Counted from the stretch's first letter, positions 1 through 64,000 are shown. The stretch is 64,000 bases of DNA from Trueperaceae bacterium (GCA_965213705.1 OZ243913.1:3264001-3328000), one strand, 5' to 3'. The notes: generated from the letters alone by a model not told the origin. A program made the numbers and translations.

Positions 1-306
1 GTTTCTGCGCAAACATGGGCAGAATTTGTAGAAGTTTTGTACCGTGACAAGTTCGACAAGTATCTTTCCGACTTAAGGCGAAAAGCCTTTCTCGACTCTG
101 TAGAGGCAGTTAGTTTCACAGTAGAGATTCAGGAAACCATCACAGCCTGCCGCGACCCGAAGGACGATAAGTTTCTCGAGGTAGCAGTCAACGGCCTCGC
201 AGATGTCATCGTCACGGGTGACAAAGATTTGTTAGTGCTAGACCCTTTCAGAAATATTCCCGTTGTCGAAGCGCGGGCCTTTCTCGAGACCTTCGGCGAA
301 ACTTGA
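1..306 (+). CDS. PIN-domain toxin, 5'-truncated by the window edge
   Basis: Frame is open from base 1 (VSAQTWAEFVEVLYRDKFDKY...); C-terminal CRDPKDDKFLEVAVNG-ADVIVTGDKDLL is typical of the PIN_3/MJ1680-like toxin family. Confidence 0.85.
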   Translation, partial: VSAQTWAEFVEVLYRDKFDKYLSDLRRKAFLDSVEAVSFTVEIQETITACRDPKDDKFLEVAVNGLADVIVTGDKDLLVLDPFRNIPVVEARAFLETFGET

Positions 307-357
307 CCTGCCTTATGTTCGGCTGTCTCCACCAACACTCGTCAACCGTCCGAGAAT

Positions 358-1059
358 TTAAACACCTAAATAGCGCCGCTTCAGCTCGGGCTGCGCGGCG
401 AGGTCTAGGCTCGAGCCCGTCCACACCACGCGGCCCTTTTCCAAAACATAACTGCGGTCGGTGACGCTCAGCATTTCCGAGAGGTTGCTGTCCACGATGA
501 GGATGGCTTGGTTCTCGGCTTTGAGCTGCTTGATGCTGCGCCAAATGTCCTCACGCAGCAGCGGCGCGAGCCCTTCGGTCGCCTCGTCCAGGACGAGCAG
601 CTTTGGGTTGGTGAGGAGGGCTCGAGCGATGGCGAGCATCTGCTGTTCGCCACCCGAGAGTTGGTTGCCCAAGTTCCGCCGCCGCTCCTGCAGGCGGGGG
701 AACAGGTCGTAAACGCGCTCGAGCGTCCAGGCGTCGGGTTTGTCAAACGGGTTACGCGCGGTGGCGACGAGGTTTTCCTCGGTGCTCAAGTTGGGGAAAA
801 TGCGCCGTCCCTCTGGCACCAATCCGAGGCCGCGCCGCGCGATTCGGTGTGCAGGTTGACCGCTGACGAGCTTGTCTTCAAAGTGAATCTCGCCGCTACT
901 CGGCGGGGTCAAGCCCATAATGGAGCGCACTGTCGTCGTTTTGCCCATGCCGTTGCGCCCGAGCAGACCGACTACCTCGCCTGCGCCGACCTCCAAACTC
1001 ACGCCGAACAGGACTTGCGACGCGCCGTAGGCGGTGTCGATGGCGGTGACGCTGAGCAC
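358..1059 (-). CDS. Branched-chain amino acid-type ABC transporter ATP-binding protein (LivF-like)
   Basis: Walker A GRNGMGKTT, LSGGEQQMLAIARAL, VPEGRRIF. Confidence 0.93.
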   Translation of the reverse strand: MLSVTAIDTAYGASQVLFGVSLEVGAGEVVGLLGRNGMGKTTTVRSIMGLTPPSSGEIHFEDKLVSGQPAHRIARRGLGLVPEGRRIFPNLSTEENLVATARNPFDKPDAWTLERVYDLFPRLQERRRNLGNQLSGGEQQMLAIARALLTNPKLLVLDEATEGLAPLLREDIWRSIKQLKAENQAILIVDSNLSEMLSVTDRSYVLEKGRVVWTGSSLDLAAQPELKRRYLGV

Positions 1060-1060
1060 C

Positions 1061-1816
1061 CTAAACCTCCTCGTTCAGGTAAGCCCGCTGTACCTCGGGG
1101 TCGGCGCGGACTTCTTCGGGTCTTCCCGTAGCTAGAAGCGTGCCGTAAACGAGCACCGACACGCGGTCGGCCAGGCTGAAGACCACGTCCATGTCGTGTT
1201 CGACGAGCAACGTAGCATAGTCCTGTTTAACGGTTTCAATAAGCTGAGCCATCCGCTCGGTTTCGCTCGGCCCCATTCCGGCCATCGGCTCATCCAGGAG
1301 CAAGACTTTGGGCCACGTCGCCAGCGCCATCGCCAGCTCGAGCTGCCGCCGCTGCCCGTGCGACAGGTTCGCGGCGCGAGTATCAGCGTCAGCGGCCAAA
1401 CCTACTCGCTCGAGCAAAACCCGCGCCTCATCAATAAGACGCTTGTCCCGCCGCGCGTCCCGCCAAAAGTGAAAGTGGTGCTTTTCGTTCGCCTGCACGG
1501 CCAGCGCGACGTTCTCAAGGACGCTGAACTCGAGCAGCACCGCCGTAATCTGAAACGACCGCGCCACACCGAGGCGGGCGCGCTCCGGCATCGACACCCG
1601 TGTGATGTCGCGCCCCTCGAGTGTGATAGTCCCTGCGTCCGGCGTCAACTGCCCGCTCAGTTGCGCCAGCGCAGTCGTCTTGCCTGCACCGTTCGGGCCG
1701 ATGAGCGCGTGGATTTCACCGCGGTGAAGCTCGAGGTTTAAGTCGTTCGACACCAGCAGCGCCCCGAAGGCCTTGCGCAACCCTCTCACTTGCAACAGCG
1801 GTTCAGTCACCCTCAC
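1061..1816 (-). CDS. ABC transporter ATP-binding protein (LivG-like)
   Basis: GPNGAGKTT, LSHGQRRQLE, LLDEPMAG, VEHDM. Confidence 0.93.
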   Translation of the reverse strand: MRVTEPLLQVRGLRKAFGALLVSNDLNLELHRGEIHALIGPNGAGKTTALAQLSGQLTPDAGTITLEGRDITRVSMPERARLGVARSFQITAVLLEFSVLENVALAVQANEKHHFHFWRDARRDKRLIDEARVLLERVGLAADADTRAANLSHGQRRQLELAMALATWPKVLLLDEPMAGMGPSETERMAQLIETVKQDYATLLVEHDMDVVFSLADRVSVLVYGTLLATGRPEEVRADPEVQRAYLNEEV

Positions 1817-2795
1817 CCCCGATGAGCAAGCCCGCCAGACCGCGCCGCGCGAACAGGACGATGAGGACGAGCAGCGGGCCGAAAAAAATCTGCCAGTGCT
1901 CGGTAACTGAGACGAGGGTTTCCTCGAGCAGCAAAAACGCCCCCGCGCCGAGTACCGGCCCGACGAGACTGCCCATCCCGCCCAAAATCACCATCACCAG
2001 CAGTTCGCCCGAGCGCGACCAGTGGAGCAGGTTCGGTGAGACGAACTCGGTCTGGTTGCCGAGGAGCGCGCCCGCCAGTCCCGCCACCGCGCCCGCGATG
2101 CAAAACGCCGCGAGCCGGTAAGGGAGGGGTCGGTAACCGAGCGCGCGCATCCGCAACTCGCTACTTTTCAACCCGCGCAGGGTCCGCCCGAAACGCGCGT
2201 GGACGAAGCGCCAGAAGAGAAACATGCAAGCGAGCAGCAAAGCGTAAGAAACGTAAAACATCGTCAAGCGGTCGCCTAAGTCGAGGAGCGGCAGCGTGTT
2301 CGGCCCCCACCACAGCGAGAGGCCGTCGTCGCCGCCGTAGGGCTCGAGCGAGACGAAGAAAAAGTACAGCATCTGCGCGAACGCCAGGGTAATCATGATG
2401 AAGTAAACCCCCTTGGTGCGCAGCGAAATCACGCCGATGACGAGGGCGAACAAAGCCGAAACGAGCATCGCCAGGGGCCAGACAATGAGCGCCTGGTTCA
2501 TCCACGGCCCCGCGCTGAGGCCCAAAAACGCCTCTTCCTCAAAGGCGTGCTGCGACAAAATAGCGAAGGTGTACGCGCCGAGCCCCAAAAACGCCGCGTG
2601 CCCGAACGAGACCAGCCCGCCGTAGCCGAGGATGAAGTTCAAACTCAGCGCCGCCAGGCCGGAGATGACAATGCGGGTGAATACGGGCACGAGGTAACTT
2701 TGGTCGAGGGACAGGGCCACCAGCGGCGCTAGTCCCAAAACGAGGAGAGTGAGGGCGGTGACGGCTCGAGCGCGGTTGATGGGTCGTTCCCTCAC
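1803..2795 (-). CDS. ABC transporter permease (LivM-like)
   Basis: GYGGLVSFGHAAF-G-GAY, LRTKGVYFIMITLAFAQ and GGMGS motifs; start moved to GTG 2795, which overlaps the upstream TGA (GTGA). Confidence 0.9.
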   Translation of the reverse strand: MRERPINRARAVTALTLLVLGLAPLVALSLDQSYLVPVFTRIVISGLAALSLNFILGYGGLVSFGHAAFLGLGAYTFAILSQHAFEEEAFLGLSAGPWMNQALIVWPLAMLVSALFALVIGVISLRTKGVYFIMITLAFAQMLYFFFVSLEPYGGDDGLSLWWGPNTLPLLDLGDRLTMFYVSYALLLACMFLFWRFVHARFGRTLRGLKSSELRMRALGYRPLPYRLAAFCIAGAVAGLAGALLGNQTEFVSPNLLHWSRSGELLVMVILGGMGSLVGPVLGAGAFLLLEETLVSVTEHWQIFFGPLLVLIVLFARRGLAGLLIGGEGD

Positions 2796-3706
2796 GCGCC
2801 CCCGCCGAACAAGCCCTGCGGCCGCCAGGCCAGCACCGCGGCCATCAAAATATAAATCGCCATCGCCGACAAGGACGCGCCCACCGCGCTCGCAAAGCTC
2901 GGCGTTAGAAAAAGACCGAGCACGCTCGGCAAGTACGCGCGTCCCAGCGTGTCGGTCAGCCCGACGAGCAGCGAGCCCACCACGGCCCCCCGAATCGAGC
3001 CGATGCCGCCGATGACAATGACCACAAAGGTGAGAATCAGGATGCTCTCCCCCATCCCCGATTGCACCGCGATAAACGGCCCCGCGACGACGCCCGCCAA
3101 ACCTGCCAACACCGCCCCGAGCCCGAAGATAACGGTGTAAAGCCGTGAAATGTTCACCCCCAGCGCCCCAATCATCTCGCGGTCGCTCGCCCCGGCGCGA
3201 ATCCACATTCCCAAACGGGTGCGCTGCACGAGCAGGTAAAGCCCCAGCACAGTGAGCGCGCCGACGATAATCACCGCCAGTCGGTAAACCGGATAAGGCG
3301 CACCGGGTACGACCTCGACCGTCCCCAGCAACCAAGGCGGCACGTCGATTCTCAAGGGTTGCCGCCCCCAAACGACCCGCACGAGTTCGTTGAAAAATAA
3401 AATAAGCCCGAAGGTCGCCAACACCTGGTCCAAGTGGTCGCGTTCGTAAAGCCGCCGGATGACCGCGAACTCCACAACCATCCCGGTCAATCCTGCCGCC
3501 ACCGTGCCCACGAGCAAGCCCAACAAAAACGAGTCCGTCTGCACGCTCACCGTCGCCGCCACATACGCCCCCACCATAAACAGCGAGCCGTGCGCCAGGT
3601 TGATGAGGTTCATAATTCCGAAAATAAGCGTCAGCCCCGACGCCATGAGCAGCAGCGTGACGCCGAGCTGGACGCCGTTGAGAAGTTGCTCGAGAAAGAG
3701 GAGCAT
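2792..3706 (-). CDS. ABC transporter permease (LivH-like)
   Basis: GLTLIFGIMNLINLAHG, GGIGSIRG, RPQGLFG motifs; multiple TM segments. Confidence 0.92.
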   Translation of the reverse strand: MLLFLEQLLNGVQLGVTLLLMASGLTLIFGIMNLINLAHGSLFMVGAYVAATVSVQTDSFLLGLLVGTVAAGLTGMVVEFAVIRRLYERDHLDQVLATFGLILFFNELVRVVWGRQPLRIDVPPWLLGTVEVVPGAPYPVYRLAVIIVGALTVLGLYLLVQRTRLGMWIRAGASDREMIGALGVNISRLYTVIFGLGAVLAGLAGVVAGPFIAVQSGMGESILILTFVVIVIGGIGSIRGAVVGSLLVGLTDTLGRAYLPSVLGLFLTPSFASAVGASLSAMAIYILMAAVLAWRPQGLFGGGA

Positions 3707-3716
3707 AAGTTTAAAT

Positions 3717-3775
3717 AAGGGAGTGGGAAGTAGGGTGTCAAGTCAAAAGCTTTTACTCCCTACTCCCTACCCCCA
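3717..3775. repeat. Heptamer-based inverted repeat (AGTAGGG / CCCTACT units)
   Basis: aagggagtgggaagtaggg...tactccctactccctacccc between the substrate-binding gene and the LivH-like gene. Confidence 0.6.
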
Positions 3776-3781
3776 CCTCCC

Positions 3782-4942
3782 TTACCGCCCCATCTCGCAT
3801 TCGGCCGCGTAAGCGTCCGCGTGGGCCTCGAACACCTTGCCGACGAGCTTGTTGGTGACGTTGCCGCTATCGTCCACGTAAGCCTGACGGACGTAGATGT
3901 CTTGAATCGGGTAGTGGTTGGTGTTGAACTCGAAGTCCCCACGGACTGAAACGAAGTCGGCTTCCTCGAGCGCAGCAATAAGCGCCGCCGTATCGTCCAC
4001 GTTGCCGTTGACTTTTTCCAAGGCCGAGAGAATGAGGTTGCCGGTGTCGAAACCCTGGCTCGAGTAGAGCGTCGGGTACTCGTCGTACTTCGCCTTGTAC
4101 GCCTCGACGAACGCTTTGTTCGCCTCGTTGTCTAAATCGGGCGACCACTGCGAGGTGTTGAAAGTTCCGGCAGCCTCCGCACCGACGGCGTCCAGCAGCG
4201 TGTCGTCGAACGAAAAGGCGGGGCCGAACAGCGGAATCTGGTCGACCAAACCCGCTTGACCGTACTGCTTGACAAAGTTGATGCCCATCGCGCCGGGATA
4301 AAAGAAAAAGACCGCGTCGGGGTTCGTAGCGCGAAGGGTGGAAATCTCGGCGGCGTAGTCGGTCTGGCCGAGCTGGGTGTAGACCTCACCGGCGATGTCG
4401 CCCTGGTAAAAACGCTTGAAGCCGGTCAGCGCGTCCTGGCCCGCCGGGTAGTTCGGGGCGAGGAGGTAAACGTTTTGAAAACCCTGGTCGGTGACGTACT
4501 GGCCCATCGCCTCGTGCAGGTTGTCGTTTTGCCAAGAGGCGCTGAAGTAGTTCGGGTTGCAACCTTTGCCCGCCAGTTCCGACGGCCCGGCGTTGGGCGA
4601 GATATAAACCACACCCTCACGCACCAAACGCGGAATCGTCGCCATCGCGATGTTGGAAAAAATCGAACCCGTCATAATCTTGACCCCGTCGCGCTCGACC
4701 ATCCGCTCGACAAGGCCCACGGCGGTCTCGGGGTCGAGGCCGTCGTCGGCGACGAGCAAGTCGATTTGAATGGGGCTCTCACGCATTTCGACGGCGAGTT
4801 CAAATCCTTTTTGAACCTGCTCGCCTAAATAACCGCCCCCGGTCGACAAGGTGGTGACCATGCCGATTTTGACGGGGTCTTGGGCGAGAGCGAGGCTTAA
4901 GAAGAGGGTGGTGATGAGACTCAGGATAAGTTTTAATTTCAT
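3782..4942 (-). CDS. ABC transporter substrate-binding protein (Liv/PBP1 family, aromatic-acid-binding type)
   Basis: Signal peptide MKLKLILSLITTLFLSLALAQ, KIG motif, PNAGPS and APNYPAG motifs; ATG 4942 overlaps the upstream stop (ATGA). Confidence 0.88.
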   Translation of the reverse strand: MKLKLILSLITTLFLSLALAQDPVKIGMVTTLSTGGGYLGEQVQKGFELAVEMRESPIQIDLLVADDGLDPETAVGLVERMVERDGVKIMTGSIFSNIAMATIPRLVREGVVYISPNAGPSELAGKGCNPNYFSASWQNDNLHEAMGQYVTDQGFQNVYLLAPNYPAGQDALTGFKRFYQGDIAGEVYTQLGQTDYAAEISTLRATNPDAVFFFYPGAMGINFVKQYGQAGLVDQIPLFGPAFSFDDTLLDAVGAEAAGTFNTSQWSPDLDNEANKAFVEAYKAKYDEYPTLYSSQGFDTGNLILSALEKVNGNVDDTAALIAALEEADFVSVRGDFEFNTNHYPIQDIYVRQAYVDDSGNVTNKLVGKVFEAHADAYAAECEMGR

Positions 4943-5769
4943 GTTTTTCCTTTCTCGAGCAGCTCCAAAACGGCTGCCCTGACAGTTTGCCACTGCGGGG
5001 TGGTAGCGACGACGATTTCGAAGTGGCCGGTGTCGGCCAGACTTTCCAGGCGAACCTCCTCGCCCCCCTTTTTCGCTGCGGCTTCGTAGAGTTTAACGTA
5101 GCTTATAGGAACCGTGTCGTCTTGAACGCCCTGGATTAAGATTTGCCGAACGCCGAGCGGGAGGAGTTCGGCGGGCGAGCCCTGCGCGTAGCGTTCCGGT
5201 ACCTCTTCGGGCGTACCGCCCATGAGTCTGTCGGGCGCGTCCGGGCAAATGTTCTGGTTTAAGGCTTTTGCTAAATCGGGAATCCCAGCCAAGGAGACGA
5301 CGCCGCGCAACTCGAGCGGCTTCTCCACATAAAGTTCGCTGTCCGAGTTGAGGTTGTGACGGCCTGCCAGCCACAGGGCCAGGTGTCCGCCCGCCGAGTG
5401 GCCGACGGTGAGGACTCGAGCCAAATCGAGGTCGTAATCGTCAGCCATCATCCTGAGAAAATCTGTACCTCTAGCGACATCTAAAAACGTGTTGGGCCAG
5501 CCGCCGTCAACGTCCAAACGGCGGTACTCGAGGCTCCACACGGCTACCCCGTCGTTCGTCAGGGCTCGAGCAAATTGACCCATGTACTCGAGGTTGACCC
5601 GCGCCCGCCAACAACCGCCGTGCAGCAAAACCACGACCGGATGCGGCCCTGCTCCATCAGGCAAATAGAGGTGTCCGAACTGCTCTGTATGAGGGCCGTA
5701 GCTCAAAACAACGTCCGGCGGCACCTTGGGCAGCGCCAGCAAATCATCGACTGTGAGCAAACTCGCCAC
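4939..5769 (-). CDS. Alpha/beta hydrolase (HGG-type esterase/formamidase-like)
   Basis: LHGGCW oxyanion motif, GHSAGG nucleophile, D-VP and GHF triad residues. Confidence 0.88.
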   Translation of the reverse strand: MASLLTVDDLLALPKVPPDVVLSYGPHTEQFGHLYLPDGAGPHPVVVLLHGGCWRARVNLEYMGQFARALTNDGVAVWSLEYRRLDVDGGWPNTFLDVARGTDFLRMMADDYDLDLARVLTVGHSAGGHLALWLAGRHNLNSDSELYVEKPLELRGVVSLAGIPDLAKALNQNICPDAPDRLMGGTPEEVPERYAQGSPAELLPLGVRQILIQGVQDDTVPISYVKLYEAAAKKGGEEVRLESLADTGHFEIVVATTPQWQTVRAAVLELLEKGKT

Positions 5770-5780
5770 GCGACCTAAAC

Positions 5781-6551
5781 CTAACTTGTCACGAGCGCCA
5801 GCACCCGCAGCGGACTTCCCGAACCGCCTACGAGCTTGAGCGGCGGGGTGATGAGGAGTGCGCCCTTGGGCGGCAGCTGGTCGAGGTTCGCCAAGCTCGC
5901 CAGTCCGAACTTCCCGGCCCCGTGAAACAGCGTGTGCGCGGGAAAAGCCGGGTCGAACCCGCCCGCCGCGCCCGCGTCGGTGCCGACGGTTTCCGTACCG
6001 AAGCCGAGAACGTCGCGCTCCACCAGCGCCTTGACCGCCTCAACTGAGGGACCGGGCGACACCGGCCCGTCCTCTTTGAGATTGAGAAACGCTTCCCCTT
6101 GCCGTTTCGACCAGTCGCTGCGGAGCAGCACCCACGAGCCCGCTTCGATGGGGCCGTGCTTGTCTTCCCAGGTTTCAATGTGCTCAGGCGTGAGCAAAAA
6201 GCCCTCGTCTTCTGCGACCTCGTTACTCACGTCGATGACGTTGGCAGGCGCGACGAGCTTGCTCGGCGGGATGGTGTCGGTCGTGTGCTCGGCCAGGTCT
6301 TTGCCCGTCACCCAGTGAACCGGCGCGTCGAAGTGGGTGCCGGTGTGCTCGCCCAAGGTGAGGGTGTTCCAGTACCAGGCGGGGCCGGCGTCGTCGTAGC
6401 GCGAAATCTCGGTGACGCTTAAACCTGGCGACGGCGCGAACATGTCAGGCAGCGCGATGACGGGCGTGCCGGGCTCGAGCGGCTGCGTCAGGTCGATGAC
6501 CCTGACCTTCCCCGAAGCGAGGTCGGTGATGAGGTTGGCGAGGGTGGACAT
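5781..6551 (-). CDS. Cyclase-family metal amidohydrolase, isatin hydrolase-like
   Basis: GEHTGTHFDAP-HW-TGKD metal motif; ISRYDDAGPAWYWN, GTDAG-AGG--P-FPAH and FGLASLANLD segments match, from recall, isatin hydrolases better than KynB. Confidence 0.8.
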   Translation of the reverse strand: MSTLANLITDLASGKVRVIDLTQPLEPGTPVIALPDMFAPSPGLSVTEISRYDDAGPAWYWNTLTLGEHTGTHFDAPVHWVTGKDLAEHTTDTIPPSKLVAPANVIDVSNEVAEDEGFLLTPEHIETWEDKHGPIEAGSWVLLRSDWSKRQGEAFLNLKEDGPVSPGPSVEAVKALVERDVLGFGTETVGTDAGAAGGFDPAFPAHTLFHGAGKFGLASLANLDQLPPKGALLITPPLKLVGGSGSPLRVLALVTS

Positions 6552-6612
6552 GGTGGGGTTCCTTTCTGAGGATGCAGAGGAGATAGGAGGCGGAGGAGCG
6601 GAGGAGAAAAAG

Positions 6613-6662
6613 CTTCTGACTTTAACTTTCTGCTTTCTACTTTTTACTCGGTACTAGGTACT
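6613..6662. repeat. Period-7 tandem repeat
   Basis: ttctgac tttaact ttctgct ttctact ttttact cggtact aggtact; overlaps the last codons of the decarboxylase beta gene. Confidence 0.65.
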
Positions 6663-7231
6663 TCTTTCTTCCCTTGAATAAACCGCCGAAACCTGAACGC
6701 GTTCTCGCTCAGCCCCAAATCCATCCCGTACTTGTCCGGCCCGACGGCCCGCACTTTGGCGACGATGACGCTGAGGTCGTCGCGCTCAAAGGCCTCCAAA
6801 ACAGCTTCGCCAAAGTTGAGAGGCGTGTCCACGGACGCGACATGTTCGATGCCCGCGCCCTTGGCAATCGCGGCCAAGTCGGTAATTCCGGCGGTCGTGT
6901 GCGAACTGAAGCCGCCGGTCGAGAGTAGCGAGCCGTTGTCGAAGATGATGTGGACTATATTTCTCGGGCGGTAGCGGGCCAGGGTGGTGAGGGTGCCCAG
7001 GTTCATCAGCACCGAGCCGTCGCCGTCGAGCACCACGACGCGCTCTTCGGGCAGGTGCGCCGCCAGCCCCAAGCCGATGGACGAGGCCAGCCCCATCGCG
7101 TGTTGCAAGTAAAAGAAGTTCTCGCGGTGGCCCAGGTTGTAGAGTTCCTGAGCGCAAGCGCCCATGATGGTGACGACGAGCTTGTCTTGCAACTCGGGGT
7201 AGATAACTTCCAAACAGCGAGCGCGTTCCAC
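6644..7231 (-). CDS. ThDP-dependent decarboxylase beta subunit (ComE/phosphonopyruvate decarboxylase C-terminal-like)
   Basis: MGLASSIGLG and the GDGS...IFDN ThDP-binding motif. Confidence 0.85.
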   Translation of the reverse strand: MERARCLEVIYPELQDKLVVTIMGACAQELYNLGHRENFFYLQHAMGLASSIGLGLAAHLPEERVVVLDGDGSVLMNLGTLTTLARYRPRNIVHIIFDNGSLLSTGGFSSHTTAGITDLAAIAKGAGIEHVASVDTPLNFGEAVLEAFERDDLSVIVAKVRAVGPDKYGMDLGLSENAFRFRRFIQGKKEVPSTE

Positions 7232-7245
7232 TTAATCCTCCACGC

Positions 7246-7764
7246 CTAATCCTCCATCAAGTCCCTGGTGAGCAGAAGCGCGACGGGCGACAAAGAACTC
7301 TGCGAAAACGTGTAAGCCTCGCGAATTTGCTTGGCGACTTTATTCGGGTCTCGAGCGTGCTCGAACGGGATGCCCAGCGCCCGCAACACCTCCTCGGTGA
7401 TAATTCCACCGCGCGTGTGCCACGGGTACGGCTCGCCCCAGTGCCCGCGAAAAGCGATGAGCATACATAAGGGCACGCTGTAGAGTTGCGCCAGCGAGAC
7501 GATGGCGTTGACGGCCGCCAAAAAGCCGTGATTTTGCATCAGCAGCGCGTGGGGTTCGCCCGCGAAGTACGCGCCTGCAGCGATGCCGATGGCCTCTTCT
7601 TCTTTGGCAACCTCGATGAGTTGGATGTCCGGGTCGTCTTCGGCGCGCTGCAACAGGTGGATGAGCCAGGTTTCGGGCAGCGCCGACACCGACTTAATGC
7701 CCGCTTTTTTGATGCCCTCGAAGACGATTTTCGAATTTTCGTAGGAGACCGACAAAGAGCGCAC
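7246..7764 (-). CDS. ThDP-dependent decarboxylase alpha subunit (ComD-like)
   Basis: KEEEAIGIAAG with conserved Glu, LMQN-G, IAFRG; adjacent to the beta subunit; exact start uncertain. Confidence 0.85.
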   Translation of the reverse strand: MRSLSVSYENSKIVFEGIKKAGIKSVSALPETWLIHLLQRAEDDPDIQLIEVAKEEEAIGIAAGAYFAGEPHALLMQNHGFLAAVNAIVSLAQLYSVPLCMLIAFRGHWGEPYPWHTRGGIITEEVLRALGIPFEHARDPNKVAKQIREAYTFSQSSLSPVALLLTRDLMED

Positions 7765-7784
7765 CTCTCTTGCAGACGCTGGAA

Positions 7785-7890
7785 TGACGCTTTTAAAAAC
7801 CTTCTGGACAACAATATCATCCTAGCTGCGGAGAAAGTCAACGTATAAAAGGTTTAGGTTGAAAATAAATTTTGAAGTGCGTATGATTTG
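7785..7890. promoter_or_regulatory. AT-rich divergent promoter region; candidate MarR operator and -10 box
   Basis: AT-rich stretch with imperfect palindrome TTTAGG-TTGAAA and TATGAT before the SDR gene; a MarR gene ends the rightward operon. Confidence 0.4.
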
Positions 7891-7904
7891 GGGGTGGAAG
7901 TAAC

Positions 7905-8660
7905 ATGGAGCTAGCGGGCAAGCACGCGGTCGTAACCGGCGGCGGTCGCGGCATCGGCGCGGCGGTCGCGGCGGCGCTCGGCGCGGCCGAGGCAAAGGTC
8001 ACGCTGATGGGCCGGACGTTGGACGTGCTCGAGGCCACCAGAGACCGTCTCGAGAAAGCCCAGATTATCCAGCTCGACGTGAGCGACGAGGGCGGCGTGC
8101 GGGACGCTTTCGAAAAAGCCGCCGAGGACTTCGGCGACATCGACATCCTCATCAACAACGCCGGAATCGCCGAGAGCGCGCCGTTCGAGAAAACGCCCCC
8201 TGAGCTTTTCCAGCGTTTGTTGAACGTCAACCTCATGGGCACCGTTCACTGCACACAGGCCGTTTTGCCAGGCATGAAAGCGAACGGCTGGGGCCGTATC
8301 GTCAACATCGCCAGCACCGCCGGGTTGACCGGCTACGCCTACGTGAGCGCCTACTGCGCCAGCAAGCACGCGGTGGTCGGGCTGACAAAGTCTTTAGCCG
8401 TAGAGCTTGCTCGCACCGGCATCACCGTCAACAGCCTCTGCCCCGGCTATACAGAGACCGACATGCTCGGCGAGAGCTTGAGCAACATCAGCCAAAAAAC
8501 TGGAAAGACGCAGGAAGAGGCGAGGGCGGTGCTCCAAAACCCACAAGGCCGTTTCGTCCAGCCCGAGGAGGTCGCGGCGGCGGCGCTGTGGCTGTGTGGG
8601 GACTCGAGCGGTTCCGTCACCGGGCAAAACATCGTCATCGCTGGAGGAGAACTTGTTTAG
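7905..8660 (+). CDS. SDR oxidoreductase of the anthraniloyl-CoA cluster (3-hydroxyacyl-CoA dehydrogenase-like)
   Basis: TGGGRGIG, NNAG, YCASK; context. Confidence 0.9.
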   Translation: MELAGKHAVVTGGGRGIGAAVAAALGAAEAKVTLMGRTLDVLEATRDRLEKAQIIQLDVSDEGGVRDAFEKAAEDFGDIDILINNAGIAESAPFEKTPPELFQRLLNVNLMGTVHCTQAVLPGMKANGWGRIVNIASTAGLTGYAYVSAYCASKHAVVGLTKSLAVELARTGITVNSLCPGYTETDMLGESLSNISQKTGKTQEEARAVLQNPQGRFVQPEEVAAAALWLCGDSSGSVTGQNIVIAGGELV

Positions 8661-8676
8661 GAATTGGGAAAGAAAG

Positions 8677-9098
8677 TGAGCGGGCTCGAGCAGAGGCACA
8701 AACTGCTGCAACCGCCGGGCTGGCCCGCGCCGAAGGGTTACTCAAACGGGGTGGTGGCGAAAGGGCGGCTGGTCTTTGTGGCGGGCCTCATCGGTTGGAA
8801 CGATAAAGGTGAGTTCGAGAGCGACGGCATGGCCGAGCAAACGAGGCAAACACTGCAAAACGTCGTCACGGTCTTGGCCGAAGCTGGAGCCAAACCCGAG
8901 CACGTCGTCCGCATGACCTGGTACATCACCGACAAAGCCGAGTACCACGCCAACCTTGCCGCCATCGGCAGCGCCTACCGCGAGACGTTTGCCAGGCACT
9001 ACCCAGCGATGGCGATGGTACAAGTGGCCGCGCTGATGGAAGACCGCGCCAAGGTCGAAATCGAGGCGACTGCCGTGATACCGGAGGACGAAACGTGA
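8677..9098 (+). CDS. RidA/YjgF family protein
   Basis: [16 protein letters not shown]...[11 protein letters not shown] 8677 preferred over TTG 8664. Confidence 0.88.
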
Positions 9099-9931
9099 GT
9101 GCCTATCAACTCAGCTTGACGGACTTAAAACTTGCGAACTACGAAGCCAAGCACTTTCTGTGGGAGGTCTCGGACGGCCTCGCCACGCTCACGCTGAACC
9201 GTCCCGAGCGCAAAAACCCGCTCACCTTCGAGTCTTACGCCGAGCTGCGCGACCTGTTTCGCAATTTGGTCTACAGCGACGACGTGCGGGGCGTCGTCAT
9301 CACCGGGGCGGGAGGTAATTTCTGTTCGGGCGGCGACGTGTTCGAAATCATCGGCCCCTTGACCAAAAGCAGCATGAAAGACTTACTCGCTTTCACCCGC
9401 ATGACCGGCGACCTGGTCAAAGCGATTCGCGCCTGCCCGCAGCCGGTGGTGGCGGCTATCGACGGAGTGTGCGTCGGGGCGGGCGCTGCGATTGCGATGG
9501 CCTGCGACTTGCGCTACGGAACACCGGACGCCAAGGTCGCTTACCTGTTCGTGCGGGTGGGTTTGGCGGGCTGCGACATGGGCGCTTGCGCGATTCTGCC
9601 GCGCATCATCGGCCAGGGCCGCGCCGCCGAACTCCTCTTTACGGGCCGCAGCATGAGCGCCGAGGAGGGCGAGCGGTGGGGCTTTTACAACCGGGTGTGC
9701 GAGGCTGGAGTGCTCGAGGAGGCCCAAAACACGGTGCGCCGTCTTCTGCAAGGCCCGACCTTCGCCCACGGCATCACCAAGACGATGCTCAACCAGGAAT
9801 GGAACATGAGCGTGGAGCAAGCCATCGAAGCCGAGGCGCAAGCGCAGGCCCTGTGTATGCAAACTGAGGATTTTGTACGGGCGTTCGAGGCGTTTGCGGC
9901 AAAGGGAAAGCCCGTTTTCGAGGGGAATTAG
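9095..9931 (+). CDS. Enoyl-CoA hydratase family protein
   Basis: [14 protein letters not shown], crotonase-fold motifs. Confidence 0.92.
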
Positions 9932-9932
9932 G

Positions 9933-11135
9933 ATGAAGCCTTCAAACGACACCCCGCCGACAGCGGGCACCGACCGCACCTTTCTCTCGTGGCCCTTTTT
10001 CGACGAGACGCACCGGCAGCACGCGGCGGGCCTCGAGCCCTGGGCTGCTAAAACCTCCAACGAAATTCCACATGGTGACGACGTGGACGCGAGCGTACGC
10101 GCTTGGGTCGGGGCGTTGGGTCGAGGTGGGTGGCTCGAGGCTTGCGTCTCGAACGAAGGCAAGCTCGACGTGCGCACGCTCTGCCTAAGCCGCGAAACAC
10201 TTTCCCGTTTCGACGGGCTGGCGGACTTCGCCTTTGCGATGCAGGGTTTGGGGAGCGGCCCTATCAGCCTGTTTGGCACCGACGAGCAAAAGGCCGCGTA
10301 CTTGCCCGCCGTGGCGAAGGGCGAGAAAATCGCCGCCTTCGCCCTCTCCGAACCCGTGGCCGGGTCGGACGTGAGCGCGCTTGCTACCACGGCTGAACGC
10401 GACGGTGACGGCTTCGTGCTGAACGGTGAAAAAACCTGGATTTCCAACGGCGGCATCGCCGACTTTTATTTGACTTTTGCACGTACCGGGGAAGCGGCGG
10501 GCGCGAAGGGCCTGAGCGCCTTCATCGTTGACGCGGACACGGAGGGGCTGCGGGTTGCCGAGCGCATCGAGGCGAGCGCGCCGCATCCCTTGGCTCGGCT
10601 GGCGCTCGAGAACTGCTGCGTCCCCGCGTGCAAACTCGTCGGGGAGGCGGGCCGCGGTTTCAACGTGGCGATGGCGACCCTGGACGTGTTCCGCTCGACG
10701 GTGGGCGCGGCGGCGCTCGGTTTCGCGCGACGGGCGCTGCAAGAAACGTTGGCACACACGACGACGCGGCAGCTTTTTGGCGAGCCCTTGGCAGACATGC
10801 AACTCACTCAGGCCAAACTGGCCGACATGGCCCTCGAGATTGACGCTTCCGCCCTGCTCGTCTACCGCGCCGCCTGGACCAAAGATTGCGTGCAGGAGCG
10901 CGTTTCGCGCGAAGCCTCGATGGCGAAACTCTACGCGACCGAGGCGGCGCAGCGCGTCGTGGACGCCGCCGTCCAACTCCACGGCGGGCGCGGCGTGAGG
11001 CGGGGCGAAACCGTCGAACGCTTATACCGCGAAGTCCGCGCGCTCCGCATCTACGAAGGTGCCTCGGAGGTGCAACAACAAATTATTGCCAAACAGACTT
11101 TGAAGGCGTACAGCGACGGGAAGGAAACTTCGTAG
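9933..11135 (+). CDS. Acyl-CoA dehydrogenase
   Basis: [36 protein letters not shown] 9933. Confidence 0.93.
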
Positions 11136-11170
11136 CCATGCTCTTTTCTCTTTTTGGAGGTGACTGAGCC

Positions 11171-12775
11171 GTGTCTGACGCCACAGCCCATAAAGATACC
11201 TTTGTGCGTGACAACTTACCGCCGCCGGAACAATGGCCGGACTTTGTCAACCTGGACAAGCTCGGCTATCCCGACAGGCTCAACGTCGCGGCAGAACTGG
11301 TAGACGAGGCTGTGAAAAAAGGTTGGGGCGAGTGTCCCTGCATCCGCAGCGACGAGGTGACCTGGACGTATCGAGACCTGCAAGAACGAGTTGACCGCAT
11401 CGCCAACGTCCTCGTCAGTGAACTCGGCCTGGTGCCGGGCGAGCGGGTGCTGCTGCGCGCGGCGAACAACCCGATGATGGTGGCCTGCTACTTCGCGGTT
11501 CTCAAGGCGGGCGGCGTGGTGGTGGCGACGATGCCGCTGCTGCGCGCCAAGGAACTGAGCTACATGGTGAAAAAGGCGAAAGTTCGCCTAGCACTCTGCG
11601 ATGAACGGCTCGAGGACGAGATGACACGCACTCGTGAGCAGTGCGCGGAACTCGAGCACACCCTCTACTTCTACGGCTCGGGGGAACTCGAGACGCTCAT
11701 GGCTGAACAGCCTTCCACTTTCGACGCCGTGGACACCGCTGCGGACGACCCCTGCCTCATCGCTTTCACCTCCGGCACGACCGGCAACCCTAAAGCGACC
11801 GTCCACTTTCACCGCGACATCTTGGCCGTGTGCGACTGCTTTCCAAAGCACATCCTCGAGCCCGAGGCTGACGACGTATTCATCGGCTCGCCGCCGCTCG
11901 CTTTCACGTTCGGGACGGGCGGGCTGGTGTGGTTTCCGCTGCGGGTGGGGGCAAGTGTTTACTTGCTCGAGGCTCCTTCACCCTCCAACCTCGCCGCCAC
12001 TATCGAACGGGTCAAGCCGACAGTTTGCTTCACCTCGCCGACCGCTTACCGGATGATGCTGGAAGAGGGGTGCGACCTCAGCAGCCTCAAAAAATGCGTC
12101 TCAGCCGGTGAAACTCTGCCCAAAGCGACCTTCGACGCCTGGCATGAGGCGACCGGAATAAAACTCATCGACGGCATCGGCGCGACCGAGATGTTGCACA
12201 TATTCATCTCGGCCGCGGGCGACGACATCCGCCCCGGTGCGACCGGCAAGCCGGTGCCGAGCTATGAGGCCAAGGTCGTTGATGAAAAGGGCGAGCGCGT
12301 CGTGGGTGAAATAGGCCGCCTCGCGGTGCGCGGCCCCACCGGCTGCCGCTACCTGGCCGACCCGCGACAGCAGGAGTACGTGCTGGACAGCTGGAACCTC
12401 ACCGGGGACGCTTACCTGGAAGACGCGGAAGGTTACTTCTGGTTTCAGTCTCGAGCCGACGACATGATTATCTCCTCGGGCTACAACATCGCCGGGCCGG
12501 AGGTCGAGGACGCGCTGCTCGGTCACCCAGGGGTGCTTGAGTGCGCTGTGGTCGGCGTGCCGGACGAGACGCGCGGCCACATCGTCAAGGCGTTCGTCGT
12601 GCTGAGCGACGGGCACACGCCCGGTGACGAGTTGGTAAAAGAGCTTCAGGACTACGTAAAGGCGACCATTGCACCGTATAAATATCCTCGAGCCGTCGAG
12701 TTTATAGCCGCAATGCCCCGCACCGGAACGGGGAAGGTACAGCGTTTTGTCTTGCGAGAGAAGGCGACACCATGA
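11171..12775 (+). CDS. abmG: 2-aminobenzoate(anthranilate)/benzoate-CoA ligase
   Basis: FTSGTTGNPK, DGIGATEMLHIFIS and PYKYPR motifs; translationally coupled to the monooxygenase. Confidence 0.82.
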   Translation: MSDATAHKDTFVRDNLPPPEQWPDFVNLDKLGYPDRLNVAAELVDEAVKKGWGECPCIRSDEVTWTYRDLQERVDRIANVLVSELGLVPGERVLLRAANNPMMVACYFAVLKAGGVVVATMPLLRAKELSYMVKKAKVRLALCDERLEDEMTRTREQCAELEHTLYFYGSGELETLMAEQPSTFDAVDTAADDPCLIAFTSGTTGNPKATVHFHRDILAVCDCFPKHILEPEADDVFIGSPPLAFTFGTGGLVWFPLRVGASVYLLEAPSPSNLAATIERVKPTVCFTSPTAYRMMLEEGCDLSSLKKCVSAGETLPKATFDAWHEATGIKLIDGIGATEMLHIFISAAGDDIRPGATGKPVPSYEAKVVDEKGERVVGEIGRLAVRGPTGCRYLADPRQQEYVLDSWNLTGDAYLEDAEGYFWFQSRADDMIISSGYNIAGPEVEDALLGHPGVLECAVVGVPDETRGHIVKAFVVLSDGHTPGDELVKELQDYVKATIAPYKYPRAVEFIAAMPRTGTGKVQRFVLREKATP

Positions 12776-15165
12776 AAATCACCATCATCGGCGGCGGGCC
12801 GGGCGGGCTCTACTTCGCGCTGCTCGTCAAAAAAGAGTGGCCGAGTTACGACGTGACCGTGTATGAGCGCAACGGCCCCGACGACACCTTCGGCTTCGGC
12901 GTGGTTTTTTCGGACGAAACGCTGGGCGTGTTCAGGGACTACGACGTGCCTTCTTACGAGGCGATTCGCCGCAACTTCGCCTACTGGGACGATGTGGACG
13001 TGTATTACAAAGGCCACACCCTGCGCTGCGCGGGCAACGGCTTTGCGGGCTGTTCGAGGATGTCGCTCCTCCTCCTATTGCAAAACCGCTGCCGCGACCT
13101 CGGCGTGAGGATGGTCTTCAACCACGCGGTAGACCCCAAAGACCTGTCCCGCTTCGCCGACAGCGACCTCATCGTCGCCGCCGACGGCATCAACAGCCGG
13201 ATTCGGGACGCGCTCGAGGGTCATTTCGGCACCGAGGTAGACCTGGGTCAGGACATGTTTTGCTGGTTGGGTTCGACGCGGGAGCTCGACGCCTTCAAGT
13301 ATTTTTTCCGCGAAACCCCCGCGGGCGTGGTCCTGGCGCACGCTTACCAGTACGAGCCGAACCGGAGCACCTGGGTCATCGAGATGTCGCCCGAGACACA
13401 CCGCAAACTCGGGTTCGACACCATGAGCGAAACCGAGTACGCCGCCGAGATTGAACAGATTTTCGCCGAGGAACTGGCCGGCCACCCGCTGCTGACCAAC
13501 CGCTCGCTGTGGCGGCAGTTCCCGACGGTGAAAAACGCGCGATGGACTCATAAAAACCTCGTGCTGCTCGGCGACGCCAAGGCGACGGCGCACTATTCGA
13601 TAGGCTCGGGGACGAAGCTGGCGATGGAGGACGCGGTGGCGCTGCTTAACGCCCTCCGCAACACCCCTACAGTGACCGACGCGCTAACCGCTTTCGACCA
13701 AGACCGCCGCGAGGAGGTCGAGAAGACCCAGCACGCCGCCAACGTCTCGCTGCAGTGGTTCGAGAACATGGAGCGCTACTTCGAAATGTCGCCCGAGCAG
13801 TTCGCTTTTGGAGTAATGTCGCGCTCGAAGCAGATTACCTATGAGAACTTGCTGCTGCGGGACAAGGGGTTTGTCGAGCGGGTCCAGAAGGACTTTTTGG
13901 ACGAAGTGCGGGACAAAGGCTTCAACGTCCCAGACGCCACCCCACCGATGTTCACGCCTTTTCAACTGCGCGACATGACCCTTACGAACCGCGTCGTCGT
14001 CTCGCCGATGGCGCAGTATTCCGCCGAGGACGGTTTGCCGAATGACTGGCACTTCCAGCACCTCACCAGCCGCGCGGTCGGCGGCGCGAGCCTCGTCTTC
14101 GTCGAGATGACCTGCCCCTCGCCCGAAGCGCGCATCACGCCGGGCTGCACCGGGTTGTGGAACGAGGCGCAACGGGACGCCTTCAAGCGAATTGTGGACT
14201 TCGTCCATGAGCACGCCGCCTCGAAACTCTGTATGCAGCTCGGCCACGCGGGCCGCAAAGGCTCGACGCAAGTGGGCTGGGAACGGATGGACCACCCGTT
14301 GCCCGAGGCGAACTGGCCCATTTATTCGGCCTCGTCGGTGCCTTATCAGGAGGGCGTCAACCAGGAACCCAGAGAACTGAGCCGCACCGACATGGACAAG
14401 GTCGTGGCGGACTTCGTGCGCAGCGCGCGCTACGCCGATGAGGCCGGTTTCGACATGTTGGAGATTCACATGGCCCACGGCTACCTGCTCGCCAGCTTCA
14501 TCTCGCCCTTGACCAACCAGCGCCAGGACGAGTACGGCGGCCCCATCGAAGCCCGGATGAGGTTTCCGCTCGAGGTCTTCAACGCCTGCCGTGAGGTTTG
14601 GCCCGAACACAAGCCGATGTCGGTGCGATTGTCGGCGAGTGACTGGTCCCCCGGCGGACTGTCCGGCGACGACCTCGTGGCCGCCGCCCGGCTGCTCAAA
14701 GACGCCGGAGTCGACCTCGTCGACGTTTCGACCGGGCAAACGGTCGCGGGCCAAAAACCCGTCTACGGACGCATGTACCAAACGCCCTTCGCCGACCTGG
14801 TGCGGCACGAGGTCGGGATTGCCACGATGTCGGTCGGCAGCATCACCACGCCGGACCAGGTGAACACGATTTTGTTGCAAGGCCGCAGCGACCTCGTCGC
14901 GCTGGCGCGGCCGCACTTAGCCAACCCCTATTTCACGCTGCACGCCGCCGCGCACTACGGCTACAAACCTCAGCCCTGGCCGAAGCCGTACCTCACCGGC
15001 AAAGCCCAAGCGTTCCGAATCGCCGAACGCGAGAACGAGGCGACCAGGGAGTTGCGGCTCAAAACGAGACCGCCGAGCCACGCGGTCGAGGTTGACGAAG
15101 TAGGAGCGGCTGGCGAGGCAACCTTGCAACAGGCCGACGCCCTGCTGGTGGAACAAGGAGACTGA
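12772..15165 (+). CDS. abmA: Anthraniloyl-CoA monooxygenase/reductase (bifunctional salicylyl-CoA 5-hydroxylase/oxidoreductase family)
   Basis: N-terminal FAD monooxygenase (GGGPGG, TFGFGVVFS, GDAKATAHYSIGSGTKLAMED) fused to an OYE domain (SPMAQY, HAGRK, HMAHGYLL). Confidence 0.88.
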   Translation: MKITIIGGGPGGLYFALLVKKEWPSYDVTVYERNGPDDTFGFGVVFSDETLGVFRDYDVPSYEAIRRNFAYWDDVDVYYKGHTLRCAGNGFAGCSRMSLLLLLQNRCRDLGVRMVFNHAVDPKDLSRFADSDLIVAADGINSRIRDALEGHFGTEVDLGQDMFCWLGSTRELDAFKYFFRETPAGVVLAHAYQYEPNRSTWVIEMSPETHRKLGFDTMSETEYAAEIEQIFAEELAGHPLLTNRSLWRQFPTVKNARWTHKNLVLLGDAKATAHYSIGSGTKLAMEDAVALLNALRNTPTVTDALTAFDQDRREEVEKTQHAANVSLQWFENMERYFEMSPEQFAFGVMSRSKQITYENLLLRDKGFVERVQKDFLDEVRDKGFNVPDATPPMFTPFQLRDMTLTNRVVVSPMAQYSAEDGLPNDWHFQHLTSRAVGGASLVFVEMTCPSPEARITPGCTGLWNEAQRDAFKRIVDFVHEHAASKLCMQLGHAGRKGSTQVGWERMDHPLPEANWPIYSASSVPYQEGVNQEPRELSRTDMDKVVADFVRSARYADEAGFDMLEIHMAHGYLLASFISPLTNQRQDEYGGPIEARMRFPLEVFNACREVWPEHKPMSVRLSASDWSPGGLSGDDLVAAARLLKDAGVDLVDVSTGQTVAGQKPVYGRMYQTPFADLVRHEVGIATMSVGSITTPDQVNTILLQGRSDLVALARPHLANPYFTLHAAAHYGYKPQPWPKPYLTGKAQAFRIAERENEATRELRLKTRPPSHAVEVDEVGAAGEATLQQADALLVEQGD

Positions 15166-15170
15166 CGACC

Positions 15171-15644
15171 GTGGCCCCCGAAGTCCTCAGCAAACCCGAC
15201 AAAACGGCCCTGCGGCTGTGGCTGCGCCTCCTCGGCAGCGCCAACCTCATCGAAAACCATCTCAAGCGTCGCCTCCGTGAACACTTCGACGTGACCCTGG
15301 CCCAGTTCGACCTGATGAGTGAAATCGCTCGAGACGACGCGCCCAAAACGATGACCGAAATCTCGCAACTGTTGATGGTCTCGAACGGCAACGTCACCGG
15401 CTTGGTAGACCGCTTGAGCCGGGACGGCCTCGTGCAGCGCGAGCCGTCGCCGGGCGACCGCCGCGTCTACCTCATCATCTTAACCGCCGAAGGAAAAAAC
15501 CTGTTTGCAGAGATGGCGGTCCAACACGAACGCTGGCTGAGTGAATTGTTCAGCGGCTTCGACGAAGCGTTCGTGAGCGCCCTCGCCGAAGACATCAAAA
15601 AACTTCGGGGAGGTTTGAAGGCGGGGCTCGAGGCGCAGGCATAA
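15171..15644 (+). CDS. MarR family transcriptional regulator
   Basis: LRLWLRLL, MVSNGNVTGLVDRL and DRR wHTH motifs. Confidence 0.92.
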   Translation: MAPEVLSKPDKTALRLWLRLLGSANLIENHLKRRLREHFDVTLAQFDLMSEIARDDAPKTMTEISQLLMVSNGNVTGLVDRLSRDGLVQREPSPGDRRVYLIILTAEGKNLFAEMAVQHERWLSELFSGFDEAFVSALAEDIKKLRGGLKAGLEAQA

Positions 15645-15672
15645 GTAGCGGCTGCGCTATGATAGACACGAC

Positions 15673-15903
15673 ATGGAACACGTAAACATCACCCTACCCC
15701 TCGAGCTTAAAACCCGCGCCGAGACCCTGGCGCGTGAAAAAGGCGTTTCGTTAGAAGAGTTCGTTTGCGGACTCCTCGAGGAGCGTGTTTTGTTAGAACC
15801 TACCGAACGTGACCCATTTTTTGCTAAGCACAAAACGTTTGACGGAGACGTCCCTTCCGATCTCGCAGAGAACCATGACAAATATCTGTACGACGATGAA
15901 TGA
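15673..15903 (+). CDS. CopG/RHH-type antitoxin-like protein (orphan)
   Basis: N-terminal RHH pattern (VNITLPLELK...AREKGVSLEEFV); C-terminal DLAENHDKYLY typical of PIN-toxin antitoxins; -10 TATGAT at 15658. Confidence 0.65.
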   Translation: MEHVNITLPLELKTRAETLAREKGVSLEEFVCGLLEERVLLEPTERDPFFAKHKTFDGDVPSDLAENHDKYLYDDE

Positions 15904-15909
15904 TGTTCG

Positions 15910-16386
15910 TTACCGCTGGTACTGCCACGTCCCTCCGACCCGCTTATCCAGGGTGACCTCGTGGTCCGTCTGCCCGGTAACCCGGTAGCCCATGCGCCGG
16001 TAGTAGTTTGTCAGGTCGTCGCGCACCGCGTCCAAAGTCAGGCTGAGGGTGGGGATGTTGGTGCGAATCGCCAACGCTTCGACCTTGGTCATGAGCCAGC
16101 GCCCGTAGCCTTGCGACCGTGCCTCGAGCAAAGTAGCAACGCGGTCTAAGTGCCAACCCACCCCGTCTTCACGCCAGCGCAGGGCGCAAATCACTTCGCC
16201 AGCACGGTTTTCCAGCAACAGCGCGCCGCCGTGCTCGAGCCATTCGCGCATCCTCGCGGGCGTCTCGGCACTTTGCTCGCGCGCTCGAGCGTAAAGCGTC
16301 ACCAACGCGCCCACGTCCTGCAGGCTCGCCTGCCGCAGCCGGGCCGCCTCGTAGGGCTCGGTTTCGGGCGTTACTGTTTTTAACAC
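15910..16386 (-). CDS. GNAT family N-acetyltransferase
   Basis: ARSQGYG acetyl-CoA motif and YYRRMGY. Confidence 0.85.
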   Translation of the reverse strand: MLKTVTPETEPYEAARLRQASLQDVGALVTLYARAREQSAETPARMREWLEHGGALLLENRAGEVICALRWREDGVGWHLDRVATLLEARSQGYGRWLMTKVEALAIRTNIPTLSLTLDAVRDDLTNYYRRMGYRVTGQTDHEVTLDKRVGGTWQYQR

Positions 16387-16404
16387 CGCTCGAGCTTTTC
16401 AAGC

Positions 16405-16600
16405 ACTATGAATTGGGTAATACCGCACAACCCGCCTCTCGCTGTGTATCGTCCGTGAGTCATTCGCTTCACCTTTCGAGTCGAGTTGCCGACAAACCCA
16501 CCCTCGCCCGCACAGGCTCATCAACTCCTGCTCTCGACTTTGTCCATTGGATACGTTGCGAAAGCCTTCCGCGAATTTTTATGCAGAAAAGGCTATAACG
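16405..16600 (-). ncRNA. Structured non-coding RNA, 6S RNA candidate (or structured leader of the GNAT gene)
   Basis: Nested long-range helices 16579-86/16423-30, 16558-64/16436-42, 16550-54/16446-50 and 16533-39/16479-85; G-U pairs form only on the minus strand; own sigma70 promoter. Confidence 0.55.
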
Positions 16601-16606
16601 ATGCAG

Positions 16607-16635
16607 ACTGTAGCATGTGAGGTCGGCGCGGTCAA
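16607..16635 (-). promoter_or_regulatory. Sigma70-type promoter TTGACC-N17-TACAGT with extended TG
   Basis: -35 at 16635-16630, -10 at 16612-16607, 17-nt spacer ending TGc. Confidence 0.7.
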
Positions 16636-16764
16636 GGCGCGTCGGCACGACCGGGTGGCCGAGGTAACAGGTTGCAACGTCCGCCAAAAACGATGCGACT
16701 AAGAGAAATAACTTGGCGAAGTGTATGTGCAGTATGTGCTATCTTGGACCTCAGAGGTGACCCG

Positions 16765-16989
16765 GTGCCGCAACTCCATCTTTATGTACCCGACGAAGTC
16801 GCGAAGCGTTTGCGTGAGCAGGCCAAGACCAAAAAAATGAGCTTGTCCAAGTACTTGGCCGAGATAGTCCAACGCGAAACGCCGACGGGGTGGCCGGAAG
16901 GCTACTTTGAGGAGGTCGTCGGCGGTTGGGTCGGTGAACCCTTAGAGCGACCTGAGCCCCTCGAGCTTGAAGAGCGCGACCCGCTCTAA
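16765..16989 (+). CDS. vapB: Antitoxin (RHH/VapB-like)
   Basis: GTG after GAGGTG; MPQLHLYVPDEVAKRL RHH pattern; acidic tail; abuts the toxin; upstream direct repeat GTATGTGC x2 is a likely operator. Confidence 0.75.
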   Translation: MPQLHLYVPDEVAKRLREQAKTKKMSLSKYLAEIVQRETPTGWPEGYFEEVVGGWVGEPLERPEPLELEERDPL

Positions 16990-17394
16990 GTGTACCTCCT
17001 CGACGCCAACGCCTGCATCCACCTCATCAACGGCAGCTCGCCTGCTCTGAGCGCACGCTTTCAACGCCACGCGCCAAGTGAGGTCGGTATGTCGTCGGTA
17101 GTTACGGCGGAACTTCTGTACGGAGCGCGGTTTTTGTCACGTACGGCGGAGAACTTGCGGCTCATCGCTCGCTTTGTCGCACCCTTGCCGAGTTTTTACT
17201 TCGACGATGCCTGCGCCGAACACTACGCACGCATTCGCGTCGAGCTGAGGCGGCGCGGTAACACTATCGGGGCCAACGACCTGTTCATCGCGGCAACGGC
17301 GCTCGCCAACGGCCTGACCCTGGTCACGCACAACACCCGCGAATTCGAGCGGGTGCCGGGGCTCGGGCTCGAGGACTGGGAAACGAGTGCTTGA
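16990..17394 (+). CDS. vapC: VapC PIN-domain ribonuclease toxin
   Basis: YLLDAN, ELLYG, IGANDLFIAATAL, LVTHNTREF. Confidence 0.92.
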   Translation: MYLLDANACIHLINGSSPALSARFQRHAPSEVGMSSVVTAELLYGARFLSRTAENLRLIARFVAPLPSFYFDDACAEHYARIRVELRRRGNTIGANDLFIAATALANGLTLVTHNTREFERVPGLGLEDWETSA

Positions 17395-17512
17395 GCTTTA
17401 GGGCCACACCACTCGCTTTTTGAACAACGTCCACCTGAGAAGGCAAAGTTCGCAAACTCAAAACTTCGTGTTCTGCTTGTGCATGAGTCGAACCCCTGAT
17501 AGAAGCCGCTTT

Positions 17513-17534
17513 TGGTATAGATGTGGTATACAAT
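17513..17534 (+). promoter_or_regulatory. Candidate GlcNAc-regulator (GntR NagR/NagQ-type) operator overlapping the -10 TACAAT of nagA
   Basis: TGGTATA at 17513 and 17524 (11-bp period) directly upstream of the nag operon. Confidence 0.5.
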
Positions 17535-17555
17535 CGGCTCGAGGAAGGCGGGGGA

Positions 17556-18659
17556 ATGGCGCGTTTACAAGGCCGCTTGGTGACGCCGTCGGGCCTGCGC
17601 TCGAGTGAAATCACTTTTGGGACCACAGTGGAAGAGGTCACCCCGAAGCGGGGCGGTGGGTCTTACTTGCTGCCCGGCTTTATCGACACGCACCTCCACG
17701 GTGGGGGCGGCAGCGACACGATGGACGGCCCCCAGGGTGTGCGCGCGTTGGCCCGCTTTCACTTGGAGCACGGCACTACTACGCTCTACCCAGCGACGAT
17801 TACGAATCCTTGGGAAAAGGTTTTGGCTGCGCTGAATGGGGTGCGGGAGGTGCGCGAGACGAACGACCCCAGTCTACCGGACGTTCCAGGGGCGCACCTG
17901 GAAGGCCCCTTCATCAGCGAGAAACGGCTTGGGGCGCAGCCGAGCTTTGTCCTCGAGCCCACGCAGGAACGTGTCGAAGAGGTGCTCGAGCTTGATGTCG
18001 TCTCGCTCGTCACCCTCGCGCCCGAACTGCCGGGGGTCTTGGAAGCGGCACAAACCTTCGCCGCCGCGGGCGTGCGCGTAAGCGTCGGGCACACGATGGC
18101 GGACTACGAAACGACTCGAGCCTTCACAAAAGCCGTGCGCGACGTGGGCGGTACGGCGGGTTTTACCCACCTTTACAACGCCATGAGCCCGCTGGAAAGC
18201 CGCGCACCCGGTGCCGTCGGCGCGGCGCTGGCCGACCCGACAAGCTACTCCGAAATTATCTTCGACACCCACCACGTTTACGAAGGCAGCTTTTTGACGG
18301 CGTTCGCCGCCAAGCCTACGGGCTTACACCTCGTTACCGACAGCATCCGCGCGTGTGGGCTCGAGGCGGGCGAGACGGAACTCGGCGGGCAGACGGTCAC
18401 GGTGTCCGGCGGGGTGGGCCGCTTGCCCGACGGAACTCTGGCCGGGAGCGTGTTGACGCTCGACCAGGCGCTGCGCAACGCCGTCGGCGCAGGTCTCTCC
18501 TTGGTGCAGGCAAGCCGCTTGCTGTCGCAGACACCCGCAAGCTACATGGGGCTCAATGACAGAGGTGTTTTAGAACTCGGCAAACGCGCCGACATCGTGG
18601 TGATGGACGAGGCTTTGAACATTCTCGAGGTCTATGTCGCTGGGCGAAAGGTCGTTTGA
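17556..18659 (+). CDS. nagA: N-acetylglucosamine-6-phosphate deacetylase
   Basis: PGFIDTHLHG, HLEGPF, THLYNAM, GTLAGS. Confidence 0.95.
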   Translation: MARLQGRLVTPSGLRSSEITFGTTVEEVTPKRGGGSYLLPGFIDTHLHGGGGSDTMDGPQGVRALARFHLEHGTTTLYPATITNPWEKVLAALNGVREVRETNDPSLPDVPGAHLEGPFISEKRLGAQPSFVLEPTQERVEEVLELDVVSLVTLAPELPGVLEAAQTFAAAGVRVSVGHTMADYETTRAFTKAVRDVGGTAGFTHLYNAMSPLESRAPGAVGAALADPTSYSEIIFDTHHVYEGSFLTAFAAKPTGLHLVTDSIRACGLEAGETELGGQTVTVSGGVGRLPDGTLAGSVLTLDQALRNAVGAGLSLVQASRLLSQTPASYMGLNDRGVLELGKRADIVVMDEALNILEVYVAGRKVV

Positions 18660-19584
18660 GGTGGTGGGTCTCGGCATCGACGCGGGCGGCTCGAGCACGA
18701 GATGGTTGTTGCTGGAGGACAACGGGCTCGAGCTGGGCCGCGGCACGCTCGGCCCGCTCACCGGGCATGTCTTTACACCTGGGGAAAAAGAGGAAAACTT
18801 GGGACGGCTGGCCGAGTTGCTTCGCGCGGCCTCAAGCATCACCAAACCGGACGCCGTGGTTGGCGGCATTACCGGGCTGCACGGCGGCACCGAGGCGGCT
18901 GGACTGTTTCAAGCTCGAGCGCAGGAGGTATCGGGTTTGCCGCCTGAGCGGGTCCTGTTCGACAACGACCTGCACATCGCCTACGCCAGCGCCTTTGCGC
19001 CCGGCGCGGGCGTGCTGCTCTATGCGGGCACGGGCAGCGTCGGCTACCACGTGACTGCAAACGGGGAGACCGTGCGCGCTGGCGGCTACGGCTACCTCAT
19101 CGACGACGCGGGCGCAGGCTTTTGGATTGGGCAGCAGGGAATTCGGCAGACGTTTCGCCTGCTCGACGAACTCGGGCAGCCTGCTGACACGGCCCTAGCC
19201 AGGGCCGTTTACGCAGACCTCGGCAGTAACGATTGGGACGACATCATCGAGACCATTTACGGCGGCGGGCGCAGCCGGGTCGCCGCGCTCGCGCCGGCGG
19301 TGGCCGCAGCGGCGCAGGCAGGCGATGACGACGCAAGGGTGATTTTGACGCGGGCCGGTCAGGAACTTGCGCGTCTCGCCAGGGCCGTGTTGGAGCGCGT
19401 CGGGCGACCTTTACCAGTGGCCTTCGCAGGTGGTATCTCGAAACTCAGCCCGGTGTTAACGAAAGCGGTCCAAGCGGCTTTGCCGGAGGGTACGGGCCTC
19501 GAGACCGTCCACACCGAACCCGTGCGCGCGGCGGCGCGGCTGGCGCTCGAGCTGGCGCAGCAAGCGCTAACGAAAGAGGTTTAA
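18634..19584 (+). CDS. N-acetylglucosamine kinase (BadF/BadG/BcrA/BcrD ATPase family)
   Basis: GIDAGGSST, AGTGS, GGYGYLIDD-G-G; lies between nagA and nagB; alternative start GTG 18661. Confidence 0.85.
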   Translation: MSLGERSFEVVGLGIDAGGSSTRWLLLEDNGLELGRGTLGPLTGHVFTPGEKEENLGRLAELLRAASSITKPDAVVGGITGLHGGTEAAGLFQARAQEVSGLPPERVLFDNDLHIAYASAFAPGAGVLLYAGTGSVGYHVTANGETVRAGGYGYLIDDAGAGFWIGQQGIRQTFRLLDELGQPADTALARAVYADLGSNDWDDIIETIYGGGRSRVAALAPAVAAAAQAGDDDARVILTRAGQELARLARAVLERVGRPLPVAFAGGISKLSPVLTKAVQAALPEGTGLETVHTEPVRAAARLALELAQQALTKEV

Positions 19585-19586
19585 GC

Positions 19587-20369
19587 GTGGAAATCCTCAT
19601 CCAAGACAGCGCCGAGGCCGCCGCGAAACTCACCGCCGCCGTCGTCGCGAGCCGCCTGCGCGCCAAACCCGACCTGGTGCTGGGCTGCGCCACCGGGCGG
19701 ACGATGGAAAGTGTGTACGACGAGCTTGCGCGTTTGCACGAGGGGGGGCTCGAGTTTTCCGAGTGCCGCACCTTCAACTTGGACGAGTACGTCGGTTTAG
19801 CGCCGAGCGACGAGCGCTCGTACCACGCCTACATGCGCGAACGCCTCTTTAAGCGCGTCGACTTGAAGCCCGAAAATACTTTCTTGCCCGACGGAACCGC
19901 CCCCGACTTAGAAGCCGAGGCGCGGCGCTACGAAGCGCAGATTGCCCTAGCGGGCGGCATCGACCTGCAACTGCTGGGGCTGGGCGAGGCCGGGCACATC
20001 GGTTTCAACGAGCCGCTGTCGTCCCTGATGTCGCGCACGCGCGAAAAAGCCTTGACTATAACGACACGCGAGCAAAACGCCGCCTTTTTCGGCGGCGCTG
20101 ACCGGGTACCGCGGCGCGCGCTGACGATGGGCGTCGGCACGATTTTGGAAGCGCGTGAAATCGTGATGGTCGTGACCGGCGCGAAGAAGGCAAATATTCT
20201 CGCAAAAGCCACCGAAGGCCCGATTACCGCCATGATCAGCGCGACCGCCTTGCAACTGCACCCGAACTGCAAAGTCATCGTTGACGAGGCCGCCGCGAGC
20301 GAGTTGCAGGGCCGAGACTACTACCGCTGGGCGTTCGAGAACGAGCCGGAGTGGCAGGTTTATCGGTAA
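19587..20369 (+). CDS. nagB: Glucosamine-6-phosphate deaminase
   Basis: [29 protein letters not shown]. Confidence 0.95.
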
Positions 20370-20487
20370 GAAAGCTGAGGGTTTTCAGTCTTTGGTTTTT
20401 AGACTAAAAAAGAATCACGAACAACGAACAACTTTCTTCCTCGAGCCAGCTTCAAAGCCTCACACCCCGAATGGTAGCCTTAGCTCC

Positions 20488-21141
20488 ATGACTCCAGAAA
20501 ACGCGACCCCTCGAGCCGACGTGACCGTGATGGACCACCCGCTCATCCAGCACAAGCTTTCCATCCTCCGCGACGTGGCGACGAACGTCCGCGACTTTCG
20601 CGCGCTCTGCGAAGAGGTCACGATGCTCATGGCTTTCGAGGCGATGCGCGACTTGCCACTCGAAGACGCCGAGGTCGAAACGCCGGTGGCGCTGGCCCGC
20701 GGCAAGCGACTCGCCGGTAAAAAGCTCGCCCTCGTCGCCATTTTGCGGGCCGGACTCATCATGCTCGACGGGATTTTGAACCTGGTGCCGAGCGCGCGGG
20801 TCGGCCACATCGGGCTGTACCGCGACCACGAGACCCTACAACCGGTCGAGTATTTTCGCAAGCTGCCTTCCGACATCGCCGAGCGCGAGGTGTTCGTCCT
20901 CGACCCGATGCTGGCGACCGGCGGCAGCGCGGTCGCCGCCCTCAGCATCTTGAAAGACTTGGGCGTGACGACGCCGCGCCTGCTCTGCATCATCGGCGCG
21001 CCTGAGGGTGTAAAGGCGGTTCATAAGGTTCACCCGGACACACCCATCCTGCTCGCCGCGCTGGACGACCACCTCAACGAAAAGGGCTACATCGTGCCGG
21101 GTCTGGGCGACGCGGGCGACCGGATTTACGGGACGCGGTAG
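20488..21141 (+). CDS. upp: Uracil phosphoribosyltransferase
   Basis: [34 protein letters not shown]; leaderless start after -10 TAGCCT (20475). Confidence 0.96.
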
Positions 21142-21237
21142 CTTGTGGGGCGAGGGGCTCGAGCGGCTGTGCAATTCTCTCGGTAGATGATAAAAACTTA
21201 CCCTCCAGAGGAAAGCTGCAGTGACAGAATTAGCGTG

Positions 21238-21840
21238 ATGCCTGATATATCGCTGCTTTACATAAAGCTCATAGCGTCGTTTTTGGCTGAAAAGTTGACC
21301 TTGGAAGAGTTTGCAGATAGGTATTGTGCATTTTGGAAAAGCAACAATTCTTTCGGCTCCGTCGAGGAAAGCCGTACCCTGGACAGCATATTCACTACCA
21401 TAGACACCCTTAGTGATATGCCTGAGATTAATCCAAACAAAGCTACCGAGGAAGAGTTGCGGGAAGAGTGTGCAGCAGCTATCGAAACATTACAGTCACT
21501 GAACGCAGGATGGTACAAGTCGTATGAAAACAAGGTAGAAACACTACCTGACCACCTTCAAAATGCTTACAACATACTGATATGCGCCTTTCCGAAAGGC
21601 ATAGCGCGGTCTCTCTACCACCCCCTCATTGCCTTGTTGAGCGCTTCCTTCAAAGACTCTGACCTGGTACATTTTGTATCGCATTACACTGGGATGCAGG
21701 AGGAAAATGTACGCGATGACATAGAGTACGTAGAATTTGCCCGAAGCTCAAACGCCCCTTTCCTCCTCAAAATCAAAGACTTGGATAAAAAGATGGATGA
21801 GGTTAAAAAAATCCTCCTCCCTTGTGGTTATCGCCCCTAA
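21238..21840 (+). CDS. AT-rich orphan protein: colicin-D-immunity-like N-terminal domain plus DUF3349-like C-terminal domain
   Basis: LIASFLAEKLTLEEFADRY...LDSIF...EEELREE helical pattern, then AFPKGI...YHPLIALL...CGY; visibly lower GC; ORF may start at 21187. Confidence 0.55.
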   Translation: MPDISLLYIKLIASFLAEKLTLEEFADRYCAFWKSNNSFGSVEESRTLDSIFTTIDTLSDMPEINPNKATEEELREECAAAIETLQSLNAGWYKSYENKVETLPDHLQNAYNILICAFPKGIARSLYHPLIALLSASFKDSDLVHFVSHYTGMQEENVRDDIEYVEFARSSNAPFLLKIKDLDKKMDEVKKILLPCGYRP

Positions 21841-22029
21841 CCTAAACCAAGGTGCCAAGCACTGGGTGGAATAAGTAATCCTCGCAAGTCGAGATCAATG
21901 TCACCTCTACGAAGAAAGCACTCGAGCAACCGCCGCCAACCTCAAAAGCAAGGTTCAAAACGACTGTGGTGAAGCTAAAAAGCACCTCCGACTTTACAAA
22001 CCTGCACGGCTACGGCTTAAAATAGGGCC

Positions 22030-23145
22030 GTGCAAGGGGTGATGAGTTATTTTTGGCTGGTGAGCGTGTCGTTCGTGTCGGCGCTCGTCGGGGTGGCGTT
22101 TTTCGTGCCGCAGGTGCGGGCCTTTGCGCTACGCATCGGCGCGGTGCAGGAGGGCGGGGGGCGCAGGCTGCACGCGGGCGCGATTCCTAACATTGGTGGT
22201 ATTGCGATTTTGGGCGGTTTTTTGGTGGCGCTGCTGCTCGCCAGTATTTTTCAGCCTGCGCTACTCGAGCAGTACCGGGTGGAACTCCTAGCCATCGTTC
22301 TAGGCGGCTCGCTGATGACGCTGGTCGGCTTTATGGACGATATGTGGGAGGTACCCTCGCTTATGCGGCTCGCCTCGCAGTTCGTGGCGGCGGGAATCCT
22401 GGTCGTCAACGGGGTCAAGATTGAATACATCACTAACTATTTTGGACAGTTGGGCCTGTTCGCCGACAGCCGTTACGTGTACCTCTCCGGCATCGCCGAG
22501 GTGGTGGCGGTGGTGGTGACGCTTGTGTGGATTGTCGGTTTCACCAACGCGTTCAACTTTATCGACGGGCTGGACGGACTGTCGTCGGGGATTGCGGCTA
22601 TTTCGAGCCTCAGCCTCCTCGCGGTCGCGGTGCAGTTTCCCGACCGGGGCGCGGCGGTGCTTCTGTTGTCAGCCCTGGCGGGGTCGGCGCTGGGCTTTTT
22701 GCGGCATAACTTCACGCCCGCCAAAATTTACATGGGCGACTCGGGCGCGTACATGCTGGGCTACGTGCTCGCCGCCGTGAGCGTGTTGGGCGCGCTCAAG
22801 GTGACGGCCGCCGTCACCGTCGCCACGCCGATTTTGGTGCTGGCGCTGCCGGTCGTGAACATTACCCAAGTTACCTTGCGGCGCTTGTCTCGAGGCATCA
22901 ATCCGGCCGTGGCGGGCAACGACCACCTGCACGACATCTTGCGAGTGCGCAGCGGCTCGTCGCGGCTGGCGGTCGTTAGCCTGTGGCTGGCGACGCTGGC
23001 CCTCGGCACCCTCGGCATGATTTTGTCGCAGACACCGCCGCTACTGATGTACCTTACCGTCACGGCAACGGTGCTGCTTATTTTTGCAGTCTGTGTGCTC
23101 CGCCTCGCCGAAGTGCGGCGCGAAACCCTGGGCATCGGCGACTAG
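22030..23145 (+). CDS. Undecaprenyl-phosphate GlcNAc-1-phosphate transferase (WecA/TagO, glycosyltransferase family 4)
   Basis: [29 protein letters not shown]; leaderless after TAAAAT (22018). Confidence 0.92.
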
Positions 23146-23156
23146 GTGAGGCACGG

Positions 23157-24275
23157 GTGAAGCGCGTCTGTGTCGCCTTCGGCACCCGGCCCGAGGCGAC
23201 GAAGATGGCCCCGGTCGTCACCGCGCTGCAGGCGCAGGCGGGCGTGGAGCCTATCCTTCTCGTCACCGGCCAACAGCGCGAACAGCTTGACCAGGTTTTG
23301 GAGCTGTTCAAACTCACGCCCGACGCCGACCTCAACGTGATGAGCACGCGCCAAACCCTGCCGATTCTGCTGAGCCGAATCGTGCCGGAAGCGGCGCGTA
23401 AATTGCGCGAGTTGAACGTGGACTACGTACTCGTCCACGGCGACACTTTAACGACCTTCGCGGTGGCGCTGGCGGCGTTTTATGAAAACGTTCCGGTCGC
23501 GCACGTCGAGGCGGGTTTGCGCTCGTTCGACTTGCAAGAGCCGTTTCCCGAAGAGGCCAACCGTCGCCTCACGGCCGTCCTCACCGACCTCGACCTGCCG
23601 CCGACGCCTTGGGCTAAACGAAACCTGCTGAACGAGGGCAAGCCCTCAGACACCCTCGTCGTCACCGGCAACACGGCGGTGGACGCGGTGCAGACCTTGC
23701 TCGAGCACGCTCACCTACCCAATCATCTTCCGAAAACCAAACTCGTCGGCGTGACGATGCACCGCCGCGAGAACCTACCCGTGATGGCGGGTTTGGCTCG
23801 AGCCGTCGCCAACGCGGCCAAAGCGCACCCCGAGTATACTTTCGTCTACCCCGTCCACCTCAACCCGGCGGTGCGCGAGGCCGTGTGGCCGCCGCTGGCG
23901 GGGTTGGACAACGTCGTGCTGGAAGAGCCCTACAATTATTTATCCGCTTTAGCGCTATGGCGCGCCTCGGAGATTATCATCACCGACTCGGGCGGGATTC
24001 AGGAAGAGGGCACGGCGTTGGGCGTGCCGGTGGTGGTGCTCCGCAACGTCACCGAGCGGCCTGAAGGGGTCGAAGTCGGCGCGCTCAAACTGGCGGGGAA
24101 CGACCCGGAAGAGGTCGAATGGGTGTTGCTCGAGCTGCTCGGCGACCCCGAAAAACGTACCGCGATGCGCCAAAAACGCAATCCTTACGGCGACGGCCAT
24201 GCCGGCACGCGCGTCGCGCAGGCCGTGGCGTGGCGCTTGGGGCTCGGCGAACGGCCGGAGGACTGGGTACCGTAA
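23157..24275 (+). CDS. wecB: UDP-N-acetylglucosamine 2-epimerase (non-hydrolysing)
   Basis: [38 protein letters not shown]. Confidence 0.95.
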
Positions 24276-24389
24276 AGGCGCGAGTGACTTGTAAGCTCGA
24301 GCCACCAACCCAAAGCGTGAGGTCGGCTCCTGAGGGAGTGACCCCGCCTTCGTTACACTGAGCTTTCGTTCACCCAAGGAGGCTCAATC

Positions 24390-25400
24390 ATCTCGAGTGC
24401 TGACAAGGTCAATTCACTTATCAAAGTAACGGAGTGCGGGCTGACTTGCACCTCCGGCGGTTTCAGCGTCGACCCGTCTAAGGGGGTCGAGCTGGCGCTC
24501 ATCACCCACGCCCACGCCGACCATGCGCGGCCGGGCTCTAAGCGCTACCTAGCGACGCACGCCTCGCTGCCGATTTTGAAAGCGCGTTTGGGCGATATCG
24601 ACATCACGGGGGTCGAGTACGGGGAACGGCTCGAGCTGGGCGATACCCTGGTCTCGTTTCACCCCACGGGCCACGTGCTCGGCTCGGCGCAGGTTCGGGT
24701 CGAGCGGGGTGAGGACGTTTGGGTCGTCTCCGGCGACTACAAACGCGACCCCGACCCGACCTGCGCAGGGTTCGAGGTCGTCCCCTGCACTACCTTTATT
24801 ACCGAGGCGACTTTCGGGCTGCCGGTCTACGCCTGGGAAGCGCCCGCGGTAACGGCGCAGAAAATTTTCGAATGGTGGACGGGCGACCCGGAGCGGCCTT
24901 CGCTGCTGTTTTGCTACGCCTTTGGGAAAGCGCAGCGGGTGCTGGCCGAGCTGACTCGCTTTACCGACCGCCCGGTTTACCTTCACGGCGCGGTCGCCCG
25001 CCTCACCGAGCTGTACCGCGAGCAGGGCGTCGAGATGTTGCCGAACAAAAACGTGACCGACGAGGAAAAAGGTTTCGATTTTTCGGGTGAACTCATCATC
25101 GCGCCGCCCTCGGCGCACCGCTCGCCGTGGATGAAGCGCTTCAAGCTGCCGCAGACCGCCTTCGCCTCGGGCTGGATGCAGGTGCGCGGCAATCGACGGC
25201 GGCGCGGTTACGAGCGCGGCTTCGTGCTGTCCGACCACGCCGACTGGCGCGGGCTTATCGACACCATCGACGCGACGGGCGCGCAGACAGTCTTCGCCAC
25301 CCACGGCCAGAGCGACGTGCTGGCGCGTTACCTGCGCGAAACGCGCGGCCTGGACGCGCAGCCTCTCGCCAACCTGTACGAGGGCGAGGGCGCGGAATGA
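24390..25400 (+). CDS. Ligase-associated DNA damage response exonuclease (MBL/beta-CASP); probable non-canonical ATC start
   Basis: In-frame ITHAHADH at 24501 lies upstream of the ORF-track start; GHVLGSAQ, SGDYK, EATFG, LSDHADW; SD AAGGAGG at 24376-24382. Confidence 0.88.
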   Translation: MSSADKVNSLIKVTECGLTCTSGGFSVDPSKGVELALITHAHADHARPGSKRYLATHASLPILKARLGDIDITGVEYGERLELGDTLVSFHPTGHVLGSAQVRVERGEDVWVVSGDYKRDPDPTCAGFEVVPCTTFITEATFGLPVYAWEAPAVTAQKIFEWWTGDPERPSLLFCYAFGKAQRVLAELTRFTDRPVYLHGAVARLTELYREQGVEMLPNKNVTDEEKGFDFSGELIIAPPSAHRSPWMKRFKLPQTAFASGWMQVRGNRRRRGYERGFVLSDHADWRGLIDTIDATGAQTVFATHGQSDVLARYLRETRGLDAQPLANLYEGEGAE

Positions 25401-26995
25401 AGCGCTTCGCCGAACTGTTCGCCGACTTGGACGGCACCACCGCGACGAACCAGAAAGTCGCAGCGCTCCGCGCCTACTTCGAAACGGCCAAACCCGAAAA
25501 CGCCGTGTGGGCGCTCCACCTCCTCACCGGCAAACTGCGGCGCAAAACGCTCACCTCGAGAGCCCTCCGCGAAATCTACTTGCAAACGAGCGACCTACCC
25601 GAATGGCTTGTCAAAGACGCCAGTGCCCACGTCGGCGACACGGCCGAGGCGGTGGCGCTGCTGCTGAACGCCAACCCGCTGCCGCGGGGGGAAAGGCTCG
25701 AGCTGCCCCTTTACAAATGGTTGGAAGAGGAAATTCCCAAGGCCGCCGGGGCTGGCGACGAGGAAAAACGCGACCTCGTCCTGAGCTGGTGGGCGGCGCT
25801 GCCTTACGACGAACTGTTCGTCCTCCACAAAATCCTCACCGGCAGTTTCCGCGTCGGCGTGGCGGCAACGCTGGTGGTGCGCGCGCTCGCCGAGGCCCTT
25901 AGGCTGGACGCGCCCGTCCTCACCCATAGACTGATGGGCGACTTTCCGACGACGCCCGAGTTTTACCTCTCACTCGGTGACGAAGAACATGAGGGCGTGC
26001 GCGACAGCCAGCCGTACCCGTTTCTCCTCGCTTACGGTGTCGAACTGGATACGATTACCAACGACGGGTTGCACGCTTACCAGACAGAGTGGAAGTGGGA
26101 CGGCATTCGCGCCCAGGCCGTCAAGCGTGGGGGCGAAGTGTTCCTGTGGTCACGCGGCGAAGACCTCGTGACGAAACAGTTTCCCGAACTCGCCGAGGCT
26201 TTCTCAAAGCTCCCCAACGGCACTGTGCTGGACGGCGAAATTGTCGCCTGGGACGGTACGATGCCGCTACCGTTCAACAACTTGCAAAAGCGGTTGGGCC
26301 GCAAAAAGGTCGGGGAGAAAGTTCTTCAAGAGACGCCGACACACTACCTCGTTTACGACGTGTTGGAAGAGGACGGGCAAGACCTGCGCGACCTGCCGCT
26401 CGAGACCCGCCGCAAGCGCCTCGAGCACATTCTCGAAACATGTCCGCTCGAGCGCGTCACCCTCACTGAAACGCTTCACGCTACGAATTTGGACGAACTC
26501 GAGGCGCTGCGAAATGAGGCTCGAAACGTGAACGCCGAAGGCCTCATGCTCAAGCGCAAGGACAGCCCCTACCTAGTCGGGCGGCGCAAGGGGTTGTGGT
26601 GGAAGCACAAGGTCGACCCGTACACCCTCGACGCCGTGCTGCTCTACGCGCAGGCCGGGACCGGGCGGCGGGCGAACCTGTTCACCGACTACACCTTCGC
26701 GTTGTGGCAAGAGGGCGAACTCGTCCCCTTCACCAAAGCCTATTCGGGGCTCACCGACGTGGAAATCGGCAAACTCGACCGCTGGATTCGGGCGCACACG
26801 CTGGAGCGCTTCGGCCCGGTGCGCAGCGTCGCGCCGGAGCAAGTGTTCGAACTCGCCTTCGAGGGCATCGCCGCCTCGAAACGGCACAAGTCCGGCGTGG
26901 CCGTGCGGTTCCCGCGCATTTTGCGCTGGCGGCAGGACAAACCGCCCGCCGAGGCGGACACGCTCGAGACCGCGCTGGCCTTGCTCGAGGCATGA
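25397..26995 (+). CDS. ATP-dependent DNA ligase
   Basis: EWKWDGIR adenylation motif, LDGEI, EGLMLK, VRFPR; ATGA overlap with the exonuclease. Confidence 0.95.
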   Translation: MKRFAELFADLDGTTATNQKVAALRAYFETAKPENAVWALHLLTGKLRRKTLTSRALREIYLQTSDLPEWLVKDASAHVGDTAEAVALLLNANPLPRGERLELPLYKWLEEEIPKAAGAGDEEKRDLVLSWWAALPYDELFVLHKILTGSFRVGVAATLVVRALAEALRLDAPVLTHRLMGDFPTTPEFYLSLGDEEHEGVRDSQPYPFLLAYGVELDTITNDGLHAYQTEWKWDGIRAQAVKRGGEVFLWSRGEDLVTKQFPELAEAFSKLPNGTVLDGEIVAWDGTMPLPFNNLQKRLGRKKVGEKVLQETPTHYLVYDVLEEDGQDLRDLPLETRRKRLEHILETCPLERVTLTETLHATNLDELEALRNEARNVNAEGLMLKRKDSPYLVGRRKGLWWKHKVDPYTLDAVLLYAQAGTGRRANLFTDYTFALWQEGELVPFTKAYSGLTDVEIGKLDRWIRAHTLERFGPVRSVAPEQVFELAFEGIAASKRHKSGVAVRFPRILRWRQDKPPAEADTLETALALLEA

Positions 26996-27061
26996 CCGGC
27001 TCGGCTCGGGGGCTCTTTTTGAGGCAGGTAGGAAAGCAAGGGCGTAGGAACCTAAAGGCTC

Positions 27062-27104
27062 TTGACTTTCTACTCGGTCCTTTTCACTCGGTCCTCGGTA
27101 CTTT
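27062..27104. repeat. Period-7 ACTCGGT-family repeat inside the repair operon
   Basis: ttctact cggtcct tttcact cggtcct cggtact just upstream of the helicase ATG. Confidence 0.65.
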
Positions 27105-27118
27105 CTCCTCGGCTCCTC

Positions 27119-29542
27119 ATGAGTGACGGGCTCGAGGAGAGTCGCGTGCTTGAGCCCGTCCGCGCCTGGTTCGCTGGGCAAGATTGGAGGCCGCTCGATT
27201 TTCAAGAGGAGACCTGGGCCGCGTACCTGAACGGGGAAAGCGGCCTGGTTCAAGTTCCGACCGGCGCGGGCAAAACCTACGCCGCCGTGCTCGGGCCGGT
27301 GGCGGAGATGCTGGACGCGCCCAGCACGGGTCTCAAACTGCTTTACCTGACGCCGCTGCGCGCCGTGGCGCGGGACATCGAGGCGGCGGTTCGGCGGGCG
27401 CTCGACGGGCTCTCACCCCACCTGCGCGTCGAGAGCCGTACCGGCGACACCAAGGCGACGACGAAGCGCAAACAACTCAGCGACGCGCCCGACATCCTCA
27501 TCACCACGCCGGAGTCTTTGAGCGTGCTGCTGTCGTACAAGGGCTCGAGCGCGTTCTTTTCTTCTTTGCAGGGCGTCGTCCTCGACGAGTGGCACGAACT
27601 CCTGGGCAGCAAGCGCGGCACGCAAACCGAGTTGGGGTTGACGAGGCTGCGAGGTTTACGGCCCGAGTTGCGCACCTGGGCGCTCTCGGCGACGCTCGCC
27701 AACCCCGAAGAGGCGGCGGCAACAGCGGTCGGCACCGGGCGGCCGTACCGCATCGTCCGCGCGGACTTGCCGCGCGAGACGCGCCTGACGAGTGTCTTGC
27801 CTGAGAACATCGGCACCTTCCCGTGGGCGGGACACTTGGGCGCTCAGATGGTAGGGCCGCTGTTGGAGGTCTTGGACTTGGGGCGCTCCACCCTCGTCTT
27901 CACCAACACGCGGCGAGGGGCGGAGCGGTGGTACCAGTTTTTGGCCGACGCGTTGCCGAACGTGGGCGGCATCGCACTGCACCACGGCAGCGTCGAGCGT
28001 GCTGCGCGCGAGCGCGTCGAGGCGGGGTTGAAAAGTGGCGCGGTGCGGTTGGTGGTGGCGACCTCGAGCTTGGACCTCGGGGTGGACTTTCAGCCGGTCG
28101 AACAAGTCGTGCAGGTCGGCTCGCCCAAAAGCGTGGCGCGGCTGCTGCAGCGCGCCGGCCGCTCGGCGCACACGCCCGGCGGCGTGAGCGAGGTTTGGTT
28201 CGTGCCGACGAACGCGTTGGAACTCCTGGAAGTCAACGCCCTCCGCGAAGCGTTGAACGACCACGTCGTCGAGCCGCGCCGACCGCTTGAGAAATCCTAC
28301 GACGTGCTCGCCCAACACCTCGTCACGCTCGCCTGCGGCGACGGGTTTACGGATGAGGTTTTAAGCGAGGTGCGCGGCAGCGTCGCGTACCGGGACTTGG
28401 GTGGTGAAGAATTCGGCGAAATCCTCAACTTCGTTCAGCACGGCGGGCGCAGTTTGCGCGCGTATCCGGACTTTCACAAAATCGTGTGTGAAAACGGGCG
28501 CTACAAAATCGCCACTCAAAAACTCGCGCGGCGGCACCGCATGACCATCGGCACCATCACGAGCGATTCAAGCGTGTTCCTGAAGTTCACCAACCGCCAA
28601 AAAGTCGGCTCGGTGAACGAACAGTTCGTGTCGCGCCTCAAACCGGGCGACGTGTTTTTGTTCGGCGGCCACAAGCTCGAGTTCGTCTCGATGCAGGACA
28701 TGACCGCGCTGGTGCGCAAGAGCAAAAAACCGACCACCGTCACCGCCTCGTTTACCGGCGAGGCGCTGCCGCTGTCGCACCTGCTGGGCGCGTACGTGCT
28801 GCGCGAGTTCGGGCGCGGCCCCGAGCACCCACCACCCGAGTGGGACGCGCTGCGGCCGGTGTTGGAGACGCAAGCGCGGCTCTCAAAGTTGCCGAGTGCG
28901 GGGGAGTTGCTGCTCGAGCTTGTAGACACCCGCGAGGGTCGGCACCTCTTCCTCTACCCTTTCGAGGGCCGCAGCGTCCACGAAGGCTTGGCCGCGCTCC
29001 TCGCCCTGCGTTTGACCAGGGCGCAGAGCAGCACGCTCAGCTTTGCGGTGGACGAGTACGGTTTGGAAATCCTCGCGCCGAAAGGCTACGCGTTCGAGGA
29101 GCTGTTGACGCCCGACCTGCTCACCTCGCAAAACCTGGAAGCCGACCTGAAAGAGGCCGTCAATTTGAGCGAACTCGCGCGGCGGCAGTTTCGGGGCGTG
29201 GCGCAGGTTGCGGGCCTCGTGTTTACCGGCTACCCCGGCGCGCGCAAGACGAACCGGCAACTTCAGGTGAGCACGGCAACGCTCTACAACGTGTTTAGAG
29301 AGTTCGAGCCGCATCACCTGTTGCTGCGCCAGGCCGAGCGCGAGGTGTTGGCGCGGCTCGAGATGGACCGGCTCGAGACGACACTTGCACGGTTGCAAAC
29401 GCTGCCCTGGACCTGGACCGCGCCGCGCCGTCCGACGCCGCTGGGGTTTCCCCTCGTCGTCACGCGGCTGCGCGCGAACCTCTCGAGCGAAACCCTCACT
29501 GAGCGTTTAGAACGGATGATGAAGCAGTGGGCCAAGGTTTGA
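27119..29542 (+). CDS. Ligase-associated DEXH helicase (Lhr-core)
   Basis: PTGAGKT, TTPESL, DEWHE, SATL, LHHGS, QRAGRS-H. Confidence 0.93.
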   Translation: MSDGLEESRVLEPVRAWFAGQDWRPLDFQEETWAAYLNGESGLVQVPTGAGKTYAAVLGPVAEMLDAPSTGLKLLYLTPLRAVARDIEAAVRRALDGLSPHLRVESRTGDTKATTKRKQLSDAPDILITTPESLSVLLSYKGSSAFFSSLQGVVLDEWHELLGSKRGTQTELGLTRLRGLRPELRTWALSATLANPEEAAATAVGTGRPYRIVRADLPRETRLTSVLPENIGTFPWAGHLGAQMVGPLLEVLDLGRSTLVFTNTRRGAERWYQFLADALPNVGGIALHHGSVERAARERVEAGLKSGAVRLVVATSSLDLGVDFQPVEQVVQVGSPKSVARLLQRAGRSAHTPGGVSEVWFVPTNALELLEVNALREALNDHVVEPRRPLEKSYDVLAQHLVTLACGDGFTDEVLSEVRGSVAYRDLGGEEFGEILNFVQHGGRSLRAYPDFHKIVCENGRYKIATQKLARRHRMTIGTITSDSSVFLKFTNRQKVGSVNEQFVSRLKPGDVFLFGGHKLEFVSMQDMTALVRKSKKPTTVTASFTGEALPLSHLLGAYVLREFGRGPEHPPPEWDALRPVLETQARLSKLPSAGELLLELVDTREGRHLFLYPFEGRSVHEGLAALLALRLTRAQSSTLSFAVDEYGLEILAPKGYAFEELLTPDLLTSQNLEADLKEAVNLSELARRQFRGVAQVAGLVFTGYPGARKTNRQLQVSTATLYNVFREFEPHHLLLRQAEREVLARLEMDRLETTLARLQTLPWTWTAPRRPTPLGFPLVVTRLRANLSSETLTERLERMMKQWAKV

Positions 29543-30168
29543 GCGTCACGGTCGGGCCTGCCGAGTTGGAGCTGCTGGGCTCGAGGGCGGTTTACTGGCC
29601 TGCCCAGGACGCGCTGCTCGTCGCCGACTGTCACCTCGGCAAGGCCGAGACGTTTCAGGGGTTCGGCGTGGGCGTGCCGAGCGGGCATTTACAAGACCTG
29701 GCGCGCTTGGACGACCTGCAAAAACAGACCGGCGCGGCCCGGCTTTATGTACTAGGCGACCTGGTACACGCGCGCGGCGGGCTCACCGACAAGCTCGTCG
29801 ACGAGGTCGCCCGGTGGCGCGCCGGTTTTCCCGCCGACGTCATCGTCGTTTTGGGCAACCACGACCGGCGCGCGGGCGGGATTCCCGACCTCTGGGGAAT
29901 GAACGTGGTCGCCGAAGGGTACGAGGTTGGCGGCCTGAAACTCCATCACCACCCTCACGAGGAGGGTCCCTGCGTGTACGGTCACCTGCACCCGGTCGTG
30001 GGCGTGAAAAGCGCGCTCGACGCGCTGCGGCTGCCCTGTTTCGTGCTCGAGCGCGAACGCCTCTTGCTCCCGGCTTTTGGCACCTTTACAGGTGGGTTGA
30101 ACGTGGCGCGGGGGCCGGGGCGCGTCCTCTACGCCGCCCTGCCGGACGGGGTGGTGAACCTGGGGTAA
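29539..30168 (+). CDS. pdeM: Ligase-associated metallophosphoesterase endonuclease
   Basis: AD-HLGK, GDL-H, GNHD, GHLHP, LPAFG-FTGG; last gene of the four-gene module; start 29527 or 29539. Confidence 0.9.
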   Translation: MSVTVGPAELELLGSRAVYWPAQDALLVADCHLGKAETFQGFGVGVPSGHLQDLARLDDLQKQTGAARLYVLGDLVHARGGLTDKLVDEVARWRAGFPADVIVVLGNHDRRAGGIPDLWGMNVVAEGYEVGGLKLHHHPHEEGPCVYGHLHPVVGVKSALDALRLPCFVLERERLLLPAFGTFTGGLNVARGPGRVLYAALPDGVVNLG

Positions 30169-30282
30169 AACGGGCCAGACTGAGAAGAGTTCGCGGCCGC
30201 CCTACAAGCTTTTTACCGACCTCTTCCCGCAAACCCCCACTTCCCAACCCGGTTCAGGTATACTGCGGGCGGGAGTGGGACT

Positions 30283-31401
30283 TTGCCTGAAACGTCCGGG
30301 GCGGTACGTCACAAAGTCGAGGCTATTCGCCGGGAACTGCTCGAGCTGGAGCAGGGCGGCGAGCTGTCGAACTTGCTGCGCCGCGTCCTCGACGCGACCG
30401 ACAACACCATGACGATTACCGACCCGCGGCTGCCCGACAACCCGCTCGTTTACGTCAACAAACAGTTCGAAATCTTGACCGGGTACAGCCAAGACGAGGT
30501 CGCAGGCCAAAACTGCCGCTTGCTGCAGCAGGGCGACGACAACCAACCCGGTTTGGTTGAACTCCGCGCGGCGATTCGCGAGGGTCGTAACACGCGGGTC
30601 GAACTGCGCAACTACCGCAAAGACGGCTCGCTGTTTTGGAACGAACTCTACCTTACCGCCATCCGCGACGACGCGGGCAAAATCATCTACTTTTTCGGCG
30701 TTCAAAACGACGTGACGCGTTTTCGAGAACTCACCGAGTTGGAGCGCCGCCGCACCGCCGAACTCACCCTGGCCGAAAACCGCGAGCGGCACCGGCTGGC
30801 CCAGCGCTTGCACGACGGGCTGCAGCAAGACCTGTTCGCGCTGCAGTTTTCGCTGCGGCGTTTGCAAAAGCAGGTGCAGGCCGGCAACGCCGACCCAGGC
30901 GCCTTCGACGCCATCAACACCCAACTCAAAGACGCCGTGCGGGTCGCCCGCAACGTCACCAGCGACCTCGACATGCCGATGTTGGAGGCCGACGAACTCG
31001 TCAAGACGTTGCGCTGGCTCGCCAACCGCGCCGAAGAGCGCTACGGCCTCAAAGTCGAATTGAACACCCCGGAACGGGTCGACGTTCCCCACGAGGCGCT
31101 GCGCGTCTTGCTGGCCTCGCTCGTGCGCGAACTGATTTTCAACGTCGTCAAACACGCCGCCACCGACCGCGCCTGGTTGACGGTCCAGCAAGAGCAGGGC
31201 GGCCTCAAGCTCGAGATGTGCGACGCGGGCCGCGGGTTCGACGCCGACGGTTTGGAGCAGTCCGAGTCGACCGGCTTCGGCCTGACCGGCGTGCGCGAAC
31301 GCCTGCACCTGTTCGGCGGCGACCTGGACGTGACGGGCCGCGTCGGTAAGGGCACGCGCGTCACCATCAGTGTTCCGAACTTGGCGTTGGTACCGGACTA
31401 A
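30283..31401 (+). CDS. LOV-domain sensor histidine kinase (HisKA_3 type)
   Basis: DNPLVYVN, GQNCRLLQ, NYRKDG-FWN and GVQNDVT (LOV); LHDGLQQ H-box; FNVVKHA, DAGRGF and GFGL ATPase boxes. Confidence 0.92.
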   Translation: MPETSGAVRHKVEAIRRELLELEQGGELSNLLRRVLDATDNTMTITDPRLPDNPLVYVNKQFEILTGYSQDEVAGQNCRLLQQGDDNQPGLVELRAAIREGRNTRVELRNYRKDGSLFWNELYLTAIRDDAGKIIYFFGVQNDVTRFRELTELERRRTAELTLAENRERHRLAQRLHDGLQQDLFALQFSLRRLQKQVQAGNADPGAFDAINTQLKDAVRVARNVTSDLDMPMLEADELVKTLRWLANRAEERYGLKVELNTPERVDVPHEALRVLLASLVRELIFNVVKHAATDRAWLTVQQEQGGLKLEMCDAGRGFDADGLEQSESTGFGLTGVRERLHLFGGDLDVTGRVGKGTRVTISVPNLALVPD

Positions 31402-31407
31402 AAAGTC

Positions 31408-31462
31408 AGTACCGAGTACCTAGTACCCAGTACCGAGTTGAAAGTGATTTTCACTCGGTACT
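31408..31462. repeat. Period-7 AGTACCG-family tandem/inverted repeat
   Basis: agtaccg agtacct agtaccc agtaccg agttgaa...ttcactcggtact. Confidence 0.75.
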
Positions 31463-31514
31463 TCTTGCCCGTGCGACACGGTCTGCGCCCAGCGAGCGCG
31501 TTATCTTGAACGGG

Positions 31515-32597
31515 ATGGAGTTTATCGAACCCGCCGCGCTTTTCCCTGCCGGTGCGCGCGCGCCCAGCCGTCGCCTTTTGGACGTGCGCGCGCCGGTCGA
31601 GGTGGCGGCGGGGGCGCTGCCGTTCGCGCTCAACCTGCCCATCCTGACGACCGAGGAGCGGCACCGGGTGGGCCTGCGTTACAAGGAAGCGGGCCAGGCG
31701 GCGGCGATAGCGTTGGGCGAGGCGCTGACCCGCAGCGACTTGCCGCGCCGCATCGAAGGCTGGACCGAGGTTTGCGTGGCCGCCCCCACCGCCGTCTTGT
31801 GCTGGCGCGGCGGTTTGCGGAGCCGGCTCGCCCAAGAATTTATCCAGACGTCGAGTCAGGACGTGCCGCGCGTGCGGGGCGGTTACAAGGCGTTGCGTCA
31901 TCACCTGGTGAACAACCTGGACGCCTCGCTGGCGCGCAAACGCACGCTCACCATCACCGGGCTCACCGGCTCGGGCAAAACCGAGCTGTTGGAACGCTTG
32001 CGCACCCACCCTCACCTGCAAGTTTTGGACTTGGAAGCCGAAGCCAAACACCGCGGCAGCGCTTTCGGGTTGGGCAGCGAGCCGCAGCCGAGCCAGGCGA
32101 CCTTTGAAAACAGCCTTGCCGTCCAACTCTTGCTGAGTCCGAGCGACGTGCTCGTCGTCGAGGACGAGTCGCGGAGCGTCGGGCGGCGCTCCGTGCCCAC
32201 ACCTCTTTTTGAAACGATGCTGGCGAGCCCGGTATTGGTTTTGGAAACGACGCTGGACGACCGCGTGCAGCGTATTTTTCGGGACTACATCCAGCGCGCA
32301 ACCATAGAGACGGGGTCGGCGGCGACGCTGGCGCGGCTCGAGCACAGTCTCGGCAAATTGCGGCCGCGGCTCGGCAACACGGTCGTCGACCGGTGCGTCC
32401 TCAGCTTGCGAGAAGCTTATGCCGGCGGGGCCTGGCTGCTGCCGGAAGCGCACAGTGACACCATCCGCACGCTGCTCGAAGACTACTACGACCCGCTCTA
32501 CCGCAAGGGCGTTCAAAAACTCGCCCGCCCCGTGCTCGCGCGGGGCACCCAAGAGGAGTTGGTGGTATGGCTCGAGACACCCTCAGCCCGTCCGTAA
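31515..32597 (+). CDS. mnmH: tRNA 2-selenouridine(34) synthase
   Basis: Rhodanese DVRAP-E and CWRGGLRS, P-loop GLTGSGKT, HRGSAFG, EDES, YYDP-Y; overlaps selD. Confidence 0.92.
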   Translation: MEFIEPAALFPAGARAPSRRLLDVRAPVEVAAGALPFALNLPILTTEERHRVGLRYKEAGQAAAIALGEALTRSDLPRRIEGWTEVCVAAPTAVLCWRGGLRSRLAQEFIQTSSQDVPRVRGGYKALRHHLVNNLDASLARKRTLTITGLTGSGKTELLERLRTHPHLQVLDLEAEAKHRGSAFGLGSEPQPSQATFENSLAVQLLLSPSDVLVVEDESRSVGRRSVPTPLFETMLASPVLVLETTLDDRVQRIFRDYIQRATIETGSAATLARLEHSLGKLRPRLGNTVVDRCVLSLREAYAGGAWLLPEAHSDTIRTLLEDYYDPLYRKGVQKLARPVLARGTQEELVVWLETPSARP

Positions 32598-33643
32598 CGA
32601 CCCAGGCTGCGAAACCCATCAGGCTCACCCAGACCGTCGGCAAGGGCGGGTGCGCTGCGAAAATCGCGGCCGGAACGCTGTCCCAACTGCTCGCCTCGTT
32701 GCCGCGTCAACAGCATCCCGACCTCCTCGTCGGCACCGACTTCTTAGACGACGCGGCGGTGTGGCGAGTCAGCGACGAGGTCGCCATGATTCAAACGCTG
32801 GACTTTTTCACGCCGATTCTGGACGACCCTTTTGATTTCGGCGCGGTCGCCGCCGCCAACGCGCTCAGCGACGTGTTCGCGATGGGCGGGCAGCCGCAGA
32901 CGGCCCTTACCATCCTCGCCTATCCGCTCGACACGCTGCCGCTGGACGTGCTGAGCGCCCTCATGGCGGGCGCGATGGACAAAATCAACGAGGCGGGCGC
33001 GCTCCTCGTCGGCGGGCACTCCATCGACGACGACACCCTCAAACTCGGTTTCAGCGTGACGGGTTTCGCCCGCCCCGACGCGCTGTGGTCGAACCGCGGG
33101 GCCAGGGTGGGCGACGCGCTCGTCCTGACCAAGGCCGTCGGCACCGGCACGCTCGCGGGCGCGCTGAAAAACGACGAGCTGGGCTACAACGACTTGGCCG
33201 AGGCCGTGGCCTCGATGAAAACGCTCAACCGTTTGGACTTGGGCGCGTTGCGGGGCGAGGTCCACGCCGCGACCGACGTGACCGGTTTCGGACTGCTGGG
33301 CCACGCGCTGCACCTAGCGGAGGGCGCGGGGGTCACGCTGCGTATCGACGGGGCTGCGGTGCCGCTGCTGGCGCACGCAGAGGACACGCTAGACCGCGGC
33401 GTCCTCACCAAGGCGCACCGGACCAACACGCTGTACGTGCAAGACAAAGTCGCCGGCCGGGACGGCCTAACGCAAACGCAGTGGTGGTCGCTCGTCGACC
33501 CGCAGACGAGCGGCGGCCTGTTGTTGAGCGTCGCGCCGGAAAAGGCGGACGTTTTGCTCGAGCACGTGCGACAAACCTTTCCCCGAGCCGCCCTCGTCGG
33601 TGAGGTTGCGGAGCGCGGCGAGACCGCCCTGCACGTGTCGTGA
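32567..33643 (+). CDS. selD: Selenide, water dikinase (Cys form)
   Basis: GGCAAKI, DDAAV, DFFTP, GGHSIDD, TDVTGFGLLGH, DPQTSGGLL. Confidence 0.95.
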   Translation: MARDTLSPSVTTQAAKPIRLTQTVGKGGCAAKIAAGTLSQLLASLPRQQHPDLLVGTDFLDDAAVWRVSDEVAMIQTLDFFTPILDDPFDFGAVAAANALSDVFAMGGQPQTALTILAYPLDTLPLDVLSALMAGAMDKINEAGALLVGGHSIDDDTLKLGFSVTGFARPDALWSNRGARVGDALVLTKAVGTGTLAGALKNDELGYNDLAEAVASMKTLNRLDLGALRGEVHAATDVTGFGLLGHALHLAEGAGVTLRIDGAAVPLLAHAEDTLDRGVLTKAHRTNTLYVQDKVAGRDGLTQTQWWSLVDPQTSGGLLLSVAPEKADVLLEHVRQTFPRAALVGEVAERGETALHVS

Positions 33644-34061
33644 GCCTAGGTTTTCGCGCTGTTTTGAGTTGAAACTCGAGTTTTGCGGGCAATAAAAAGG
33701 GTGACGCTTGATCATTCTTGCCACTTTGCACTCGGCACTCAATTCCTCTCCACCTTTTCCGCAAGTTTTTTTGAGCGCTTTTCGCCCGCCGCCCCAGTAC
33801 GGGCTGCGGCGTCGGCTTCGAGCCGGCGCACGAACTCGTAAAAAGCCGAACCCCCTCAACACTTGTACCGCCGAACGAGTACAAGCGCGCCTTTTGCCCG
33901 TGCCACGTGACGCGTTAGGCTCACGGGTCCTCGCACTTCGCGGTTTGACTTTTCGCGCCCGCCCACGGTGCGGCGCGGTGGGGACAGGTAAAGTCGAACC
34001 CGAGGTTGTTGACTTCTCAGCACCTCGTCCACTCAACCTGAGCCGGGGGAGGCCAAAGGGC

Positions 34062-35186
34062 GTGACCGACAACCCTTTATTGGAAAGTTTTTTTATCGCC
34101 GGGCTCGAGTGCTCCACCCACCGCCGCCGGGACGGCGTGCGGCTCGACCTGCTCGACGCGAGCGGTCACGCGCGTTTGGCCTACCAGGACTTTTGCCGCT
34201 TGAAACGTTTGGGCATGGGTGCGGCCCGCAGCGGTCTGCGCTGGCACCGGACCGAACGCTTGGACGGCACCCTGGACTTCAGCGCGGACTTGCCCCTTTT
34301 GGAAGCGGCCAGGGACGCGCGTGTGCAGGTGGTGTGGGACCTGTGCCACTACGGCTACCCGGACTTTTTGGACCCGCTGAGCCCGAAGTTTGTCGAACAC
34401 TTCGCGCGCTACGCTCGAGCGGCCGCCGAGGTCATTCAGGACCACAGCCCGGGCGGCGAGGTTTGGGTCTGCCCCGTCAACGAGATTTCGTTTTGGGCCT
34501 GGGCGGGGGGCGTAGGCTACTTCAACCCGTTTTGCGCAGGTCAAGCCGACGCGCTCAAACGCCAACTCGTGCGCGCCGCCATCGCCGCCATAGAAGCTGT
34601 TTGGGAGGTCGCGCCGGGCGCGCGCGTCGTCCACGCCGACCCGGTCATCCACATCGCACCTAAGTCGGCGAACTTGGGCGACGTGGCCGCCGCCGAAAAC
34701 CACCGCCAGGCGCAGTACCAGGCCTGGGACATGCTCTGCGGGCGAATGTACCCCGACTTAGGCGGGCGGCCCGACTACCTGGACGTGCTGGGTCTGAACT
34801 ACTACCCCAGCAACCAGTGGACCCTGGACGGGCCGCGCCTGACGCCGCGAGACCCCGGTTACCGGCCGCTGCGCGAGTTGCTGCGCGAGGTTTACTGGCG
34901 CTACGGACGGCCCCTCTTTATCGCCGAAACCGGCACCGAGGCCGAAGCGAGACCCGACTGGCTGCGTTTTGTTTGCGACGAGGTCGCCGCGGCGCACGCC
35001 CTGGGCGTGCCGGTCGGCGGCGTGTGCTGGTACCCCATCCTCAACCATCCGGGTTGGGACGACGGTCGTCACTGTCACAACGGCCTGTTCGACTACGTGG
35101 ACGCGTCCGGCGGGCGTGAGGTTCACGCGCCGCTCGCGAAAGAGTTGGCGCGGCAACAAGAGCGCTTCGTAGGTGTCGCCTCGTGA
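34062..35186 (+). CDS. GH1-like (clan A) beta-glucosidase/glycoside hydrolase
   Basis: ECSTH, WDLCHYG, PVNEIS (acid/base), IAETG (nucleophile); GTG 34062 follows GGAGG. Confidence 0.85.
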   Translation: MTDNPLLESFFIAGLECSTHRRRDGVRLDLLDASGHARLAYQDFCRLKRLGMGAARSGLRWHRTERLDGTLDFSADLPLLEAARDARVQVVWDLCHYGYPDFLDPLSPKFVEHFARYARAAAEVIQDHSPGGEVWVCPVNEISFWAWAGGVGYFNPFCAGQADALKRQLVRAAIAAIEAVWEVAPGARVVHADPVIHIAPKSANLGDVAAAENHRQAQYQAWDMLCGRMYPDLGGRPDYLDVLGLNYYPSNQWTLDGPRLTPRDPGYRPLRELLREVYWRYGRPLFIAETGTEAEARPDWLRFVCDEVAAAHALGVPVGGVCWYPILNHPGWDDGRHCHNGLFDYVDASGGREVHAPLAKELARQQERFVGVAS

Positions 35187-36274
35187 GCCCGCCCCGCATC
35201 TGCCTCGTCACCGACTCGCTGCAGCCCTCCGGTTTGGGCGTTCACATGCTCACGCTCGCCAAGGAACTGGTCGGGCGCTACAACGTCTTGTTCGTGATGC
35301 CGGCGGGCGGGACGTGGCTCGAGCAAGCTCGTATCCTGGGCTGCGAAACCCTGACCTGGGACTTAGAGCGCGCCAGCCTGAGCGAGGCGCTTGAAACTCG
35401 GGGCACCCAAATTGCCCACGTCCACGCGGGCATCGGTTGGGAAGGGCACGAGGCGGTCTACGGCGCGAAGAATGCGGGCGCGCGAACCGTGCGCACCGAA
35501 CATCTTCCTTACTTGATTACGGACGAAGGCCAGAAAGCTGCCTACCGAGGCCTGGAAAACGCCGTCGACCGCTTTATCTTCGTGTCCCAGAGTGCGACTG
35601 ACAGCTACCTTGCCGCGGGCGTGCCCTGGGAAAAGGCGTCCACCGTGCCGAACGGGGTGCGGGTGCCCGCGCCGGAGCGAACCTGCGAGGCCGTGCGCGC
35701 GTCTCTCGGCGTTACCGTGGACGCGCCCCTCGTGCTGAGCGTCGGCCGCTTTACCGAACAAAAGGGGCACCGCTACTTGCTCGAGGCCCTGCCCCGCGTG
35801 CTGGCGGACATCCCCATCGCGGTGCTCGCGCTCGTGGGCGAAGGCCCGCTGGAGAACGAACTGAGAGCCCGAGCCGACGCGCTCGGCGTCGGCCAGAACG
35901 TCTTGTTTTTGGGAGGCCGCGACGACGTGCCGGACCTGCTCGGCGCGAGCGACCTGTTCGCGCTCTCTTCGCTGTTCGAAGGTTTGCCGTTGGTGGTGCT
36001 CGAGGCGATGGCCTCAGGTCTTCCCGTCGTCGGGACGAACACGTGCGGCGTTCGCGACGCCGTCCTGGACGGCGTCACCGGCCGCCTCGTCGCGCCGGGA
36101 AACCCGGCGGCGCTCGCCGCGGGACTGCTCGAGGCGCTCTGCAAACCCGACGTGCGGCGGCGCTGGGGGGTGGCCGGTCAGGCGCGTTTTCAGGCCTGTC
36201 ACCGCGCCGGACACATGGCCGCGGCGACAAGCCGCGTCTACGAACACCTTTTGGCCGGGGAGGCTGGACCATGA
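35183..36274 (+). CDS. Glycosyltransferase family 4
   Basis: GRFTEQKG, EGLPLVVLEAMASG-PVV. Confidence 0.92.
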   Translation: MSPPRICLVTDSLQPSGLGVHMLTLAKELVGRYNVLFVMPAGGTWLEQARILGCETLTWDLERASLSEALETRGTQIAHVHAGIGWEGHEAVYGAKNAGARTVRTEHLPYLITDEGQKAAYRGLENAVDRFIFVSQSATDSYLAAGVPWEKASTVPNGVRVPAPERTCEAVRASLGVTVDAPLVLSVGRFTEQKGHRYLLEALPRVLADIPIAVLALVGEGPLENELRARADALGVGQNVLFLGGRDDVPDLLGASDLFALSSLFEGLPLVVLEAMASGLPVVGTNTCGVRDAVLDGVTGRLVAPGNPAALAAGLLEALCKPDVRRRWGVAGQARFQACHRAGHMAAATSRVYEHLLAGEAGP

Positions 36275-37281
36275 CCGAAGTGCGCGTTGGATTTATCGGT
36301 GCCGGGGGCATCGCGAGCCGTCACGTGGGGAACTTGTTGGCGTTCGAGGACGTGAAGGTAGTCGCTTTCGCCGACCCGGACGCGTCAAAGGCGCAAGCGC
36401 AGGCCGCACGCTGCGGCGCGAAGACGTACCTGGACTACGCCGAGATGTTGGACGAAGAAACGCTTGACGCCCTCTACATCTGCGTGCCGCCCTTCGCCCA
36501 CGGGCCGCTCGAGCTGGCCGCTACCGAACGGGGCATCCCCTTTTTCATCGAGAAACCCCTCGCCGTGGACTTCGAAACGGCGGCGGAAGTGGCTCGAGCG
36601 GTCGAACGCACCTTGCTCGTCACCGCGGTCGGTTACCACTGGCGCTACCTCGACACGGTCGAAGAGGCGCAGGCGCGGCTCAGTGAAACCCCCGCGCGGC
36701 TCGTCCTGGGCTACTGGCTCGACGCGACGCCGCCCCCCACCTGGTGGCACCGGGACGCACTGTCCGGCGGGCAGATGGTCGAGCAAACCACGCACATCTT
36801 CGACCTGGCGCGGCTCCTCGTCGGCGAGGTTGTCGAGGTTCACGCCCTTGGCGGGCGCAGCGAACGGCCCGAGTTTCCGAGTTTGGACGTGTTCGACGCG
36901 AGCGTGGCGAGCCTTGGGTTCGCCTCGGGCGCGGTGGGGACGGTGGCTTCGACGTGTTTGCTGGGTTGGCCCCACCGCGTCGGGCTGCACCTGTTCGGCG
37001 ACCGGATAGCTGTAGAGTTGAGCGAACACGACCTGATGGTGGACGTCGGGCGCGGCCGTCCTATAAGACCGTCTGAAGGCGACCCGTTCGTGCGCGAAGA
37101 CCGCGCGTTTGTCGACGCGGTCAAGGGCGAGGCGAACCGCATTCGCACCCCTTACGCGGAAGCCCTGAAAACCCACCGCCTCGTCACCGCGGCGGCGCAC
37201 TCGGCCAGGGAAGGCCGTACGCTGTATTTGGATGAGGCTTTGCAGGCAGGGCCGCCGCAAGTCGAGGCCGTTCATGGCTGA
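36271..37281 (+). CDS. Gfo/Idh/MocA family oxidoreductase
   Basis: IGAGGIA, EKPLA, GG-MVEQTTH. Confidence 0.9.
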   Translation: MTEVRVGFIGAGGIASRHVGNLLAFEDVKVVAFADPDASKAQAQAARCGAKTYLDYAEMLDEETLDALYICVPPFAHGPLELAATERGIPFFIEKPLAVDFETAAEVARAVERTLLVTAVGYHWRYLDTVEEAQARLSETPARLVLGYWLDATPPPTWWHRDALSGGQMVEQTTHIFDLARLLVGEVVEVHALGGRSERPEFPSLDVFDASVASLGFASGAVGTVASTCLLGWPHRVGLHLFGDRIAVELSEHDLMVDVGRGRPIRPSEGDPFVREDRAFVDAVKGEANRIRTPYAEALKTHRLVTAAAHSAREGRTLYLDEALQAGPPQVEAVHG

Positions 37282-38416
37282 GCCGTCAGTTGTTGAACAA
37301 GCCGTTACCGAGAAGCCGATGACTGACCGGACCATCCGCTCGCTCGGCGTCCAGGCGCCCGGAGAGGCTTACTTTTTTGAATATACCGAGGGGCCGCCCC
37401 CGCCGGGACAGGCTCGAGTCGACACGCTCTACACCGGCTTGTCGACCGGCACCGAACTCACCTTTTTCCGGGGCACGAACCCCTACCTGAGCGCCCGTTG
37501 GGACGAGGACTACGGCTTGTTCCGCGAGGGCGAGCCGAGCGAGCGGTTGCCGAAACCTTTCTTGGGCTACATGGAGGTCGGGCGGGTGGGTGAGAGCCGC
37601 ACCGACGCGCTGCAAAGGGGTGAAACGATAGCCTCTACCTACGGCCACAAGACCGGCCACACGCTGAACCCCGAGGAGGATACCTACACGAAGCTGTCCG
37701 GCCTCGAGCCCGTCCTCGGCGTCTACGTCGGGCAGATGGGGCCGATCTGCGCGAACGCCCTCCTCCACGCCGCACACGAGCTGTTCGGCGCGAACGTGAC
37801 GGGTTTGGGCGACGGGGTGGCGGGGGCGCGGGTGCTGGTCACGGGCGGCGGCGTGGTGGGCCTGCTGACGGGTCTGTTCGCCCGGCACTACGGGGCCGAG
37901 GTGGTGCTGGCGAGCGGCAGCGCGCCGCGGCTCAAGGCGGCCGCGGCGCTCGGTCTTACGCCGGTCAACACGAACAGCCACGACGCGGCGCTGTTCGTCA
38001 AGTCTCACTGGCACTCTGCAACGGGCCGCGGGGCGAACCTAGCGTTTCAAACGAGCCCCGACCCGGCGAGTCTGGACACGGCGCTCCGCGCGCTCAAACC
38101 GCGGGGCACCGTCATCGACCTCGCCTTTTATCAGGGCGGCGCGGACGCGCTGCACTTAGGAAAAGCGTTTCACCACAACAGTTTGAGCATCCGCTGCGCC
38201 CAAATCGGGCGGGTGCCGTGGGGGCTCGAGCGCTGGGACCGCCGCCGTTTGTCGCTGGCGACCCTGGAGATGTTGCACGCCCACGGCGACCTCGTGCGTG
38301 AGCACGTCGTCACCGACGTCGTGCCGTTCGGCGACGCGCCCGCTTTTCTCGCTTACTTGTCCGAACGCTACCGGCCCGAGGTCATCCAGGCCGTGTTCGA
38401 GGTCGAACGTGCCTAA
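37274..38416 (+). CDS. MDR (zinc-binding alcohol dehydrogenase-like) oxidoreductase
   Basis: TGLSTGTE, LGYMEVG, Rossmann GGGVVG, FHHN. Confidence 0.8.
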   Translation: MAEPSVVEQAVTEKPMTDRTIRSLGVQAPGEAYFFEYTEGPPPPGQARVDTLYTGLSTGTELTFFRGTNPYLSARWDEDYGLFREGEPSERLPKPFLGYMEVGRVGESRTDALQRGETIASTYGHKTGHTLNPEEDTYTKLSGLEPVLGVYVGQMGPICANALLHAAHELFGANVTGLGDGVAGARVLVTGGGVVGLLTGLFARHYGAEVVLASGSAPRLKAAAALGLTPVNTNSHDAALFVKSHWHSATGRGANLAFQTSPDPASLDTALRALKPRGTVIDLAFYQGGADALHLGKAFHHNSLSIRCAQIGRVPWGLERWDRRRLSLATLEMLHAHGDLVREHVVTDVVPFGDAPAFLAYLSERYRPEVIQAVFEVERA

Positions 38417-39530
38417 ACGCGTCTTGTTCGTGTTCAACTGGCTCGTCGTCGGCGGCGAGGAGACCGAGGTGCGGCTGCTCGCTAAGCACTTAGACCCGAA
38501 GCGTTACCGACTGGAGGTCGTTGCCTGTTTCCGCAAAGAGGGAATGCCCGAGCAAACGCACGCGCAACTTGAAGCCCTCGGCGTCCCGGTAGACCGCACG
38601 CCCTACGCCCTGTCGTTTGAGGACACGGTGAGCTACCTGGCGGGCAAGCTTCCCAACTACGACCTCGTCGTCGCCACCCAGGCCGTGCCGGACGTGGTGC
38701 CGGCGCTCGAGCGCTGCAAGCCCAACACACGGCCGCCCCTCATAGAGCACGGCGGGTTGGTCGAAGAGGCGCAGCGTGGGCCGAAACACCTTACCGCGCG
38801 TTACGTGGGCGTGTGCGGCAGCATCCGCGACGCGGCGGCGGCGCAAATGCCGGGGCGCGAACACCACGCCCTACTGATTCCCTCGATGGTTGACCTGAGC
38901 GAGTTCGACCCGCGCTGCCGCGCGTCCGTGCGGCGCGCCTGGGGCGTTGCCGAGGACGCACCCGTGTTCGGCTTCGTCGGGCGGCTCGACCGCAAAAAGC
39001 GGGTCGAGGTGTTCGTTGAGGCAGCGGCGCTCGTGCGTAGGACGCACCCCGCGGCGCGCTTCGTCGTCGTCGGCGGGCCGGACGCGTTTATGCCCGGGTA
39101 CGCAGACGAGTTGCGCGACCTGATGTGGGCGCGCGGTTTGGACGAAGCGTTGACCTTTTTGGGTGACCGCGACGACGTGCCGCGGCTGTTGACGGGTTTG
39201 GACGCGCTCGTGTGGCTGTCCCGGGGCGAGGGGATGCCCCACGTCGTCGCCGAGGCGGGCGCAGCTCGTCTGGCCGTCGTCGCCACGCCGGACAACGGGG
39301 TCTTGGAGCAAGTCACCGACGGGGAAACGGGTTTGTTCGTGCCTTACGACGACCCGGAGGCTACCGCCGCCGCCATGCGGCGACTTGCCGACGAGCCCGA
39401 GGTGCGCCGCCGGATGGGCGGCGCTCTGCGCCACAAAGTCGCGGGCTGTTACAGCACGGCGGTGGTAACCCGGCAGTGGCAAACCCTGTTCGACACGGTG
39501 CTGGCCGAAGCCGCTCCAAACAATCCTTAA
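38409..39530 (+). CDS. Glycosyltransferase family 4
   Basis: GGEETE, GRLDRKK, EGMPHVVAEAG. Confidence 0.9.
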   Translation: MPKRVLFVFNWLVVGGEETEVRLLAKHLDPKRYRLEVVACFRKEGMPEQTHAQLEALGVPVDRTPYALSFEDTVSYLAGKLPNYDLVVATQAVPDVVPALERCKPNTRPPLIEHGGLVEEAQRGPKHLTARYVGVCGSIRDAAAAQMPGREHHALLIPSMVDLSEFDPRCRASVRRAWGVAEDAPVFGFVGRLDRKKRVEVFVEAAALVRRTHPAARFVVVGGPDAFMPGYADELRDLMWARGLDEALTFLGDRDDVPRLLTGLDALVWLSRGEGMPHVVAEAGAARLAVVATPDNGVLEQVTDGETGLFVPYDDPEATAAAMRRLADEPEVRRRMGGALRHKVAGCYSTAVVTRQWQTLFDTVLAEAAPNNP

Positions 39531-39540
39531 AGGGGGAAAC

Positions 39541-40689
39541 GTGCAAGACATCGTTTGTTTCAGTCACCTGCGTTGGGACTTCGTGTGGCAGCGGCCGCAA
39601 CACCTGCTGTCGCGCTTGTCCAAACACGCTCGAGTTTTCTTCGTCGAGGAGCCGGTCACCAACCTCGACTCTTACGGCGAACACCTCCACCATTTCGAGG
39701 GTCGGGGCGCTGACAACGTGCGCGTGGTGCGCCTCGTCCAGCCCGCCAAAGACCACCGCTGGCTAGGGCACGGCGACCCGGCCACGCAAGACACCTACGA
39801 GAAGCTGCTGCGCGGCTTCTTAAAGCAAGAGGGCGTCACGAATCCGTTGCTCTGGTTCTACACGCCGATGGCGCTGCCCTTCGCTAAAGCCTTGCCGCAT
39901 GGGGGCGTCGTTTACGACGTGATGGACGAACTCAGCACCTTTAAGGACGCGCCCGAGGGCTTGCTGAAACGGGCCGACACCCTGTTGAAACGCGCCGACC
40001 TCGTCTTCGCCGGCGGACCGAGCCTGTGGCGCAGCCGCGTGGGGAAAAACCCGAACCTCCACCTGTTCCCGAGCGGCGTGGACGAGGCGCACTTTGAACG
40101 GGCAACTCGGTCAGACGTGGAGCGGCCCGAAGACTTGCTGGACATCGGCGGCCCCGTTCTGGGTTACTTCGGTGTTATCGACGAGCGGATGGACCTGGCG
40201 TTGCTAAAACACCTCGCCGAAGAGCGACCCGACTGGCACGTCGTCATGCTCGGCCCGGTCGTCAAAATCGAGGCAACGAGCCTGCCGCAAGCGCCGAACC
40301 TGCACTACCTCGGCATGAAAGCTTACGAGGACTTGCCCGGTTACCTCGCCCACTTCGACGTAGCGCTGATTCCTTTTGCGCTGAACGAAGCGACCGAGTT
40401 TTTGAGCCCGACGAAGACGTTGGAGTACTTAGCCGCGGATAAGCCGGTCGTGTCCACACCGCTGCCCGACGTGGTCGGCTTGTACGGCGAGGTCGTGCGC
40501 GTCGGCGCGACGCCGGCGGCGTTCTTAAGGGCGGTTGAGGCGGCCCTCGCTGAAGACCGGGCGGCGAAAACGCAGCGTCACGAACGAGCGCAGACCTTGT
40601 TGACACGCTACAGCTGGGACGCAATCGCCACCGCGATGGCCCATGAACTCGAGCAGGTCGGCGAGAGGGCGGTTGAAAGTGTCGCTTAA
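39541..40689 (+). CDS. GT-B glycosyltransferase of the glf-associated type
   Basis: FSHLRWDFVWQRPQHLLSR, YDVMDEL, SPTKTLEYLAA. Confidence 0.88.
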   Translation: MQDIVCFSHLRWDFVWQRPQHLLSRLSKHARVFFVEEPVTNLDSYGEHLHHFEGRGADNVRVVRLVQPAKDHRWLGHGDPATQDTYEKLLRGFLKQEGVTNPLLWFYTPMALPFAKALPHGGVVYDVMDELSTFKDAPEGLLKRADTLLKRADLVFAGGPSLWRSRVGKNPNLHLFPSGVDEAHFERATRSDVERPEDLLDIGGPVLGYFGVIDERMDLALLKHLAEERPDWHVVMLGPVVKIEATSLPQAPNLHYLGMKAYEDLPGYLAHFDVALIPFALNEATEFLSPTKTLEYLAADKPVVSTPLPDVVGLYGEVVRVGATPAAFLRAVEAALAEDRAAKTQRHERAQTLLTRYSWDAIATAMAHELEQVGERAVESVA

Positions 40690-40715
40690 AGGTTTGACCA
40701 TTTCAGGGGGGAAAC

Positions 40716-41879
40716 ATGTTTGACTATCTGATTGTAGGTGCCGGTTTTGCCGGCAGCGTCTTGGCTGAGCGTTTGGCAACCCAGCTCGGTAAAAAAGTCC
40801 TCGTCATCGACAAGCGCAACCACATCGCGGGCAACGCTTACGACCACTACAACGACGAGGGCGTGCTGGTCCACCGCTACGGCCCGCACATCTTCCACAC
40901 CAACTCGCGTAAAGTTTTCGACTACCTGTCACACTTTACCGAGTGGCGGCCCTACGAGCACCGGGTTAAAGCCTCGGTCGACGGCCGACTGGTGCCGCTG
41001 CCCATCAACTTAGACACCGTGAACGAACTCTATGGGCTGTCGCTGACGCAGGGCGAGCTGGAGGCATTTTTCGAGGAGAGGGCCGAGCCGGTCACAGAAA
41101 TCCGCACCTCCGAAGACGTGGTCGTCTCAAAAATCGGCCGCGAGCTGTACGAAAAGTTTTTCCGCGGCTACACCCGCAAACAGTGGGATTTGGACCCCTC
41201 AGAACTCGACGCCACCGTGACCGCGCGGGTGCCGGTGCGCTCCAACCGCGACGACCGCTACTTCGCCGACACCTACCAGGCGATGCCCGCTCGAGGCTAT
41301 ACTCGGATGTTCGAGCGCATCCTGGACCACCCGAACATCAAAATCATGCTGAACGCCTCGTTTGAAGAGGTCCGCGAGTTGGTCGAGTACGTTGACCTCA
41401 TCTACACCGGTCCGGTCGACGCTTTCTTTGGCTACCGTTACGGCAAGCTGCCCTACCGCTCGCTCTCTTTTAAGCACGAAACGCACGCTGCTGAAACCTT
41501 TCAAAGCGCCCCGGTCGTGAACTACCCGAACGAGCATCCCTACACCCGCGTGACTGAGTTCAAGTACCTCACCGGCCAGCGCCACCCCATGACGAGCGTC
41601 GTGTACGAGTATCCGCAGGCCGAGGGCGACCCCTATTACCCGGTCCCCAAACCCGAAAACGCCGCCCTGTACAAGAAATACAAGGCGCTCGCGGATGCGC
41701 TGCCGAACGTGCATTTCGTGGGGCGTTTGGCGACGTATCGCTACTACAACATGGACCAGGTCACCGCGCAGGCCTTAGCGACTTTTGACAAAATCAGCGA
41801 GAGTGTCGCAACCGCTCCAACTCTGGCACCGCGCAAGGTGTTGACGCCCCGGGGCGCACCCTCGTTGGCGAGCGACTGA
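40716..41879 (+). CDS. glf: UDP-galactopyranose mutase
   Basis: VGAGFAG, YGPHIFHTN, YTRKQW, PYYP, GRLATYRYYNMDQ. Confidence 0.96.
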   Translation: MFDYLIVGAGFAGSVLAERLATQLGKKVLVIDKRNHIAGNAYDHYNDEGVLVHRYGPHIFHTNSRKVFDYLSHFTEWRPYEHRVKASVDGRLVPLPINLDTVNELYGLSLTQGELEAFFEERAEPVTEIRTSEDVVVSKIGRELYEKFFRGYTRKQWDLDPSELDATVTARVPVRSNRDDRYFADTYQAMPARGYTRMFERILDHPNIKIMLNASFEEVRELVEYVDLIYTGPVDAFFGYRYGKLPYRSLSFKHETHAAETFQSAPVVNYPNEHPYTRVTEFKYLTGQRHPMTSVVYEYPQAEGDPYYPVPKPENAALYKKYKALADALPNVHFVGRLATYRYYNMDQVTAQALATFDKISESVATAPTLAPRKVLTPRGAPSLASD

Positions 41880-41885
41880 GAAGAA

Positions 41886-41920
41886 AGTACCGAGTACCGA
41901 GTAAAAAGTTGAAAGTAGGG
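41886..41920. repeat. Period-7 AGTACCG-family repeat
   Basis: agtaccg agtaccg agtaaaa agttgaa agtaggg after the glf stop. Confidence 0.7.
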
Positions 41921-42065
41921 GTGTTGAGGGGAGAGGGCGTCAAAGGTTTTGACCTTATACGGATTCCGATACTACAGCTCCCCTTAGAAAAGTTTTTCGC
42001 TTACTTCTCGCTCTGCTCGCGTTTAATGTGGAAGTTAAACGGAAAGGGGTTACCGCCTCACCCCT

Positions 42066-43085
42066 TTACTTGCCTCGAGTCTCGTTTCTGAACACGTCCG
42101 GCCACTCCCAACCGTCCTTAACTACATAGCTGTGCAGCAGTTGTCGCCGCTCGGTTTTCTCTTGCAGCGCGCGGCGATAGTCCGCGGGCGGTTTCGTCTC
42201 GAGCCCGCCCTCGTCCAACGGCTTCAAAGGAGTCGGGGGCGGCGCGTCCTCGTCGTGAGCGCCGAGAAAACTGTTGTCGAGGGTCTCGAGCAGGCTGCCC
42301 ACACTCTCGCGCAGGGGTTGCAAGCTGCGTGCGGTCGACTGACAACGCTCCAAACCGTAAAGCAAGTAAGAGAGCGCCTCGTCGAGTGCGGCGACGCGCA
42401 GCGGCAGGGCCGTACGGCGGTCGCCCGAGTGAAAATAGTGGAGGACGGGAAAAGCCAGGTGCTGTTGCCCCACCCTGCCCAGCGCGTCGTTCAGGGTGGA
42501 CAGGTGTTGGGTCAGGGCGTCGCAACCGTCGCCGTCCCAGGCGTTCAGCACGATGTCGGCGGGTGTTAAACCCAAGCTGGCGATGTACGACGCGAGCTGC
42601 CGTTTGCCGACCACCGCGGGCAACACCGACAGCAAAAAGGTGATGGCGAGCGTGATGACGAAAAAGCCCAGCGTCGCGGCCAGCAGCGTCATGATTTGCC
42701 AAAACCCTACCTGCGGCTCGTATTCCCCGTTGCCCAGGGTGATGAGCGTGTAGCCCACGAAGTAGGCACGCTCGAGAAACCCCGTCGGCTCGCCGTCCGC
42801 GCTCGACACCACCGCCCTTGGGTCCAGCATAAAAAAGAGCGTCCAACCCAACCACAACCCAAACGTCCACAGCCCGATGATGAGCAGCAAAACCGCGGTA
42901 CCCACGTAGGACAGCGCGGTGTGAGAGGGCCGGCGGCGGTGCAGCCGCAGCGCCACGGACCAGGTCATGCTTGCCAGCCAACCGCTGCCCCAACCGCTAC
43001 CCTTGAGGCTCAAAGTCGTCTTGACCACGTCGCCCAGCACGAGCAAAACAACCCCTACACCCAAAACCCCCAAGCCCCATTGCAC
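42066..43085 (-). CDS. Ion channel-domain membrane protein (Ion_trans_2-like) with TLGNG filter
   Basis: TM - pore helix YFVGYTLITLGNGEY - TM; C-terminal FPVLHYFH domain. Confidence 0.78.
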   Translation of the reverse strand: MQWGLGVLGVGVVLLVLGDVVKTTLSLKGSGWGSGWLASMTWSVALRLHRRRPSHTALSYVGTAVLLLIIGLWTFGLWLGWTLFFMLDPRAVVSSADGEPTGFLERAYFVGYTLITLGNGEYEPQVGFWQIMTLLAATLGFFVITLAITFLLSVLPAVVGKRQLASYIASLGLTPADIVLNAWDGDGCDALTQHLSTLNDALGRVGQQHLAFPVLHYFHSGDRRTALPLRVAALDEALSYLLYGLERCQSTARSLQPLRESVGSLLETLDNSFLGAHDEDAPPPTPLKPLDEGGLETKPPADYRRALQEKTERRQLLHSYVVKDGWEWPDVFRNETRGK

Positions 43086-43275
43086 TTCGTCGCCTCCTTC
43101 GGCGTTTTCAAACCCAGCTTAACAAGGGGTTGTAACCCCTTGTCGGGACTCGAGCAGCACCTAGATTTCAGCACATAAGTTTCAACGGTTTTCACGCCGC
43201 CTCAAGAATTTTCGCCACATTTTTAAGGGGCTACCCGTCGCTCTGTTCACTCGGCCAGCACCGCACCACAACCTC

Positions 43276-43316
43276 AAAAACGGCGACACCTGCTAACAGG
43301 TGCCGCCGTTTTTTTT
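43276..43316 (-). terminator. Intrinsic terminator of the YciF-like gene (possibly bidirectional)
   Basis: aaaaa-cggcgacacctg-ctaa-caggtgccgccg-tttttttt. Confidence 0.85.
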
Positions 43317-43354
43317 GAGCTGTCGGTTCAGCTTTGCGCTTTTAGCGTGTCAGT

Positions 43355-43846
43355 TCAGGCCATCGCTTGCTTGTTGACCGACGACTCGGCGATTTGGCTG
43401 AGCAACTTGTCGGTCTGCTCTTCTTCATTCAGGGTCTGGCCGAGAATTTCCTTGACCTGGCTGTTGCCGAGGGCTTCGGCGAACTGGCAGGCCGAGCCGT
43501 AACCGGCAATCTCGTAGTGCTCGACGCGCTGGGCGGCCGCGATGAGGGCGGCGTCGAGCGCGACGCTTTTGTCGTGCTCGCTTATCAAGTCCTGCGCCTC
43601 TTTGAGCAGGCCTTCCATGCCCTTGCACTTTTCGCCGGTCGGCTGGACGCCCAACATGTCGGCGGCTTGCTTGAGGCGGTTCACCTGCTCTTTGGTTTGC
43701 TCTAAGTGTTTTTGAAACGCGTCTTTCAGCTCTTGCGTCGTCGCGGCCTCCATCATTTTGGGCAGCGCGCTGGTGAGCTGCGTTTCGGCGCTGTAGAGGT
43801 CTTTAACCTGGTGCTCTAACACGTCTTGTAAGTTGGACATTGCCAT
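43355..43846 (-). CDS. YciE/YciF ferritin-like stress protein (DUF892)
   Basis: DLYSAETQ, CKGMEGL, AAQRVEHYEIAGYG; SD AGGAGG. Confidence 0.92.
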   Translation of the reverse strand: MAMSNLQDVLEHQVKDLYSAETQLTSALPKMMEAATTQELKDAFQKHLEQTKEQVNRLKQAADMLGVQPTGEKCKGMEGLLKEAQDLISEHDKSVALDAALIAAAQRVEHYEIAGYGSACQFAEALGNSQVKEILGQTLNEEEQTDKLLSQIAESSVNKQAMA

Positions 43847-44079
43847 GATTGTCTCCTCCTAAGATTTGTCAACAGTCGTTACCGTTATCAGTTCGGACGC
43901 TGTGGTCTGCGGAAATTCAGTTGTTCGCGTCCTCAGCTACAGTCTGACACAGACTGAAAAGAAATTTTGTAGACCATCCTCCAGACACGCCTCCTTCAGA
44001 ATCTCGAGCTTAGGCCTCGTTACAAACTGGACGCGAAATGTTCCCGACAATGAAGTTGCAACTCACAAAGGGGGCAAAT

Positions 44080-44955
44080 ATGTCGGACCAAAACGGCAAC
44101 AGCGACAACCCGGACATTCCCGCGCAGACCCAGGACCGGCAACCGGGCTTAGAGAGCGAGATGACGCCGCAACCGCAGTTCGAGCAGGAGGAGCGGCCCG
44201 GCAGCGGACGTTTGAAAAACAAGGTCGCGCTCGTTACCGGCGGCGACTCGGGCATCGGGCGCTCGGTCGCGGTGCTGTTCGCCCGCGAGGGCGCGGACGT
44301 GGCAATTCTGTACCTAAACGAGGACGAAGACGCCGAAACCGCTAAAAAAGAGGTCGAGGAAGAAGGTGGACGCTGCCTGCTCATCAGGGGCGACGTGGGC
44401 GACGAAGCGTTTTGTCAGGACGCGGTGAAGCGCACCGTCGACGAGTTCGGCGGGCTGAACGTGCTGGTCAACAACGCCGCCGAGCAACATCCGCAAAAGA
44501 GCCTGCTCGACATCACCGAGGAGCAACTGGTGCGGACTTTTCGCACCAACATCTTCGGCTACTTTTTTATGGCGAAGGCGGCGCTGCCGCACCTGGACAA
44601 GGGCGACAGCATCATCAACACCTGCTCGGTGACGGCGTTCAAGGGCAGCCCCGGTCTGCTCGACTACTCGGCGACCAAGGGGGCCATCGTCGCGTTTACC
44701 CGCTCGCTGGCGCAGAACCTGGCCGAGGACGGCATCCGCGTCAACAGCGTCGCGCCGGGGCCGATTTGGACTCCCTTAATCCCCGCGACCTTCGACAAGG
44801 AAAAAGTGGCGAAGTTCGGCCAGGACGTGCCGCTGGGCCGTCCCGGCCAACCCGAGGAGGTCGCGCCCTGCTACGTGTTCTTGGCCTCGACGGACGCTTC
44901 GTACATCACCGGGCAAACGCTGCACCCGAACGGCGGGGAGGTGGTGGGCGGTTAG
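44080..44955 (+). CDS. SDR oxidoreductase, general stress protein 39 (YdaD/YhxD)-like
   Basis: Q--QPGLE-EM-P-P leader, TGGDSGIG, NNAAEQ, YSATK, PGPIWTPL. Confidence 0.9.
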   Translation: MSDQNGNSDNPDIPAQTQDRQPGLESEMTPQPQFEQEERPGSGRLKNKVALVTGGDSGIGRSVAVLFAREGADVAILYLNEDEDAETAKKEVEEEGGRCLLIRGDVGDEAFCQDAVKRTVDEFGGLNVLVNNAAEQHPQKSLLDITEEQLVRTFRTNIFGYFFMAKAALPHLDKGDSIINTCSVTAFKGSPGLLDYSATKGAIVAFTRSLAQNLAEDGIRVNSVAPGPIWTPLIPATFDKEKVAKFGQDVPLGRPGQPEEVAPCYVFLASTDASYITGQTLHPNGGEVVGG

Positions 44956-45052
44956 TCGGGCCGACACACAGGACGAATCTTTTAAGGACTCCCTTAAAGA
45001 CAAGGTCACGCCGACCGGCGACGCCTGGGCTTACTTCGGGGGCGCGCTCGCC

Positions 45053-45502
45053 GTGGCCGTCGCCGTCGGCGTTCACGTGTTGGCGGGGTCGGTTTACAGC
45101 GGGGCCGAGGCGCTCGAGCTGTTCAAGGCCCTGTCGAACTCTTCGGTTTACCTCGGGGTCGCGTTGACCAGTTCCGGCGCGACCGTCCTCGCGCTCATGC
45201 TTACCATGATAGGCATGGCGCGCCGCGCGGACGAGAGCTTCGACACGCGTTTTTACCAGCGCATCGGCCGCATCGGCGCGCTCAGTGCGGCCCTGCTCTG
45301 CAGCGCGGTGCTGCTGCTGATCGTGCTCGGTTTGCCCGCGGACGAGTTCGAAAACGTGCCCCCGAGCTGGTACACGGGGCTTTACTACGTGGCGGTGGGC
45401 CTTATCGCCCTGTTGGCGGGGCTCGCTATCACCACGATTCTCATGCTCTTCAACGCGGTGAAGTACGTCGTCCTCAACGTGACCCCGGCCGAACACCTGT
45501 AG
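45053..45502 (+). CDS. Hypothetical membrane protein
   Basis: Three to four TM segments; the frame stays open and protein-like upstream to ~44957, so the true start is uncertain. Confidence 0.65.
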   Translation: MAVAVGVHVLAGSVYSGAEALELFKALSNSSVYLGVALTSSGATVLALMLTMIGMARRADESFDTRFYQRIGRIGALSAALLCSAVLLLIVLGLPADEFENVPPSWYTGLYYVAVGLIALLAGLAITTILMLFNAVKYVVLNVTPAEHL

Positions 45503-45518
45503 CCGTGTCGGGATAGAT

Positions 45519-46223
45519 GTGTTACGAACAACGACACAAGCCGACTTGAAAACCAAGGCCCTGACGGTCCATGAGCGCCTTTGCGCGGCTTACGACTGCC
45601 CGTTCGCGTTTTTCCGCGACACCGACCCGCTGAGCGAACTGGTGGGTTCGATGTTGTCCCACCGCACCAAAAACGCCGACTCAGGCCACGCCCTGAAAAG
45701 TTTGCGGGCGCGGTTCCCGACTTGGGAGGAGGTCATGCGCGCGCCCGTCGCCGAGGTCGAGGCAGCCATTCACGCCGCCACCTGGCCCGAGCAAAAAGCG
45801 CCGCGGCTGCAAGGCGCGTTGCGGCACGTGTTCAAAGAGCGGGGTGAACTATCGCTCGAGTTCCTGAGCGAAATACCCGTCGACGAGGCGCGGGGCTGGC
45901 TCGAGCGCATTCCCGGCGTCGGGCCGAAGACGAGCGCGGCGGTGTTGCTCTTTAGCACCCTGCGCTTGCCAGCGTTACCGGTCGACAGCCACCACCACCG
46001 GGTGGCGCAGCGCTTGGGGCTGCTGCCCGAAAAAGTCGGACCCGGCCCGGCGCACGCCCTGCTGCGCGCCCAACTGCCTGACGACTGGAGCGCCCAACAA
46101 CTCTACGACAACCACGAAGCCCTGATGACCCACGGCCAGCGCTGCTGCTACCACGCGAACCCGGCTTGCACGCGCTGTCCGGTATTGGACGTGTGCCCCT
46201 TCGGGCAAGAAAGAACGAGGTAA
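45519..46223 (+). CDS. Endonuclease III-like HhH-GPD DNA glycosylase with 4Fe-4S motif
   Basis: IPGVGPKTSA HhH, PVDSH, C-x6-C-x2-C-x5-C. Confidence 0.9.
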   Translation: MLRTTTQADLKTKALTVHERLCAAYDCPFAFFRDTDPLSELVGSMLSHRTKNADSGHALKSLRARFPTWEEVMRAPVAEVEAAIHAATWPEQKAPRLQGALRHVFKERGELSLEFLSEIPVDEARGWLERIPGVGPKTSAAVLLFSTLRLPALPVDSHHHRVAQRLGLLPEKVGPGPAHALLRAQLPDDWSAQQLYDNHEALMTHGQRCCYHANPACTRCPVLDVCPFGQERTR

Positions 46224-46227
46224 AAGC

Positions 46228-47001
46228 ATGGATATGAGCGGTAAAGTTGCTTTGATTACCGGCGCGGGCTCGGGCCTCGGCGCGGCGAGCGCCAAGCGGC
46301 TGGCCGCGGCGGGCGCGAAGGTCGCGCTTCTGGACATCGACGAGTCTGACCTCAAAAAAGTCGCCGCGGACATCGGTCAGGACGCCCTCGTCATTGTCGC
46401 AGACGTGTCCGAAGAAGAGGCGATGAAAAACGCTTATCAGCAAGTCGCCGACACGTTTTCACGGCTCGACGCGGTCTTCGCCAACGCGGGCATCAACGGC
46501 GTGTGGGCACCCTTGGACGAGTTGATGTTAGAAGAATGGCATAGGACGCTCAACATCAACTTGACCGGCACTTTCTTGACTGTGAAACACGCCCTGCCCC
46601 TCTTGAAAAAGCGCGGCGGCTCGGTCGTCATCACGGCCTCGGTCAACGGAACGCGCACGTTCAGCAACACCGGCGCGACCGCCTACTCGTGCAGCAAGGC
46701 GGGGCAGGTCGCGTTTATGCAGATGACGGCCCTGGAGCTGGCGAAACACCGAATACGCGTCAACGCCATTTGCCCCGGCGCGATTTCGACCGACATTTCG
46801 GAGAGCACGACGAAACGCGACTTAGAAACCGTCAAGGAGCCCGCCGAGTACCCCGAGGGCGAAATTCCCCTGACCGACGGTCAACCGGGCTCGGCCGAGC
46901 AGGTCGCCGACCTCGTGCTGTTTTTGGCTTCCGATGCCTCCAAGCACATTTCCGGCACGCCCGTATGGATAGACGGAGCGCAGTCGCTATTGCAGGGGTG
47001 A
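46228..47001 (+). CDS. SDR oxidoreductase
   Basis: TGAGSGLG, ANAGING, YSCSK. Confidence 0.9.
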   Translation: MDMSGKVALITGAGSGLGAASAKRLAAAGAKVALLDIDESDLKKVAADIGQDALVIVADVSEEEAMKNAYQQVADTFSRLDAVFANAGINGVWAPLDELMLEEWHRTLNINLTGTFLTVKHALPLLKKRGGSVVITASVNGTRTFSNTGATAYSCSKAGQVAFMQMTALELAKHRIRVNAICPGAISTDISESTTKRDLETVKEPAEYPEGEIPLTDGQPGSAEQVADLVLFLASDASKHISGTPVWIDGAQSLLQG

Positions 47002-47041
47002 CGGGACCGCAAAGCAAAAGACAGCGGTGTAAAGTAGCCGG

Positions 47042-47944
47042 ATGAGTGAGCCTCACCTCGGCCTCGTCTGCATCACCAAGAGCGACGCGGTGCGCTACCG
47101 CACGGTCACGCGGACGCGCTATCTATCGTTCGGCGACGCTGAACGTTACGTCTTGCTGGATGAACTCTACCGGCACAACTTGGGCGTGCTGTTCAAGGCT
47201 TTGGAGTTCTGCCGTGACCACGCCATCCGGCTCTACCGCGTCAACACCAACCTGTTTCCTTTAAGCGACTGGGAAGACGGGATAGGGCGCGAGGTTTTGG
47301 ACACGCTTCAAGGTGATATGGGCAAAGTCGGCCCGCAGGCCGACGCGCTGGGGGTGCGGGTACTCGTCCACCCGGAGCAGTACGTCGTCCTCAACTCGCT
47401 CCGGCCCGAGGTGATTGTCAACAGCGTACAGGTGTTGGAGAACCAGGCCCTCATTTTCGACCGCCTGGGGCTGCCGCGCAGCACCTGGGCGGGCATCAAC
47501 ATCCACGGCGGCAAGGGCGGGCGGGGGGACGAACTCGTCGAGACGATTTTTGCCTTGCCCGAGCCCGTCCGCAACCGCCTGACTTTGGAGAACGACGAAC
47601 ACGCCTACAACGCCGCCGCCATCCTGGACGTGTGCGAACGCGCCGGCGTGCCGATGGTTTTCGACGCCCACCACCACGTCGTCAGTGAGGGCTTGGCGAG
47701 TTTGGAGGACCCAAGTGTGCTCGAGTACACCCGCCTCGCCCGCGCCACCTGGCAGCCGCCCGACTGGCAGGTCGTCCACCTGTCCAACGGCCGCGCCGGC
47801 GTCGGCGACTCCAAACACAGCGACCTGATTGCGGAAGTCCCGAGCGCGTTTCGGGAGGTGGCCTGGATAGAGGTCGAGGCGAAGGCCAAAGAAGAGGCGA
47901 TTTTCGGTTTGCGCGAGGAGTGGGCTCGAGGGGGTTTAAGCTAA
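47042..47944 (+). CDS. uvsE: UV damage endonuclease
   Basis: LGLVC, IRLYR, HP-QYVVLNS, LENDE, FDAHHH, HSD, EVEAKAKE; leaderless after TAAAGT. Confidence 0.93.
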   Translation: MSEPHLGLVCITKSDAVRYRTVTRTRYLSFGDAERYVLLDELYRHNLGVLFKALEFCRDHAIRLYRVNTNLFPLSDWEDGIGREVLDTLQGDMGKVGPQADALGVRVLVHPEQYVVLNSLRPEVIVNSVQVLENQALIFDRLGLPRSTWAGINIHGGKGGRGDELVETIFALPEPVRNRLTLENDEHAYNAAAILDVCERAGVPMVFDAHHHVVSEGLASLEDPSVLEYTRLARATWQPPDWQVVHLSNGRAGVGDSKHSDLIAEVPSAFREVAWIEVEAKAKEEAIFGLREEWARGGLS

Positions 47945-48179
47945 CCGCCGAACGGGTCGAAAGCCTCGTCTTAAACGTGACGTCACTTTGAAAAGAGTAG
48001 AACTACCGAACCGACACCCCTCGAAAACCAACCGTTGCCAAACCCGTTGTTTGACGACCGTCTCACCGTTCGTCCCGCCGCTCGTCTCCGGTCAAACCCG
48101 GCAAAACAAACCGAGTCCCTCAGGGCTGACGTTCTCTTTCTTTTCGGTCAGACTTCCGACTACAATAGGCCCTTGACGC

Positions 48180-49541
48180 ATGGCTGAACCGTCTTCCCTA
48201 TTCAACTCACGCCGCCGCAGCCTAACCCCGGCCCAACTTATCGTGTTGTCGTTTTTGGGCGCGATAGCTGCGGGGACGCTGCTTTTGGCACTGCCCTTCA
48301 CCCACGCTCCCGGATACCGGGTCAGCGTGTTGGACGCCCTGTTTACCGCAACGAGCGCAGTTTGCGTGACCGGGCTGGTGGTGGTGGACACGGGCAGCGC
48401 CTACAACCGGCTGGGACAGTTTGTCATCATGGTGCTTTTTCAAGCGGGCGGCTTGGGCATCCTGACGCTGGGCGCGCTGCTGGCCCTGGCGACCCGCCGC
48501 CGCGTCGGTTTCAGCCAGCGGATGCGGCTTCAGGCCCAGGTCAACGCGCTTCAGGTCGGGGGCGTGATACGGCTCGTGCGCAGCATCTTTGTCGTGGTGT
48601 TGACGACCGAGTTGCTCGGCGCCGCCCTGCTTTACTTACGTTTCGCGCAAACCGTCGGCGTCTCGGACGGGGTCTTTTACGCGCTTTTCCACAGCATCAG
48701 CGCGTTCAACAACGCCGGTTTCGCGCTTTATCCCGACAGCTTGACGCGTTTCGTCGGCGACCCCCTCGTCAACCTTACGGTCATCGCCCTCATCGTCTTA
48801 GGAGGCTTGGGGTTCGTCGTCATCCTGGACATCTTCGCGCGCTTCCGTGAGCGCCGCCGCACCCCTTTCAGCTTGACCAGCAAGCTCGTGTTGGTGTCGA
48901 CCGTGGTGCTCACCGCCGGGGCGCTGGTGTTTATTACCGTGCTCGAGTGGGCCAACCCGGCGACCCTGGCCCCGTTGCCTTTGGGCAGCAAGCTGCTCGG
49001 CAGCTTGTTTCAGGCGGTGGTGCCGCGCACCGCCGGCTTCAACACCCTCGACTACAGCCAGATGACGACGGCGAGCCTGGTCATGACCATTTTGCTCATG
49101 TTCATCGGCGCAAACCCGAGTTCGACCGGGGGCGGTATCAAAACGGTGACCTTCGTCGTGCTGCTGGGCAGCGCCTGGGCGGTTATCCGGAACAAGGGCG
49201 AACTGAACTTGTACGGGCGGCGCGTGGCGCTCTTTACCGTGGTGCGGGCGGGCGTCATCGCCTTCGGCGCGGCGATGACCATCGGCGCGGCGGTAACTCT
49301 GCTGGCCGTTTCGGACGCCGACAAAGGCCTGCTCAACTTGCTTTTCGAGGCGGTCTCGGCCTTCGCCACCGTGGGTTTGTCGTTGGGCGTCACCGCGGAG
49401 CTGAGCGTGTTCGGAAAGTGGGTTATCATCGTGCTCATGTATTTAGGACGTGTGGGCCTCGTCACCTTTGCGCTGGCCCTGGTCGAAGAGGAACCCGACC
49501 GGGATATCCGTTACCCTACCGAAGACGTGACCATCGGTTAG
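48180..49541 (+). CDS. Trk/Ktr potassium uptake membrane subunit (KtrB/TrkH)
   Basis: Four pore loops: SAVCVTGL, SAFNNAGF, PRTAGF, SAFATVGLS; also GGGIK. Confidence 0.94.
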   Translation: MAEPSSLFNSRRRSLTPAQLIVLSFLGAIAAGTLLLALPFTHAPGYRVSVLDALFTATSAVCVTGLVVVDTGSAYNRLGQFVIMVLFQAGGLGILTLGALLALATRRRVGFSQRMRLQAQVNALQVGGVIRLVRSIFVVVLTTELLGAALLYLRFAQTVGVSDGVFYALFHSISAFNNAGFALYPDSLTRFVGDPLVNLTVIALIVLGGLGFVVILDIFARFRERRRTPFSLTSKLVLVSTVVLTAGALVFITVLEWANPATLAPLPLGSKLLGSLFQAVVPRTAGFNTLDYSQMTTASLVMTILLMFIGANPSSTGGGIKTVTFVVLLGSAWAVIRNKGELNLYGRRVALFTVVRAGVIAFGAAMTIGAAVTLLAVSDADKGLLNLLFEAVSAFATVGLSLGVTAELSVFGKWVIIVLMYLGRVGLVTFALALVEEEPDRDIRYPTEDVTIG

Positions 49542-49544
49542 CCT

Positions 49545-50204
49545 GTGGCGGCGCAGCAGTTTTTGATCATCGGTGTGGGCCGCTTCGGTTCAGCGGTCGC
49601 CCAGACGCTTTACGACTTAGGCCAGGAGGTCGTCGTCGTCGACGAGGACGAGGACGCCCTGCAAGACGTCATGAACAGCGTCACCCACGCGGCCTTGCTG
49701 GACGCTACCGACGAGGCGGCGCTCGCCCGGCTCGGCGTCAACACCTTCGACTACGTTGTCGTCGCCATCGGCAGCAACTTAGAGGCGAGCATCTTGGCGA
49801 CGGTGGCGGCCAAGAGCGGCGGCGCGCGGCACGTCATCTGCAAGGTCAACAGCCAGTTGGCGGCGCGTGTGTTGGCGAGCGTCGGGGCCGACGAGGTCGT
49901 TCGGCCCGAACACGACATGGGCACGCGTTTGGCGCGTCAGCTCGTCTCACCCGACATCGTGGACGCCTTCAACTTAGGCGAAAACCACGGCGTCGTCGAA
50001 CTGGAAGCGCAGACCAACCTGTGCGGACGACTCGCCGACTTGCGCCTGCCCAACCGCTTCGGCGTGCAGGTCATCGCGGTAAACCGCGAAAGCCAGCTTC
50101 AGGTCACGCCGGGTGCGGACTTCGTCCTTGAACCGGGCGACCACGTCGTGCTGATAGGCAGCAACGACGGTATCGCCAAACTGCGCAAGCACTTGAAGCG
50201 TTAG
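49545..50204 (+). CDS. Trk/Ktr RCK regulatory subunit (KtrA/TrkA)
   Basis: IG-GRFG, VVAIG, GAD-VV-PE, TrkA_C domain. Confidence 0.93.
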   Translation: MAAQQFLIIGVGRFGSAVAQTLYDLGQEVVVVDEDEDALQDVMNSVTHAALLDATDEAALARLGVNTFDYVVVAIGSNLEASILATVAAKSGGARHVICKVNSQLAARVLASVGADEVVRPEHDMGTRLARQLVSPDIVDAFNLGENHGVVELEAQTNLCGRLADLRLPNRFGVQVIAVNRESQLQVTPGADFVLEPGDHVVLIGSNDGIAKLRKHLKR

Positions 50205-50210
50205 GCGTCC

Positions 50211-51056
50211 GTGGCCGTCTTCGACCCACCCAACCGCACGCTGCGCGTCGGCGTTCTTTGCGTGGCGCTTTTGTTCGGCGGACTTGTCGTCGACTTGTCC
50301 TCTCCGCAAGCGCTCGTCGTCGCCATCGTTTACGACATTCCCGTCGCGCTTTCGGGGCTGGCCTTGTCCCGCCGCTTGACCGTAAGCATGGTGCTGTTGG
50401 CGCTTGTAAACAACGTGTTGGCCGCCTACGTCAACGCGGTCTCCACGGGCGGTTACGACACCCTGGCGCTTTTGAACCGCGGCTTGTCGGCGTTTTCGTT
50501 TTTGCTCGTCGGCGCGCTGATGCTGGCGCTCCGCAACGCTTCGACCCGGGCGACGCGTTTGGCGTTCGAAGCGGAACGGGCGCAGCGCGAGTTCACGCTG
50601 CGCCGCGCCCTGTCGAGCCTGAGCGGACCCCTAAAGCCGGACGCGCTGTTGCAAAAGGCCGTCGCCGAACTGCGCGACCTGTTGCAAGCGAACGCGGTCG
50701 TCATTGCAGGGTTGCAAGAACACCGTTTTGCCGCGCCCCGCTACAGCAGCCCCGACACGACCCAGACGGCGCTCGTCGGCAAGACGGCGTCGTGGGCGGT
50801 CGACGCCCTGCCGACGGGCAAGGCGTCGGTCATTACCGTCCGCTCGGACCAAGGCCCGAAGACGGTGGGCCGCTGGCGCAGCGCCGGCGGCGACCTTATC
50901 GTCGTGGTCGACAGACCCCGCAACGACGAAGCGTCTTTGGTGTTGAGGGAAATGCTGACGGGCCTCGAGCCCCTGCTCGAACGCGCCCGGCTGTTGGAGC
51001 AGTTACCCAACCAGGCGTCCGAACAACCGCAAAGCTCTTCCCCGCCCGGCGGGTGA
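50211..51056 (+). CDS. Membrane protein with four TM segments and a GAF-like cytoplasmic domain
   Basis: Hydrophobic N-terminus, coiled linker, L--AV-EL-DLL-A-A GAF-like start; no kinase domain; 6 nt after the KtrA-like gene. Confidence 0.6.
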   Translation: MAVFDPPNRTLRVGVLCVALLFGGLVVDLSSPQALVVAIVYDIPVALSGLALSRRLTVSMVLLALVNNVLAAYVNAVSTGGYDTLALLNRGLSAFSFLLVGALMLALRNASTRATRLAFEAERAQREFTLRRALSSLSGPLKPDALLQKAVAELRDLLQANAVVIAGLQEHRFAAPRYSSPDTTQTALVGKTASWAVDALPTGKASVITVRSDQGPKTVGRWRSAGGDLIVVVDRPRNDEASLVLREMLTGLEPLLERARLLEQLPNQASEQPQSSSPPGG

Positions 51057-51227
51057 CGGGGCCCAGCCTGTCGGCACGGTCCGGGTGTGTTTCAAACGGT
51101 AGACCCTGCGGAAGACGACAGCTGCAAAGAAGCCGACGATGCAACGCTCGACCGGCGCAGCGGTTAAGGTGGTCCGTAAGCCACCTTGAGTCAAGGGCAG
51201 AAACCAAACTTGAGTTAGGAGCACAAC

Positions 51228-51959
51228 ATGGCAAACTTACAAGGCAAAACCGCCGTCGTCACGGGTGCGAGCCGGGGTATCGGCCGGGCTTCGGCGCTGG
51301 CTTTGGCCCGCGAAGGCGCGAACGTCATTCTTACCGCCCGGAACGGAGTTGAGTTGCAAGAGTTGAGCGAAGAACTCGAGCAACTCGGCGTCAAAAGCCT
51401 CGCCGTGGCCGCCGACCTCAGTCAAGACGCAGACATCGCCCGGTTGAAAAAGCAGGCGCTCGAGGCCTTTGAAACCATCGACATCCTGGTGAACAACGCA
51501 GGCGTCGGCAAGTACGGCCCCTTTACCGAGATGAGCGCTGAAGACTACGACTGGATGATGGACACCAACGTCCGCAGCACGATTCTTTGCACGCGGGCGT
51601 TTTTGCCCGAGATGCTCGAGCGCGGCAGCGGTTCGATTATCACGGTGTCGTCGCAGGCGGGGCTGCACGGCTTCGGCAACGAGGCGATTTACTGCGCGAC
51701 GAAGTTCGCCCAGGTCGGTTTTTGTCAAGCCCTGGACCACGAGGTGCGCGAGCGCGGCGTCAAGGTCAGCATTATCGCGCCGGGCGGCGTCCACACTCAC
51801 TTCGCCATCGGCACGGGCCGGGAAGAGGGCGAGCCGTATTTAGACGAGATGCTGGAAGCCGAAGACGTCGCCGACGCCGTGGTCTTCGCCGCCAAACAGC
51901 CCGCCAAGTCCCGAGTGATGCTCATCGGGATGCGGCCGATGTCGGAGCCGATTTTCTAA
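51228..51959 (+). CDS. SDR oxidoreductase
   Basis: TGASRGIG, NNAG, YCATK; SD AGGAG. Confidence 0.92.
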   Translation: MANLQGKTAVVTGASRGIGRASALALAREGANVILTARNGVELQELSEELEQLGVKSLAVAADLSQDADIARLKKQALEAFETIDILVNNAGVGKYGPFTEMSAEDYDWMMDTNVRSTILCTRAFLPEMLERGSGSIITVSSQAGLHGFGNEAIYCATKFAQVGFCQALDHEVRERGVKVSIIAPGGVHTHFAIGTGREEGEPYLDEMLEAEDVADAVVFAAKQPAKSRVMLIGMRPMSEPIF

Positions 51960-52702
51960 AACGGCTTTTGGCGAGCCTTGAACTCTCTTTCGAGTCGGCG
52001 GGCGGTTTGACGCTCCCCGGCTCGAAGCGCTTTTTCCATCGCCGGGACGGGGTGCTCGAGCACCGCCCCGTGACCGACCGCGAGCCGCGTGGGGTTCAGG
52101 GCGACCAGGCGGCGGGCGCTCTCCAAAGCCGTGGGGCCGTGGTACGTGGCGAAAGCGGGCAGCGGAAACAAAGGGCGAACCTGCCCCGCGACCGCGACGC
52201 CCGCCTGCGTTTGGAAAGCGTCCCCCGCCACAAGCGTGCCGTCGCGCGGGTCGAACAGCGCGATGTGGCCGGGCGTGTGGCCGGGAGAAGCCACGACCTG
52301 CAACGAGCCGACCGTGTCGCCGTCACGCAGCAAACGCGTCGGGACGGTTTTGCAGGTGGTGTAGCCGCCGCGCAGTTTGGCGTTCGCTTTCTGCTCCGCA
52401 GAGTCGAGGACACGTTCACCCTTCAAAAACCGCGCCTCACGCTCGGAAACGAGCACTTCCGCCTCGGGCACCAGCGCGTGCAGCGCGTCGAGGCTGCCGA
52501 CGTGGTCCACGTGCGAGTGGGTCAGCACAATGCGCCTTATCGGCAAACCGAGGTCGCGGGCTGCCGTCAAGATATGGGGCGCGTTACCGCTCATGTTGGT
52601 ATCGACCACGGTGAGCCCGTCGTCCTCCCGCACCAAAAAGCTGTTGAAAGCGAGGTAACGGGTGAGGCGGTACAAGTTTTGGCCGTGCAGGTGAGGGGTC
52701 AT
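51956..52702 (-). CDS. MBL-fold metallo-hydrolase
   Basis: THSHVDHVG, PGHTPGH, AGDA, VGHG; ATG 52702 after AAGGAG. Confidence 0.9.
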   Translation of the reverse strand: MTPHLHGQNLYRLTRYLAFNSFLVREDDGLTVVDTNMSGNAPHILTAARDLGLPIRRIVLTHSHVDHVGSLDALHALVPEAEVLVSEREARFLKGERVLDSAEQKANAKLRGGYTTCKTVPTRLLRDGDTVGSLQVVASPGHTPGHIALFDPRDGTLVAGDAFQTQAGVAVAGQVRPLFPLPAFATYHGPTALESARRLVALNPTRLAVGHGAVLEHPVPAMEKALRAGERQTARRLEREFKARQKPF

Positions 52703-52716
52703 TGAGTTCTCCTTTG

Positions 52717-52797
52717 GGTGAAGACATACGGTGTTAGTCTTCACCGACCAAACTATAAGGCTTGCGCTTCGGCTTGTCAAGACGTACAGTGTTCACC
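52717..52797. promoter_or_regulatory. TetR operator(s) and promoter between the divergent MBL and TetR genes
   Basis: Inverted repeat GGTGAAGAC-N11-GTCTTCACC (52717-52745); direct repeat AAGACRTACRGTGTT at 52721 and 52779; TTGCGC-N17-TACAGT. Confidence 0.65.
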
Positions 52798-52798
52798 T

Positions 52799-53356
52799 AT
52801 GCCCTATCCTGCCAAAACAAGCCCCGAAGGTATTCTCGAGCAGGCTATTACCCTCCTCGAGCAAGGGGAAGACGCCCTCTCGATGCGCTCGCTCGCCAAA
52901 GCTCTGGATGTACGCGCCTCGAGCCTCTACCGGCACTACGCAGACCGGGAAGCACTCGAGAAAGCCATCGCCGCTTACAGCGCCAACCTCCTCCGAAAAA
53001 GTCTTGAGAGCGCCCGTGAAGGTCGAGCGGCGGCTGAAGCGTTGCGAAGTGCGGCCTACGCTTACCTTGAATTTGCCCACGCCCACCCCGCCCTCTACGA
53101 CTTGCTGCTGGCCCCCCACCCGCTCGCACAGGCCGAGCCGGGGCCGCTCAAGGACTTGTGGAACGTGTTTCTGAGGCTTGTCGGCGGCGTCACCCAAAAC
53201 CCGGACGACACCGCCAGCGCGGTCGCGTGCTGGTCGTTTTTGCACGGCTTCGTGGTGCTGGGGCGCACCGGACTCTTCGGCGGCAGCGGCCCGCAGGGTG
53301 GGTTCGAGGTGGGGCTGGCGGCGTTGGTTAGGGGGCTCGAGGCTAGCTCGAACTGA
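52799..53356 (+). CDS. TetR/AcrR family regulator (WHG-type C-terminus)
   Basis: LSMRSLAKALDVRASSLYRHY HTH; WSFLHGF. Confidence 0.9.
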   Translation: MPYPAKTSPEGILEQAITLLEQGEDALSMRSLAKALDVRASSLYRHYADREALEKAIAAYSANLLRKSLESAREGRAAAEALRSAAYAYLEFAHAHPALYDLLLAPHPLAQAEPGPLKDLWNVFLRLVGGVTQNPDDTASAVACWSFLHGFVVLGRTGLFGGSGPQGGFEVGLAALVRGLEASSN

Positions 53357-54521
53357 TGGTTGACTCGAGGTGTTCCCCGGCACCGACCTCTCGCTCAGCA
53401 GCCACTTCGACGCCCGCACCGACAAGAGCCAACTTGCCCTTGTCGCCGACGATGCGGGCGTTTTTGCCCAACGTCACGCCCTTGTCCAGCACGGCGTAGC
53501 TCACGACGGCCCCACGCTCGAGCCGCACGTTCTCGAGTAAAACCGCATTCTCAACCTTCGCCCCCGCCTCGACCACCACGCCGGGCGCGAGCACCGAGCG
53601 CACCACCGTACCCCGCACCGTGCAACTCGGCGAGACGAGGCTGTCGTCGATGTGGGCGGCTCCGAAAATTCGCGCCGGTTGAAAGTAACCGCCTTTGGTG
53701 CGCAGCGGCCAGTCGGGGTCGTCCAGCGCGAACTCGGGCTCGTCCGCGAGCAAGTCCATGTGCGCCTGCCAGTAACTCTCCGGCGTGCCGAGGTCGCGCC
53801 AGTAACCGGAATGTTCAAAGGCGTAAGCCCGGCCGTTTTCAACGAGGCGCGGCAGCAGGCGGTCGCCGTAATCGCCCAAGTCTTTGTCCTCCTCAAAAAG
53901 AGTTTGAAGCGTGTCCAGCAACACGGGCGCGTCGAACAGAAAAATCTCGGCGGTCACCTGGTCGGTCTTGGGCTCGTCCGGCTTGTAGGCAAAGCCGGTG
54001 ACGCGCCCGGCAGCGTCCGTCTCCACCACCCCGAAGCGCGAGGGGTCTTCGTCGGTGTGAACGGTCACCATCGTCACCTCGGCTTTTTTAGCTAGGTGCC
54101 GCTCGAGCACGTCGCGGTAGTCGAGCTTGTAGAGGTGGTCGGAACTGAGGACGAGGATTTGGTCCGCCCCGAAGTCGCGCAGGAAGTTCAGGTTTTGGTG
54201 CAGGGCTTCGGCGTTGCCGGAGGCGAAACCCTCACCCTCGCCGCCGCTGTAGGGCGGCAGCACGCGCAGACCGCCGCGGCTGCGGTCCAAGTCCCAGGGC
54301 CGACCGTTCGACAGGTGCTCGTTGAGCGAGTGCGGGCGGTACTGCTCGATAATCCACACGTCGCTCAAACCGCTGTTGACCGCGTTGCTTAAGGGTATGT
54401 CGATGAGGTGATAGCTGCCGCCGAAGGGCAGGCTCGGTTTGGCTCGAGCGTCCGTCAACACTTCCAAACGGCCGCCCTCACCCCCGGCCAAAATTAACGT
54501 GAGAATTTTAGTTTTTAGCAC
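53343..54521 (-). CDS. glgC: Glucose-1-phosphate adenylyltransferase family protein
   Basis: LAGG-G-RL--LT--RAKP, DHLYKLDY, YWRDLGT, beta-helix C-terminus; upstream neighbour is pgm. Confidence 0.85.
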   Translation of the reverse strand: MLKTKILTLILAGGEGGRLEVLTDARAKPSLPFGGSYHLIDIPLSNAVNSGLSDVWIIEQYRPHSLNEHLSNGRPWDLDRSRGGLRVLPPYSGGEGEGFASGNAEALHQNLNFLRDFGADQILVLSSDHLYKLDYRDVLERHLAKKAEVTMVTVHTDEDPSRFGVVETDAAGRVTGFAYKPDEPKTDQVTAEIFLFDAPVLLDTLQTLFEEDKDLGDYGDRLLPRLVENGRAYAFEHSGYWRDLGTPESYWQAHMDLLADEPEFALDDPDWPLRTKGGYFQPARIFGAAHIDDSLVSPSCTVRGTVVRSVLAPGVVVEAGAKVENAVLLENVRLERGAVVSYAVLDKGVTLGKNARIVGDKGKLALVGAGVEVAAEREVGAGEHLESTISSS

Positions 54522-54544
54522 CGCTCCCCCTAAGCTTAGACAAG

Positions 54545-54607
54545 AAGCTTGTAGCCTGTGGCTTGTAGCTCGTAGAAACCACAAGCCACTGGCTACAAGC
54601 TACAGGC
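54545..54607. repeat. Period-7 inverted repeat (TGTAGCT / AGCTACA family)
   Basis: tgtagcc tgtggct tgtagct cgtagaa then accaca agccact ggctaca agctaca. Confidence 0.75.
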
Positions 54608-54609
54608 TT

Positions 54610-56259
54610 TTAAACCCCCGCCGCTTGAAACGCTTTTTTGACGATGTCCTGCGCCTGCTCTCGAATTTGTGCCAAGTGCGCCTCGCCCCTAAAACTCTCG
54701 GCGTAAATCTTGTAGATATCTTCCGTCCCCGAGGGGCGCGCGGCGAACCAGCCGTTCTCGGTGACGACTTTCAAACCGCCGATGGGCGCGTCGTTGCCGG
54801 GCGCGCGGGTGAGTTTCGCCTCTATGCGTTCCCCGGCGAGTTCGTCCGCTTTCACCAGGTCGGGTGAGAGGTCTTTCAAGGCCGCTTTTTGCTCAGGCGA
54901 GGCGGGTGCGTCGCTGCGGCTGTAGACGGGGTCGCCGAACTGTTCGGTGAGTTTCCGGTAGTGCTCCGCTGGGTCCTCGCCCGTGACGGCAGTGATTTCG
55001 GCGGCGAGCAGGTCCATGATAATTCCGTCTTTGTCGGTCGTCCAGACCGTGCCGTCGCGCCGCAGAAACGAGGCCCCCGCCGACTCCTCGCCGCCGAAGC
55101 CGTAAGAGCCGTCGAGCAAACCGTCGACAAACCACTTGAAGCCCACGGGTACTTCTTTGAGCGGGCGGCCCAAACCGTTCGCCACCCGGTCGATGATGGA
55201 ACTCGAGACCAGCGTCTTCCCCACCGCCGCGCCGTCGGGCCAGTGGGGACGATTTTGAAAAAGATAGTGAATCGCCACCGCCAGGTAGTGGTTCGGGTTC
55301 ATGAGTCCGCTTTTGGTGACGACGCCGTGCCGGTCGAAGTCGGGGTCGTTCCCAAAGGCGATGTCGAAGTCGTCCTTGAGCTTGATTAAACTCGCCATCG
55401 CGTAGGGAGAGGAGCAGTCCATGCGAATTTTGCCGTCCTTGTCGACGGTCATAAACGAAAACGTCGGGTCGACGCGGCGGTTCACGACGCTCAGGTTGAG
55501 GCCGTACTTCGCGGCGATGGGGTCCCAGTAGTCGACGCCCGCCCCGCCCATCGGGTCCACCCCGAGTTTTAAACCGGCAGCGGCGACGACTTTTAAGTTG
55601 ATGACGTTCTCTAAGTCGTCCACGTAGGGCTGAACGTAGTCGTACATGACAGTGGTGTCGGCGGCGAGGGCCTTTTTGTAAGTGACGCGCTTGACCCCTT
55701 TGAGCCCGTCTTGCAACAGTTCGTTCGCCCGCTTCTCAACCACCTTTGTGACCTCAGGACCGGCGGGGCCGCCGTCGGGCGGGTTGTACTTGAAGCCGCC
55801 GTCCGAGGGCGGGTTGTGCGACGGCGTGATGACGACGCCGTCGGCGAGGCCGTCTTTGCGGCCCTTGTTGTGGCTCAAAATCGCGTGCGACACCGCCGGG
55901 GTCGGGGTGTAGCCCAAGCCGTCTTGAACCATCACCGTGACGCCGTTGGCGGCGAAGACTTCTAGCGCGCTTACAAGCGCGGGCTCGGACAGGGCGTGCG
56001 TGTCCATGCCGATAAACAGCGGGCCGGTGACGCCCTGGGCCGCGCGGTATTCGGCCACTGCCTGGCTCACCGCCAGGATATGGTCTTCGTTGAAACTCCC
56101 TTCCGCCGAAGTACCCCGGTGCCCCGAGGTGCCGAACGCCACACGCTGAGCGGTGTCGTCAGGGTCGGGGTGCAGGTTGTAGTAGCTCGCCACCAAACGC
56201 GGGATGTTGGGCAGCAGCGATAACGGGGCGGGTTTGCCCGCCAGGTCGTGAACACTCAT
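54610..56259 (-). CDS. pgm: Phosphoglucomutase (alpha-D-glucose-1,6-bisphosphate-dependent)
   Basis: [34 protein letters not shown]. Confidence 0.96.
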
Positions 56260-56348
56260 GAAAGCCTCCTCTGACGTTACAAACCAGGATACAGCGCCGA
56301 CCGCCCCTCGAGAGGGTCCAAATGTAAGGGTTAGCAGTTTCGACCCTT

Positions 56349-57929
<1,581 letters not shown>

Positions 57930-58164
57930 GAACGTCCTTTCCAGGTTGACCCAACGCAAAAGCGGCTCGAGGCAAGGGTTGACACCTCAAGTGTAACGAA
58001 AATGGCGGCAAACCTGTGGGTGTACCGGGTCGACGTTAGGGGACTGTGTCAAAGAGACTGGGGCGGCTCGAGGCCCGGCACGACCGACTTGCCTTGTACC
58101 TGTCGGTCTCGCACGTTCCAACAGAGGCTAAGACCAAAGAGCCGACGCCGGGCGAAACTCGGGG

Positions 58165-59025
58165 CTAGTAAAGCCGCCGCTGCAAGTCGGCGGTCTGCAG
58201 GATGGTCGCGGCGATTTCCTCGACCGAGGCGGTGGTGGTGTTCAGAAAGCGGATGTTGCGGCTCTTGAACAGCCGCTCGGCCTGCCTCACCTCGTAGTCG
58301 CAACGCTCGAGCGACGCGTACACGCTCCCCGCTTTGCGTTTGTTGCGAATCCCGTGAAGCCGCAGGGGGTCGATGGTGAGGCCGAAAACTTTGTCTTTAT
58401 AGGGGGCCAGCGCCTCGGGCAAGTCGCCAAGCTCGAAGTCGTCTTCGGCTAAAGGATAGTTCGAGGCGCGGACGCCGTACTGGAGCGCTAAAAACAGGCA
58501 AGTCGGCGTCTTGCCCACCCGCGACGCGCCCACCAAAATGATGTCGGCCCGTTGATAGTGCGTCGTCCCCAGCCCGTCGTCGGTGGTGAGCGCGAAGTCC
58601 ACCGCGTCGATGCGCATCTGGTAGCTCGCCAAGTCGACGATGCCGTGCGAGCGCCCCACGCGTTTTGAAGAGGCGCGGCCCAGTTCGCGCTCGAGCCGCG
58701 CCACGTACGGCGCGAACACGTCGAACAGGAGCGCGTCGTCCTCACCCAAGCCCGCCAGCATCATGGGGTCGCTCAGGGTGCTGAACACGACCGGACGCGC
58801 CCCGGCACGCGCCGCCGTTTTAACCTCCGCGACGACCTCCGCCGCCTTGGCCGGCGAGTCGATAAAGGGCCGCGTCAGGTAGCGAAAACCCACCCCTTCG
58901 AAACGAACCAGCAAGCTGTGCCCCAGCACCTCCGCGGTGATGCCCGTGTGGTCGGAAATGAAGAAAACGGTGCGTTCGGCTGAATTCTCGGCTGGGTTTT
59001 CTTGTGCCATGCCTTCCTTTGCCAT
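58165..59025 (-). CDS. ppsR: PEP synthase regulatory protein (kinase/pyrophosphorylase)
   Basis: ISD-TGITAE, DDG, G-SR-GKTP, SVEEIA; divergent from ppsA; start 59025 or 59010. Confidence 0.93.
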   Translation of the reverse strand: MAKEGMAQENPAENSAERTVFFISDHTGITAEVLGHSLLVRFEGVGFRYLTRPFIDSPAKAAEVVAEVKTAARAGARPVVFSTLSDPMMLAGLGEDDALLFDVFAPYVARLERELGRASSKRVGRSHGIVDLASYQMRIDAVDFALTTDDGLGTTHYQRADIILVGASRVGKTPTCLFLALQYGVRASNYPLAEDDFELGDLPEALAPYKDKVFGLTIDPLRLHGIRNKRKAGSVYASLERCDYEVRQAERLFKSRNIRFLNTTTASVEEIAATILQTADLQRRLY

Positions 59026-59207
59026 ACCTTCCTTCCGGCTGTAGAGACAGGAGGTTCGCTCGCTATCCCAATCGAATCGACGCTCATTCAGCAAAAAAGT
59101 ACAAAAGGTCACGCCTACCGCGCCAGTGTACTCTACAGTGTATACAGTTCGACCACGAGATTTTCTTAGAGCACTTTCTTGAGAGGTCTTTGAGGTAAAG
59201 GAGAGTT

Positions 59208-61592
<2,385 letters not shown>

Positions 61593-61615
61593 GGGGGCGT
61601 GTGGGACGGTAAACC

Positions 61616-62284
61616 TCAGCCCAAAAACGTCGCTATCTCCTCGAGCCCCTTTTTACCGATCGCAGGCACGCTCGCGTCCGCCGCCGGATAGCCGACCACA
61701 AGCAGCAAAAACGGCCGCTCGTTGGCGGGGCGATTCAACAGTTCGTTCAAAAACCCCATCGGACTGGGCGTGTGGGTCAGCGCCGCCAGCCCCGCGTGGT
61801 GTAACGCGGCAATCAAGAACCCCGTGGCGATGCCGACCGACTCGGTCGCGTAGTAGTGCTTGACCTTTTTGCCGTCGGCGGTGAGCCCGTAGCTCTGTGC
61901 GAACACGGCGATGAGGTAGGGCGCGGTTTCCAAAAACGGCTTGTGCTCGTCGGTGCCCAGGGGTGCGAGCGCGTCGAGCCATTCCTGCGGCGCTTTCGAC
62001 GCGTAAAACTCGCGCTCCTCGGCTTCGGCGGCGACGCGGATTTTGCTTTTCAAACTCGGGTCGGTCACCACGACGAAGTGCCAGGGCTGCAGGTTCGCCC
62101 CGTTCGGCGCGGTTCCGGCGGCGCGGAGGGCGTCTTCGATGATTTCACGCGGCACCGGCTCAGCGCTGAACTCGCGGACGCTGCGGCGGCGTTTCAAGGT
62201 GTCGTAAAAGGCTCGAGCCCGTTCACGCATCTCCTCTTCGGAACGGCGGCGGAACTCGAGCGGGACGAAGTCGGGGTGGGCCAT
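61616..62284 (-). CDS. Nitroreductase family, iodotyrosine deiodinase (IYD)-like
   Basis: [38 protein letters not shown]; leaderless after TAAACT. Confidence 0.8.
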
Positions 62285-62325
62285 TCGCCAAGTTTAACCG
62301 GCTCGAGGTGGGGGCACCGCCAGGA

Positions 62326-62394
62326 AGTACCGAGGACCGAGTGAAAAGTACCGAGTGAAAAAACTTTCGACTCGGTACTCAGGACTCGGTACTT
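62326..62394. repeat. Period-7 AGTACCG-family inverted repeat (terminator-like)
   Basis: agtaccg aggaccg agtgaaa agtaccg agtgaaa...actcggtactc aggactcggtact tttttt. Confidence 0.75.
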
Positions 62395-62439
62395 TTTTGT
62401 CCTGAAAATTAGCTCACTCGGTTATGTCGAACGAACCCG

Positions 62440-62943
62440 TCAAACTGCTCTCGTCAGTCTCAACTCGTGTACGCTCAAGTCGTTGCGCCACTGTTCGGTC
62501 TTGGTCACACCGTCGGCCTCGAAACCCGCGGCTTTGTAAAAACGCAGCGCGCGCTCGTTGCCGTCCAGCACCCACAGGGTGACCTCACGGTAGCCGCGCT
62601 CGAGCAACGCGCCTAAGTCGGCTTCCCACAGCGCCTTGCCCACACCCCGACCCCACACCTCCGGTAGGGCGTAAAGGGTCATAATTTCGGCCGCCCCCGA
62701 CTTGTCCTCGTCGCGGCACGGGCCGATGTTTGAAAACGCGACGACCTCGCCCGCGTTTTCAAAAACGAACACGGCTTGGGTGTCGTCTTGCAGGGTGCGC
62801 TGCCAGCCCAGCTCGCGCCGCTCGACGTTCAGACTGGCGAGCAAACTGGCGGGCAGCAAACCCTGGTACGCCGCCCGCCACGAAGCGACGTGAACGCGGG
62901 CGATGGCGGGGGCGTCTTCCGGGGTGGCGGGGCGAACGCTCAC
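62440..62943 (-). CDS. GNAT family N-acetyltransferase
   Basis: VRPATPEDA, WGRGVG, N-RA--FY---GF. Confidence 0.9.
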   Translation of the reverse strand: MSVRPATPEDAPAIARVHVASWRAAYQGLLPASLLASLNVERRELGWQRTLQDDTQAVFVFENAGEVVAFSNIGPCRDEDKSGAAEIMTLYALPEVWGRGVGKALWEADLGALLERGYREVTLWVLDGNERALRFYKAAGFEADGVTKTEQWRNDLSVHELRLTRAV

Positions 62944-62976
62944 TCGTCCCCGCACGTCGTCTCGAGACTCACAAGC

Positions 62977-63417
62977 TCATTTCTCCGCAGGCAGCAGCGT
63001 CGTCATCGTGGCGGTCATCAGGGCGACGTGTTTCCGTTGCGAACCCGTGAAGGCGTACACGTCGCCCTGGCACACCTTGAGGGTTCGGCCCGAGCGCAGC
63101 ACGCGGCCCGCAGCGCTAAAACGCTCGCCGACGGCGGGCGCTAGAAAGTTGACCTTGAACTCGACCGTGAGCACGTTCGCCTCCCTCGGCATAAGCGTCA
63201 GGGCGGCGTAACCGCAGGCGCTGTCTACAAGCGTCGTGACGACGCCCGCGTGCAAAAAACCGTCTTGCTGGGTGAGGTCGGCCCGGTAGGGCAAACCGAT
63301 TTCGACGCTGCCGGGGGTTACGAAAGTTACGGACGCGCCGAGCAGCGCCATGACCTTTTGCGCCGCAAAGCTTGTCCGAACCGCGGCGGCGTAGTCGGGG
63401 TTAAGAGCTTCGAACAT
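62977..63417 (-). CDS. PaaI family thioesterase
   Basis: QQDGFLHAGV----DSACG, TVEFKVNFL; leaderless ATG 63417 after TATGAT. Confidence 0.9.
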   Translation of the reverse strand: MFEALNPDYAAAVRTSFAAQKVMALLGASVTFVTPGSVEIGLPYRADLTQQDGFLHAGVVTTLVDSACGYAALTLMPREANVLTVEFKVNFLAPAVGERFSAAGRVLRSGRTLKVCQGDVYAFTGSQRKHVALMTATMTTLLPAEK

Positions 63418-63455
63418 CCCCGACATCATACGCGAAGCTCGGCTAGACTGGCCCT

Positions 63456-64000
63456 ATGAATGTGGAAGAGGTGAGTTTTAGCGGCGCGGTGCTGGCCGGC
63501 GGGTTTTCCAAGCGTTTCGGCAGCGACAAGGCGAGGTACGTCCTGGCCGGCCGAGCGCTGCTGACGCGGGTGTTGGACAGTTTGGCAGGGGCGGCCGAGC
63601 GCTTCGTCGTCGCAAACCGCGACTACGGCGAGTTCGGGGTGCCCGTTTATGCAGACATCTTGCCCACCCGGAGTCCGCTGAGCGGCGTTCACACGGCGCT
63701 GTGTCAGGCCAAAGAAGACTGGGTCGCGGTGGCGGCCTGCGACCTCCCCTACCTAACGCCCGAGTACTGGGCCGTCCTCGCCCGGCACCGTAACCGTAAA
63801 GGTGTGCAAGCGGTCGTAGTGGAAAGAGAGGGCGGGCTCGAGCCCCTGGCCGCCCTTTATCACCGCGACCTTGCAGACGAGGCCGCGCGGCGCTTGCAGC
63901 GCGGCGACTTGGCCGTTCACAGGTTCGTTGGTGAAATTAACGCCCACGTTTTGGACTGGGCGACCCTGGACTTGCCGCCCGACACCTTGACCAACCTAAA
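63456..64000 (+). CDS. mobA: Molybdenum cofactor guanylyltransferase, 3'-truncated by the window edge (absent from the ORF track)
   Basis: MNVEEVSFSGAVLAGGFSKRFGSDKA, PLSGV, ACDLP, EPL-ALY; leaderless after TAGACT. Confidence 0.88.
   Translation, partial: MNVEEVSFSGAVLAGGFSKRFGSDKARYVLAGRALLTRVLDSLAGAAERFVVANRDYGEFGVPVYADILPTRSPLSGVHTALCQAKEDWVAVAACDLPYLTPEYWAVLARHRNRKGVQAVVVEREGGLEPLAALYHRDLADEAARRLQRGDLAVHRFVGEINAHVLDWATLDLPPDTLTNL

Follow-up and report, generated by a model that had tools for sequence, protein, structure and literature searches.

The window analyzed here is a 64,000-nt stretch of DNA from a Trueperaceae bacterium (GCA_965213705.1 OZ243913.1:3264001-3328000) whose genome (G000) is 98% complete. 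All 16 genes that a preliminary description had listed between 358 and 15644 were recovered at their positions (Table 1). The leftward genes encode the alpha and beta subunits of a ThDP decarboxylase, a cyclase, an HGG-type hydrolase, and the Liv components SBP, H, M, G, and F, and the rightward genes form an abm-type operon. The spacer separating them, previously regarded as a shared promoter region of ~140 bp, measures 140–149 bp, and alpha begins with either GTG at 7764 or TTG at 7755. The spacer has a GC content of 42% compared with ~61% in its surroundings, and it holds 4 of the 7 promoter-like consensus sites found in region 1–16500, on both strands (shuffled controls gave a mean of 2.2 for that whole region). 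The island extends to the left of base 1, where genes for TDO, a cupin, a second Liv system, and a class V PLP enzyme are located.

Table 1. Features in and beside the window (positions count from its first base unless a contig is named)
Feature	Position	Strand	Remarks
End of PIN-like gene	1..306	+	Label from sequence reading; lies between the leftward operon and the TDO-cupin-Liv-PLP operon
Liv-type ABC importer	358..4993	-	SBP 3782-4993, LivH 2792-3706, LivM 1803-2795, LivG 1061-1816, LivF 358-1059
HGG-type serine hydrolase (alpha/beta hydrolase)	4939..5769	-	BD-FAE match
Isatin-hydrolase-type metal amidohydrolase (cyclase family)	5781..6551	-	PDB 5NNB/5NNA/5NMP matches, E 1e-92
ThDP decarboxylase beta (PP) subunit	6644..7231	-	PF02775 (TPP_C); GDGS...DN motif
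ThDP decarboxylase alpha (PYR) subunit	7246..7755	-	PF02776 (TPP_N); unnamed subclade of split ComD/Ppd/AzcB type
Divergent AT-rich spacer	7756..7904	.	Promoter-like sites on both strands (consensus matches alone)
abm-type aerobic aryl-CoA operon	7905..15644	+	SDR, RidA, hydratase, acyl-CoA dehydrogenase, CoA ligase, AbmA-type monooxygenase/reductase, MarR
TDO-cupin-Liv-PLP operon	G000:C1:3263501 down to 3255773	minus	Left of window

The alpha/beta pair has the split ThDP fold with a catalytic Glu and a GDG(x)N motif, and domain scans detect neither an FAD nor an Fe-S domain. Scores fall below the cut-offs of all three relevant models: 118.9 for alpha against TIGR03845 (ComD, 147.95), 142.4 for beta against TIGR03846 (ComE, 221.5), and 131.4 and 83.3 for the pair against TIGR03297 (phosphonopyruvate decarboxylase, 312.5). 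Alpha homologs across phyla are 80–96% identical and conserve the motifs PETW, EEE, MQNHG, and RGxWGEP, and G70-D71-G72..N99 of beta reaches 97% conservation or more across 90 sequences. Judged from these sequences, the pair is a conserved subclade that is neither ComDE nor phosphonopyruvate decarboxylase. Its carriers span several bacterial phyla; no alpha relative occurs on the viral contigs searched, and the plasmids searched hold just distant ones (19 records, at most 34% identity).

Like ComD/ComE and RhiEF (PDB 9IZ3/9IZ4), the pair joins separate PYR and PP subunits without a middle domain and retains the catalytic Glu and GDG, but it carries PETW and MQNHG, unlike RhiE (QNSG) and AzcB (PDSL, ENSG). 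It also differs from ComD/ComE and RhiEF in lacking a sulfonate or phosphonate context and in being coupled to an isatin-type cyclase. The reported absence of such genes nearby held among the recurring neighbors scanned, for families other than Xsc and cysteate synthase, and ComA and PEP mutase (PF13714) have no match anywhere in the genome. AzcB/AzcC is a Streptomyces biosynthetic enzyme rather than one from a catabolic operon. It resembles the pair in its split architecture and RGxxGEP..W motif (PDB 9U8Q/R/S; 26–28% identity) and shows that the family takes substrates whose side chain is not anionic. AzcB, an alpha-imino acid decarboxylase, is the closest fold to alpha, in a low-confidence model (pLDDT 56) that was employed solely for naming fold neighbors.

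The cyclase had been described as isatin-hydrolase-like, and it does possess every signature residue defined for isatin hydrolases (PMC6117287), as do LaIHA, LaIHB, and RsIHA (PDB 5NNB, 4J0N, 5NMP). These are the metal motif HxG[T/A]HxDxPxH (H69, H73, D75, H79), the pocket motif WxW (W59YW61, with W80 also present), GLAS at 216–219 as the GLAS/GLQC signature, and an Asp-His dyad (D192, H206) corresponding to D193/H207 of LaIHA. Both WxW and GLAS/GLQC are seen in 48 of 49 cyclase homologs. KynB features are absent, with GLAS instead of I(L/I)E and a TIGR03035 score of 20.4 against a cut-off of 223.05. By these residues the protein is of isatin-hydrolase type and is predicted to hydrolyze isatin. 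Relatives occur in iad auxin clusters (54–58% identity) and beside indole monooxygenase. Unlike IadI in the iad cluster, the cyclase here stands without IadC/D/E/G/H and is followed by a ThDP enzyme; the accessible part of the iad description names no decarboxylase.

The pair had been expected to co-occur with both isatin hydrolase and abm genes, and only the former association is general. Among 121 Gemmatimonadota genomes, 10 hold the pair and 12 the cyclase, including 10 of 10 pair carriers and 2 of 111 others. Within the source's family (37 genomes), the pair is found in eight, the cyclase in seven, each a pair carrier, and the PLP clade in 10, including all eight pair carriers; each count includes the unpublished G033. 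Genome G031 has an alpha match and no cyclase found with the query used. A cyclase of at least 50% identity lies at 41 of 82 pair loci, or 32 of the 54 with long flanks, and is missing nearby at the other 41, many of them short. It is also found beside a second subclade (51–56%) in five of five cases, and in 7 of 12 cases in evenly drawn class samples. Because the sampled genomes and loci are phylogenetically clustered, these counts overstate independence. Among the fusions inspected, beta and cyclase are joined in clean reading frames only at L090, P0124, and P0133; P0145, P0147, P0150, and P0197 were left uncounted because of apparent frameshifts, as was P0135 because its cyclase is only partial. 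By comparison, abm genes accompany 3 of 82 pair loci and abmA occurs in four of the eight carriers in the family, which makes that linkage local.

The best sequence match of the PLP enzyme left of the window is kynureninase, with a score of 84.9 against TIGR01814 (cut-off 246.4). Its clade retains the kynureninase fold and PLP site, sharing F102, D177, K203, W229, T256, and R341 with kynureninase (PDB 1QZ9), but NxCS, Gln180, and Leu202 replace DGNS, His, and Tyr. Leu precedes the PLP lysine in 57 of 58 clade rows versus Tyr in six of six KynU rows, an invariant Cys-Ser near the N terminus is unlike KynU, and the clade branches apart from the six KynU rows in a quick tree (weak support, 85). 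The enzyme coexists with true KynU. Its scores against cysteine desulfurase models are below their cut-offs, and the C-terminal Cys (SGHHC), which is catalytic in that enzyme, is absent in alignment with 1T3I. The predicted structure matches SufS, KynU, and C-DES almost equally (TM 0.85–0.88), so the chemistry is not fixed by fold. UstD and Fgm3 are C-beta/C-gamma aldol-type relatives alongside kynureninase, and Fgm3, described as a retro-aldolase, is a weak match.

In the Gemmatimonadota sample, this PLP clade is present in six of 10 pair carriers, missing from the other four, and found in none of 111 other genomes. Metagenome loci seeded with the PLP gene contain the pair at 15 of 35 close homologs and 0 of 13 distant ones; where close loci have at least 2 kb downstream, the pair is there in 10 of 14 and missing in four. 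Amino-acid importers of three unrelated kinds occur with the PLP gene, Liv here and an SNF or APC carrier elsewhere, and the operon of pair and cyclase contains the PLP and importer genes in several different arrangements. A recurring 864-aa neighbor was an ORF-calling artifact spanning the PLP and SNF genes.

Indole, indigo, or auxin had been suggested as the isatin source, but no Rieske alpha subunit, auxin or indole oxygenase, indole monooxygenase, or tryptophanase was found in the 98% complete source genome. The recurring upstream partners, PLP enzyme and amino-acid importers, instead suggest that the source is an amino acid. Among the products of tryptophan degradation, dioxindolylalanine is a major one (PMC8228365), and PLP enzymes can couple alanine and isatin into an m/z 237 adduct (PMC13397446). 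Under the scheme we rank first, though tentatively, the second Liv importer (SNF or APC elsewhere) would take up dioxindolylalanine and the PLP enzyme would cut between C-beta and C-gamma by retro-aldol reaction, giving L-alanine and isatin, or isatinate directly if the lactam is opened first. The cyclase would hydrolyze isatin to isatinate, which the pair would decarboxylate irreversibly to 2-aminobenzaldehyde and CO2, pulling the aldol equilibrium. A further oxidase would yield anthranilate, which this organism could route into the abm operon. Genes, motifs, linkage, and co-occurrence are observed here, and we infer every substrate.

Isatinate-type decarboxylation is the likeliest function of the pair, and a fairly probable one, given the cyclase signatures, the missed ComDE/Ppd cut-offs, the pair-cyclase coupling, and the beta-cyclase fusions. 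If it is accepted, dioxindolylalanine is slightly favored as the source. In Variovorax auxin breakdown, C8H7NO3 and C7H7NO precede anthranilate, which we read as possibly isatinate and aminobenzaldehyde; the IadI-type cyclase acts there downstream of C8H7NO2, so its substrate may be dioxindole (PMC12633357). The aldehyde-oxidizing step, already noted as not evident, still lacks a candidate: no such gene recurs beside the pair among the scanned neighbors, and none of the seven genomic ALDH neighborhoods inspected links to it. Our literature search, which fell short of most subscription journals, returned no paper on an isatinate decarboxylase, on a 2-aminobenzaldehyde/isatin/anthranilate degradation pathway, or on enzymes converting oxidized tryptophan to alanine plus an anthranilate precursor; by title or abstract opening, none of the dioxindolylalanine papers listed (13 of 14) concerned bacterial catabolism.

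Other genes at the locus appear to serve a separate module. The aerobic abm pathway of Azoarcus evansii for 2-aminobenzoyl-CoA comprises a ligase, monooxygenase/reductase, hydratase, acyl-CoA dehydrogenase, RidA, regulator, and importer, and the present operon is an ordinary member tied only locally to the pair. Its AbmA-type protein scores 1095.3 against PRK08255 (cut-off 1078; model name salicylyl-CoA 5-hydroxylase/oxidoreductase) and its CoA ligase 358.6 against TIGR02262 (375.25); anthranilate is the presumed ligase substrate because of KynU/TDO linkage, as in L174, where the operon adjoins both. The Liv importer at 358–4993 and the HGG hydrolase had been assigned to the isatin route. However, an importer 49–60% identical terminates abm-KynU(-TDO) operons without pair or cyclase (L174, L175); on this comparison the importer at 358–4993 belongs with the abm module and likely takes up an aromatic acid, for instance anthranilate. 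In G004 and G002, hydrolase orthologs (53–59%) have TDO and KynU as neighbors, a setting not seen for the two distant plasmid relatives checked. The hydrolase probably belongs to the TDO-kynureninase-abm module, possibly as a kynurenine (aryl) formamidase. TDO itself scores 277.9 against TIGR03036 (390.7) but aligns over its full length with canonical TDOs and was taken as ordinary. Most of the input to the abm operon probably comes from TDO, the HGG hydrolase, and a true KynU encoded elsewhere.

An unlikely alternative, the core of the preliminary description, keeps the pair as an isatinate decarboxylase and draws isatin or dioxindole from outside or from another route, with a PLP enzyme unrelated in role. 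The pair-cyclase coupling is tighter than that of either to the PLP gene, and the iad and indole-monooxygenase settings of related cyclases fit, although the missing indole and auxin genes do not, and PLP and importer genes within the operon would go unexplained. It is improbable that the cyclase is instead a formamidase and the PLP enzyme a kynureninase, with the pair acting like AzcBC on some other 2-oxo or alpha-imino acid. TDO, KynB, and KynU do adjoin the pair, cyclase, and PLP genes in Trueperaceae-type genomes, automatic names label the fusions kynurenine formamidase, and AzcB shares RGxxGEP with alpha as its top fold match. Nevertheless, neither enzyme has the corresponding KynB or KynU residues, true KynU and a KynB-type cyclase are already present in G000 and G036, and the pair is left without a substrate.

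Comparably improbable is that the same three chemistries serve another amino acid, whether a different gamma-hydroxy amino acid with a lactam, a cysteine S-conjugate, or oxindolylalanine undergoing beta-elimination. C-S lyases match the PLP fold equally, and the invariant Cys-Ser, RidA after the PLP gene in L134, and peptidases by the Deinococcus and Novosphingobium copies could be so understood, but the cyclase pocket (W59, W61, W80) is of the isatin-binding type, the oxindole route requires a redox enzyme that the cassette does not have, and tryptophan is indicated by the association with TDO, KynU, and a heme protein of the PrnB family. Oxidation of isatinate by the pair with O2 to anthranilate and CO2 would make an aldehyde dehydrogenase unnecessary, consistent with the absence of a recurring aldehyde oxidizer and with an oxidative ThDP enzyme after the cyclase in Novosphingobium; it is quite improbable for a pair without FAD or Fe-S domains, as ThDP enamines usually react with O2 only as a side reaction. 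Least credible is an ordinary sulfopyruvate or phosphonopyruvate decarboxylase, which the best NCBIfam matches and JGI names suggest, against the missed cut-offs and the lack of matches to ComA and PEP mutase in the genome and of sulfonate or phosphonate genes among the recurring neighbors scanned.

A dedicated multi-phylum salvage of oxidized tryptophan is rather doubtful as a whole; it would combine an importer, a dioxindolylalanine retro-aldolase from a new clade resembling kynureninase, an isatin hydrolase, and the first isatinate decarboxylase, so that alanine is reclaimed and the ring passes to anthranilate. Were the PLP step true, it would supply a catabolic route for a common tryptophan oxidation product and a natural isatin-alanine aldolase useful in biocatalysis, and a large “sulfopyruvate decarboxylase” group in Gemmatimonadota, Acidobacteriota, Chloroflexota, and Deinococcota would be reannotated. 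Breakdown schemes for indole and auxin include a conversion of isatinate to anthranilate, to which the literature searched assigns no enzyme, and the pair is a small candidate for the isatinate step, alongside two non-homologous alternatives, one of them in cultured Deinococcus. In cultured bacteria, two further enzymes with ThDP domains are encoded after this type of cyclase: a 2-oxoacid oxidoreductase-like pair in Novosphingobium and a 546-aa enzyme within an abm operon. The abm operon of Deinococcus psychrotolerans contains a cyclase and a full-length ThDP enzyme, and peptidases flank both the Deinococcus and Novosphingobium copies.

The split ThDP decarboxylase pair encoded in the window (alpha and beta subunits) frequently accompanies an isatin-hydrolase-type cyclase. 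Among 82 pair loci (the best 80 plus L014 and L015, leaving out overlaps and the unpublished locus of G033), 41 had a cyclase with 50% identity or more, including 32 of the 54 loci with long flanks. A second pair subclade (51-56% identity) had an adjoining cyclase in 5/5 cases. Two class samples, each of 151 evenly drawn genomes, gave 12 clade loci, seven of them with an adjacent cyclase, plus two more distant pair matches that had none adjacent. All 10 pair carriers among 121 Gemmatimonadota genomes were also among the 12 that carry the cyclase, with the genes unlinked in three. These counts were taken over related genomes, in which kin are not independent. Clean beta-cyclase fusions were found at the loci L090, P0124, and P0133.

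Other ThDP enzymes occur behind the same cyclase type. The abm operon of Deinococcus psychrotolerans itself includes the cyclase and a 546-aa ThDP enzyme not assigned to any family; both genes also occur in KNUC1210. The full-length enzyme of cultured Deinococcus, inside the abm operon in one of two loci, is a candidate for a second isatinate-consuming enzyme. Downstream of the cyclase, Novosphingobium KACC 22771 encodes a ThDP pair resembling 2-oxoacid oxidoreductases. That a single cyclase type precedes three different ThDP enzymes argues that the cyclase product is a 2-oxo acid. The assignment of the pair as a predicted isatinate decarboxylase is well supported by comparative evidence.

By all available sequence tests, the cyclase is a predicted isatin/oxindole-lactam hydrolase. 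Its closest solved structures are the isatin hydrolases 5NNB, 5NNA, 5NMP, and 4J0N (E-values of 1e-92 to 1e-87). The isatin hydrolase signature in the available text of PMC6117287 consists of a metal motif, a WxW pocket, an Asp-His dyad, and GLAS/GLQC, with I(L/I)E as the KynB marker. The window cyclase carries W59, W61, H69, H73, D75, H79, W80, D192, H206, and GLAS; WxW, the metal motif, and GLAS are present in 48 of 49 homologues from the studied loci. Cyclases 55-64% identical to it lie within iad auxin clusters of Roseibium, Ruegeria, and Sulfitobacter, and in Azospirillum one adjoins an indole monooxygenase. Because IadI works downstream of C8H7NO2, dioxindole is another possible substrate of the cyclase. 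The cyclase gene of genome G004 contains an in-frame TAG and is either a pseudogene or an assembly error; an unrelated 338-aa gene separates it from beta.

Both pair subunits score below the cut-offs for ComD, ComE, and phosphonopyruvate decarboxylase, and a genome-wide search of the host (G000; 4.25 Mb, 98% complete) found neither ComA nor PEP mutase. Solved relatives of the pair are RhiEF and AzcBC. Since AzcBC is an alpha-imino acid decarboxylase, this architecture is not limited to sulfo- or phosphonopyruvate. The 120 best alpha homologues are 81-94% identical. Relatives are encoded in 419 GTDB stretches, and the best 80 of these come from Trueperaceae, Meiothermus, Gemmatimonadota, Acidobacteriota, and Chloroflexota. 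On one contig (P0146), beta seems to be fused to a PLP domain of the PALP family (PF00291), possibly an artefact.

The preliminary description had joined the pair and cyclase to the abm operon and the window Liv importer, with auxin or indole as the isatin source. None of these links was well supported. Only three of the 82 pair loci contain abmA. Two genomes of another family encode abm-KynU(-TDO)-Liv operons that end in an importer 49-60% identical to that of the window and lack the pair and cyclase, and HGG hydrolase orthologues adjoin TDO and KynU in genomes G004 and G002. From these arrangements, abm, the window importer, TDO, and KynU form an ordinary tryptophan-kynurenine-anthranilate module, to which the HGG hydrolase probably also belongs. 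Auxin and indole were removed as sources because a search of the host genome found no Rieske alpha subunit, tryptophanase, indole monooxygenase, or IadC/D/E/G/H. In two loci, an amidase-like gene separates the abm operon from alpha, in the place taken by the SDR gene in the window.

Another partner is a kynureninase-like class V PLP enzyme, whose clade was matched in 28 of the 82 pair loci, one being a 29% outlier. An SNF transporter accompanies it in 22 of the 28; its closest solved relative is 4US3 (MhsT). Observed orders include alpha-beta-PLP-SNF-cyclase, PLP-SNF-alpha-beta-cyclase, Liv-PLP-alpha-beta-cyclase, and cyclase-PLP; in a further arrangement, PLP and a permease judged APC-type from its sequence are convergent with the pair. 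When the PLP enzyme seeded the search, the pair was found in 15 of 35 close metagenome loci, some of them near-duplicates (10 of the 14 that extend 2 kb or more downstream), and in none of 13 distant ones. Among 37 family genomes, the clade occurs in all eight pair carriers (sometimes unlinked) and in two non-carriers, the cyclase in seven, the TDO subtype in six, and abmA in four, with the unpublished G033 contributing one genome to each tally. In Gemmatimonadota, six of 10 pair carriers and none of 111 other genomes have the clade; four carriers lack it. The distribution is nested, PLP enzyme inside pair and pair inside cyclase, as would fit a feeding step that lies upstream and is optional.

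The top sequence match of the PLP enzyme is kynureninase 1QZ9, yet its profile score is 84.9 against a cut-off of 246.4, and the clade has NxCS, Gln, and Leu in place of DGNS, His, and Tyr before the PLP lysine. It also co-occurs with true KynU, and it lacks the Cys of cysteine desulfurases. Its predicted structure (pLDDT 89) resembles SufS, KynU, and C-DES to a similar degree.

For the cassette to work without a redox enzyme, its substrate must be an amino acid whose cleavage releases a lactam that suits an isatin-type hydrolase, with a 2-oxo acid as the next product. Dioxindolylalanine fits, because its retro-aldol cleavage by the PLP enzyme would give alanine and isatin. In the available text of PMC13397446, PLP enzymes with UstD/KynU-like chemistry form an alanine-isatin adduct (m/z 237), which matches dioxindolylalanine in formula, with a yield of 61% when substrate levels were high. 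Given this yield, cleavage would need a pull, which isatin hydrolysis and CO2 loss would supply. Accessible portions of bioRxiv 2023.03.21.533663 call Fgm3 a PLP retro-aldolase, and those of PMC8228365 count dioxindolylalanine among the major products of tryptophan degradation. C8H7NO3 (not N-formylanthranilate) and C7H7NO were detected ahead of anthranilate in PMC12633357, whose available sections name no decarboxylase; an excerpt of PMC6221969 lists the role of isatin as open. No aldehyde oxidizer recurs beside the pair in the studied loci, and none of the seven inspected among 10 ALDH-family matches in the host genome is linked to the pair. We found no prior description of this system in the open-access literature. 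The enzyme kinds are known, and the cassette is possibly a new pathway; the present analysis adds its proposed feeding by an amino acid and one specific candidate substrate.

Gene and domain calls bore out the positions of the sixteen genes previously assigned in the window, which spans G000:C1:3264001-3328000. The divergent spacer (140-149 bp) is AT-rich, with consensus promoter-like sites in both directions by pattern match only. The TDO gene starts ~500 bp left of window base 1 on the strand of the leftward operon; a cupin, a second Liv system, and the PLP enzyme come after it. The predicted ligand of the window Liv binding protein is anthranilate, and that of the second Liv binding protein is the oxidized amino acid. 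The cupin-Liv-PLP block is kept in several family members, and in genome G036 it lies downstream of KynB-KynU; the true KynU and KynB-type cyclase of the host are encoded elsewhere in its genome. The PIN-like gene and its short partner at the window edge are probably a toxin-antitoxin pair.

Locations of features in the host genome (G000) and in compared loci (L###)
Feature	Location	Remark
TDO, cupin, second Liv importer, kynureninase-like PLP enzyme	G000:C1:3255773-3263501 (L098)	left of window; PLP enzyme at G000:C1:3255773-3256885
PIN-like gene with short upstream partner	window 1-306 (G000:C1:3263881-3264306)	between two tryptophan-related operons
Second PIN-like gene/partner set	window 16672-17394	
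N-acetylglucosamine-type catabolic run	window 17523-20369	amidohydrolase, BadF-type kinase, deaminase; judged by eye
SelD-like selenophosphate synthetase gene	window 32567-33643	judged by eye
Amidase-like gene, 824-828 aa	L017:7260-9746; L018:7267-9741	penicillin-acylase-family look, by eye
Interrupted cyclase	G004:C1:784011-784769 (L017:11173-13000)	
Full-length ThDP enzyme, Deinococcus	L110:11725-13365; L109:17122-18768	directly after isatin-type cyclase; below all NCBIfam cut-offs
Cyclase and oxidoreductase-like pair, Novosphingobium	L111:25248-29600	
SNF, PLP, M20 peptidase, cupin, PrnB-family heme protein, Novosphingobium KACC 22771	L111:9843-19213	10-19 kb from cyclase
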